NCBI GenBank assembly: GCA_964187785.1
Contig: OZ076409.1
Location: forward strand, 61,630,001 to 61,694,000
Origin: Amphiscolops sp. MND2022
Taxonomy: Eukaryota
Direction of reading: 5' to 3'
Length of the DNA stretch: 64,000 nt
Positions 1 through 64,000 of the stretch are shown here, piece after piece (within the stretch, counting starts at the first letter, position 1; each line of letters begins with the position of its first letter). A program made the position numbers and the translations under genes. The notes beneath the pieces were generated by a model, which made no database searches, was not told the DNA's origin, and saw only the letters and a program-made list of their open reading frames with translations.

Positions 1-322
1 CAGCAGACTTCCTACCCGAGGAAGAATCAACACCAGGCCCCTCAAACCGAATGTAGAAAACTACACGAGAAAAGAATAGAGGGGGAAATGTTATATACGG
101 TTCAATCCGATTCTTACGACCTCTACCGAGATTCGGTTCACTTACATGAAAACTGTCTAGTGTCTACATACCAGCTGGAGTTGTTTACAAACAAACTCAA
201 TCAAACGTTAAATTACATTAGATACATTTATACGAAGTGAAAAGCTGAGATCTAGATTTGAACTAGAGACCTTTATTTTACAATATTCTTTTCTCTTAAA
301 ATTAGATTACCAGAATACAACA
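1..322 (+). mobile_element. 3' end of an LTR retrotransposon: ORF tail, polypurine tract and probable 3' LTR (89-322)
   Basis: A reading frame ends ...ADFLPEEESTPGPSNRM*. The purine run AGAGGGGGAAA lies directly before TGTTATATA at 89, and an imperfect inverted end AATACAACA lies at 314-322. The partner LTR is not in the window. Confidence 0.45.
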
Positions 323-664
323 TTCAGAAATTCACTTGAAATAATTGACAAAACTGGAGAAAAAGACCCCGTCTGTAGAAATGAATGAAAAACGTCAAAA
401 GTAGGTAAATGTCTAAATCTAATAAGGTAACTACTTGCAAGATAATACCTCCCATCTCCTAAATGAAAAAATGAAAAAAAAGACTCCTAAATGAAATGAA
501 GTCAAAATATTTCTATCCAGGTAGGCATTATAGATAGAAAGCAGCGTCAAAACCAGCTGCTGGACCAGTAGTGACACTTTGCCTCGCTCCAATTAGGACA
601 CTATCTGCTCTCTAAGTTAGGAAATTTAAAAATAGTTCATTTAAAACTGTACATTATTTTACTT

Positions 665-1560
665 TTTTGTTAGTCGACTCTGTTTTAAGACTAGATATTT
701 CCTTAAGTTTGAATATGTTTCTCCAGTAAAATGTAGGAACGAACATTTGACAAAGTGGATGTAGTGCGTGACTGTAAGGCAAGGGTGCGTGGGTTCGAAT
801 CAAGGATGAACATTCTTTTCGGATTTTCACAAACGTAAACGACCTTGTTTTTTTTCAGCGCTGAGCGACTTTTTTTCGAAACATTTACTAAATTTCATCA
901 AAGTGCACCCCATTCACTTTTTTGAAATTTCACCTTCGAAAAAAGCGTTTAGCGAGCCTAAAGGGTCTCATTTTGTGTATTTAGGCTTTCTTTAAAGCAA
1001 AAAAAAATTTTAAAAAAATGAAATTTTGTGGTTTTTCTGATGCTTCCAGTTCAGAAAAAGCTGTTTTTGAGTCTCAAGGGGAACACTTTCGGGGATTTTT
1101 TGGCACTGTATGATAATTAAAAAGTTTCACAATAACTGTCCTTTGAATATTTCAAACACTTTGCTCTTTTTAGTCGGCGAGTTTTTTCTCCTTTTTTTCG
1201 TCAGATAACAGAATGTATGCGTATTGAACACTTTTTCTTCAGAAGTACTAAACTACTGGTCCGGCAAGCGGAAACGCATTCAAGTTAAGGGTCCCTTCTT
1301 TCGTGTACTCATTTTTTAACGTAAGATACAAAACCGGACGGGACTACAGGGGACTACATTCAAAATTCCCCCCTTTGAATTTTTTTCGTCACTGTGCGAC
1401 TTTTTTTCGAAATTTTTTTGTTGCCAAAGTTGAGGCGACAACCCTTCAAGTTTGTTGATATTTTGCAGCAAACTGAAGTTTCAAAAAGCTCAAAGGGTCT
1501 CCTCTTCTTAGTTTTGTGGCATTATGAGACTGTTTCAAAATTCTCATTTTTCGTGCAAAA
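665..1560 (+). mobile_element. two degenerate Helentron-associated (HINE/DINE-1-like) element copies
   Basis: T-run plus AGTCG starts at ~670 and ~1170, with internal AAGGGTCCC / GGCACTGTGCGACTTTTT motifs shared with the full copies at 44210 and 51240. Confidence 0.5.
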
Positions 1561-1983
1561 CAGTTCATGATCCATATACTGGGAGAAACCAAAATAAATT
1601 TTGAGCGCTTAATCATTGAAACGTTTGTCAACAGATTTTCCTAAACAGCTTTTCAAAAACGATTTTGACAATTTGTTGTGCAAGGAAAATAACTTTCACT
1701 TATCAAAAGTGAGAACGAGTTGACTTGTCATTTTTTTCTTCTGAAGGTTTAAACTTTCAATCCTTTGTTGGAGATTTGATCATTGCGTCTACGTAAACAG
1801 AGCTTCATTTCAAATGACGGACAGAAAAATTGAAAGGTCTCCAGTGACTTGTTTGAAAGTATTACAATTTTGAAGAGTGCAAAAAAAACTATTTCCATGG
1901 AAGTAGTTTTTTTTAGTTTTCCTAGTATGAGCATAGCTGATCTTTCATTATCTTTCACGTTACAAAGATGTTGGTGGGCCTAC

Positions 1984-2196
1984 CTGTTCGTCCTTCCAAC
2001 TGAGCAGTCGGGTACACTTGCTATAATAATAGTCCAGAATAGCCACAATACACATGGATCCAAACACTCCGAATGAACTCCTTTTCCAGTAGTAATCCAA
2101 AGATACCGGCTTGAAGTTTATACAAGCGTACACAGCAAAATGATCGTTAGCATTCTGAAACATGGACATCGCTTGTCTCAGATTACCCAAAAGTGC
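1984..2196 (-). CDS. TRPM: TRPM-like channel exon (MHR4-like region); 5' boundary uncertain
   Basis: ALLGNLRQAMSMF...GVFGSMCIVAILDYYY resembles the TRPM FIWAVLMxRxxMAxFFW...ALVACKLY segment. Donor CAG|GTAGGC at 1984. Confidence 0.5.
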
Positions 2197-2535
2197 TATT
2201 ATCGTTTACCGCAGTTTTAACCCTTTCAAAGTTACTGATGATCGGACAAAAAAACGGAGAAACTTTTCATTCAAGAGAGATAATTGCTCCTTACTTAATT
2301 GCGTCTCAACCGTAAATGAATTGTGTAGAATGAATACAAAAAATTGACAATATTATCTGCAATTTGGAAGAAAATGTCGATTTTTAAATAGATCTATTCA
2401 AAGATCCCCTTTCACATTTTTTTCGTAAAACCCAACAAATATTTGCTCCGCAAAATATGCTCGGATCATGATCCGGCAAGATTTGGAATTTCAGATCTCT
2501 GTGAACTCAGCTTGTGAAATTAGAAACTAACTTAC

Positions 2536-3114
2536 TTGAAATAATTTCTGTGAGAACGTAATGGCTTGAAAATTTGTGTACCAGGACTGGTAATCCTTGC
2601 CGAAAATGTCAAGAAACATTCTAATCAGCCATAAAGGAAATTTTTTCTCATCTTGTTCCTTCCAGTGGTTTTTGGCTGGATTCAGTCGGTTGCCCACTCT
2701 GGGAAACTCCGCGTTCTTGCTTTCCCAGATTTTCAGAAGGAAGGGGGAGCATTGTTCAAGCGTGTACAAATTCCTGAAAAGATTTGGTGTCAAAATTCCT
2801 CGGTATGCGCTAACGTTGCGTGAAAACGTTTCGAGGAACCAGAATCGTTCTTGCTTAACAGCCGCGATGACGCAACACTCCAATACATCAACTTGATCAT
2901 GGTCTCTTGCTTCTTGAGGCAGGTTTTCCTCATTTGGTGTTTCTTGGTATGGAGGTTTGTCTGATTTTAGCGACTCAGCGTATTCTTTGTAGATCCTGTC
3001 CAGCAACGTCGAAAAGGCAGCGTTTTCCTCGTAGGCTTCAGCATAATGAATCAGAGAATATATAGCCAGCGATCCCAGTTTTTGGCCATTTTGTTTCTTG
3101 CTATTTGTCGTGCA
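2536..3114 (-). CDS. TRPM: TRPM-like channel exon (MHR3/4)
   Basis: Acceptor ttttgctttag and donor CAA|GTAAGT; 579 nt open, phase 0-0. LECCVIAAVKQERFWFLETFSRNVSAYRGILTPNLFRNLY matches the TRPM motif LExAMxDALxxDRxxFVxLxxENGVxxxxFLTxxRLEELY. FLDIFGKDYQSWYT matches IEYLMGGAYRCNYT. Confidence 0.8.
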
Positions 3115-3595
3115 CTAAAGCAAAAAGTTGATACAAAGTTCTTTTTCTTTCACTGAATTTGACGATATATAGAATATAATTGTATCAGGAACTCCTCACA
3201 GAATTTTGCAATAGTTTGATCAGACGCTTAATGTTTTCAAATATATCTTGTTGTAATTTTCATTGGATTCTGATTACAAACTCCTTATCTAGTCAAAAAT
3301 AGTTGAAACTTCAAGTTTCTTCGGGATTATTACAAAAAATAATTCTGTTCAGTCGGCATTATTGCGCAAACCTCCAATTTCATGTTTACATCTGAGCGTC
3401 CTGAGTGCTTATATCTCGACTTTCGGAAAAGCTAACCTACCTAGCTTCATTTTAAAAATAGCTTGTATATTTACTACTGAAAACTCATGAAACTCTTTGA
3501 GAAAAAATCAAATCATTGTGTTTTGAAAATGTTAAGCTCATTTCGTTTTGTTTAGTCTCAACAGTCCATTCGCAGTTCATCAATTCTAAACTAAC

Positions 3596-3891
3596 CTGTC
3601 TTACTAACTCTGACCCTAAAATGGTCGACAACGTTTCCATTTTTCTGGTGTCCAGTTTCAAAACCGTTCCTTTTGGATACTTCACGTCTTCTTTCTCCAA
3701 ACGCATGAAAGTCTGAAGATTGAAAAATGAGTCATCTTCACAACCGATGTATTTCTTATCTTCAATCAGAGCTCTGTCTGTGGGAAGAGCAGGAACTTTC
3801 ACACCAATTAAACTGCAGCAATTGTCTTTGAGAAGAGCTTCCATCTTCTCTAGCACTTTGCGGTCGTTCTCAGCCAAAACGCCGCAAACAG
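3596..3891 (-). CDS. TRPM: TRPM-like channel exon (end of SLOG-like domain)
   Basis: Acceptor ctttaacag and donor CAG|GTTAGT; phase 1-0 fits both neighbouring exons. AVCGVLAENDRKVLEKMEALL resembles the PVVCVVxEGGxxTL segment. Confidence 0.7.
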
Positions 3892-5321
3892 CTGTTAAAG
3901 ATGGAAAAAGCGTGTCAATGAATAGAGAAATAGAAACTTTTTGGAAAAGTCCTAAAATGCATTGTTTCTTCGAAGATCTTGGACCGTTTTAAGGCAAAGG
4001 AATTTGGAGCCTCGCTGTATATTTGAACAAGATGCACATTGGCACTGTATTTTTTTCGTATCTTGTTAAACATGCATTTGAAAACAATGTCACCGCTTTT
4101 CTTAGCAACGATAGAACGGCTACGAGAAAGTGATGTACTAATCGAATTAGAACGAGTGCATCTACTGTCGCAGGCTGCCGCCTGTGACGGGATGATGGTT
4201 ACGACATCAGAAACTGGGCAAGAAATCGTATCCGGAGCGCTGCCTATTTACCGAAGTAGGAACCCTACGCGATAATTAAACAAAACTAGAACTTTTGCAT
4301 TAACAAGGAATCTTTCTCATTTTAAATGTTGCTACCTTTATATATCACTGTTAGATTTGAATATTCATTTTAGGCTGTTAACTTTGCGGAATTATTCAAG
4401 TTGTTGTAGATGTATTCAAGAAGATACAAAGCAATGTAAGAAAAGTTGATTGCAAAGCAATACGGAAACGAAATCGAATGGGTTTCTGTTCTTTTGCGGC
4501 AACGATGCTCAATAATATGTTCTCAACCAATAACAACTTGTTATTTGTGCTACAGCGTAAAACTATTGCTTACCGGTTTCAGCCATTTAACCAAACAATG
4601 TCTGTGCTATTATGAAAGTTAGGTTATTGGCCGGTTCCGGCCAAGTAGAGTGTTAATTGCTCGAAACGTTTTTATTCTGTTGATGGTATTATTTGTGTGA
4701 ATGTTTATAGTAAAAACTCCCATTTTAATGAATGAGAACTACTAGGACTGATGCTTGAGATGCTTAATACTCGTTTAGAGCCAGGAATACCAGTAATAGT
4801 TCCCGGGCCTACTCCGGCCAGTACTGGATGAATGATGATTTGGTTGATGGCCGTATTCGGCATGTTGATGTTAATCTACAAGCATGTGAATTAGGAACCC
4901 AGCATACTTAGATAACCTACCAGGCTGCGTGTGTAGGCACGCGCCTGAGCAATTATTTGCTTACCTATAATGCTTTGAATGTTATGAATGCTTTGATGTA
5001 ATGTTGGTGTTCATAATTCGATGACATTCTATTCGGAAATGTGTTTGAAATATTTTTGTGATGATACTTTGAAATTCCAATGTTGTTTGATGCAGTGTAT
5101 TATCAACGAACAGATGCCGTTCATGGAATTTTAATACTGAGAATGTGCTAAACGTAATAATGAGTAGAGTGTAAAAAACGTGAGAGTCTTGCCTTAAGGG
5201 GCATAAATACCTGTAACCCTTTGAGTCAGACACAGAATTTTTACAAACTTCCTAGAGTTTGAACCCGTATTGAAATTAGTTGTTTTCCGATCTAATTAAA
5301 ATTTTAACATCGGATTTACTC

Positions 5322-5710
5322 AATGCCTACCATGAGAAAAAGAAAGCTTGGAACTCCGGAAGAACAGAAATTTTATCAGACATTGAAAATATTTACATAA
5401 TGCTAGGAGGGAATAACCCTGAAAGGGAGGAAAGCGAATTTAGTAACTCTGTTAGAAGGCCCGAAAGTCTACCTAAAACACATTAGTGAATCACGATGTG
5501 AATCCTCACTCTAACTCTAGAGAAGATGAGATCAGGGGTATGCCGGAAGCGGTCAAAATTCTGGAGAGATTGATTCAAGCAGTGAAATCAATAGGTTGCC
5601 TGGGGAATTAAACCAAATTATCACTCAAGAAATGACTGACCTTATGAGTAGTGAGAGTTCACATATACAAAGAGCCATAAATGAGGCAATAAATGAACAA
5701 GTTCTGTCTC
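5322..5710 (+). pseudogene. decayed transposon ORF (gag/ORF1-like), copy 1
   Basis: Frameshifted pieces SDIENIYIMLG...EREESE and ITQEMTDLMSS...IQRAINEAINEQVL are homologous by eye to the ORF at 13130-13580 (-). The gag identity is inference. Confidence 0.45.
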
Positions 5711-7600
5711 ATGATGTTCAAGGTTTGTATCAAGTCATAAAAATCATAGTTGGCTTCAAAAGGTGCAAACCATTCAAAAAGGTTTTCGTCAAGAACTTTT
5801 CTCAAAAAACTACGGAAACAAACTTTTTATAACTGATAATGACAAGCTGCAAGAAAACTTTCAAAAACATCGTAGGACCAACCTTTTTTAAATGAAGAGC
5901 GTTAGGTTTCAAGATAGTAGCCATTTTTTGCTGAAAAAGACCTTTTAAGAACACGAAAACGCTCGAGGAAATTTATCTTTCCAGAAATTTTTCTTTATCT
6001 CATTAGATTACCACACTCACGGGACGATTTTTGAATGAGAAACTCCAGACTCGAGAAACCAAAACGTTTTTAGTCGAACTGTGTATCGCTGGTATCAAAA
6101 AGTCAAAAAATTACGAGTCAGTTTTTTTCTTTCCGTTGGGAATTCACTGCAGAATGTCGAGGCTTCCAAAAGTTTCACAATAAGTCGTTTTCAGGCTCAC
6201 TTTGCCGAAAACCTGTGATTTTTAAAAAATGATTTAGATAAATGATTCGACTTGGGTTAGATCCGAAAAATACATCATATTGAAATTAAATTGGTTTCAT
6301 TCTAATTTTACTGTGTGTGTCACCATCTAAAACACCATGTAAAATCAGTAAAAACATTCGTTTTATATTTAGTTTTGAAGATTTATCCAATGTTTAATAC
6401 CCAATTTAAGTAATACCATTACCGCTATCAGTCTATTGAACTTTGGAAACTTTAAAAAAAATGCTATATCCGGGATTTGAACACGTCTTGGTTTTCCTAT
6501 AATTGCAATAACTAAGCACACTGCCGAAACCGCTACTGCCTACAATGAAATTCGGAAAAAATTTAGAAAAAATTATGCAATGCTAATGGCCATCAACAAG
6601 AATCAATTGCAAGCAACTTTCTGAGACTTGAAGACGTTTCCATTCGGCCAATTTTTTCTGCAATCGCAATTTTTTGAATGTCGCATTATTTCTAGAAAAA
6701 TGTGATCGAAAATTTAATTTTGGGTGTTCTTTACAGATTCCTGTGAATATTCTTAAATATAACATGGTGCTAGTTAAAGATATAGCTCTTTCGGTTAACT
6801 ATCACGTTATTGCTTAGGGAAAACTCGGATAGTCTTGCAGAAAAACAGCCACTTATACTCGTGATCGTTACCCTGTCGAAAAGTCTCCAACATTCACACC
6901 AGATTCCGAGAGACAGAGTCAATTATTAATACTAGACGTACTGGGCTAAAAAGTCTATTATCATCCAGAGACTATAGTCCGTATACCGTATGATCAAGAG
7001 GTTAGTTATCGAGCATCCCCTCAGCTCCTCCAGGACATTATCAGATATACCTAATTTTCAAATTTTCAAATTTATCACCGTCTTTGCAATATTTATGCCA
7101 AGAATATACGACCAAAGAGCTTATCGGCCTGCGAGAAAAATTAAAACTATGAAAAAGCGTGTAAAATTTAAACGCAAATTTCTTCTGGCGCACTCAGACG
7201 ATGAATACAAACATTTACTTCGGAGTGGTCAATCTCTGATCGGAAAGATATCTTCATTCAACCCCAACGTGCGACGATCAAAATGAAAAATTTGCTTGAA
7301 ATTCAAGTGAAATTGAGTTCATAGTGTTGTTTTCCGAATTCCATACAAATTTCGTTTTTTTTGCAGGAGAAAAGGACATCAGTATTCAATTTTAGTATTG
7401 CAAACCAAAAAGTGCACACTCTTTGTCTATCATGGTTTGTGGCTGTTTCAGCTGACGGAGGTGGTACCAATCTGAATTTTTAGCTAGAATTCATTCCAAA
7501 GGACTTTACTGCCAACAATGGAGTATCACGGCAATCATATTTTCATGCAAGACGGGGCCGCCGTAGTCATTGGACGACTTCTGTCAGGGGCTATCTATCT

Positions 7601-7732
7601 AGGGGCGCGATTAACGTCTAAGGAATAACGTCTAAAGGTGTTTCAGGAATAACGTCTAAAGGAATAACCTCTAAACTCCAACGTATTAAGATTGGGAGAC
7701 GTTATTCCGTAGACGTTATTCCTGCTTCCCCT
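7601..7732. mobile_element. 132-bp MITE-like element
   Basis: AGGGG...CCCCT termini, subterminal GGAATAACGTCTA repeats in direct and inverted orientation, and ATCT on both sides (7597-7600, 7733-7736). Confidence 0.6.
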
Positions 7733-7989
7733 ATCTGTCACTGAATGGGGTTCAAACATTGGATTGGCCGCCAAACTTATGGGACTTGAACCACATTGAA
7801 AATTGGTGGCCGCAATTGAAAGACTATTTATCTCGTTGTCAGTCAAACTTCCTCAAAGAGTTGAAAGAAAATTTGATGAAAACATGGTTCCTGTGGAATT
7901 TTTAAAGTTTTGGCGTTTTAGAAAAATCCCATCATTTTTGCGCGAAGCACAGAATATACATCGAACTAAATTTCAGTCATTCCACGTTG

Positions 7990-9836
7990 CGTAAGTTAGT
8001 GAAAATAGCTGAAACGGCTGGCAATAGCATGCTTCGATATGGCTTATTTGGCAAACTAGGTATTTACTTAGTAAACGAAACATCTTAGGCAAAATTAATA
8101 TGTCATTGAACGACGTCGATGATGAAATAGTGCGAATCGGCTAAGTCCCACTTAAGAGCGGAAAAATTCTAAGACTCGACATTTGGAAACAGAGGAAACA
8201 AATCGGGAACTCCCCCCCCAAAAAAATTGTTTTTCTCAGAGACTATTAATCGTAGAGACCTGAAATTTGGCACACGTATACCTGAGCTGTTACGCTAATC
8301 GTTCATAATACAGAACCGAACGAGGAACCCCAGCCCCGGGCTATTAGCACCGGAAGTAAGCCTAGGTCGATCCCCCTACGAACTCATCTGCGAAGTACGG
8401 AATAAGTTATAGTTTATAGTATATATGGAATTGATAGCCCATAGGATATTAAGCCGTTTGCGAATATTTTCGGAACCCTACGAAGCGTGTAGAAGGAGCA
8501 CGGACCATATGTAACTAAACCCCGAACGTTATGTAAATAGCCAACGGTTGACCCGAGGATTATGAAACTTGCCCAAGATGTTCACCTAGCAACCCTAAGT
8601 AATATACATAAAAGATACATTGATCGGCTCACCACGCGCGGAGTAATGTTTGTTTAAGGCACGAGGGACCGGACACGCGGACAAGACCGATAGGTGACAT
8701 TTGACATTGGTTTGTAATATACCAAACGAACCGGAATAACGAATGTAGTTGATTGCTATTGTGAATGGAACCGTTTTTGCAACCCATGCGGAGGAAACCA
8801 CCTTAAGTGAACAAACCATACGCACCTCATGTAACTCGGGAACCATTGACCCTAGGACGGTACAACTTGGCATGTAGTAACGTTGGACGAGGACAAATAA
8901 CTTCAAGGCCACGGACGGACCTCAAAGTCATTCTAGATGGAATCCCTGAACATATAGGGAAACTTTACGCTAAAACATGTAAATCAACGTCTTTAAGTGA
9001 TAATTTATGCATTTCACTCAGTCGGAACGATTCGCGATGCAACGCACTTAAAATGGTGGAAAAGTACCGCTTACGTGTGTAGGACATTTAACCATGTAAT
9101 TGAAGGTCATTGAACGATTGGCTCGATATTAGAAATATCTCGGTTGACTTGAAATATTATTGAAATGTGAACTTTGTACAACTGTTGTTGAACTATTTGT
9201 CGTTGGCAGCAAAGAATGTCTAGCAAGGTATAATTAGACGCGTTCGCCTTGCCATAAAAGGAATAGTAAACATGAAGGTAAACTCATGCAAATTTAAGAC
9301 GCCGACGCCCTGTATGTAACAAAAATGTCAAGTATGAAAGAAAGTGAAGATGAAGCTACCCAAATCACGCGCGACAACCAAATATAATTGAGGCGGATTT
9401 GAAGTACAATTGAGTAGACACAACCGAGTTAGAGAGCTACAAGCAAGTTGAACCTCGAGACGGAGGCATGAAACTTTGCTTCGCTATAAGAACTAGTTTG
9501 TCCTTAGCTCTATGGATTGAATTTGAACAAGTCCGGGACTTGTGTTTTTGCGCTTCAAATTAGTTGACTGAATCGGGGATCTCAGTCTTATCTAGTTTTG
9601 TTATATTGATCTGATAACGATTGAAGAGACGTTTCGGTTATTGCTATTAAATTTAATTGGAATATTGAACATCTCTGTTCGTGATCGATTAACTTGATCT
9701 GAAAAACTTGAGCACGGAGAGACTTTCTAAAGAGAATTGCACGCTTATAGAACGAAACTTACTTCCCAAATTCAAACCTTTCTGTTAAGAGTTGAGCCCT
9801 TGGGGTTTCTCTCCGACCCTCTGGCTAAATTTTTTT
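7990..9836. repeat. ~1.85 kb unclassified non-coding dispersed repeat, copy 1
   Basis: Colinear with 42343-44213 from CGTAA(G/A)TTAGTGAAAA to CCCTCTGGCTAA plus a T-run. Many substitutions and no long ORF. Confidence 0.85.
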
Positions 9837-10191
9837 ACAGTTCCAAAAAATCATCCCGCAATATTGCCAAAAACACGTTAAAACGTTTTGCAGACGATGT
9901 CAACTTATTCTACTAGTAAAGAGGGTCCTTTTGGTTGTTGACAGAATGTTCTATTTATGAGGTTTTCTGTATATTTCCGTTGAAGGTTCTGAACATGTAT
10001 CGTTTATAATTTACTTATTCAAAGCTGATCACAATCAAAAAATCACGAGTGTATTTACTTTTATTTACCATACTTTTTTACTTGTCTAAAAATCAGAGGG
10101 AATTAAAAGTTGTATTCTTGTAATAATAAATGTCTAGTTGCAGATACCATCAAACCATATACAGGTAATTTAGGTGACTGACGCAACTAAC

Positions 10192-10380
10192 CAACAACTT
10201 TATCTTCCAGTGGGTTAACAGCGCTTGATATGGTCCCTGATTGGGTCTCAGAGGTCGCACTTTGAGACTCTTTCGCAAATTGAGCGCCCAGTCCGACTAT
10301 CAACTTAGTGATTTCGTCCTCCGAATCTTTTTCGATCACAAGCAACTCGTGGAAAAAGGTGTTCAATGAATTATTCTCAG
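10192..10380 (-). CDS. TRPM: TRPM-like channel exon (SLOG-like domain)
   Basis: Acceptor tgttttag and donor G|GTTAGT; 189 nt, phase 1-1. SLNTFFHELLVIEKDSEDEITKL resembles TRPM LxNNHSHFILVDDG...EIxLR. Confidence 0.7.
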
Positions 10381-11459
10381 CTAAAACATTGGCAAACCCT
10401 TTTTTCCACATTTCACTCTTACCTTAATTTTTAGGCATTTTGAAGACAATTTCAGGTATTAGAAAATATGTGAACCATATTCCAAATCGGTTTTGAAGAA
10501 TTGGAAAAGATGGAAATTTAGAAAGATGTGCCTCCAAAAAACTGTTTTAAATAAGAAGTAATGCTAACTTTCATTCGAAGATGAACTCCATAAAAGATTG
10601 ACATTCTCATCTTTAATTTCACCTTTCCCTAAAAAAGTAACAAGATATCTAAACAAATAGCTGAAGTCAAAACTAGTATTTAAACTTAAATTGAAACATT
10701 GTTTGTGATTCAAAAACGCAACATTACTTCAAAAATTCCAAGCCAATTAGTATTATCAATAACTAATTGAACAGACTTCATTTTCAGTCAATTACAACCC
10801 GGTAATCATTACCAACCTTCTGGTAATTGGTAGAAGAGTTGGTTTAAAAAAAGCGGTGCAGTTAATTCGTTGTTTGCAGTATTTACTTTATAAAAAGTAA
10901 TTATTTTTAGTCGCCCTCTTTTGTAAGAGAACATGGTCAACTTTTTCAGGGACTAGTTTTTACACATGTTCTAGTCTCACATTTACGTGCATTTTGTTGG
11001 TGTATTAGTATCGTGGTTTAGTACATCTAAAACGCATCTTAATGCGCTCTTTTCGTTTGTCTCTAATTTTCAGTTGAAGTATAAAACTAGAGGAGCCCAA
11101 AAACACCATATGGTTTTTTTCGGACTTGGAAAAAACTTAAGAAAAATATGATGCAATTTTGAAAAAAAAATTCCCGAAAGGCCACTTTTGTTTTTTTAGA
11201 TTTTTAGATAAAGCCAAATCTTATATGCGCTCAAAAAATTTGTCCATTTGATTTATTGGAAAAGTCATAAAAATAATCATGATTATATTGGGATAGTTTT
11301 CGTTTTTTGTCGGTGCTTCATGAAGTGAAACGCGACTATACAAGTTGCTTTTTTCAATCCACACGAACTGACCAAAATAGTTCTTAAAAGTCTTTTAAGA
11401 TGTCAAATTGGACCATTTCACTCAAGAAACTTAACCAAAAGAGTTGTTCCCTTCTTTCA

Positions 11460-11782
11460 GCGTAACATACAATACCGGGCGGGACCAAAGGGTCCCCGAG
11501 CCCAGTTTTTTCGGTACTGTGAGACTTTTTTCAAAACTTTTCCCCCAAAGGGTTCCCGTTCAATTTTTTGATGTTTTGCGAGAGAATGGATGTTGAAAAA
11601 TCCCAAAGGGTCCATCTTTCAGTTTTTCGTCACCGTGAGACTTTTTTCGAAAAACTTCAGCCAATTCGGTCCAACTTTTGGGTTTTTCGGGTACTGTAAA
11701 AGGGAATACTTGACACTTTGAAGTCTTTTTGCTATTTTTGAGCCTTAGATATGGTGTAGATTTATGCCGTTCCCGGCTTGTT
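11460..11782 (+). mobile_element. 5'-truncated HINE-like element
   Basis: Internal AAAGGGTCCCC repeats and the family 3' end GAGCCTTAGATATGG...hairpin...CTTGTT. Confidence 0.65.
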
Positions 11783-11846
11783 AATCTTTAATGGTTGTTC
11801 TTTGCGTCGACATGGGGTTGCTTACTATCGAGAACTCATTTTTTAC

Positions 11847-12137
11847 CTGCTTGTTTGATCTGGTATCCACATTTTTCCAGGGTAGCTCTTGACACTATTC
11901 CTGTCACACGAACATATTTATTGAGAAACTCGGGCTTGAAATATCGCAGGAACCTCGTGAACAAAGCCAGTCCGCCCTCTTCAGAAGCACTTCCAATGAA
12001 CCTAATTTTGGTTTCCGTCTTTTCCACAAACTCGCGGAACACGTTTTTCAGTCTGACTTGTTCCATAAAACTCAAGTTCGAAACTTGACCTCCGATCGGG
12101 AGAACCAAATTGGGCTGGAAGGTTTCTGTTTTCGGTT
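11847..12137 (-). CDS. TRPM: TRPM-like channel exon (SLOG-like domain core)
   Basis: Acceptor ttttttttcag and donor G|GTAAAA; 291 nt, phase 1-1. QPNLVLPIGG...RLKNVFREFV...VRVTGIVS resembles TRPM PNLxISVTGG...RLKxVFxKGL...VVAIGIA. Confidence 0.75.
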
Positions 12138-12230
12138 CTGAAAAAAAATTATATTTCTTTGATTACTCGGATTAATTTTTTGTTTCGCAACTATTTTTTT
12201 CTACCTTAATGTTCAACTTGCCAAACTCAC

Positions 12231-12293
12231 CTGTATTGTCTCCTGCATTTCCATTGACATCTCGACTCCACAACTCATTCAAACCTTGATTGT
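12231..12293 (-). CDS. short TRPM-like gene exon (DNQGLNELWSRDVNGNAGDNT)
   Basis: Acceptor atttcag and donor G|GTGAGT; 63 nt, phase 1-1, compatible with the flanking exons. Confidence 0.65.
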
Positions 12294-13129
12294 CTGAAAT
12301 TGAAAAGCAAAAGATTCTTTGCAAATATTTCTCCTAATATGAATCTTTTCAAATTAGTGATAAAAAAGCATAAGTTTTGTATTCATGAGTTTGCAACGTT
12401 TTCAGTAGAGCGTTGAAATTGTTGTCACAAACGTTGAGTAGATGTATATGGCACTTTCTTTCGGAAATTTGAAAAAGTCGGATACACCAGTGAACCAAAA
12501 ACTAAAGACACTTGATTTCGATTGCAAAAGATTGCAAAACGCAATTATTCTCTGAGTATTCGGACGACAAATTTGCAGTAACAAAAATATCTCTCAAACA
12601 TTGATCAGAAGTGCAATGATACCTTTTGTTTCGGATTCAAAAGATTTTGGCATTTTCTGAAATTTATCATGCAATATCTTGTACAGTCATGTGATAAAAG
12701 AATGAAACCCCCAATCAATAATAATGTTTGGAACACCTAGTTTTTCTGTCTACAATTCTCAAGCTATTGATATTCAAGAGAAATGCATTTGCTAAAAATT
12801 TTCTCGAAATTTATTCTAATTTACAGTCGTGATTGTTTGAAACTTCTTCGGCAAAGATTGACAAAATTAGCTCTCAATACCTCTGTAAAATTTGGTTTGC
12901 AAACCAAGTTTTTAATTTTGTCTCGTTTACAAACAATTTTTATTCGTTTTTGTTTATCAAATTGTTCATCGCTGTGCACTGATTGCACTGTCAAACTTTA
13001 TGGCACTTTGTAATTTCACATCCGAAGAAATTCGATAATCTCCACTGATATAAATCCAATACTTGTAATAAGATTGAGTATAGATATTAGACTAATTGTA
13101 AGGACTAAGGACCTCCGTGTCTCTTAAAA

Positions 13130-13580
13130 TAAAGGCAGACCTACAGTCCTTTTTCGTAAGTTTAGTTTTACACCCAGTTGTTCCATCATTATTTTCCTGA
13201 TCGTCCAATGCCGAACCGGACTCAATGTCCCTGTTGCCTGAAGATAATGAGCTCACCATAATTTGAATCTCTGGGATTACCTTTTCAGCAATTGCAGAAC
13301 TTATGGCTCAATAAGTTTGTGAGTGCATCATGGACATCATAGAGTCCATTTCTTGGGACAACCTCAAATTAATTTCATTTCTGAACGTTCTCCACGGGTG
13401 AGAATTGTACTCAGTGTCATAGTGACTTGTAGGTCCTTCAATTGTATTTGCTAGCTCCCTTTCAATTGGGTTAATATTATCATTCCCAACCATCAGGTCT
13501 ATGTTGTCAAACTCGGACATCATGTCTACTTCTCTAGACTTGCTAGCATTCGCCTTTTTTCTTCTTGTTGAAGACATAAG
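13130..13580 (-). pseudogene. decayed transposon ORF (gag/ORF1-like), copy 2
   Basis: MSSTRRKKA...SEFDNIDLMVG...LSQEMDSMMS...*AISSAIAEKVIPEIQ, homologous by eye to 5322-5710, with an internal stop. Confidence 0.45.
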
Positions 13581-13719
13581 TGTTTGTCCTAGAGGAAATA
13601 TTTGAATTGTTCTAGCAAGTATTATAAACAACTTTCAATCTTAACAACGTTTGTTCAGTGAGTAAAAAAAGAGTAGCAACTGATATTATCGCAACTTATA
13701 AAACTTATGGTCCTTGGGA

Positions 13720-14046
13720 CCTTGTGTCCCGGGTATTTACAGCTAGGCTAGGATGACATTCCAAGTTTAGAACATCATTCAGTTAATTTTAGACTAGAGA
13801 CTGCTCAAAATAGAATCATGATGACATATTTTTTCTAAATATAGACATCAAACCATAGCGGCAAAACATCGTTCATGTGGCCTTGTGTCCCGGGTATTTA
13901 CAGCTAGGCTAGGATGACATTCCAAGTTTAGGACAATATTCAGTTAATTTTAGACCAGAGACGGCTCAAAATAGAATCATGATGACATAATTTTTTAAAA
14001 TATAGACATCAAACCATAGCGGCAAAACATCGTTCATGTGGCCTTG
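13720..14046. repeat. tandem duplication, ~161 bp unit x2
   Basis: CCTTGTGTCCCGGGTATTTACAGCTAGG starts at 13720 and again at 13881; the units are nearly identical. Confidence 0.9.
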
Positions 14047-15285
14047 AGGGCTTCATCAACAAAATAACCATAACACAAACATATACACGTAGCATCACGT
14101 TTGGCTAATTACATGTTCTGATACATGGTGAATCAAGATGGAATGGGACAAAAGTCATGCTAGTCCGACTCCATTCCAGATCAAGACTTTGAAAGGAAAG
14201 ACTTTAAAATGATCTTGGGTAATAAAAGCGTCATATTAGCAGTTCATTTCGTATAATGATAGTAACTTTCATCTAAAATCAAAATTGGCCTTGTCCGGCC
14301 AGCTGCCCTAATTATCTGTCTCAGTCAGACGCGAAGCCGTATTCGGCCTTCAATTTATGTACAAACAACTGCATCAGTATATTCTTGAATGCTAGATTGG
14401 TTGCTGTGATTGGTTGATAAATAAATGGGACTCGCTATCCGCGGCGACAAGCAAGGAAACATTTGAACACGTTTCCTTTGCCTGTACGCCTTGGTGTCCA
14501 ATAATTAGCACAATTTGAGTATGTAAACGAAAAAAAACGTATAATTTACAAAAGTAGCACCATTAAAACGACGAATTTTATTATTATCATAGGAGAATAC
14601 ATAACTAAATAAATAGAGTTTGTAAAAGTCTGTTTCTTTTAGTCCAATGGAATCGTTCCGGGCAGGGCTTGGTGATAGTTATAGGAAATTGAATACCAAT
14701 TGCCATCGCAGGCGGTAGCCTGCGACACTAATAGATTTTGGTTATCTTCTTACATGTACGTACACTCTAAAGTACTAAAATTTTTCGAGTCTGATTAGTG
14801 AATGGATGAGCACCCTGAACAACATAAAAAAATAAACAATGACGATCTTCCGCTCCTAATTTAAACTTTGCTACTGAACTTCCAAAGTTTTTCATGTATA
14901 AATTATTATTTACAAGTTTGTCACATTTTAGTTTTAAGGGTTCCAAAATTAAATGAATGTAAACTATACAAAAATCCAAGAAACTTTTGTTTCCATCAGA
15001 GTTTGAAAAATTTGACAGTTTTTGAGAAATTCGCAAACTCATTAGGCGTTCAAAACTTAATTACCAAACAGGGGTTCCACTCTTTTATCACAGGACTGTA
15101 AATCGCTGGTCGTGGCGAATAACCTCAGTGACAAAGTTTGTATATTCGACTGACTTCTATAACTTCTGATTCTAACACCTTTCCGAGACGGCACTCCCTC
15201 AAATTTACCCTGAGTAGTATTCACAAAAATCAAATATTTTGTAACAAGATGGTTTCGGTGAATTTTACTCTACGGGGGCATTTTC

Positions 15286-15349
15286 TTCTAACTAATATTT
15301 TTTAAAATATTGCGTAATTCTAACTAATATTTTTTAAAATATTGCGTAA
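15286..15349. repeat. 32-bp tandem duplication
   Basis: TTCTAACTAATATTTTTTAAAATATTGCGTAA occurs twice in tandem. Confidence 0.9.
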
Positions 15350-15399
15350 TAAAATTCGAAATTCCCGACTATACAAAGTTTTGATTCGATTTCAAAACA

Positions 15400-15968
15400 C
15401 ACAAGCCAGAACGGCCCAAGTCAGCGCCGTGCTTAAAGTTTAAAAAGAGCAAAGTGTTTGAAATATTCGAGGGAAAACTTTTCAATCATACGGTGCCAAA
15501 AATTACCCGAAGTGGGCCTCTGAATCTCTGAAACAGCTATTTTCTGAACTGGAAACATCAGAAAAACGGTTTTCAAAAAATCTTTTCCCATTGTTTTTAA
15601 AATTCGCATAGTTCTTGAAAAAAAAACAAGTCTCTTCAAGCTTGTTAAAATATTTTCCGAACCGAAAACTTCAAAACAATTGTAGCCTTTGATGGATCTT
15701 CAAAGTTTTTCGAAGCAAAGTTGCATACCGCAGAAAAATCCAAAGGGGAACCCTTTGGTCTCGTTTAAGTTACTGTAAATTAGAAAAAAAGTTGTCATAT
15801 TTTCGGATTCGAAACCACGCACATTTGCTGTAAACATTCGTCCACTGTACCAAGTGGTCGTACTAAAGTCGTCCTGGAGCAACTTATACAAACTTATATA
15901 AGTCCGTCAGTTCACTGGTCGTAAAAATCACTACTAAAGTCTGCGTTTTTTAACGAAAGCGACAAAAC
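15400..15968 (-). mobile_element. degenerate HINE-like element with tRNA-like internal segment
   Basis: The left end ACAAGCCAGAACGGCCCAAGTCAGCGCC is the reverse complement of the family 3' end. A B-box-like GGTTTCGAATCC lies on the minus strand near 15805-15816. Confidence 0.55.
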
Positions 15969-16078
15969 AGATTAAAAGTAAAGGTTTATTTCTGATCAAA
16001 ATCTGAGAGATTTTACCTCAACAGACATTTTTCTCAAATGCATATGCAACAAAAATAATGAGCTTTCAAAGTTTTCAC

Positions 16079-16164
16079 CTGCAATTCTAGCTGTCTTGTT
16101 TTTTTTCAACTTGGAATATATGGTACCAATTCTTTCCTTCTTGAATTTTTTTGCCATCTTTGTA
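16079..16164 (-). CDS. probable TRPM-like gene exon (TKMAKKFKKERIGTIYSKLKKNKTARIA)
   Basis: Acceptor ttttaaag and donor G|GTGAAA, phase 2-1. The model needs one more unresolved exon between 16542 and 16164. Confidence 0.45.
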
Positions 16165-16541
16165 CTTTAAAATTAAATTTTAAGTGCATAATGAAAGAAT
16201 GGCAAACCGGTTAAAATGCACGGCTGAGAGATTATTTTACCGTAATCCCTTGTATGAAAAATCATCGCTAACTTGTTCAAAGTAATCCAAGATGCTAATT
16301 TTTGTATACTTTAGCACAGATGCCTTATCTATAAGTATCACCAAAGTCCGTTCGAGGAAAAAGTCAAGAAGATATTCCCAGCAAAAACATTTATTGTAAA
16401 TGCAAGCTCAGGAGCCACTCAATTTGCTATCTTAATTTTAGAATCACTTCCATTTCGACGAAAGATTTGGTTTATTCACATGAAGTTTTCAAGCACAAAG
16501 TGAAAATGCAAAATAGAGAAGAGAAAATGTAATAAACTGAC

Positions 16542-16686
16542 TTTCATGGCGCTGAAGGAAATTGACAATTTCAGAAGGGGAGCAATTGGACTGGACTTCC
16601 ATCACTCGCAGGCAGGGTTGGGGAAAATCAGCGGGGGGCTCTTTTGTTTTGCAGCTTGCACTGGAACTTGAAGACGGTACACTTTT
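16542..16686 (-). CDS. probable TRPM-like gene N-terminal exon
   Basis: Acceptor tttttctag and donor A|GTCAGT; 145 nt open (KSVPSSSS...CSPSEIVNFLQRHE), locally GC-richer than the flanks. Confidence 0.6.
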
Positions 16687-17296
16687 CTAGAAAAATGTCA
16701 GAGACGTGGAAACTTTTCCCAGAATTTATCCTTAAAAAGTATTTCGGATCAATTGAAAACTTTCATAAAACATGCAAGACATTCTACCGAAAACGTACCA
16801 TGTGTGATTTACATACAGATAGATGCAACATGGTTTCAAACGAAACATGGTTTCAAAACGTTAATTCAATTTTCATGCAACAAAAAAACAATAAGTAAAT
16901 TGCAGTTCATGAAAACGTGTTAAAATAGGCAGACTGTGATGCGTCAAAAATAGAAGCGAATTGGATTAACAATATTTTTGCAAATGGCCAAAACTTTTGC
17001 ATCTATGAGTTAATCTTTTGAACCCGACAGAAGCCACATTTTTGAATTATTCCGAAAAAGACAAGTCCAGTGCACTTCCACCAAAGGAAAATAAGCAAAA
17101 ATAAATAAATATCTGTCAATAAAATCTTTGACAAATACACGTACAGCAAGTAAGTTATGTATTTAGTCTAAACCATTTGGATTGACTCCATTTGATTCTC
17201 AGGACACTGAGAAAAGAGAATCGATCAGGTTTCAGTATTGTTTCAACCGGTGAACAAATACTAACTTGAGAAAATGCAACACTTAAAGTTACTAAC

Positions 17297-17368
17297 AGGT
17301 TGTGGCCAAAGGAGCTTCACATCAGAGGAACTTGTTTGATCGGAGTTCGATATATTCTCTCCATAATT
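17297..17368 (-). CDS. probable N-terminal exon (NYGENISNSDQTSSSDVKLLWPQP)
   Basis: Acceptor ttgttttag and donor CCT|GTTAGT; 72 nt, phase 0-0. Confidence 0.55.
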
Positions 17369-17789
17369 CTAAAACAAGTTGGAACTTTTTATGCCCACTC
17401 CTTCAAAAAGTTCACATTGTAGTAAACCGCGGTGACAACAGACCTGTTTGGGCTGTTTTAGCATCCAGATGATTCCAAAAATTTAAATAAAAACTCAAAA
17501 GAGAGCCTCACAATCTCGCAATGCCCAAAAACTTCCAAAATGGTGACAATTTTGTCTCTGTGAGTATCGTATACTTTCACAAACTGTTTTCAGAATGATG
17601 AAAAATATGTGGAGGTGACGACTTGAACTGTGGAACCTTGACAGTGGACCTGAGTTAATCTCCATTCCAAATGCAGGTTGAAAAAAATCGTTGATTGACT
17701 GGGGTGTGGGATTTTCAGACCGTGGACCGAAACCCGTAGTGCCAAACCGTAACCCGTAAACCGTAGTTCTGAAAAAAGCGAACCGTACA

Positions 17790-17940
17790 TATTTCTGAGA
17801 AATACGACCGACTTGTTTTATACATTTAACAGCAGTATTTCTGAGAAATACGACCGACTTGTTTTATACATTTAACAGCAGTATTTCTGAGAAATACGAC
17901 CGACTTGTTTTATACATTTAACAGCAGTATTTCTGAGAAA
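17790..17940. repeat. 46-bp minisatellite x3.3 with internal palindrome
   Basis: Unit ATTTCTGAGAAATACGACCGACTTGTTTTATACATTTAACAGCAGT starts at 17791, 17837 and 17883, with a partial copy at 17929. The units are identical. Confidence 0.95.
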
Positions 17941-18054
17941 AAGACACGCGCACTAACTAGAAAAAAGTACGTTTCTGAGAATTACTCGTACATTGCCTTT
18001 GATTTATATTGTTCAACCATACTGTATATGATATTGGTTATTAAATGCGAAAAT

Positions 18055-18246
18055 ATGGATATTACTGGAGATTATTCGAGTATATATACACTTTCCACAG
18101 TTGAAAAGAAGGCAATCTGCAAGACATGTTCGAAAGAATACCAATACGATGCTCAGAAAATTGGCTTCTCGACCTTGCGAAATCATTATATGACAAAACA
18201 TCCGGACATTTACTACACAATTTTTGGAGCGAATTCCAACCAGTGA
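18055..18246 (+). pseudogene. BED zinc finger, truncated transposase N-terminus
   Basis: KAICKTCSKEYQY...GFSTLRNHYMTKH fits the BED pattern CxxC...GTSTLxxHxxxxH. Stops follow in all frames. Confidence 0.7.
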
Positions 18247-18618
18247 AGCCATTTGATTGATGAATGAAAAATGTACCCAAGAACCACAAGCGAGAAAACA
18301 TATACTCGATTTTTAAAGACTGCAAACTCGCACATCTAAAATGAGAGAATTCCTTGAGAGATCGTGAATGAATGAGGTTCCAAATTTGAACTTGCTGAAT
18401 ACACTGATATAATTATAGCTTTTGGTATTAAACTGATATGTACCATTTTGATATTCCCTCATGATGACTCGAATGAAACAATTTATTTTCTGAAATGTGA
18501 AACTTGAAATTTCTACAAAGGCAAAATTTTTAAACCAAGTTTGTTGCAAATTTGAACAAAGTTTACATGGGAAATGGAATAATTTAGGGTACGATTTTTT
18601 TTAAATGTTGGAACTTAC

Positions 18619-18756
18619 CCGATTATTGTATGAGTCCTCTATGGTGGGCACAGATTGGTAGTTGACTTCATATGCTGCCATGGCATCCATTCTCTGCTTC
18701 TGATTGGCTGCCGCTCTAGCAGCAGGACCAGCCACAGCACCCGCTGCTGTTGTGAC
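18619..18756 (-). CDS. N-terminal exon 3 of the TRPM-like gene model
   Basis: Acceptor atgttcag and donor CGG|GTAAGT; 138 nt, phase 0-0 (VTTAAGAVAGPAARAAANQKQRMDAMAAYE...). Confidence 0.75.
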
Positions 18757-19394
18757 CTGAACATTGATTTCAATCATTAAGAAAAATGAACTGAAAATAA
18801 ATTGTACTTCACTGTCTCAAAGTAATCAGTCCCGTCCCTCCATGATATTCTTTCTATGTCTATGGCTGATCCAGACTTAGTCCATCGATGGTAGCACTAG
18901 GCAAGGATGAAAACCAAAGTTTGGAAAATTCTCAAAAACGCTCAAACCTCACGAAGAGTACTCTGAAGTCACGTCATGGAAGGACGTCCTGATTGTGAAT
19001 GGATTACTGTGTGGCCAATTGGTTGAACTTCGACTAATTTGGATTCGATGAAACACGCGCTTTCGCGCATTTCAAAAAAGTGGGAATATCATTAGGTACC
19101 TAAAAACAGCAAGAAGCTTTTGACAAAAAGAACTAATTACCGAACTAAAAAAACAATTACGGATTTACTTCATTGAGCAAATGTCGTACGTACATCATTA
19201 GTTTATTTACGATAATCAGCGTCATTTTTCAGCGATGCCGCCAAATTTGACCAGCATTTTGATTGTAAAAACAGGAAACCACAGAAGTTAAAGCTATTGT
19301 TCGCTCATAAAGCAGGATACCAAACAAGTTTGATGAAAAAGTATCTCAAAAGTATAATAAGATAACAACAATTTTGGCTGCTTATTTCATTAAC

Positions 19395-19541
19395 CTTTTT
19401 AGCAGCACTTTGAAAGTCCTTCTTCGTAGATGTGGGCGTTTTTGTCTGTTCATTGGTTGGTTCAGAATTGTCTTCTGTTGCTTCTGGGACCACTTTTGAT
19501 GATTTCACAGCAGTGATTACTTTGCTAGTTGTCACTACGTT
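19395..19541 (-). CDS. N-terminal exon 2 of the TRPM-like gene model
   Basis: Acceptor gtttttcag and donor AAG|GTTAAT; 147 nt, phase 0-0 (NVVTTSKVITAVK...KDFQSAAKK). Confidence 0.7.
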
Positions 19542-19760
19542 CTGAAAAACCAAACATAGCAATGCTCTGTTGTACTGTTACGAAATTGATGGGATATTCC
19601 GAGACTTTTGAAGATGTTATATTAAAGTTTTTTCTTCGAAGTATCTCATGATGACAAAACTATGGCTTCTATTAGACTGTGGAGCTGCGAATATCGAATA
19701 GAATCCTGGATAAAAACAACTTGGAACTTTTTGTAATTTTTTGAACAAAGAGTAATGTTT

Positions 19761-19912
19761 TTTGTAATTCCACGGAGTAGAAGCGGGATAAACAGTTCTG
19801 TTTCCCTAACTTGGCATCCTTTTCTGATAATACCTCGAGGTATTATCAGAAAAGGATGCCAAGTTAGGGAAACAGAACTGTTTATCCCGCTTCTACTCCG
19901 TGGAATTACAAA
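19761..19912. repeat. 152-bp perfect palindrome with no spacer
   Basis: Two 76-bp arms pair exactly around the centre CCTC|GAGG at 19836/19837. The ORF track shows the same peptide on both strands. Confidence 0.97.
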
Positions 19913-20409
19913 CAAGAGGGGAACGTCTCAAGTCGGCGCTATATCTAAGGCTCAAAAAGCGCAAAACATTTTTTTTTGGAAAAAAACTTGAAATTTTCGA
20001 GAAAAAAATTTCTTTCGGAAAATGTCGCACAGTGCCGAAAAATGTAAAAGGGGGGACCCTTTTTGATTTATAAACACGCATTCTGTAGCAAAAACAAAAA
20101 ACTCAAAGGGGGGGCCCTTTGGGGACATTAAAAAAATTTCGAAAAAAAAAGTCTCACAGTGCCGAAAAAAAATCGAAAGGGGGGGTTGAAACTTTAGTCC
20201 CGTCCGGGCGTGTATGTAACGTTTAAAAAGTTATGCGCTCCCCGTTTGCCTTTAGCGGTCCAGTAGTTTAGTACTTATTTAGTAGTTGAACGTTAATTTT
20301 AACGTTCGTCGCTTCGAGTCTGTCTTAAATAAAAAAAATAAAAAAAAATAAAAAAAACGAGTGACTCTAATAGTCGGGCTCTTTTCTTAAGAAAAGCGCC
20401 GACTAAAAA
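19911..20409 (-). mobile_element. HINE/DINE-1-like non-autonomous Helentron
   Basis: Subterminal inverted repeats AGTCGGCGC / GCGCCGACT, 5' stem-loop, terminal hairpin plus CTTGTT, and T-run ends on the minus strand. Confidence 0.75.
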
Positions 20410-21344
20410 CACTACACTTTGTTCAAAAAATTACAAAAAGTTCCGCACAAAAGGATCCGCACAGCAAGCTATGGTACCATTGGTATTACATGCATGTAAT
20501 ACCATGGTATCAAGCAATGGCCAGCCTGAAAATTGTTGTTTTAAAGTGATTTGTTTGAAGTCACAAAAGTCTTGAATGCTCACTACTGCTTTTCATGCCG
20601 CTTTTCTTACAGAAAATGCGTTTTTTATGTGAATGCCAGTGAAAAACAAGCTATTGATGAAAGTTTTGATCAATGTCTAGCAATAGTGAGATCAGAGAGA
20701 TTCGAACTTGATGCCAGTACATGACAAATGCTCTCAACACTAAACCATGCTTAAATTTACAATTTGCAGCAAAACTTTCAATTTTTAGTTGTAAAAATAG
20801 ATAAAAGTGTTTATAGAGAAGCCGTAAACAAAATTCACGGACGGTGAAAACTCAAATCAAGCGAGAACTCATATCGATCAAAACTCATTTTGCAAAATTA
20901 GGTCCTACTTAAGAATTTTATCACAAAGTTTTAAGATTTTATCACAAACAATTTGTTCAATATTTGCAAATTAGTTAATCTATAAACAACCATTAGAAAT
21001 TATAATACAGTAACAGGGTTAACTATACGGGGACTGAAGAAAGTTACGGAATGTTTCAACCAGCATTTTTTAATTGAACTACAGTAAAGTTTTGACAAAA
21101 CTTAAGGGTTTTCTAGCAATAGTCAGCCAGTGCTAGCTTGGGAAACGTTCTTTTTCAACTGAACTGACTTCATACAAGAACAAGGCCCCGGAAAGAAGCA
21201 AAAACCAAGTCATGGAGAGTTTTAATAAATGAGATTAAATTACTGAGAGCTTTAAAAAAATGATGAATGTTCAGTTGGTCCATGTATTCAGTCCAGGTAT
21301 ACACGTATTGCAAGAAAAACGAGCAAATACTTCCAAAAACTAAC

Positions 21345-21482
21345 TGAGACAGCTCTTTGCACTTTGGCTTTGTTCGCGGCGGCGGCTTTTTTGTTCGGAC
21401 TTCCAGGGGCCGGATTGGACCATGACCCAGTCACCACTGCTGCTCCTCCCCTTGAAGTGGGCGGTTTTTTCACAGAAGCCAT
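21345..21482 (-). CDS. putative first coding exon of the TRPM-like gene (MASVKKPPTSRGGAAVV...QRAVS)
   Basis: ATG at 21482, donor TCA|GTTAGT; 138 nt, phase 0; GC-rich island in AT-rich DNA. Confidence 0.7.
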
Positions 21483-22795
21483 AGTGAGGTGATAACTCCA
21501 GCAGCAAGTGAAAACTTCTTCACGGCCTGAGTTATAATAAAGTGAACAATCTCGCAAGTTGTGTCTTTTATCTAAAACGTTCCTGTAGTTTCGAATGGGG
21601 ATTTCATTTTATATTTGACTGTTTCGTTTTTACACTTTTTTCAAACAAATCATTCACACGACTTCAAAAAATTTGAATATTTTTGTCTGAACATACACTC
21701 TTCTTATGGAATACTACATGATTTTTTCCGGGTTTTTATAAAATATGTAACATTGAACAAACCTGGTTGCAATCGAGAAATAAATTATATTTTTGCCGAC
21801 TGTCGTCATAACTTACTTTAACCAAAAATGTACTGCTTTGATAAAAGCTTGTTAGTAAGCTGTTGTGTATAGAAGACCACTTATCGAATTCATAATGAAT
21901 GGCCAATTTTTTATAAAGTATTCAAACTACACTTGCTCAGCTAATCTAGAAAGACAGACTACAATTTTTCTGACTGTCAATGAAAAATTCGGTACGAAAA
22001 TTCTTCGCGTACTTGCCAAAAATTTTCTTTCAATTGAAATAAACTTCAACAAAAAAGCATTTAAAATCTTCTGTTGAAGTCTCGAGATTCTCGGTCTATC
22101 GAAATGGCAACTAAGTTTGGTTGAGTTCGGCACATTTCGGCTTCTTTTTAGGTGTACAAAACTTTTTTCACACCAATTAGATCGGATTAGTCGCGGCCGT
22201 AACTCACGGTGCTTTATTGGATATTATTACCATAATTGTGTGAAAGAGCAGACATGCCGTACGCGACTGAGAGCAGAATGATGCATAAAACTTGCCTCTG
22301 AATTTTTTATCATAACGAAAGAAGTCTTAGCAAAAACTGTTTCATAGCTGGCACAACGTCGAAAAAATCAGAGGCCTCATCGGTGAAATGGCTTGTGCCA
22401 CGAAAGCATGAAAGGATTCTCAAAAGTATCAATGCAATTGATGATCACGATGTATATTTTTAGTCGGCGCATTTCATGTGCAAAGTTGTCTGACTAATAC
22501 ATTGACTACCGTTGAGACATTTTAGAAGGAGCAACATCAAGGAAATATCAAAATCCAATATCTCAAACACTTCAATAGTTTTTGAGGAATGGTGAGAGCG
22601 AAACTCTCTTGGATTTTCATCTAAGTTCACAAAAATGTTTGCTTCAAAATTATGAAAAATTTACGATAGGCCAATTTTAGCCAAACACAAACTTAATAGA
22701 AAATCTCAATTTTGGCTTGCTCGTCCACAAGGTGTTTGAGGAATTTTATGTTCAATCGACCCCTCAAAGTTTGCCGAAGCCGTGAAACTTTAGAT

Positions 22796-23272
22796 AAACA
22801 AGCCGGGACCGGCCCAAATCCGCGCCATATCAAAGGCTCAAAAATAGCAAAATGACATCATAGTGCCAAATTATTGGTGAATTAGGGACCCCTTGATGAA
22901 CTTTTTCTTTAAAAAAGTCTCACAATGCCAAAAAACCTGAAATACGGACCCTTTGAGATTTTTCAACATACATTCTGTCGCAAAAAAAATGAAGGTGACC
23001 CTTTGGGGAGAATTATTTTTTCCGAAAAACGTCCCACCATGCCGAAGAAAAAGCTCAAAGGTGGTCCCGCCCGGTATTGTAGGTTAAGCAGGAAAAAAGG
23101 AAAATCTTTCTGATTCAGCTCTCTGGGCCAATAGGTACATGGCGACACCTTAAAATTTTGTAGAACTTTTGATAGAACTATTTTAATCACTTCACGTGCA
23201 TCGAAAAATAAATACTGACGAAAAGCAATTACTATAGTTGACTCTTTTCTCAAGAAAGGCGCCGACTAAAAA
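22796..23272 (-). mobile_element. HINE-like element (duplicated at ~26444-26920)
   Basis: AACAAGCCGGGACCGGC... left end and ...GGCGCCGACTAAAAA right end match the family termini. Confidence 0.7.
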
Positions 23273-23381
23273 GGCTGGATAAACAAGCAATTTGAGAAAT
23301 ACATGTACTCACTACTCGAACCTGTCGCAAAGTTTTCCATGTTGTATCCAAGCATGCATTCTAAACTTTTCATAAACATAG

Positions 23382-23658
23382 TGTAACGGCAAGCTGTTAT
23401 CGGTCGCTTAACACGTTAACAGAGGTGGAGGAACCTGCAGAAATGGGTGATTCGCTCGGGACAGGCGCCCATCGCCACAGATCCATTTTGCCTCCAAGGG
23501 TGAAATACGTCCCGGGGCCGCGGGTGCTTCGACGAATACTGTCCAACCGGTCCTAGTCTTTGATTGCTAATAGTAACGGGCATCTTTCTGCTCTCTAAAG
23601 ACCACCGCTTAACTAGCATATAAAAACAATGCCAAGAATAAGGTAAATTTCCAGTTCC
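23382..23658 (-). mobile_element. truncated LTR copy created by the tandem duplication
   Basis: Matches 27030-27306 and carries that LTR's variant bases rather than those of 33929-34700. Confidence 0.9.
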
Positions 23659-24993
23659 TTCGGAAAATGTCGCACAGTGCCGAAAAATGTAAAAGGGGGG
23701 ACCCTTTTTGATTTATAAACACGCATTCTGTAGCAAAAACAAAAAACTCAAAGGGGGGGCCCTTTGGGGACATTAAAAAAATTTCGAAAAAAAAGTCTCA
23801 CAGTGCCGAAAAAAAATCGAAAGGGGGGGGGGTTGAAACTTTAGTCCCGTCCGGGCGTGTATGTAACGTTTAAAAAGTTATGCGCTCCCCGTTTGCCTTT
23901 AGCGGTCCAGTAGTTTAGTACTTATTTAGTAGTTGAACGTTAATTTTAACGTTCGTCGCTTCGAGTCTGTCTTAAATAAAAAAAAATAAAAAAAAATAAA
24001 AAAAACGAGTGACTGTAATAGTCGGGCTCTTTTCTTAAGAAAAGCGCCGACTAAAAACACTACACTTTGTTCAAAAAATTACAAAAAGTTCCGCACAAAA
24101 GGATCCGCACAGCAAGCTATGGTACCATTGGTATTACATGCATGTAATACCATGGTATCAAGCAATGGCCAGCCTGAAAATTGTTGTTTTAAAGTGATTT
24201 GTTTGAAGTCACAAAAGTCTTGAATGCTCACTACTGCTTTTCATGCCGCTTTTCTTACAGAAAATGCGTTTTTTATGTGAATGCCAGTGAAAAACAAGCT
24301 ATTGATGAAAGTTTTGATCAATGTCTAGCAATAGTGAGATCAGAGAGATTCGAACTTGATGCCAGTACATGACAAATGCTCTCAACACTAAACCATGCTT
24401 AAATTTACAATTTGCAGCAAAACTTTCAATTTTTAGTTGTAAAAATAGATAAAAGTGTTTATAGAGAAGCCGTAAACAAAATTCACGGACGGTGAAAACT
24501 CAAATCAAGCGAGAACTCATATCGATCAAAACTCATTTTGCAAAATTAGGTCCTACTTAAGAATTTTATCACAAAGTTTTAAGATTTTATCACAAACAAT
24601 TTGTTCAATATTTGCAAATTAGTTAATCTATAAACAACCATTAGAAATTATAATACAGTAACAGGGTTAACTATACGGGGACTGAAGAAAGTTACGGAAT
24701 GTTTCAACCAGCATTTTTTAATTGAACTACAGTAAAGTTTTGACAAAACTTAAGAGTTTTCTAGCAATAGTCAGCCAGTGCTAGCTTGGGAAACGTTCTT
24801 TTTCAACTGAACTGACTTCATACAAGAACAAGGCCCCGGAAAGAAGCAAAAACCAAGTCATGGAGAGTTTTAATAAATGAGATTAAATTACTGAGAGCTT
24901 TAAAAAAAATGATGAATGTTCAGTTGGTCCATGTATTCAGTCCAGGTATACACGTATTGCAAGAAAAACGAGCAAATACTTCCAAAAACTAAC

Positions 24994-25131
24994 TGAGACA
25001 GCTCTTTGCACTTTGGCTTTGTTCGCGGCGGCGGCTTTTTTGTTCGGACTTCCAGGGGCCGGATTGGACCATGACCCAGTCACCACTGCTGCTCCTCCCC
25101 TTGAAGTGGGCGGTTTTTTCACAGAAGCCAT
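24994..25131 (-). CDS. duplicate of putative first coding exon
   Basis: Identical peptide and donor site to 21345-21482. Confidence 0.55.
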
Positions 25132-27800
25132 AGTGAGGTGATAACTCCAGCAGCAAGTGAAAACTTCTTCACGGCCTGAGTTATAATAAAGTGAACAATC
25201 TCGCAAGTTGTGTCTTTTATCTAAAACGTTCCTGTAGTTTCGAATGGGGATTTCATTTTATATTTGACTGTTTCGTTTTTACACTTTTTTCAAACAAATC
25301 ATTCACACGACTTCAAAAAATTTGAATATTTTTGTCTGAACATACACTCTTCTTATGGAATACTACATGATTTTTTCCGGGTTTTTATAAAATATGTAAC
25401 ATTGAACAAACCTGGTTGCAATCGAGAAATAAATTATATTTTTGCCGACTGTCGTCATAACTTACTTTAACCAAAAATGTACTGCTTTGATAAAAGCTTG
25501 TTAGTAAGCTGTTGTGTATAGAAGACCACTTATCGAATTCATAATGAATGGTCAATTTTTTATAAAGTATTCAAACTACACTTGCTCAGCTAATCTAGAA
25601 AGACAGACTACAATTTTTCTGACTGTCAATGAAAAATTCGGTACGAAAATTCTTCGCGTACTTGCCAAAAATTTTCTTTCAATTGAAATAAACTTCAACA
25701 AAAAAGCATTTAAAATCTTTTGTTGAAGTCTCAAGATTCTGTGTCTATCGAAATGGCAACTAAGTTTGGTTGAGTTCGGCACATTTCGGCTTCTTTTTAG
25801 GTGTACAAAACTTTTTTCACACCAATTAGATCGGATTAGTCTCGGCCGTAACTCACGGTGCTTTATTGGATATTATTACCATAATTGTGTGAAAGAGCAG
25901 ACATGCCGTACGCGACTGAGAGCAGAATGATGCATAAAACTTGCCTCTGAATTTTTTATCATAACGAAAGAAGTCTTAGCAAAAACTGTTTCATAGCTGG
26001 CACAACGTCGAAAAAATCAGAGGCCTCATCGGTGAAATGGCTTGTGCCACGAAAGCATGAAAGGATTCTCAAAAGTATCAATGCAATTGATGATCACGAT
26101 GTATATTTTTAGTCGGCGCATTTCATGTGCAAAGTTGTCTGACTAATACATTGACTACCGTTGAAACATTTTAGAAGGAGCAACATCAAGGAAATATCAA
26201 AATCCAATATCTCAAACACTTCAATAGTTTTTGAGGAATGGTGAGAGTGAAACTCTCTTGGATTTTCATCTAAGTTCACAAAAATGTTTGCTTCAAAATT
26301 ATGAAAAATTTACGATAGGCCAATTTTAGCCAAACACAAACTTAATAGAAAATCTCAATTTTGGCTTGCTCGTCCACAAGGTGTTTGAGGAATTTTATGT
26401 TCAATCGACCCCTCAAAGTTTGCCGAAGCCGTGAAACTTTAGATAAACAGGCCGGGACCGGCCCAAATCCGCGCCATATCAAAGGCTCAAAAATAGCAAA
26501 ATGACATCATAGTGCCAAATTATTGGTGAATTAGGGACCCCTTGATGAACTTTTTCTTTAAAAAAGTCTCACAATGCCAAAAAACCTGAAATACGGACCC
26601 TTTGAGATTTTTCAACATACATTCTGTCGCAAAAAAATGAAGGTGACCCTTTGGGGAGAATTATTTTTTCCGAAAAACGTCCCACCATGCCGAAGAAAAA
26701 GCTCAAAGGTGGTCCCGCCCGGTATTGTAGGTTAAGCAGGAAAAAAGGAAAATCTTTCTGATTCAGCTCTCTGGGCCAATAGGTACATGGCGACACCTTA
26801 AAATTTTGTAGAACTTTTGATAGAACTATTTTAATCACTTCACGTGCATCGAAAAATAAATACTGACGAAAAGCAATTACTATAGTTGACTCTTTTCTCA
26901 AGAAAGGCGCCGACTAAAAAGGCTGGATAAACAAGCAATTTGAGAAATACATGTACTCACTACTCGAACCTGTCGCAAAGTTTTCCATGTTGTATCCAAG
27001 CATGCATTCTAAACTTTTCATAAACATAGTGTAACGGCAAGCTGTTATCGGTCGCTTAACACGTTAACAGAGGTGGAGGAACCTGCAGAAATGGGTGATT
27101 CGCTCGGGACAGGCGCCCATCGCCACAGATCCATTTTGCCTCCAAGGGTGAAATACGTCCCGGGGCCGCGGGTGCTTCGACGAATACTGTCCAACCGGTC
27201 CTAGTCTTTGATTGCTAATAGTAACGGGCATCTTTCTGCTCTCTAAAGACCACCGCTTAACTAGCATATAAAAACAATGCCAAGAATAAGGTAAATTTCC
27301 AGTTCCAGGGTGACATGTGAATAAGATCTAAAATTGGATAATAAGATCTAAACTAGCGCTAGCGCTACTGAATACAGCTAAAATCACTGAAAATACATGA
27401 AAACAGGCACGAATATGGCAAACCACACAGCTAAAAAGCTGGGGCGCAGGGGCTCCAAGCACCAAACAAGGATCTTTGAGCGAAAAGACTCATTTTTACG
27501 GTTTCCGCTACATAGGGTAGCATAATGCTGAAAATCGATAAAACCGGTGTTAGCACCTCAAAAAGAGTCTATTTTCGGTCGTTCTTGCCGTCTCTGGCTT
27601 CTGTCATGGCGGCGCGCCCGTATTTTTGCTCGTTCTTGCTCTTTGTTGTCGAAGTACCTGCCAATTTCGTGGAAACAGCGAAAAGAGCAATCACATGCTC
27701 AGTGCCACGTCACACATCGGATTAGAATTTTTGACAAAATATCTGAACATGTCAAGTTGCAAAATCGGTTGATATTGCTGTACCAGAGCTTGCCGTTACA

Positions 27801-27838
27801 TCACTCCCCGGGCTTTATGCATGATGTCCCTGTCATGC
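27801..27838 (-). promoter_or_regulatory. polypurine tract and upstream hairpin of element A
   Basis: The minus strand reads GCATGA-CAGGGACA-TCATGC (hairpin), then GCCCGGGGAGTGA directly before the LTR's TGT. Confidence 0.75.
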
Positions 27839-29146
27839 GGAGAGGCTGGCATTGAATACATCGCCACATCATGAGTGCAATCCACGGGGGTCTCAAACTG
27901 GTGATGTTGCAACGGTCCAGTGGCACTGTCATCTTTTGCTGATTGGGCAACCATGAGGTCTTGCTTCTAGCCATCCAGAGAACCTGCATCGTCCAGAAAC
28001 TGTTGAAACAGAACTAGCTCGAGAGCTAGAAAGCCAGTACTCAAAAATGCACCTTGAAATTGATCAAATCCAAGATTCCATACATCAATCAAAAAAGCAC
28101 CACTTTTTTAGCACGAGTTTTCAGTTTTCTGCAAAAGTCTGAATAGGATACTGCTAGCACTTTGGTTTTGGGACGTCTAAAATTTCTTTTACGGAGCGCT
28201 CACGCTCCAAAGCGCACGTGGTTCTCAGCAAAACATTTTTTCCACGGCAATAAAGTTTCAGTTTGCAGCACAGTTAAAAGTTCTTTTCGCTAAAACTTCT
28301 TTTCAGCAGTAAAACCTCTGTTTAAGAGGAAGACAAGCTGTTTCTTTGATACTTTTTTTGTACAGTTCGGCTTGGTTTGGGCAACACGCACTGATATGCA
28401 GCTCCACACCTGTATAGTAGCATCTGCCAAGGAGCGCATCAGAAGCAAACTACGAACTGCTCGTAAGAGTAAGCGCTGGAGTAAAGCAGACAAAGGTAGA
28501 TCAAATTTTGCCATTTGCAGATCAGGAGCGCGCGCGCTCCTTATTTTTCCTGATATCACGTTGGAATCTGGAGGAAACTTCTGGAAAGCTTGGAAAAGAA
28601 AAACAAAAATAGCACCATTCGGGCGCAGCAATACATGTAGAGTTTTTGGGTTATTTATTGAATTAACAGAAGTATTTGAATTCAAACATCTCAAATAAAA
28701 CTAAAACAAAAATGTCGCGACGTACGTTTACATGACTACTAAAATTACGAAACAAAGTTGCAGAAAAAACTGCTCCAACAAGAACATCACGCTGCAAGGT
28801 ATCCATTACCAAACGTAGTGATATCCTCCGGGCGTTTTCCAATTGAGTTGATGACTGTAGGGGTGTTTGTCTTCAACTGAGGCTCCCCGGGCCTTAGTTG
28901 ACTCCCCGGGCCTTAGTCGTTGAGCACCCTCTTTCACATGAGGATAGTGAGGAATGGACAAATTTGAACGCCTGACATAAAAATACAGCAGGAAAGATTA
29001 AGCGTTGACGACACCTCCTCCCCCTTTGAAATGAAGTGGAGTGTGGTTTGGACTGGATAGACATCACCATCCAATAGCAGCAGGACGTGCAGCAAGCATG
29101 AAGCATTAGGAAATCCGATAAAGAAAATCTTGGAGACTGGGTCTGT

Positions 29147-29913
29147 CTAAAGACTGGAATAGTTGTTCGGAGGACGGCCACGCCTATGTCCCTTCGGTCG
29201 ATGTGACCATGGTAGAACTTGGCGTGGTGGACGGCCACGGCGACGTCCATCATAAAGGGACAACAGAACTTTTTGCCATGAGTGCTCAAAGTCTGTGCGC
29301 GGTGGTCGACCACGTCTATGACCAGTTGGTCGAGTTTTAGCTGAACCACCAGGCAACCAATTGATAAAGACTGGCGGGTCCACCTGAATAAAATCCTGTA
29401 GCCCACCTTTAGCAGAATGTGGCTAAAAAGAGTCCTTCAGCAAACTCGGTAGCAACTTCGTAGTTGATATTAGGGACTTTGTTCCAGGGGAGTGAGAGTT
29501 GCTTAAAAAATCCTGCGATAAGGAAGTGGAGGGTGAGATTGATATTCGTTCATTCTTCGTATCATTTGAGTAGAGGTTGCGCCCGCGCAACCCATTATCA
29601 CCGGCGTGATATTCAGGCAACGTGTCAGCAATACCCATGGTTGTAGTGTCCAAAGATGTTGGGTCCACCCCATGTCTTTTGTTGGCGGTGTCAATGGTTC
29701 TGATTCGACGGCGTCTGAAATATTGATCTGCATTTGTGCTAGCGCTCGCGCTATCGCTCGCGCTAGCAGTTTCTCCTGGCAAAGCGTGCTTTGTTCCAAA
29801 AAGTCTGATATCTCATCCATCCAGAGTCCCGTAGTCCAGAGTTCGTCGAAGGCACGCAACACTGCTGACTTGAGCTGTTCAGGATCAATTTTCGAAGTCC
29901 CATAGGAGTCCAT
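29147..29913 (-). pseudogene. decayed ORF with three AT-hook motifs inside LTR element A
   Basis: GHRRGRPPR, GRRRGRPPR and GHRRGRPPN in 29147-29383. This is the same frame as 29423-29782 across one TAG, and a probable frameshift joins the ATG ORF starting at 29913. Confidence 0.55.
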
Positions 29914-30759
29914 AATTTATGACCCCTGCCGGCAATTTTTTTGAACCGTGGGATTTGCCTCGTTTGCACCCAGGAAGGTCTATTGGGTCCCTTCCGTTGG
30001 AAAATGAAGGCTTTTTGGGTTTGCCTCTTGTACAGCGGAAGTATTGAAAGTTTACAATGATAGATTTTCTGGTATTTTTTGAATTTTGTTCAAGACGTGT
30101 GTCTGAACAGAGTCAAATTCAGTTTTATCAATCGTACTGGGTACAAAATGACACAGCACAATTTGTCAGCCACACAAGTCAGAAAAATAACCTTCCGTAG
30201 CTGATAATTGCCTCCAGCTCCAAGCTAGAGCCTTTTTCAACTATTTTAGGACTTTTCAACTTTTTTCGAAAATCACTCAGATGGCTTTTACAAGTGCTGG
30301 AAACGTGGTATCGGGCTCAAAATTGGTCACGCGACCACACTTATAGCCAGCTACACTACAGTAGCAACCAATGAGAATTCAGACCACTGGGCGAGATTTA
30401 GATCTGGTACGGACGGTCCGTATCACAGTATTTCGATTGACACTATTTTTCACATGCAATCAAAGACTCTCGTCCACAGTGTTGAGCTCTCGAGCTCACT
30501 TTTTCAGCAACGGTGCACCAAATGACACCAATAAGAATAGTCCAGGGCAATGTAATCCCAACTTCCCAATAAGGTGCGCCGACAATTCCGAAAAAATGAT
30601 CCAATTCGTTACAATACACAGGATATCACAACTTCAAGTAACAAAATGCTATGATCCAGCAAGGCAGCCCACTCGATACTGATCAAATATCACACGCACA
30701 GCAATGAACTAACTGCTGGGAGTTCAAACTAGGGGTTTCCACAGGTTTCCAACACGTAG

Positions 30760-32210
30760 AAATGACTTTTTCTCACTTTCCCTGTTTTCGTCTCGGTGAG
30801 ACCTCTAAGACACAATGAATATGCACGTCCGAGAAGTGTCGAAATAAGTTCCAAGGGTTGTAGCGTGCTGGAAGGTATACAGCACTTCCGGATTGATGCA
30901 CTGACCCAAAAAGTGAGTCCAGAATTGGGGTATTAGGATCCAGTCACAGGTCAGAGGTTTTTCAGATGTTTTTTGGGTTTTTCAGCTTCACTTGAAAAAA
31001 ACTCCAGAGGCTAGCGCTAACGCTAGAAACCCAGGATCGGCTTCAAAATCAACCACACAGTCCCACGTAAGTTGAGGTACAAGGGAGTAATAGCTGATTT
31101 GTGCTGAGATGACTAGGTGAAGTTTCAACACAGTACAGACGTTCGATATCACTGTGTTCCAATATGCACTGTTCTTCACGTGTCAACCCAGATTGTGGCG
31201 AACTGCAAACAGCGCTCACGCTCGTTTTTTCGGCAACAATACGATAAGTTTGCACTGGTTACGATAGTGGGCAGCAATTTGGCCCCACTCTTTGAATAAG
31301 GTTTTCAGGCAATCCCACAAGGCTTCGTAGAATTCGCCTTCTTGCGCACCTTCTTGTGCAGTTTGTTTTAGTCAATTTCTCAACAGATATAGTAGCAATT
31401 GACACCAAACTTGGCAGACGCTGTCAGTAGGCACCAACCACGCTGTTAGAGTAGTGAAATAGACGGTGGTAGGCTTGCAGGGGGTCTCCTCAAGGATTTG
31501 GCCCTCTGCTCGTCTCGGTGAGGACTTAAGAAAATTGATGTTTTTTCAACGTCCAAGATTTTTCAAAAAACGTTCTAAGGTTCGTAGGCTGTTCAAATTT
31601 GCACAGCGCTTTCCCACAAGCACACTGGGCCAGAAAATCAACCTGGTTTAGGGCAAAAAGTCTCCAGTCACCCACAGGAAGAATTTCAAAGAATTTTTGG
31701 GTTTTCCAAAAATCGCACAACAACTCTCCAGAGGCTCGTGTGTGCACTGGAAGCGCCGCATCCAGCCCAAAATTGACCAGCAGATCTTAGGTACACGTAG
31801 GTTTACGAAAATGAACACAGAATTGAGCTGCACTCCTTCTACACAGTTTCACTTAGGTACAGACGTGCGGTATCACTATGTACCGAAATGCACTGTTTTT
31901 CACGTCTTTTTCAAGATTGCGGTCCACTGGAAAGAGCTAGCAAGCTCAAATTCTCTGCAGCAACGTAAGAACTAGCATAAATTATGATGGTGGGCTGCAA
32001 TATAGCCCCACCCGTCGGCTAAGGTGCCCGGGTTACTCGGAAAAATTAAGAAAAAACTGCCTTTTTGCGCACTTTTTTGGGCGCCGCGTTTTTCCTATTT
32101 TCTCGACAAGTATCACACAGATCGGCACCAAACTTGGTAGTTTATGTCAGTGGGCACCCACAATGCCACTAAAATGTTCGAATTGAAGCGCGAGCGCTTA
32201 TTTGAGGTTT
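30760..32210. repeat. diverged ~725-bp internal tandem duplication in element A
   Basis: Paired motifs: TCTCGGTGAG (~30791/31513), GTACAGACG...TATCACT (31133/31857) and CACCAAACTTGG (~31403/32126). Confidence 0.75.
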
Positions 32211-33895
32211 CGACCTACTATGTACGTTGTACACGAAAAAACACTGTTTTTGACGACTTTCTTCACAAATTGACCAAGAGGATCACCTCAGAAAGTGATA
32301 CGGCGGGCAAAATGGGACCAACGTGTTGCCCCACTATCCGTAGCACTGGGATAAACCCTCAATTGGTTGTGCCCGTTAGGTATAAGGCACTGACAGTCCT
32401 GCAGTTTTGGATTTTTTCGGTCCTTTTACGCTTCTCTGAAGTCGAAACGTCAGAGAGCTTTTCTCGACTTTGGTGACCGATACGCTCACCAAATTTTCGG
32501 CACTAACGTTAATTTTTGTGGTGGTTACGAAAATGCAACCACTTTTTGGCTAGGGTTCAGGAATCGATGACCCGACCCTAGCTCAGAGACAGTCCGGTTT
32601 TGTGGAAAATTGATCAAATTCAGTGCGTTTTTCCACTTTTCTCAGCACTGAATGGGAGTTTTTACACGCGGTTTTCACCACCACGCGTTATTTTTACTAC
32701 AAAAACAGAAAATGAGAGCGCGCGGGCTCCCAGGTCTCGAAAACACTGAGTGACCCAGAGGTTTTAATGATACACTCTGGCACTCCTGAAACTGGCCAAA
32801 AATCAAGGTTTTTCGACCTGTTCTCACCAAGAAAACGTTACAAACTCTCCTAAATCCTATTTTCGGTACTGTGGAGTGTGCCCCAAACTAATAGCAGCAC
32901 GGAAGAGGCAATTACATCACAATCCAGCACTCTCCCAGTGGCATTTCATAGTGGTTTTTTTGCCAATTTTGCCAAAAACCGCGTTTTTTCATGCCAAATG
33001 TGTCTCAAAAAGGTCTCCAACGGCCTTTCTGGTTGTCGTTAAATTATGTAGCATAACCCTCAAGGTTTTGGGCTGCTTTTAATTCATTTTTGCAACTGCT
33101 GTGGCTAATACTTCGAGCGCTCGCGCTCGTACCAAGAAAAGTACTCAAAAATGCCAAAAATCACGTTTTTGCGACTTTTGCACTAAAAATCGCACTTTTT
33201 TCACTGAAAACAGGTGCAAAAGCACACACAGAGTTGCAACAAGAGAAAACTAGGCTTACCAAACATTTCCCCGTCGAAAAAGGTTCATATTCAAAATTTT
33301 CGCCCACCATGAGCCATTTGAGCGACACTTCTGGTCACAAGGGGTACATCTTCACCACGCTTTTTCTCCACATCCAGACCAGATAGAGACACGCGGTTTG
33401 GACCATTAGCATCGTCTGCTATTGCACTTGCTGTCCACCAAAAACCATGCCTCTAGGACGTCTTCACGAGAAATGGGAGTAGGAAGTAGGCAACACACGA
33501 TTTGACCCCTTTGCCGCCTCGCTGGCTCGTGGCTAACCATCCACCAGTCACCTTCTTGCATGGCATACAATGGCTGAAAATAGCTCAAAAAACCTGTTAA
33601 ACACCCGTAGCCACGTGCTACGGTCCTCTACACCTGCAAAAAAGATACCCGCTGATGGGAACCTTGCAATTTTAGACGATATCTGTCAACAAATACCTGT
33701 TATCAAAACATACCATAGGTATTCGGAAAAATCCCCCGAAAGACTGGAAAAATACCAAAATATAATGTCATATCATCTAAGAAATTTGGAAAAACTCTGG
33801 GTAAACGTCTCCTTCCAGAGTCCAATCGTTCTTGGCGTCCAATACCAGGGGGTCGGAAATTTCAAAACCATATAATAGGGCAGTAATCGGAAGCG

Positions 33896-33913
33896 ATCCC
33901 TCTGTGGTCGCCA
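33896..33913 (-). promoter_or_regulatory. primer binding site (tRNA-Arg-like) of element A
   Basis: TGGCGACCACAGAGGGAT is complementary to a tRNA 3' end ...GTGGTCG-CCA, as I recall for animal tRNA-Arg(TCG). Confidence 0.8.
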
Positions 33914-36786
33914 AAAAATGATGTCTCATGTAACGGCAAGCTGTTATCGGTCGCTTAACACGTTAACAGAGGTGGAGGAACCTGCAGAAATGGGTGATTC
34001 GCTCGGGACAGGCGCCCATCGCCACAGATCCATTTTGCCTCCAAGGGTGAAATACGTCCAGGGGCCGCGGGTGCTTCGACGAATACTGTCCAACCGGTCC
34101 TAGTCTTTGGTTGCTAATAGTAACAGGCATCTTTCTGCTATCTAAAGACCACCGCTTAACTAGCATATAAAAACAATGCCAAGAATAAGGTAAATTTCCA
34201 GTTCCATGGTGACATGTGAATAAGATCTAAAATTGGGGAATAAGATCTAAACTAGCGCTAGCGCTACTGAATACAGCTAAAATCACTGAAAAAACATAAA
34301 AACAGGCACGAATATGGCAAACCACACAGCTAAAAAGCTGGGGCGCAGGGGCTCCAAGCACCAAACAAGGATCTTTAGGCGAAAAGACTCATTTTTACGG
34401 TTTCCGCTACATAGGGTAGCATAATGCTGAAAATCGATAAAACCGGTGTTAGCACCTCAAAAAGAGTCTATTTTCGGTCGTTCTTGCCGTCTCTGGCTTC
34501 TGTCATGGCGGCGCGCCCGTATTTTTGCTCGTTCTTGCTCTTTGTTGTCGAAGTACCTGCCAATTTCGTGGAAACAGCGAAAAGAGCAATCACATGCTCA
34601 GTGCCACGTCACACATCGGATTAGAATTTTTGACAAAATTTCTGAACATGTCAAAGTTGCAAAATCGGTTGATAGTGCTGTACCAGAGCTTGCCGTTACA
34701 TAGAAAATACTAAAAGCACGCATGGAGAAATTTTGTAGGAGTACATTGCAGCTTCCACTATTTCAATTAAAACTGAAAACAATTCCACTTCTTCACAGCC
34801 GCAATCACTTTTTCACGCGTAAGTTTCTCAAGTAGTAACCCAATGTAATCACCGTTCGTCAAATAGCACGCTGAATATGACGCTACTTTGAAACCTATAA
34901 TGTGACAGAAGTTTAAATGCATTGAAGTCGCGATAAAATTATTGAGGTCACAGCTGCTTTCAAAATTAGAACTGCTTCTAAATGAAACCTCCAAAACTTC
35001 GTGTCTCAAAATTGCCGCGAAACTCCAGATTCATAGTTTAGGCAGCTTGATAAAATTAAATTGAATCAGCGAAGTTTTAATGCATGGAAGTCTTTTTGAG
35101 AATTTTATAAAATCATGGAAAATTAGCTTGGTAACCTACAAAAAACTTGTAAAAAGCTTACGTAGTTTGAGCCAGGGCGAAGATACGATTTTGAAGCTCA
35201 ACAAATTGAAACAAGCTCTTATGTATAAAATGTTCAACAATCCGAAAAACAAGTCACATTTTCAGAGTCCAAATGTTCGAGCGAATTTCAGAATCAAAAA
35301 TATCTCGAAGTCGAACAAGTGTAAAATGGTGCAAAAAAAAACGAAATAATGTTTTGAACTTAGCACTCGAGTATTAAAATGAAATCTTGAGATTATAATT
35401 AACCAGGAAAATAGGACTCTTTCCCAGTTTCCCCGCCTCTAAAATTGATAAGAAAAACGCTTATACTTTCCGGCAAAATTTTTGTCCTCAATCAATTTTA
35501 GTTGAACGAAACATGAGGTATGTAAAAACTTTTTGAGAATAAAACATTGAAAGTCAAAAATGAGAACAGTACATAGAATTTACTGCTGCAGAAAAAAAAT
35601 TATCAATGCTTTTATCCTCCACTACACTTTTGATGCTGAGAATAACGATTCACAACCATTGAAAGTCATTTTTTGCAGTTTTCATCAAAAATTTCAGCAC
35701 TGATGGGGTTTATCGGAGAAACAATTTTTGAAACCTTTAACGTTTAGGAAGTTCCTTAGATAACAAAGATGTTAACAGTATTTTTGCTAGAATTTGTACA
35801 CAAACTACGAATAGCCAATTATATCATATGTTGAAACATGGGACAATGGGGTTAATTTTTTTCAAATTCTTTTTTCGAAAAAGCTTCTTGAAATACTTGT
35901 AACTAAAACCTCTAGGTTAGATTCAGAGTTACAGCGGGAAATATTTCAAACTGACTTTCTCTGTTTTATCAACAGAAAAGTCAACAAAAACGTCGCAAGT
36001 TTGTTGAAGTAGGCCGAATACGGAGTTTCTTTAGTATCGCGCGATTTAAAGGAATTGGCACTTCAAAACTATTTTGAGAACTCGTCTCTTGTGGAGGCAC
36101 TGATTTATGAGCATATTTTCCAATTTCTTTTTTTGTGGAACGCTTCGAAGCAATTGGAATTTTTCAGCAAACCAGACAACAGAAATTTTGTTGGTAAAAA
36201 TGTAACCATTGAACTTTATTGCGATCTTAAAAAGCAATATCGTTAACGGTTGCATCGGATCCATCTATCAGACTAATTTTCCAGTCTCTGCATGACTTGG
36301 CATAGGTAGCAACTATCTACATATTATTTACTTCATGTTCGGAAGACACAATGCTTTTGAATTCCAAAAAAATCATCCTGGAAATGTAGGAGCCGGAAAA
36401 AAACGTAATATTTCACCGTAAAGTTTGGTAGCTGATTTACACACAGTTTAAGGCTGAGCGAAATTTGAAATTTCAGGAGATTTGTTTAACTGCTTTCTTC
36501 CCACCTGCTCTGTTGCTTTTGTTAAAATCACTACGGCAGTTTTTTCAATTTTGCATGTGGAATGTCCACTTTGAACAGATTCTTTCAGCAAAGTCCCGTC
36601 ACGCGGCTTAGAAGGTAAAAAGCGTTTTGAATTGACGCTTTTTGTGAAACGAAAAATGTCCGATTATAACAGTGACTTTTTTCCAGAGACCACAAACCTC
36701 ACACTGAAAGGTCTGGTCCACTTTTTACTGAATTTTACTTTACTCTAAGCCTTCAAACCTTACTAGCTTTAGAATTTTTAGCTTTC

Positions 36787-36855
36787 AGCGTTTTGTCAGA
36801 ACTCTCATTACTTCTGCGCTTGGCTCACACTATCAGTAGGATTGTTGTTATTGCG
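36787..36855 (+). repeat. left copy of 69-bp target-site duplication of element B
   Basis: AGCGTTTTGTCAGAACTC...GTTGTTATTGCG is identical to 42264-42332. Confidence 0.92.
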
Positions 36856-37571
36856 TGTAACGTCAGGCAAAAGACGTTGCAGAAGTTTTTGAAAATTTCG
36901 ATCAAAAATTCGAAATGTGCGACATCAAACAAGCACATTCAAGATGGCCGACCCGGCAGGTACGAAAACCGTAGAGGAAGCAAAATAAAGGCAAAACACC
37001 ACCAGAGGATGCCCCCCACCACCCAGGGAACGAGAATGTCCGAGATGTCGTCACCCAGAAGGCGAGAGAGTCAGGAATTCTGCCATCTGCCAGCAAAAAG
37101 ACAGGGTTTTGGCAGAAAAGTGCCAAATGAGACCATTGTGCCCCGAAGATGAGGAATGATACCAGAAGCAGGAAGCCGATGATCGCCACCGAAATGTAAC
37201 TGTATACTTTATTGGGGCCTATCCCCACCTGTTTTGACTGTTTATAGCGTATTTGGATAATGTTTGAACTACTAGGTCCTCATTTTAGTCATGTGGGAGA
37301 TAGCAGGAACGCATTAGAAACCTTAAGATACGTTTTTACAGGCTTGTGGGGCGTGTCCGGACTTTGAGAGTGCCGGCGCGTCGCTTCGGAGCTCTAACTA
37401 GAGAAGCCTCCTTAGACGTTAGAAAAGTCCCCCTTGGAGACCCCTTTTGGGATCAAAAACTAGTGTCTAGGTATGTAGTAAGACAACGGTCTCCTGTTTA
37501 AGCATCCTAGGCATTGTCCCTCTTCCTAGATGTGCGTCGCTAGCCGGTCGTTACATCTGAAATAGTTTTTA

Positions 37572-37589
37572 TGGCGACCACAGAGGGAT
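37572..37589 (+). promoter_or_regulatory. primer binding site (tRNA-Arg-like) of element B
   Basis: TGGCGACCACAGAGGGAT, identical to the PBS of element A. Confidence 0.8.
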
Positions 37590-38149
37590 ATTTTTCATAT
37601 TGCGTACAAGTAGGAGCAACTTCTGCTTTCCGGCCCCGGAGGGTCCAGATCTAGGAAAACATTTTGGAGAGTCCTAGATTATTTTTATTGCATTAATCAA
37701 GCCTTTTAGGCTTTCTTCTAGCTGAATTCCTGCGTTTCCTGCATGTTTCCGAGGTCTGGAAAGAGAAATAACTGATTTACGGCAAAGTACCGTTTTGACA
37801 CCGTTTCTGCTTACCGAGATTAACCATCCGGCTTAACCGGATTCTGTTTTGAAGGGTTTTGTAGTCTCATTTCAGCTTAGTTGTAATGTATTGGGACTGC
37901 AGGGACGTGATGTGAGCGCCTCCACTAGCTGTGACGATGGTGCGACGTCCTTCACGACAACACCCTCTTGACCCACTGGTGGACCACTACGAATCGTCTG
38001 GGTTACAATCTCCTTTTTTGTTTTTGTGGCTTAAAAAGCCTATTCCCAAGCGTACTCCCATTAGTAAGAACTGAGAAAAATACCCACTGGGTATTCCGAT
38101 TGTTTTCTGAAAAAATATAGCGAGCTAGCCATAACACCCTATATAGCTC

Positions 38150-38860
38150 TAATTTCGATTTGGTTACTTTTAAAAGTCGAAATTTTTCAGACGATAGTAC
38201 GACCAATGGGAATACAATAAAAACGTTCCATTAGACCTATCAAGTCAGGAACAGAAAAATTTGTTTAGCTAAATTGTGAAAAACACCGAAAACTTTAGCG
38301 ATTTTTGTTTGAAAACGTCAACTTTGGACTTTGAGACGAAAACTGGTGAGGGCGAAGCCCTGTTCGTTTTTCTCAGAGCAATGCGAGCCACCTAAAATTC
38401 TTTTTCCCGAGCCAGATATCAGAAAACGTTATCGTCAAGCAGTTTTTTGAGGCCCTCCAACGAAATATTGAATAAGTTACCAGCCAATTTTCATTTTAAT
38501 ACAATAGCCATTTATCGGTCATCATTAGTTACAAAAGCCAAAATTTTTCAGAAGAGGGTACGGCCAGTGGCAATACAATAAAAATGTTCCACTAGACATT
38601 TCAAGCTAGGAACAAAACTTTTTAACCCGCTAATTTACTTGAAAACAAAAAAAATTAGCGATTTTTGTTTGTGAAGACCCAAAATTGGCCTAACAGACCA
38701 AATGTGGTGAGGGCGAAGCCTTGAGTGTTTGTTCCAAAGCTTTCAGAGCTGCCCAAAAACATTGTTCCCGAGCTTGGTGGTACAAAACACTACTGCCAAG
38801 ACGTTTATTACCCTTCCCCAATATAAATTGATAGTTTAACCCTTGACTTTCTATTGTTAT
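38150..38860. repeat. diverged ~360-bp internal tandem duplication in element B
   Basis: Paired motifs AATACAATAAAAA (38211/38572), TTAGCGATTTTTGTTTG, TGGTGAGGGCGAAGCC and TTCCCGAGC. Confidence 0.8.
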
Positions 38861-41800
38861 ACATAGACCTGAGTAGAGGACCCCATAGACCTGAGAGTTA
38901 TAACATCAAAACTAATAATTGAAACAATCCCAGTCCCGTGAATAAAGTTATTACACCTTATTACGTTACGTTTAGAACTATCCCGAACATCTGGGAACCG
39001 AGAAATGAAAAGTTGCCAGGGAAAATACGTATTTTTCACCTTGTTCCCAGAATGTAAAAGGTGTAACTTGAGAATTTTTTGAGAGACCTTATTTGGAACC
39101 TACCAGGTTTCGCTTGCCTATTTTCTGTTATTATAGAGTGTAACATTACAAACACAGAAAACCGCGAGTGATTCCAACCAGTGGTTGTTGAGAAATAGCC
39201 GAAAACGCGTTATTTTTGCGACATTTTGGGAACCATGTAGTAGTGCTTCCAGCACAGGTCGAAATCTCTCCTAGTAGGAGCAGCCTCAAACGGATTGCAC
39301 CAGCGTGTAGACCATAAAAAGTTACGTTAGTGGTGTAATTTTCGTAGCGCTAGCATTACTAGTGATTGAGAAATCTTAGCCGCAGTTTTGCTCAAAAATC
39401 GTGTGAAAATGTCGAAAAATTGGAATTTTAGTTGAGCATAGTGCAATACCTCGCAGGTATCCCAACACTAAAATTCTTGCATTTTCGTGCGCACGGCACT
39501 GGATCACGACAATTTGTGCAGTTTGAGCAGCCGGCTACTAGCCAAAGCTGAGAAATTGACATTTTTGCGATTTTTGACCCGAAAAAGTGGTACCTCTGGT
39601 ACATCAAGGTTTTGTCACTTCATATCGCCAAATGTTGATCAAGACACCTCGCCCTTCTGTTTTTCTGTTACGTAGGCAAAAGTTACGCTCGCATGCAAAA
39701 TTTCAGGTGGCTGGGACGCCTCGAAGGCGTGTTTGACCACTTTTTGTGAATTTCACGACATAGTCAATTTTTCAGTGATCATTGTTAAGTGGCCGTGACA
39801 CCCACAGGGTCATTTTTGACCCAATCGGAGAATTATTCCCCACGATTCAGCCAGTGTAATAGACGGTGTGAAATTTTCAGATCGCTAGCAGCGCTAGAAG
39901 TGATTTTCACCTTCCCCGGAGGTGCATGTTGACGAGAAAATTGTTGATTTTGGGCATTTTTGCAAAAAATCACGTAGTTTTTCTCAGTGTACGTGCCAGT
40001 GAGGGCCAAGACGACTCAATTAGCATACCAAGCGCCCTCAGGACGTCTTCTTGAATCACTTTGATTAGTGCTAAGCTGACCCTAAGATCTCGGGTCTCTG
40101 AGAAAACCGGTCTACGAGACATAGAGGTGAAAAACCGAAAATGGAACTTCGCTTCCTGACTGCTATCAAAGTCACCCAAGTGCAATCTATCCATTGTGAA
40201 CATGCAGGCTCGATGTTTTGTGTACCCCGTGGGTGCAAGAGCGCGTTTTTAGGCACTTTTAGAAGTTTAGACTTTGTACGCAGTGCGTCTCAAAACAGAA
40301 CAACAAGTGCAGTAGCGACTACCATAGTCGAAAAAGAACGCTTTTTCTGATCGTGCTACGATCGTAAGGCAAGAAAGCACTTCAAACTCAGTGTCCATTG
40401 TTCTACTCACCCCCAAGGTCTACCCGTAGTCCCTATTTACATTTTGGCCATCACTTGTGCTCTCCAGAAACATGGCAACATGAGTGACAAGCGGACATTT
40501 CAGACAATCTAACATCTGTAGCCAAGCAGGCTTCTCAAAAAATCAGTGTTCGCTGCTCAATTCATGCCTAAGGTGTACATTGGTGCTCGGTACCACAGTT
40601 GCGTGAACCATGTCGATGTGAAAACACCGGACAAGAGATTGGCCCGGGGAGTACCCATACTCTCCCGAGAGAAGTCAACACCAAGCATGATGAAACACCT
40701 AGAGCTTCGAAGCTCTGAGAACTGCTTGGCCAGCGGCCGTGCTTTTAGAACCCGAATGATTGCTCTGGAACTTGTTTTTAATGCCGAAGACTGTTTTCAT
40801 GATCTATCATGCCTGATTTTTGACTTTTATTGGTTCTGCTCTATCATCGTTAGTGACATTGTCCCCTCTTGAGAAGTAGTTTGTTTCCATCTCTTGCATA
40901 TACGCTGGTGCTTGTACTACCTGGACAATAACTTTAACTGAGCGTACACTGCTGACACAATAGATTGAATAGTTCCTCATTTTGGTGATATTATTGATTT
41001 TTTGAGGCCTGTTTCACCATTAGTGCTAATTATTGTGCAATTTCGGTTGGCCATGAACTTTGCAAGACCACAGCTGTTACTTTTATTTTTCGCTTTACGA
41101 GTGCTATCGTGCTTTTTGTAAAACATAACCTATCAGGTGGGCCCCTGGCCAGTGCCAAACCTGTTGTGATGAGTGCTTTTTATGCAGATGCAATAAGGTG
41201 CTAGAATTTTTGAAATTTTGGTGCGAAATTAAAAGTTTGAAATTGTTTTGAATATAAAGCTAAGTGTCTAAAGTTGCTAATATTTTTCCAGTGCAAGAAC
41301 CCGTTGTTGGTGTGGAATCCAAGGAAGCCTGCTAGGCTGGCAAAAACTCATGTTTTTGGGCAATAACGTGTTTTTGGGCAACGACTTCCATTTAGATTCC
41401 TGAAGTACCATGTTGCAACAGTATCACTGGATCACTGGATGGTAGCAACCAAGATGTGAACGTCCTTTCTCGTTTGTCGAGGACGACAAACTGCGGCCCG
41501 GGGAGGATGTAACGTCAGGCAAAAGACGTTGCAGAAGTTTTTGAAAATTTCGATCAAAAATTCGAAATGTGCGACATCAAACAAGCACATTCAAGATGGC
41601 CGACCCGGCAGGTACGAAAACCGTAGAGGAAGCAAAATAAAGGCAAAACACCACCAGAGGATGCCCCCCCCACCACCCAGGGAACGAGAATGTCCGAGAT
41701 GTCGTCACCCAGAAGGCGAGAGAGTCAGGAATTCTGCCATCTGACAGCAAAAAGACAGGGTTTTGGCAGAAAAGTGCCAAATGAGACCATTGTGCCCCGA

Positions 41801-42263
41801 AGATGAGGAATGATACCAGAAGCAGGAAGCCGATGATCGCCACCGAAATGTAACTGTATACTTTATTGGGGCCTATCCCCACCTGTTTTGACTGTTTATA
41901 GCGTATTTGGATAATGTTTGAACTACTAGGTCCTCATTTTAGTCCTTATTCACTCAATATAATGTATTTCAGTTAGACACCTTTTTGGACCTCGGAAGCA
42001 TGTGGGAGATAGCAGGAACGCATTAGAAACCTTAAGATACGTTTTTACAGGCTTGTGGGGCGTGTCCGGACTTTGAGAGTGCCGGCGCGTCGCTTCGGAG
42101 CTCTAACTAGAGAAGCCTCCTTAGACGTTAGAAAAGTCCCCCTTGGAGACCATTTTGGGATCAAAAACTAGTGTCTAGGTATGTAGTAAGACAACGGTCT
42201 CCTGTTTAAGCATCCTAGGCATTGTCCCTCTTCCTAGATGTGCGTCGCTAGCCGGTCGTTACA

Positions 42264-42332
42264 AGCGTTTTGTCAGAACTCTCATTACTTCTGCGCTTGG
42301 CTCACACTATCAGTAGGATTGTTGTTATTGCG
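42264..42332 (+). repeat. right copy of 69-bp target-site duplication of element B
   Basis: Identical to 36787-36855 and followed by TGTA. Confidence 0.92.
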
Positions 42333-42342
42333 TGTAGAGATT

Positions 42343-44213
42343 CGTAAATTAGTGAAAACGGCTGAAACGGCTGGCAATAGCATGCTTCGATATGGCCTAT
42401 TTGGCAAACTACGTATTTACTTAGTAAACGAAACGTCTTAGGCAAAATTAACAAGTTAGTGAGTGACGTCAGCAATTAAATTGTCCGAACCAGTTAAGTC
42501 AGAGTTGATCTCTGAGGGCGAATTTTACTAAGTCCCACTTTCAAGCGAAATTCTTCTAAGATACACTAGGAAAAACTGATCGTCATAAATCTTTACACCC
42601 CCCCCCAAACGGTTTTTCTCAAAGAGTATTAATCGTAGAAACCTGAAATTTAGCACACGTATACCTGAGCTGTTATGCTACCCGCCTATAAAAACGGAAC
42701 TGAGCTGAGACCCCCCAGACTCAGGCTATTAGCACCGGAAGTGACCTAGGTCGGCTCCCCTACGAACTCATCTGCGAAGTACGGAATAAGTCATATTAAA
42801 TATGGAATTGATAGCCCATAGGACGTAAAGCCGTTTGCGCATAGTTTTGGAACCCTACGGCGCGCGTAAGAGGCGCACGGACACTATGTAAATAAACCCC
42901 GAAAGTTATGTAGATAGCCACCGGATGACCCGAGGATAATGAAACTTACCCAAGATGTTCACCTAGTACCCCTAAGTAATGTACATGAAAGATACATTAA
43001 TCGGTCCACCACGCGCGGAGTAATGTTTGTTTAAGGCACACGGGACCGGACGCACAGATCCGACCGCTAAAAGACAATCGACCTGGGCTTGTAGTACCTC
43101 ATACGAACCGGAATGATGAATGTAGTCGATTTATAACCCGAAGGAAACTGTATTTGTAACCCATGCGGGAGTGACCGACCTAAGTAAACAAATGATACGC
43201 ATATCATGTAACTCGGGAACCATTGACCCTAGGACGATATAACTGGGCATCTGGCATTTTTGGATGACGCCAAATAATTTCAAGGTCACCGATGGACCTC
43301 AAGGTCATTCTAAATGCAACCCCTGAGGAGATAGAGAAACGTATATTAAAACATGTAAATCAGCGCCGGTTGCATGATAATTTATGCAATTCAGTCAGGC
43401 GAGAAGATTTGCATTGCAACGCACTTAGAAGGTCGGAAAGGTATCCCTTACACGTAGAGAACATGTAAACCATGTAGTGGAAGGTCGTTGAGCAATTTCT
43501 GCGATGTTAAAAATATCTCGGGTGACTCGAATTTTTCTTGGTATGTGAACTTTCTACAATCTTTGTTGCTTTATTTGTCGTTGGCGGCAAAGAATGTTTA
43601 GACGAAGAATAACCAGTGGCGTTCGCTGTGTCATAAAAGGAATAGTAAACATGAAGGTAAACTCATGCAAAATTAAGACACCGACGCCTTGTAGGTAACG
43701 AAAATGTCAAGTATGATAGAAAGTGAAGATGTAATCACCCAAAACACGGGCGATGAATAAATATAATTGAGGCGGATTTGAAAAATACTGAATAGACACA
43801 ACCGAGTTTTAGAGCTACAAGCAAGTTGAGCCTCGAGACGGAGGCAAGAAACTTGGCTTCGCTATAAGAACTGGTTTGTCGTTAGCTCTAGAGATTGAAC
43901 TTGAACAAGTCCGGGACTTGTGTTTTTGCGCTTCGAATTAGTTGACTGAATCGTGAGTCTTAGCTAGTTTTGTTATATTGATCTGATAACGATTGAAGAG
44001 ACGTTTTGGTTATCGCAATTAAAGTTAATTGGATTGTTGGATTAATTGGATCTCTTTTCGTGATCGATTGTCTTGAGCCGAAAAACTTTAGCACGGTGAC
44101 ACTTTCTAAAGAGATTTGCACGCTTATAGAACGAAACTTACTCACCAAATTTAAAACTTTCTGTTAAGAGTTGAGCCCTGGGGTTTCTCTCCGACCCTCT
44201 GGCTAATGTTTTT
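42343..44213. repeat. ~1.87 kb unclassified non-coding dispersed repeat, copy 2
   Basis: Colinear with 7990-9836 in the same orientation and with the same end points. Confidence 0.85.
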
Positions 44214-44682
44214 AGTCGGCGCCTTTTCCCTTAAGGAAAAAAGCCCGACTCTTACAGTGAGTAGTTTTTTTTTTTTTTGTTTTTTTCAGTTGACAATCTC
44301 ACTCTGAGTGGTCCAGTTTTCTTACAATTCTTACAATTTTCAAAATCTTACAATTATTACTTAGCAAAATTAAAATACTGGCGCAAAAGTAGTTTTTATA
44401 TCATCTAAGGGTCCCCAAAGGGTATTTTCGGCACTGTGCGACTTTTTTTCGAAAAAATTTTTATTGTTCCAAAAGGGTCCCCCCTTCGAGTTTTTTCATA
44501 TTTTGCAACTGAATGTATGTTAATACATCACAAAGGGTCCCCCCTTTTACATTTTTCGGCACTATGCGACTTTTTTTGAAAGAATTTTTTTTTCAAAAAT
44601 TCATGTTTTTTTCCAAAAAAATTTTTTTTGCGCTTTTTGAGCCTTAGATATGGCGCCGACTTTGGACGTTCTCGTCTTGTTT
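44210..44682 (+). mobile_element. full-length HINE/DINE-1-like non-autonomous Helentron
   Basis: TTTTAGTCGGCGCC start with 5' stem-loop (...GCCCGACT), internal AAGGGTCCCC repeats, 3' GGCGCCGACT, GACG-TTCT-CGTC hairpin and TTGTTT end. No TSD seen. Confidence 0.8.
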
Positions 44683-47600
44683 ACACTTGCAATCAATATC
44701 TAGTGCTTCTAAAGGTTACCACCACTTTTGACTACCATAGTTTTTAATGCTTTGTTGTTACTAGACAACCTAAAAACTTTCGTTTTATTGGTTTTCCAAA
44801 GTTTCTTGATAACTCCAAAAGTCCCCGCCTTTATTGTTTCGATTTTCTAGAACAAACTGAATGATCCTTTGTGTTTTTCGGCAACGTGAAATATTTTTGA
44901 AAAGTCTTTATTTATGCTTGCAAAGCAGATGAAAGACCCAAAGGGTCTCCTATTTGTTTTTTTGGTAGCATGCAATTTTTCTGAGTTTTTTAGTCAACCG
45001 AGTTGCTCTCCTTCAACGTTTAGCAGAAAACGCGTTCTGCGACTTAGATGGACTTAGACTTTGGAAGGGCCACTTAGATTTGTTGGCACTATGCGACGTA
45101 TCAAGACATTTTTTGAAAAACAAATTGGAATCCAAGTAGTTGAAAAAAATACTTCCCACTCAATTTTCATTTTTTTTAGGTTTTCTGTTAAAGAAAATCG
45201 TTTTCCAAACCTTAAGGATGAAATCTTCGGATATTTGTTGGTCCTGTGGTGTTGATGAGAGTTGTTTATTCAATACATGTCAAAAAGACTTTCGGTTTTC
45301 TCGGCACTAAGCGACTATTTTTTTAACGTACTTAGATTTTAAAGTACGCAAAAAGCGTTTTACCGCAGAAGAAAGTCAGTTTTTAAGTCCTATGGGTGTC
45401 CCTTCGGAAATTTCATAGCTCAGTAGATGTGATAAATATCTGACAGTGTTTCTGTGCATATTTAAAAAATTGTCGCCTTCTGTCTTTTTCGGCCGACTTT
45501 GGACGTCCTCCAATTTTCAATTCAATCAAGAAAATTTTAATTAAATATTTAATTTGTTATTCTAGTTTCTGCCACATGAATATTTACAGTTGGGTTCCAA
45601 AAGATCGAAACCCATTGCCTCAAAATGGCCAAATTCAAAACCAAAAATCTCGTTAAGTGTCAAAAACAAAAATTTGTCAGCTTCAAATGTTTCTTACAAA
45701 TTTATTTGGTTTACAGAACTGCTTGTTTGAAATTTCTACGACAAATATTGGGAAAGTCGAAAATTTCAGGAAATTTTAATGATAATTTGATTCTATTCGT
45801 TATCTCAGAGGCTTAAAACCGAAATTTTTTGGGATGTTTGGTTGTTTGAAGACTCCTTACAATCTCCCAAACCTACTGAATTGTCAAGATCGGACATTTG
45901 TTTAGAATCAGAAAAACTGCACTCTATTTTCTGTCTATCAGCACTGCAACACATTTATTAAGATAGGCAATAAAAGTTGTGTTCAGAAATAATTTTTCTG
46001 AAATTGAAACAATTTTTCAATGAATTAACACCAGGATGGATGTTTGCTAAACATTTTGAAAAATATTTTCAAACTTTCTGAAAACGAGAAAAAAATGTAA
46101 ATTGATGAAACTTTGTCAAAATTTAGAAATTCTAGTTTTGACAAAATCAAAACGTATCATTTGTTAGACCTGAATTTTCAGAAAGGGTGGATTCCAATCT
46201 AATATCTGAAGCTACAGCGTTTTGCTTCAAGAATGAGCAAAATGAAACTACAGTTCACTCACAGCTAAACTTATACATATTATTGCGTCAAATGTTGTTT
46301 CGCAGAATTTTTGCCAATAAGTCCGCGGACTGGAGTCTTCCCACTATTTTGTAACGTCATCATTTTAAACCTGAATTTACCTTTCCGTTTTTCCAAAAAT
46401 AGAAACAAGGCAAAAATTTGGAAAAGAAATTCATTGCTCCGATTGATTTTAAGTACAGTGCCAAGTAATTAAAAGAAATCGAGTAATCAGAAGAAATCGC
46501 ATACACCTAGTGACGTAAAAAAAGTGATAACACCATGATATATCACTTTTCACTAACTACGCGCCTTGACTAGTTTACACTATTTTCCATTACGCGAGTT
46601 GACGCAGCTTCGCCTTCCAGGAGTAGACAGTCTTGACTGCCCGGATTGACCCTCTTACTAGCATCTTGGTTGTCTTGGCAAGATCTTACCAAATTCTTAC
46701 TACATCTTGGTGACCATGGAACCCATGGCAAGCTTCTTAATAAGATCTCACTAAGATAAAACATTATTCCAATATCGTATCTTATCACGATGCGCAAATT
46801 TCTAAGATTGTAAAAAACACTATAACTTCATTACAAGCAGCCGAGATTCAATCTAAAGGCTCATTTCACCCAACAACGACTATTTCTACTCATTTGCATA
46901 ATCAAAATGCTTCAATCCGCTGAAATAAATTTGCATGCAAAAATGTGCGAAAAATTACGACAACGTATTCTGGCTTCCGAACTTCTGACGAGAATCCTAA
47001 TAACTCCTCACCTGTTTAAGACTGACAAGTGCGAATGTACCAAATGAACGAGCGAATGTTCCGGAACAATAGGAAATCCGGAAGTTTTTCTGTTAATTCA
47101 TATCTCCGTCTTTCTTTGAGCCTGTTTCAGCAGCCGTATTACTGCTGGAACTGGTGTTCATTGTCCCAGTTTGGGCAATGATTCTGCTCGAGGCTTTTTT
47201 GACGCCGTTTTTGTCATGCCCCAATAGCATGAGGAGGATACAGAAACTCTAGAAACTATTTATTTTATACAAACTCCTGAAAGTGCAAATCGCCATATAA
47301 CAGTACTATATTGAATAGGGCGCTAAACAGTGATCCTAAACAAGTGGCTACAGACCTATCCAGTAGTCGAACGCAGTTTATATATTCAACAATTAACATT
47401 TCAATACTGCACCTAAATAGCAACACAATAACGACTGGAACTAACAGTCGCCAACGAGTACATATACTGATACCAATAGTTATTATTCTGCATTGTTTGA
47501 ATATACATGCAATTATGACTGGAATCATCAGTCGTCAATGTCATATTTCATCAGTTTGTCAGTTTAAACCCAGTATTTAAACGTATATTCCCACATGTAA

Positions 47601-48671
47601 GACTGGAGTACTCAGTCATCGTTCTCATCTATTCAACACAGCTGTGTAGTTTATCAAGCTTCTTACTAAAATATCCATGGAGGGTCGACCCGGGTGACTT
47701 ACGCTGAATGACCATTTTACGGATTAAACAGATTACGCTGTGTGACTGAAATCCATTTTACCGGGATGTGTCTCTTAATGATTTTCGGAATAAGAATAGC
47801 AATTCGCGGATCTCGCTGACATAGCATTATACGTGCACTCTTTTAGTAGACTCCGCTGTAGCCTTCCATCTTCCATTGAGTGAGTTCAGAATCAACAGAG
47901 TGAAAAATGCTTTGTACTCTTATTTGTTGTAAGTCTTTCGGACAAATCACCTATCGCCTAAAAATTTTAAACCCGCTTGGCATATCAAGATTGGACCCAA
48001 AACCGAAATTTGTAAATAAAAAAAATTCCAGAATGCATAAGTTGATTTTAAGTGAGGACGATCAGAAACACAAAAGTTTCCGAGCTGAAAAAATACAAGG
48101 GAAAGGACTCGACTTTAGTTTGTGAAAACTATTTTAATCAATTCGAAATGCCCGCTTCTTTCATTACATTCATTGTTTGCAAAGATTGTACATCTTTGAG
48201 CTAATTGGTAATTGCCATTTCAATTTTCTTGAATCTTATCAAAAAATTACCTCACATGAGTTCAGATTGTTAGTTAGAGACAAAGACTACAGACAATAGA
48301 CCACAGGCAATAAGTTTTGGCCCAATCAAGTGAGTAATCTATATTTTTGAAAGCAACCTAAGTAGTTGATGCAATGCCCTTAGGCAATGCTTCTCCCGAT
48401 GTTTGTATGTGCGCTGCTTTGCAAAACTCTCATGCCACAAAAGTGTTCAAGGTGCTTTGTCAAAAAATTGTTCATTGAAAACAAAACTTCTTTCAAAGTG
48501 ATTACATCAATATTCAGATTATAAATTAACACAGCTCTCTTCAAGCAGTTTCAACCAAATAGTATGTTGCTATGAATTAAATACTCAGGTGACCAAATGC
48601 AATGGTAAGAAAAATTGTATCGAATTAAATTACTTTAGAGTCAATTTTTCAATTAGCGAAGTTATATTTCA

Positions 48672-49724
48672 TCACTCGTTAAATTTCGACATCGCTATCC
48701 TTCTAAGAATGTAATCGACAATAAACGATGGATCGTAGCCGAACGCCTCATACTCGAACTTTCTTCGTTCTATGATCTTCTTCACATCTTCGATGTTGAC
48801 ATCGTGAAATATTTTCGGATCGCCCAGTTTCAAAGGACAGCTCTGGGACGATGCAATTTTAGACGAAACGTGGTTCAAGTTGAAATGCTTCCAAAGTCTC
48901 GTTTTGTTGTATACTAAATAAACCAAGTCATCAGTCATGGTTTCAAGTCGTCCAATAAATTTATACTTCAAAGTACAAGGCGCACAAACATCAAAGAATC
49001 CGTTAAAATGTGAATCGGACATCAGTGCGTCGTTTGTTGACAAATATTTAAAAACTTGACCCAAGGTTGGATTTCGGTCCAGATTTTGTTTCAACGCCTT
49101 TCTGTACATCAGCTGAACTGAAGCACTGTCGCAAAATTTGTTGAAATATGACGAAATGATTCTCATAATTGGTTCTCTAGTAAACATGTAGCCTTTATAA
49201 CTAGACGCAACTTGCTGATAATTTGAACTTGTTAGTCTCTCAATTTGCTCATCAACAACTGGATGCTGAAAATTCTTGTGGTAAAAAGTTTGGTTGGGGT
49301 GAAACGCGTTCCATAAAACATAAGCCCTGTACGTTGTTCCGCTTTTGGCAACACGACATTCAAAGATTCTATGATCACTGAGAACACTGAATCTTTTTCC
49401 ATAGTTTGAAACCAAATTGGACAAGCTCTTCTTTTTCAAACTCGGGTTTCGTTCGCAAAATTTTTCCAGTGTCTCTAAACGTTTTTGTTGTCTTTCATAG
49501 GCGAACAATCGTTTCTCCTCCTCCAAGTTTCCAAAAACGGGCTCTTGGTCAGCTTGGCTTTTGAGGTCATTTTTACGCGTTGCTTCCATTTCCTCAATTT
49601 TTGGCTTGAACCAGAAAAGCAATAGGCAAGCAATGGTCAAGAATATAGACGTGGCACATCCATTGGAAATTTTGGGATTCATTTTGCTGGAATTAAATTG
49701 TCTTCGATTGAAGCACGACCCCAT
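48672..49724 (-). CDS. carbohydrate sulfotransferase, Sulfotransferase-2 family (CHST8-14/HNK-1ST-like), single coding exon
   Basis: N-terminal TM helix (IFLTIACLLLFWF), 5'-PSB CRVAKSGTT, 3'-PB FTREPIMRIISSY, and DSHF...CAPCTLKYKFIGRLETMTDD. ATG at 49724 or 49682. Confidence 0.93.
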   Translation of the reverse strand: MGSCFNRRQFNSSKMNPKISNGCATSIFLTIACLLLFWFKPKIEEMEATRKNDLKSQADQEPVFGNLEEEKRLFAYERQQKRLETLEKFCERNPSLKKKSLSNLVSNYGKRFSVLSDHRIFECRVAKSGTTYRAYVLWNAFHPNQTFYHKNFQHPVVDEQIERLTSSNYQQVASSYKGYMFTREPIMRIISSYFNKFCDSASVQLMYRKALKQNLDRNPTLGQVFKYLSTNDALMSDSHFNGFFDVCAPCTLKYKFIGRLETMTDDLVYLVYNKTRLWKHFNLNHVSSKIASSQSCPLKLGDPKIFHDVNIEDVKKIIERRKFEYEAFGYDPSFIVDYILRRIAMSKFNE

Positions 49725-51239
49725 TAGCCAAAAAATCGATAAAAGCACGAGAAAGTAAATTTTTGATGTTTAATATTTAGAAAATAAGAATGATCAGTTT
49801 CTTAATAAAATGGTTAATAAATGCGATTATAATTTTTAAATGATTTTCAGTGTGCAAACAAGGATCCTGGAAGTGCAGACATGACAATCGAAAAAATAAC
49901 CAAAATTTTTCAACGACTCCAGTAAAGTCAGCAAATTAGTCAAGTGATACGTACACTGAAACGATTTATGGAGTTATTCTTAATCGGTGTGAGTGTGTTA
50001 TCAAACTACAATGCCGGATTTTTTTCATGCAGATGTGACATGATGGAACGCCTGAATGAACAGAAAAACATTATTGCCAAAGTTTGAAATTCAGAAGAGA
50101 CTAAGTTAAACGTGAATAATTCCAGAAGTTTCCCGGTAGCTTAAATTCATATATCTTCAGTAGAAGTTCCGAAAGTTGTTCTATAGTAGTTTTATACGTG
50201 ATTTAAAAATGGAAAAACTAATTTAATTCATTGTTGATTCGAATATTTCTGTGAGAATATTCCCGGCCAAATTTGTTCATATAATTTTAACTTCAAGTGA
50301 TAAAACTACTAACTTTTTTCTGATCAACTTACTGTTACATCTGTATACAGAATACCACAGTTGAAAGAAAACTGAGAAAAATAAATATTGAAATTTCATG
50401 ATTTTATTATAAAGTTTTATTCCATGAATGCAAAATATACCAAACAATTCTTTTATTTCACTTAGCTGTAAAAAATTCGAAGCTCTGTTTTCTGTTCCTT
50501 AGTTGACTAATTAAAGGTTTGAAAGTTTTGAAAATGAACTTTAGACCAAGGTAACAAAAAACAAGATATCAAAAACAAGGTAACAAAAACAAGGTAACAA
50601 GGAAATAAGCCCGCTAACGACCAATATATTTTCCACCCGAAGACTATTTGCACTCTTTGCCTTGTGGTGTTTTCCATTCTCTTTTGCATGCAGGCAAAAC
50701 TCATCGATGCAGGCCAACGTTTCCAAGATTGAAAATACGTATTCAATAATATTTCAGCTTATGCAGAACTAAATATTTTGTTTTTCATACCAGTTAGGTT
50801 TCTTACCACTTCACTGTGTAAATAGAAACGATCAAGTGTGATAATTATTTTCCGCCCATATTCCATATTTGCCATGTTCCAATGTCGTACCCAAAATGAA
50901 AGGATTCACCCATGAAATTTGTTGACGACTAGCAAACTCAGTGCGATAAGAACGAATTGAACAACAACTGTAATTTAGTATGAATTCTGAAATACAGAAA
51001 TTGTTACTACTGTTTTGCCACTATGGCTAACTTTGACAGGCTGTTAACAACACGTAATTTCATTATTTTCACACTTTCAATTTCTAACAGTTAGTTCAGA
51101 GTATATCTAGGCTCTACCACACTTCCCTCTTTGATTGGATAGGTTGTGTACAATGGCAGAAACACACATTAGATGTTAAGGCATCAATTTTAACTTGGAT
51201 AAGATGTTTTTACTGTTTTAGGTGTTTCGCGGGCTATTA

Positions 51240-51772
51240 TTAGTCGGCGCCTTTTCCCTTAATGAAAAAAGCCCGACTATTACAGTGGGTAGTTTTTTTT
51301 CTTTTTCAGCCTACAATCTCACTCTGAATGGTCCACTTTTTACAATTTGTTCATCTGTTCTGTTGTTCATCTTCGACTAAATTTCTGAAGCCGGAGAGCG
51401 GGGGTTCGATTCTCCCACTAAACCATAATATTTTTATGCTTCCAAAAGTACAGCAGGTGAAACCAAAGGGTCCCCCCTTTGGGTTTTTTTCGGAACTATG
51501 CGACTTTTTTTTCGAAAATTTTTGGATTCTATCAAAGGGTAACCCTTTGCGTTTTTTGAAGTTTTCGGTTTGTAAAAACGTTTAATGAGCCTGAATGGCC
51601 TCTTTTTGAGTTTTTCGGCATTGTGCGATTTTCTGAAAAAATACTTTTTTTCGAAAAAAAATTTCAAAATTTTTTTCGGAAAAAAACAATTTTTCCAAAT
51701 GTTTCCAATTGTTGTTCTTTGAATATTTTTGAGCCTTAGATATGGCGCCGACTTGAGACGATCCCGTCTTGT
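51240..51772 (+). mobile_element. full-length HINE-like element
   Basis: Same termini as 44210-44682, with an internal B-box-like GGTTCGATTC near 51403. Confidence 0.8.
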
Positions 51773-51791
51773 CTCTTATACGTTGAATTTT

Positions 51792-52311
51792 TTACTCCTG
51801 ATGTACTTTGGTCACCATCACCATGTTTCCAAGCCAATCAGGCTTTTTGGGTACTCTCGTTGATTTTCTCACGACTTTCCTCTCCGTTTCCCATTTCACC
51901 TGTCCTTTTCTTGGTGCAGTCTGTGGTAGACCTTCGTCTTCGATTTTTCGATTTTTCTCGTCATCTTCCTTCATTCCTTTTTTCATCTACTTTTTGTTCT
52001 GTTGTCTTTATTTCCTGTTGTGGGTTTTCTCTCCCTGCCTTTATCGATTCTATACACTCAATAATTTCTTCATTGTGTTCCATTTGATTTGCAATAGATG
52101 GTTGACCCATCTTATCGCTGCTCAAAGATTCCCGCCAAAAGGGCCGAATTGGGTCAAGTGGCACTGGTGCTCGCTCCTTCGTTTGCCATAGCCACACCTC
52201 GTTTCGATATCGTTACTTGCTTTCATCATTTGGCCAGGCCGGTGATTGTATTCTCGCCCTGGTTCGTTATTCTTCCTTTCATCTTCTTGAAATTGTCCTT
52301 CAGTTTTGTGA
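51792..52311 (-). pseudogene. C-terminal tail of a Ty3/Gypsy pol (integrase) ORF
   Basis: Ends in RKSTRVPKKPDWLG, a typical Gypsy integrase tail motif, and is contiguous with the integrase-derived array. Confidence 0.65.
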
Positions 52312-55300
52312 CCCGTGAAAACCTTTACTAGGCCCGTTCTTTTTCTTTTTGGAAATCCGTTTGTTGCGATATACTCTAGCAAACAGGCAATTACTTTGTC
52401 CGCTGACGAATTTGGAAAAAAGGCGTACGACCAACCTGAATTCTTAACGACTGAGACTAGTGGATACTTTTTCTGTTTGTATGCATTTTGGATTGGGTCA
52501 GCAAAATCTAGCGAGATATCGTCATTCGGTTGGCTCGCTTCCGGTATATTTTTATACACTTCATATTCTTACCTGCTGTTTGTCAGTCAGCACAATTTTT
52601 GGCCTTTTCTAACGTTTCGCGTAGTATCAATGGCCACCACACAACAGATGCATCGCGCAACATGGCATCGCCCTCCTTGAACTCTTCTTGAAATTGTCCT
52701 CCAGTTTTGTGCGCTGGACACGCTCTCTGACCAGAATTGTCGAATCAGCCTCCTCGCTGAAATCCTCAGGTTCAATTTGCAGATAGTGTTTTTTTAGAAT
52801 AAATTTTCTGATCATAGCCAATTTTAAGGTATTCGGTTGTCCACACGTCTGCTGCTCACACGCCGATTCATTATCCACTCCTTTCTCTGATCTTAACGCG
52901 AACAAGATATTCGATATTAAACTCGTGTCCCGCTGTACTATGATGCTTCTATTCGTTGTAAGCCTTCTGTTTGCTGTTCTGATCTTTCTTTCCACTTTAC
53001 CATTCCCTCTATGGTCACGTACGGGACAAATTATGTGTTGGATTCCCCCTCGTTTAAAAATTCTGTAAAGTTCTCACCCGTGAAAACTTTTCCTAGGCCC
53101 GTTCTTTTTATTTTTGGAAATCCCTTTGTTGCGATATACTCTAGCAAAAAGTCAATTACTTTGTCCGCTGACGGATTTGGAAAAAAAGGCGTCCGACCAA
53201 CCTGAATTCTTAACGACTGAGACTAGTGGATACTTTTTCTGTTTGTATGCATTTTGGATTGGGTCAGCAAAATCTAGCGAGATATCGTCATTCGGTTGGC
53301 TCGCTTCCGGTATATTTTTATACACTTCATATTCTTACCTGCTGTTTGTCAGTCAGCACAATTTTTGGCCTTTTCTAACGTTTCGCGTAGTATCAATGGC
53401 CACCACACAACAGATGCATCGCGCAACATGGCATCGCCCTCCTTGAACTCTTCTTGAAATTGTCCTCCAGTTTTGTGCGCTGGACACGCTCTCTGACCAG
53501 AATTGTCGAATCAGCCTCCTCGCTGAAGTCCTCAGGTTCAATTTGCAGATAGTGGTTTTTTTAGAATAAATTTTCTGATCATAGCCGATTTTACCGTATT
53601 CGGTTGTCCACACGTCTGCTGCTCACACGCCGATTCATTATCCACTCCTTTCTCTGATCTTAATGCGAACAAGATATTCGATATTATACTCGTGTCCCGC
53701 TGTACTATGATGTTTCTATTCGTTGTAACCCTTCCGTTTGCTGTTCTGATCATTCGTTCCACTTTACCAGTCACTCAATGGTCACCTATGGGACAATTTA
53801 TGTGTTGGATAAACCTCTTCTACCAAATTTCTTTAACCTTTTTACCCGTTAAAATTTTCCTACGCCCTTTGTTTTTGGAATTCCGTTTTTTGCGATATAC
53901 TCTAGCAAAAAGTCAATTAATTTGTCCGCGGATGGATTTGGAAAAAAAGAAGGCGTTCGCGCAACCTGAATTGTTATCGAATGATAAATACTTTTTCTGT
54001 TTATAGGCATTTTGGAATGGGCCTGCAAAGTTTATCGAGATTTCGTCATTCGGTTGGTTCGCTGCAGGTTTGTTCTGATACATTTTATATTCTTACCTGC
54101 TGTTTGACAGTCAGCACAATTTTTGGTCTTTTCTACAATCTCGCGGTGTATCAATGGCCACCACACATCAGATGCCCCGCGTAACATGGCATCTCTCACG
54201 ACACAACGAAATTCAGTGGCCCTCGATACGTTTTCGCGCATATTCTTGGGAATCACAAAGCGTTGATCCATGTATAAAATATTTTGCGAAACGATACTGA
54301 ATAAAATTAATTTTTCCCTCCAAGGAGGTGACAGTCTAGAGATAATTGCAGGAGATTCAGTTTTCACAAGGCAAACGATTTTTTGTTTGTTTTTATCACT
54401 TCTGTAGTGAGCCTAAACATAGACGCAGCTTATTTTAAAATTTGACAAATCTTAATCCACTGACATTTCGGAGCTATTTGACACCTGACAATTTTTTTTA
54501 CAATTGATGCTCGACTATGTAGACGCATGAACTGTAAGCACCCCCTTAAGACGCATGAACTGTAAGTTTTTGCCCCATATCTCAATTCGGATTGGTCCAT
54601 TTTCATTGGTGACTTTTCTACGCAATGCCGGTACGATCTCTTTTAACACATTTAAAGTAAACCAACATTTCAACAATTCTTGTTGTTCTGATCATTCTTT
54701 CCACTTTACCATTCCCTCTATGGTCACGTATGGGACAAATTATGTCTTGGATAAACCCCTCGTTTCAAAATTCTCTAAAGTTCTCACCCGTGAAAACTTT
54801 TCCCAGGCCCGTTCTTTTTATTTTTGGAAATCCGTTTGTTAGGACATACTCTAGCAAAAAGTCAATTACTTTGTCCGCCGCCAGATTTGGAAAAAAGGCG
54901 TCCGACCAACCTGAATTGTTATCGACTGAGACTAGTAGATATTTTTCTGTTTGTATGCATTTTGGATTGGGTCCGCAAAATCTAGCGAGATATCGTCATT
55001 CGGTTGGCTCGCTTCCGGTATGTTTTTATACACTTCATATTCTTACCTGCTGTTTGTCAGTCGGCACAATTTTTGGCCTTTTCTAAAGTTTCGCGTAGTA
55101 TCAATGGCCGCCACACATCAGATGCCCCGCGCAACATGGCATCACTCACAGCATGCCCAAAGTGAATGGTCCCCAATGCATTTTCGCGCATATCTTGGGA
55201 ATCACAAAGCGTTGATCCATGTATAAAAAATTTTGCGAAACGATACTGAATGAAATTAATTTTTCCTTCCAATGAGGTGACAGTCTAGAGATAATTGCAG

Positions 55301-58300
55301 GAGTTTCATTTTTCACACGGCAAATGACGTTTTGTTTGTTTTCATGACTTTTGTAGTTAGCCTAATCATAGACGCAGCTGATTTTAAAATTTGACAAATC
55401 TTTATCCACTGACTTTTTGGAGCTATTTAACCCTTGACAATTTTTTACAACTGATGCTCGACTACGTAGACGCATGAACTGTAAGCTTTTACCCCATCTC
55501 TCAATTCGGATTGGTCCATTTTCATTGGTGACTTTTCTATGCATTGCCGGTACGAACTTTATTTACCACATTTAAAGTAAACCAACATTTCAACAATTCT
55601 TGCTGTTCTGATCATTCTTTCCACTTTACCATTCCCTCTATGGTCACGTATGGGACAAAATATGTGTTGAATAAACCCCTCGTTTCAAAATTCTCTAAAG
55701 TTCTCACCCGTGAAAACTTTTACTAGGCCCGTTCTTTTTCTTTTTGGAAATCCGTTTGTTGCGATATACTCTAGCAAAAAGTCAATTACTTTGTCCGCTG
55801 ACGAAATTGGAAAAAAGGCGTACGACCAACCTGAATTGTTATCGACTGAGACTAGTAGATACTTTTTCTGTTTGTATGCATTTTGGATTGGGTCCGCAAA
55901 ATCTAGCGAGATATCGTCATTCGGTTGGCTCGCTTCCGGTATGTTTTTATACACTTCATATTCTTACCTGCTGTTTGTCAGTCGGCACAATTTTTGGCCT
56001 TTTCTAAAGTTTCGCGTAGTATCAATGGCCGCCACACATCAGATGCCCCGCGCAATATGGCATCGCTCACAGCTTGCCCAAAGTGAATGGTCCCCAATGC
56101 ATTTTCGCGCATATCTTGGGAATAATAAAGCGTTGATCCATGTATAAAAAATTTTGCGAAACGATACTGAATGAAATTAATTTTTCCCTCCAAGGAGGTG
56201 ACAGTCTAGAGATAATTGCAGGAGTTTCATTTTTCACACGGCAAACGACGTTTTGTTTGTTTTCATCACTTTTGTAGTTAGCCTAAACATAGACGCAGCT
56301 GATTTTAAAATTTGACAAATCTTTATCCACTGACATTTTGGAGCTATTTAACCCTTGACAATTTTTTACAACTGATGCTCGACTACGTAGACGCATGAAC
56401 TGTAAGCTTTTACCCCATCTCTCAATTCGGATTGGTCCATTTTCATTGGTGACTTTTCTATGCATTGCCGGTATGAACTTTATTTACCACATTTAAAGTA
56501 AACCAACATTTCAACAATTCTTGCTGTTCTGATCATTCTTTCCACTTTACCATTCCCTCTATGGTCACGTATGGGACAAAATATGTGTTGGATAAACCCC
56601 TCGTTTCAAAATTCTCCAAAGTTCTCACCCGTGAAACCTTTTCCTAGGCCCGTTCTTTTTCTTTTTGGAAATCCGTTTGTTAGGACATACTCTAGCAAAA
56701 AGTCAATTACTTTGTCCGCCGACAGATTTGGAAAAAAGGCGTCCGACCAACCTGAATTGTTATCGACTGAGACTAGTAGATATTTTTCTGTTTGTATGCA
56801 TTTTGGATTGGGTCCGCAAAATCTAGCGAGATATCGTCATTCGGTTGGCTCGCTTCCGGTATGTTTTTATACACTTCATATTCTTACCTGCTGTTTGTCA
56901 GTCGGCACAATTTTTGGCCTTTTCTAAAGTTTCGCGTAGTATCAATGGCCGCCACACATCAGATGCCCCGCGCAACATGGCATCACTCACAGCATGCCCA
57001 AAGTGAATGGTCCCCAATGCATTTTCGCGCATATCTTGGGAATCACAAAGCGTTGATCCATGTATAAAAAATTTTGCGAAACGATACTGAATGAAATTAA
57101 TTTTTCCTTCCAATGAGGTGACAGTCTAGAGATAATTGCAGGAGTTTCATTTTTCACACGGCAAATGACGTTTTGTTTGTTTTCATGACTTTTGTAGTTA
57201 GCCTAATCATAGACGCAGCTGATTTTAAAATTTGACAAATCTTTATCCACTGACTTTTTGGAGCTATTTAACCCTTGACAATTTTTTACAACTGATGCTC
57301 GACTACGTAGACGCATGAACTGTAAGCTTTTACCCCATCTCTCAATTCGGATTGGTCCATTTTCATTGGTGACTTTTCTATGCATTGCCGGTACGAACTT
57401 TATTTACCACATTTAAAGTAAACCAACATTTCAACAATTCTTGCTGTTCTGATCATTCTTTCCACTTTACCATTCCCTCTATGGTCACGTATGGGACAAA
57501 ATATGTGTTGAATAAACCCCTCGTTTCAAAATTCTCTAAAGTTCTCACCCGTGAAAACTTTTACTAGGCCCGTTCTTTTTCTTTTTGGAAATCCGTTTGT
57601 TGCGATATACTCTAGCAAAAAGTCAATTACTTTGTCCGCTGACGAAATTGGAAAAAAGGCGTACGACCAACCTGAATTGTTATCGACTGAGACTAGTAGA
57701 TACTTTTTCTGTTTGTATGCATTTTGGATTGGGTCCGCAAAATCTAGCGAGATATCGTCATTCGGTTGGCTCGCTTCCGGTATGTTTTTATACACTTCAT
57801 ATTCTTACCTGCTGTTTGTCAGTCGGCACAATTTTTGGCCTTTTCTAAAGTTTCGCGTAGTATCAATGGCCGCCACACATCAGATGCCCCGCGCAATATG
57901 GCATCGCTCACAGCTTGCCCAAAGTGAATGGTCCCCAATGCATTTTCGCGCATATCTTGGGAATAATAAAGCGTTGATCCATGTATAAAAAATTTTGCGA
58001 AACGATACTGAATGAAATTAATTTTTCCCTCCAAGGAGGTGACAGTCTAGAGATAATTGCAGGAGTTTCATTTTTCACACGGCAAACGACGTTTTGTTTG
58101 TTTTCATCACTTTTGTAGTTAGCCTAAACATAGACGCAGCTGATTTTAAAATTTGACAAATCTTTATCCACTGACATTTTGGAGCTATTTAACCCTTGAC
58201 AATTTTTTACAACTGATGCTCGACTACGTAGACGCATGAACTGTAAGCTTTTACCCCATCTCTCAATTCGGATTGGTCCATTTTCATTGGTGACTTTTCT

Positions 58301-61300
58301 ATGCATTGCCGGTATGAACTTTATTTACCACATTTAAAGTAAACCAACATTTCAACAATTCTTGCTGTTCTGATCATTCTTTCCACTTTACCATTCCCTC
58401 TATGGTCACGTATGGGACAAAATATGTGTTGGATAAACCCCTCGTTTCAAAATTCTCCAAAGTTCTCACCCGTGAAAACTTTTACTAGGCCCGTTCTTTT
58501 TCTTTTTGGAAATCCGTTTGTTGCGATATACTCTAGCAAACAGGCAATTACTTTGTCCGCTGACGAATTTGGAAAAAAGGCGTACGACCAACCTGAATTG
58601 TTATCGACTGAGACTAGTAGATACTTTTTCTGTTTGTATGCATTTTGGATTGGGTCCGCAAAATCTAGCGAGATATCGTCATTCGGTTGGCTCGCTTACG
58701 CTATATTTTTATACACTTCATATTCTTACCTGCTGTTTGTCAGTCGGCACAACTTTTGGCCTTTTCTAAAGTCTCGCGTAGTATCAATGGCCACCACACA
58801 TCAGATGCCCCGCGCAACATGACAACGCTCACAGCATGCCCAAAGTGAATGGTCCACAATGCATTTTCGCGCATATCTTTGGAAATCACTAAGCATTGAT
58901 CCATGTATAGTAATTTTTGCGAAACAATACTGAATGAAATTGATTTTCCCTTGCAAGGTGGTGGCATTCTAGAGATTACTGCAGGAGTTTTATCTTTCAC
59001 CAGGCAATTGATATTTTGTTTGTTTTTATCTTTTTCGTAGTTAGCTTGTACATAGACGCAGCTTACCTAACATTTGACAATTCATTATCCACTGACATTT
59101 CGGAGCTAATTGGCACTTGACGTAATTGTTTACAATTGATGCTCGAATGCGTAGGCGCATGAACTGTGAGCACACCCTCTTTTGCGTGTTGCTTGCTTTT
59201 ACCCCATCTCTCAATTCTGATTGGTCCTTTTTCATTGGTGACTTTTCTACGCAATGCCGGTACGATCTCTTTTAACACATTTAAAGTAAACCAACATTTC
59301 AACAATTCTTGTTGTTCTGATCATTCTTTCCACTTTACCATTCCCTCTATGGTCACGTATGGGACAAATTATGTCTTGGATAAACCCCTCGTTTCAAAAT
59401 TCTCTAAAGTTCTCACCCGTGAAACCTTTTCCTAGGCCCGTTCTTTTTCTTTTTGGAAAACCGTTTGTTGCGATATACTCTAGCAAAAAGTCAATTACTT
59501 TGTCCGCCGACGGATTTGAAAAAAAAGCGTCCGACCAACCTGATTTGTTATCGACTGAAACTAGTAGATACTTTTTCTGATTGTATGCATTTTGGATTGG
59601 GTCCGCAAAATCTAGCGAGATATCGTCATTCGGTTGGATTGCTTACGCTATATTTTTATACACTTCATATTCTTACCTGCTGTTTGTCAGTCGGCACAAC
59701 TTTTGGCCTTTTCTAAAGTCTCGCGTAGTATCAATGGCCACCACACATCAGATGCCCCGCGCAACATGACAACGCTCACAGCATGCCCAAAGTGAATGGT
59801 CCCCAATGCATTTTCGCGCATATCTTTGGAAATCACTAAGCATTGATCCATTTATAGTAATTTTTGCGAAACAATACTGAATGAAATTGATTTTCCCTTG
59901 CAAGGTGGTGGCATTCTAGAGATTACTGCAGGAGTTTTATCTTTCACCAGGCAAATGATATTTTGTTTGTTTTTATCTTTTTCGTAGTTAGCTTGTACAT
60001 AGACGCAGCTTACCTAACATTTGACAATTCAATATCCACTGACATTTCGGAGCTAATTGGCACTTGACGTAATTGTTTACAATTGATGCTCGAATGCGTA
60101 GGCGCATGAACTGTGAGCACACCCTCTTTTGCGTGTTGCTTGCTTTTACCCCATCTCTCAATTCTGATTGGTCCTTTTTCATTGGTGACTTTTCTACGCA
60201 ATGCCGGTACGATCTCTTTTAACACATTTAAAGTAAACCAACATTTCAACAATTCTTGCTGTTCTGATCATTCTTTCCACTTTACCATTCCCTCTATGGT
60301 CACGTATGGGACAAATTATGTGTTGGATAAACCCCTCGTTTCAAAATTCTCTAAAGTTCTCACCCGTGAAACCTTTTCCTAGGCCCGTTCTTTTTCTTTT
60401 TGGAAAACCGTTTGTTGCGATATACTCTAGCAAAAAGTCAATTACTTTGTCCGCCGACGGATTTGAAAAAAAAAGCGTCCGACCAACCTGATTTGTTATC
60501 GACTGAGACTAGTAGATACTTTTTCTGATTGTATGCATTTTGGATTGGGTCCGCAAATTCTAGCGAGATATCGTCATTCGGTTGGATTGCTTCCGGTATA
60601 TTTTTATGCACTTCATATTCTTACCTGCTGTTTGTCAGTCACCACATATTTTGGTCTTTTCTAAAGTTCGCGTAGTATCAAATGCCACCACACAACAGAT
60701 GCCCCGCGCAATATGGCATCGCCCTCCTTGAACTCTTCTTGAAATTGTCCTCCAGTTTTGTTCGCTGGACACGCTCTCTGACCAGAATTGTCGAATCAGC
60801 CTCCTCGCTGAAGTCCTCAGGTTCAATTTGCAGATAGTGTTTTTTTAGAATAAATTTTCTGATCATAGCCAATTTTAAGGTATTCGGTTGTCCACACGTC
60901 TGCTGCTCACACGCCGATTCATTATCCACTCCTTTCTCTGATCTTAACGCGAACAAGATATTCGATATTAAACTCGTATCCCGCTGTACTATGATGCTTC
61001 TATTCGTTGTACGCCTTCTGTCTGCTGTTCTGATCTTTCTTTCCACTTTACCATTCCCTCTATGGTCACGTATGGGACAAATTATGTGTTGGATACCCCC
61101 TCGTTTCAAAATTCTCTAAAGTTCTCACCCGTGAAAACTTTTCGTCGGCCCGTTCTTTTTCTTTTTGGAAATCCGTTTGTTGCGATATACTCTAGCAAAA
61201 AGTCAATTACTTTGTCCGCTGACGAATTTGGAAAAAAATGCGTACGACCAACCTGAATTGTTATCGACTGGGACTAGTAGATACTTTTTCTGTTTGTATG

Positions 61301-64000
61301 CATTTTGGATTGGGTCCGCAAAATCTAGCGAGATATCGTCATTCGGTTGGCTCGCTTACGCTATATTTTTATACACTTCATATTCTTACCTGCTGTTTGT
61401 CAGTCGGCACAACTTTTGGCCTTTTCTAAAGTCTCGCGTAGTATCAATGGCCACCACACATCAGATGCCCCACGCAACATGGCATCGCTCACAGCATGCC
61501 CAAAGTGAATGGTCCCCAATGCATTTTCGCGCATATCTTTGGAAATCACTAAGCATTGATCCATGTATAGTAATTTTTGCGAAACAATACTGAATGAAAT
61601 TGATTTTCCCTTGCAAGGTGGTGGCATTCTAGAGATTACTGCAGGAGTTTCATCTTTCACCAGGCAAATGATATTTTGTTTGCTTTTATCTTTTTCGTAG
61701 TTAGCTTGTACATAGACGCAGCTTACCTAACATTTGACAATTCATTATCCACTGACATTTCGGAGCTAATTGGCACTTGACGTAATTGTTTACAATTGAT
61801 GCTCGAATGCGTAGGCGCATGAACTGTGAGCACACCCTCTTTTGCGTGTTGCTTGCTTTTACCCCATCTCTCAATTCTGATTGGTCCTTTTTCATTGGTG
61901 ACTTTTCTACGCAATGCCGGTACGATCTCTTTTAACACATTTAAAGTAAACCAACATTTCAACAATTCTTGCTGTTCTGATCATTCTTTCCACTTTACCA
62001 TTCCTTCTATGGTCACGTATGGGACAAATTATGTGTTGGATAAACCCCTCGTTTCAAAAATCTCTAAAGTTCTCACCCGTGAAACCTTTTCCTAGGCCCG
62101 TTCTTTTTTTTTGGAAAACCGTTTGTTGCGATAAACTCTAGCAAAAAGTCAATTACTTTGTCCGCCGACGGATTTGAAAAAAAGTGTCCGACCAACCTGA
62201 TTTGTTATCGACTGAGACTAGTAGATACTTTTTCTGATTGTATGCATTTTGGATTGGGTCCGCAAAATCTAGCGAGATATCGTCATTCGGTTGGCTTGCT
62301 TCCGGTATATTTTTATACACTTCATATTCTTACCTGCTGTTTGTCAGTCAGCACAATTTTTGGCCTTTTCTAAAGTTCGCGTAGTATCAAAGGCCACCAC
62401 ACAACAGATGCCCCGCACAATATGGCATCGCCCTGCTTGAACTCTTCTTGAAATTGTCCTCCAGTTTTGTGCGCTGGACACGCTCGCTGACCAGAATTGT
62501 CGAATCAGCCTCCTCGCTGAAGTCCTCAGGTTCAATTTGCAGATAGTGTTTTTTTAGAATAAGTTTTCTGATCATAGCCAATTTTAAGATATTCGGTTGT
62601 CCACACGTCTGCTGCTCGCACGCCGATTCATTATCCACTCCTTTCTCTGATCTTAACGCGAACAAGATATTCGATATTAAACTCGTGTCCCGCTGTACTA
62701 TGATGCTTCTATTCGTTGTACGCCTTCTGTCTGCTGTTCTGATCTTTCTTTCCACTTTACCATTCCCTCTATGGTCACGTATGGGACAAATTATGTGTTG
62801 GATACCCCCTCGTTTCAAAATTCTCTAAAGTTCTCACCCGTGAAAACTTTTCGTCGGCCCGTTCTTTTTATTTTTGGAAATCCCTTTGTTGCGATATACT
62901 CTAGCAAAAAGTCAATTACTTTGTCCGCCGACGGATTTGGAAAAAAAGGCGTCCGACCAACCTGAATTGTTATCGACTGAGACTAGTAGATACTTTTTCT
63001 GTTTGTATGAATTTTGGATTGGGTCCGCAAAATCTAGCGAGATATCGTTATTCGGTTGGCTCGCTTCCGGTATAATTTTTTACGCTTCATGTTCTTACCT
63101 GCTGTTTGTCAGTCAGCACAAATTTTGGCCTTTTCTAAAGTTTCGCGTAGTATCAATGGCCACCACACAACAGATGCCCCGCGCAATATGGCATCGCCCT
63201 CCTTGAACTCTTCTTCAAATTGTTCTCCAGTTTTGTGCGCTGGACACGCTCTCTGACCAGAATTGTCGAATCAGCCTCCTCGCTGAAGTCCTCAGGTTCA
63301 ATTTGCAGATAGTGGTTTTTTTAGAATAAATTTTCTGATCATAGCCAATTTTAAGGTATTCGGTTGTCCACACGTCTGCTGCTCACACGCCGATTCATTA
63401 TCCACTCCTTTCTCTGATCTTAACGCGAACACGATATTCGATATTAAACTCGTGTCCCGCTGTACTATGATGCTTCTATTCGTTGTAAGCCTTCTGTCTG
63501 CTGTTCTGATCTTTCTTTCCACTTTACCATTCCCTCTATGGTCACGTATGGGACAAATTATGTGTTGGATACCCCCTCGTTTCAAAATTCTCTAAAGTTC
63601 TCACCCGTGAAAACTTTTCCTAGGCCCGTTCTTTTTATTTTTGGAAATCCCTTTGTTGCGATATACTCTAGCAAAAAGTCAATTACTTTGTCCGCCGACG
63701 GATTTGGAAAAAAAGGCGTCCGACCAACCTGAATTGTTATCGACTGAGACTAGTAGATACTTTTTCTTTTTGTATGCATATTGGATTGGGTCCGCAAAAT
63801 CTAGCGAGATATCGTCATTCGGTTGGCTCGCTTACGCTATATTTTTATACACTTCATATTCTTACCTGCTGTTTGTCAGTCGGCACAACTTTTGGCCTTT
63901 TCTAAAGTCTCGCGTAGTATCAATGGCCACCACACATCAGATCCCCGCGCAACATGGCGTCGCTCACAGCTTGCCCAAAGTGAATGGTCCCCAATGCATT
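52312..64000 (-). repeat. tandem array (>=14 monomers of 762-947 bp) of degenerate Ty3/Gypsy integrase sequence; runs off the window
   Basis: HHCC motif IHFGH...VWWP...KNCADC and rve-core motifs ISLDFA, LVSVDNNSGW, HRGNGKVER recur in frameshifted form. The landmark ATGGTCAC occurs at 53011, 53778, 54720, 55640, 56561, 57481, 58402, 59349, 60296, 61062, 62009, 62771 and 63538. Confidence 0.93.

Follow-up and report, generated by a model that had tools for sequence, protein, structure and literature searches.

A 5.4-kb LTR retrotransposon (element 1) in the 64,000-nucleotide stretch of DNA analysed here (the window) lies between two identical copies of a 69-bp sequence that, judged against a diverged paralogue of the site, is host target DNA, and the right-hand copy runs directly into TGTA, the four nucleotides with which the LTR itself begins. 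We regard this arrangement as the probable outcome of one-ended integration of a non-autonomous element whose U3 end was joined to the target by host repair. The weights that we attach to this and to the competing explanations are matters of judgement rather than computed values.

Element 1 is a young non-autonomous LTR retrotransposon that we do not place in Gypsy, BEL/Pao or Copia. It has two direct LTRs with TG..CA ends on the forward strand; the 5′ LTR (36856..37555) is 700 nt long and reads TGTAACG..CGTTACA, and the 3′ LTR (41508..42263) is 756 nt long and ends exactly at CA. Aligned with each other, they show two substitutions in 699 columns (0.3%) in addition to indels of 2, 55 and 1 nt. 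The 3′ LTR has 55 nt (41945-41999) that the 5′ LTR lacks, among them an AT-rich TATA-like stretch. Across the edge of this indel, positions 41964-42007 are 70% complementary to 37737-37780, which suggests that the difference arose by deletion in the 5′ copy. The 3′ LTR segment folded no better than shuffled sequences (z 0.92).

The internal region (37556..41507, forward strand) is non-coding. None of its 58 ORFs of at least 40 amino acids reached the Pfam cut-off, the only two weak matches were to unrelated families, and no gag-pol coding is present. A protein encoded on another contig, P0319, matches the internal region at 88-91%, which indicates that other copies of element 1 exist. A short purine run resembling a polypurine tract (PPT; 41500..41507, forward strand) adjoins the 3′ LTR inside the motif CCCGGGGAG, which is common to element 1 and to a related LTR element on the reverse strand of the window (element 2; 27030..34700) that also has the same termini. 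An 18-mer starting with TGG that resembles a primer-binding site (PBS; 37572..37589, forward strand) is likewise identical in the two elements, but it lies 16 nt past the end of the 5′ LTR in element 1 and 15 nt past it in element 2, in both cases behind a T-rich spacer (37556-37571 and 33914-33928, respectively). The 18-mer may correspond to the 3′ end of a tRNA-Arg; no tRNA gene with which to compare it was found within the window, and Rfam and ARAGORN scans returned no match. With a PBS at this offset, the U5 end of the cDNA should carry a long extension, although the U5 junction of element 1 is the clean one.

Comparison of sequences within the window shows that positions 36787-36859 and 42264-42336 are identical across 73 nt, of which 69 lie outside the LTR and four (TGTA) overlap its start. 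The left copy of the host duplication thereby occupies 36787..36855 and the right copy 42264..42332, both on the forward strand, and the host TGTA follows at 42333..42336. This bears out what the first-pass annotation had noticed, namely an identical 69-bp stretch on both sides of the element whose right copy continues into the first four nucleotides of the LTR. Of the lengths from 1 to 299 that were tried, only 69 gives an exact duplication; the 69-mer occurs at only two places in the whole window, and its first 28 nt are found exactly twice at up to three mismatches and not at all in 100 shuffles. The absence of any change between the two copies is expected, with a probability of 0.82 if the copies and the LTRs have the same age.

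DDE retrotransposon integrases typically generate target-site duplications (TSDs) of 4-6 bp. Neither element conforms to this canonical outcome, the duplication being 69 bp long in element 1 and 3 bp in element 2. The two junctions of element 1 also differ in kind. At the U5 junction the LTR ends exactly at CA and shares 0 nt of homology with the base before the duplication, which is weak evidence since its chance probability is 0.68. At the U3 junction the LTR start is equally exact and there are 4 nt of flush homology (TGTA). A TGTA anywhere within the first 70 offsets is common (chance 0.28), so that the signal lies in the boundary of the duplication falling exactly on TGTA, for which the chance directly after a fixed junction is 0.0047.

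The 69-mer belongs to the target rather than to the element, as we conclude from a paralogue of the host repeat in which element 1 landed. This paralogue (7896..9835, forward strand) is 81% identical to 42343-44213 and, being diverged, serves as a proxy for the empty allele. From the upstream GAATTTTT anchor to the downstream CGTAA anchor the site measures 94 nt with one 69-mer, which is the spacing of the paralogue, and 163 nt with two. Along an ungapped diagonal, the paralogue matches the 69-mer plus 10 nt at 38 of 79 positions (shuffle mean 20), and none of 20,000 shuffles reached 38. When variants of the empty site were aligned locally to the paralogue under permissive settings, the scores were 393 with one copy, 412 with two and 356 with none; chance upstream matches dominate these scores, for which reason we base the support for a single copy on the diagonal without gaps.

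The same asymmetry appears at the junctions of element 2, an element not chosen for this trait. Its LTRs differ by 13 substitutions in 771 positions, and it is flanked by a 3-bp duplication (CTA) after which the downstream flank continues with TGT, with 0 nt of homology on the U5 side. The chance of a TGT at that offset is 0.018, and the pattern as a whole would arise from unrelated flanks with a probability of 0.0006. Element 2 also carries 14-bp perfect terminal inverted repeats, and 277 nt of its 3′ LTR are included in the unit of a 3.65-kb tandem duplication (20010-23658 and 23655-27306; 99.5% identity), this piece showing no differences to the 3′ LTR of element 2 and four to its 5′ LTR. 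A 158-bp near-perfect palindrome (19758-19915) precedes this tandem duplication by about 95 nt.

From the structure, the junction homologies and the origin of the 69-mer we infer the following enzymatic steps. The non-autonomous element would have been mobilised in trans, and integrase would have linked the CA of its U5 end to the top strand where the 69-mer begins, which would have set the left limit of the duplicated stretch. The U3 end would not have been transferred by integrase; instead its 3′ terminus, which reads TACA on the bottom strand, may have paired with the first TGTA of the target downstream, and host repair synthesis would then have duplicated the intervening 69 nt. Extension of either the nicked flank or the cDNA end could have supplied this copy, and the product is the same in both cases. 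Element 1 combines the features expected of aberrant one-ended integration: a regular junction at one end, a short homology at the opposite one and a duplication of host DNA. This reading is favoured by the intact U5 end without homology beside an intact U3 end with 4 nt of flush homology, by the use of the TGTA that offers the first match of 4 nt on the downstream side of the insertion point, by the one-copy empty site that keeps the anchor spacing of the paralogue, by the identity of the two copies, by the route described for HIV and ASLV (PMC5041404) and by the recurrence of the junction asymmetry in element 2. It is weakened by three earlier TGT sites downstream (offsets 7, 56 and 59) that element 1 left unused, though element 2 makes do with 3 nt of homology.

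The leading rival, to which we give a modest minority share of belief, begins with concerted integration and a normal 4-bp duplication (AGCG), after which the left flank would have been extended by 65 host bases and have rejoined the LTR at GCGTGTA, either during gap repair or later against an empty allele. The 69-mer starts with AGCG and ends with TGCG, so that under this assumption the match at the left junction grows from 4 to 7 nt, GCGTGTA being the same 7 nt that stand in the host at the far end of the duplication. The suffix match is 3 for a 4-bp site and 0 for sites of 3, 5 or 6 bp; the chance of this extension, 0.063 (6.3%), counts against one-ended integration and is suggestive, but it is not decisive between the two leading models. 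A template switch of this kind also accounts for the three skipped TGT sites, and element 2 can be read in the same manner as a 4-bp site, CTAT, from which one T was lost by mutation or sequencing error. Against these points, the account needs a second rare event that spared the LTR start, and this in a copy that is still very young (two substitutions in 699), the 4-bp duplication length of the family is an assumption, and the literature searched yielded no paper documenting such a switch for LTR elements. The earlier proposal that integration was not concerted and that the U3 end was joined by microhomology-directed repair stands in part; the geometry fits and the route is the most likely one, while the mechanism itself is inferred and the route through a 4-bp duplication, which that proposal did not consider, is equally compatible with the sequence.

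An error of assembly or consensus at a heterozygous insertion, by which sequence of the empty allele was carried into the left junction, seems to us rather improbable. The 7-nt match would have been available for a switch, and the window may hold errors, as a frameshift at a short homopolymer within the ORF of element 2 sets it apart from a second contig. However, the contig carrying the window (221,506 bp, no N) resolves both a 3.6-kb tandem duplication of 99.5% identity and a long satellite, which points to long reads, and a 65-nt chimera at a unique junction would then be unlikely. The satellite occupies 52311-64000, with units of about 770-950 bp that are 81-97% alike and a strong strand skew.

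A contig of 47,554 bp probably spans the insertion site. It encodes P0317, which is identical at 350 of 350 positions to the sulfotransferase of the window, an intronless ORF at 48675-49769 on the reverse strand (PF03567, E 2e-20), and P0004, which among 140 aligned stretches is the closest to the ORF of element 2 and shares its stop; the two proteins are placed on one contig by its equal size only. The sulfotransferase gene, together with the repeat landscape, points to a eukaryotic host. This contig has no member in two clusters of element 1 internal ORFs, nor in a cluster of flank ORFs. Exact matches to ORFs spanning the junctions were absent from the protein collection searched, which therefore offers no independent support for the junctions.

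We consider it most improbable that the flanks are a pseudo-TSD, in which a 69-bp tandem pair existed beforehand or arose by rearrangement between duplicated segments, with the element between the copies. This model has been raised for HML-2 (PMC5488345), and the window does contain tandem duplications with identical copies (32 and 46 nt); insertion into an existing pair would nevertheless have added a 4-6 bp duplication of its own at one junction, where none is present, the paralogue has a single copy, and the flush TGTA would be left unexplained. The small tandem duplications of the window measure 32, 46 and 161 nt (15286-15350, 17790-17940 and 13720-14046). Equally remote is the idea that the complete cDNA entered a staggered break without integrase, its ends annealing through sequence derived from the primers, a pathway that exists in wild-type Tf1 (PMC11042837) and that is largely refuted for element 1 by flanks with 0 nt of homology to each of the spacer, PBS and PPT and by two exact LTR ends.

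Returning to one-ended integration, the recurrence of the asymmetry raises the question of habit. It is conceivable, though we hold it to be doubtful, that elements with TGTAACG..CGTTACA termini and an offset PBS habitually integrate asymmetrically, with integrase acting at U5 and repair at a nearby TGT(A) completing U3. Such a habit, as tentative as it is, would yield duplications of variable length, here 3 and 69 bp, and two copies cannot establish a rule. The freely available literature that was searched contained no report of a family with habitual microhomology joins at U3.

The cargo ORF of element 2 (28897-29916, reverse strand), which includes three RGRPP (AT-hook-like) motifs and is split by frameshifts and a stop in the window, offers a way into the wider family. 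Of two candidate sets, 39 of 90 and 116 of 1,147 were relatives, and 153 relatives were counted at E up to 0.001; ENA assemblies hold more than 150 of them, up to about 460 amino acids long. With this many relatives the element family is large enough to distinguish accident from habit. The relatives examined, in sets of 10 and 20, matched no Pfam family, and reverse transcriptase and integrase were absent from them as well as from elements 1 and 2. A profile search with this ORF gave no confirmed locus in three collections, and atlas searches yielded no hit of use. The pattern of LTR end plus PBS had no matches in viral and metagenome contigs and that of the LTR start none in prokaryote genomes; a looser pattern retrieved 26 viral loci, none of which (0/26) is similar to element 1 or 2.

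Taken as a single event, element 1 would be a clean natural germ-line example, outside the vertebrate retroviruses, of a repair route that has been studied mainly with drugs and mutants. The one-ended route gives rise to short duplications of host DNA, and annotation tools that require TSDs of 4-6 bp fail on its products. Should the asymmetry hold across the family, these elements would represent an LTR lineage that normally completes integration by host repair, and with a family of many copies the events of the half-site pathway could be counted within a single genome.

Non-autonomous LTR retrotransposons of the LARD type possess two TG..CA LTRs, PBS and PPT motifs and a length above 4 kb, and lack gag-pol. 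Element 1 resembles them in its TG..CA LTRs, its PBS-like and PPT-like motifs, its length of more than 4 kb and its lack of gag-pol, and departs from them in the PBS-like motif lying 15-16 nt from the LTR. Troyka elements share the 3-bp duplication seen at element 2, but they have CG..CG termini and LTRs of 100-400 bp (Kojima 2025; PMC12440569), and we reject this identity for elements with TG..CA termini and LTRs of 700-770 bp. In Tf1, too, cDNA is joined by host repair via short homology, although there the homology is to primer sequence of the PBS or PPT (Li et al. 2022; PMC11042837), whereas that of element 1 is to the LTR terminus, with none to PBS or PPT.

The closest precedent for the product comes from HERV-K (HML-2), whose LTR elements likewise lie between long host duplications. 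In the sections of the study drawn on here, duplications of more than 10 bp occur at 8 of 451 sites and range from 13 to 450 bp, one of 61 bp has no mismatches, and empty alleles were confirmed for cases of 111 and 250 bp (Kahyo et al. 2017; PMC5488345), which places 69 bp within the known range. HML-2 differs in being a vertebrate retrovirus, and the same sections leave the mechanism open and give no analysis of junction microhomology. For the route, the nearest parallel is HIV-1 and ASLV, in the model of Varadarajan et al. (2016; PMC5041404). There the 3′ end that was not integrated starts synthesis on host DNA close by, in most cases where the two share a short homology, and a duplication results when recombination takes place on one side. 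As in element 1, one end is normal, the other is joined by host enzymes at short homology and host DNA is duplicated; the differences are that the retroviral events were provoked in cultured cells with drugs or mutations, that their duplications often span hundreds to thousands of bp, and that the aberrant end is often truncated, which that of element 1 is not, a contrast that weakens the one-ended reading (PMC5041404). Both long duplications at LTR elements and the model of one-ended integration are already published (PMC5488345; PMC5041404).
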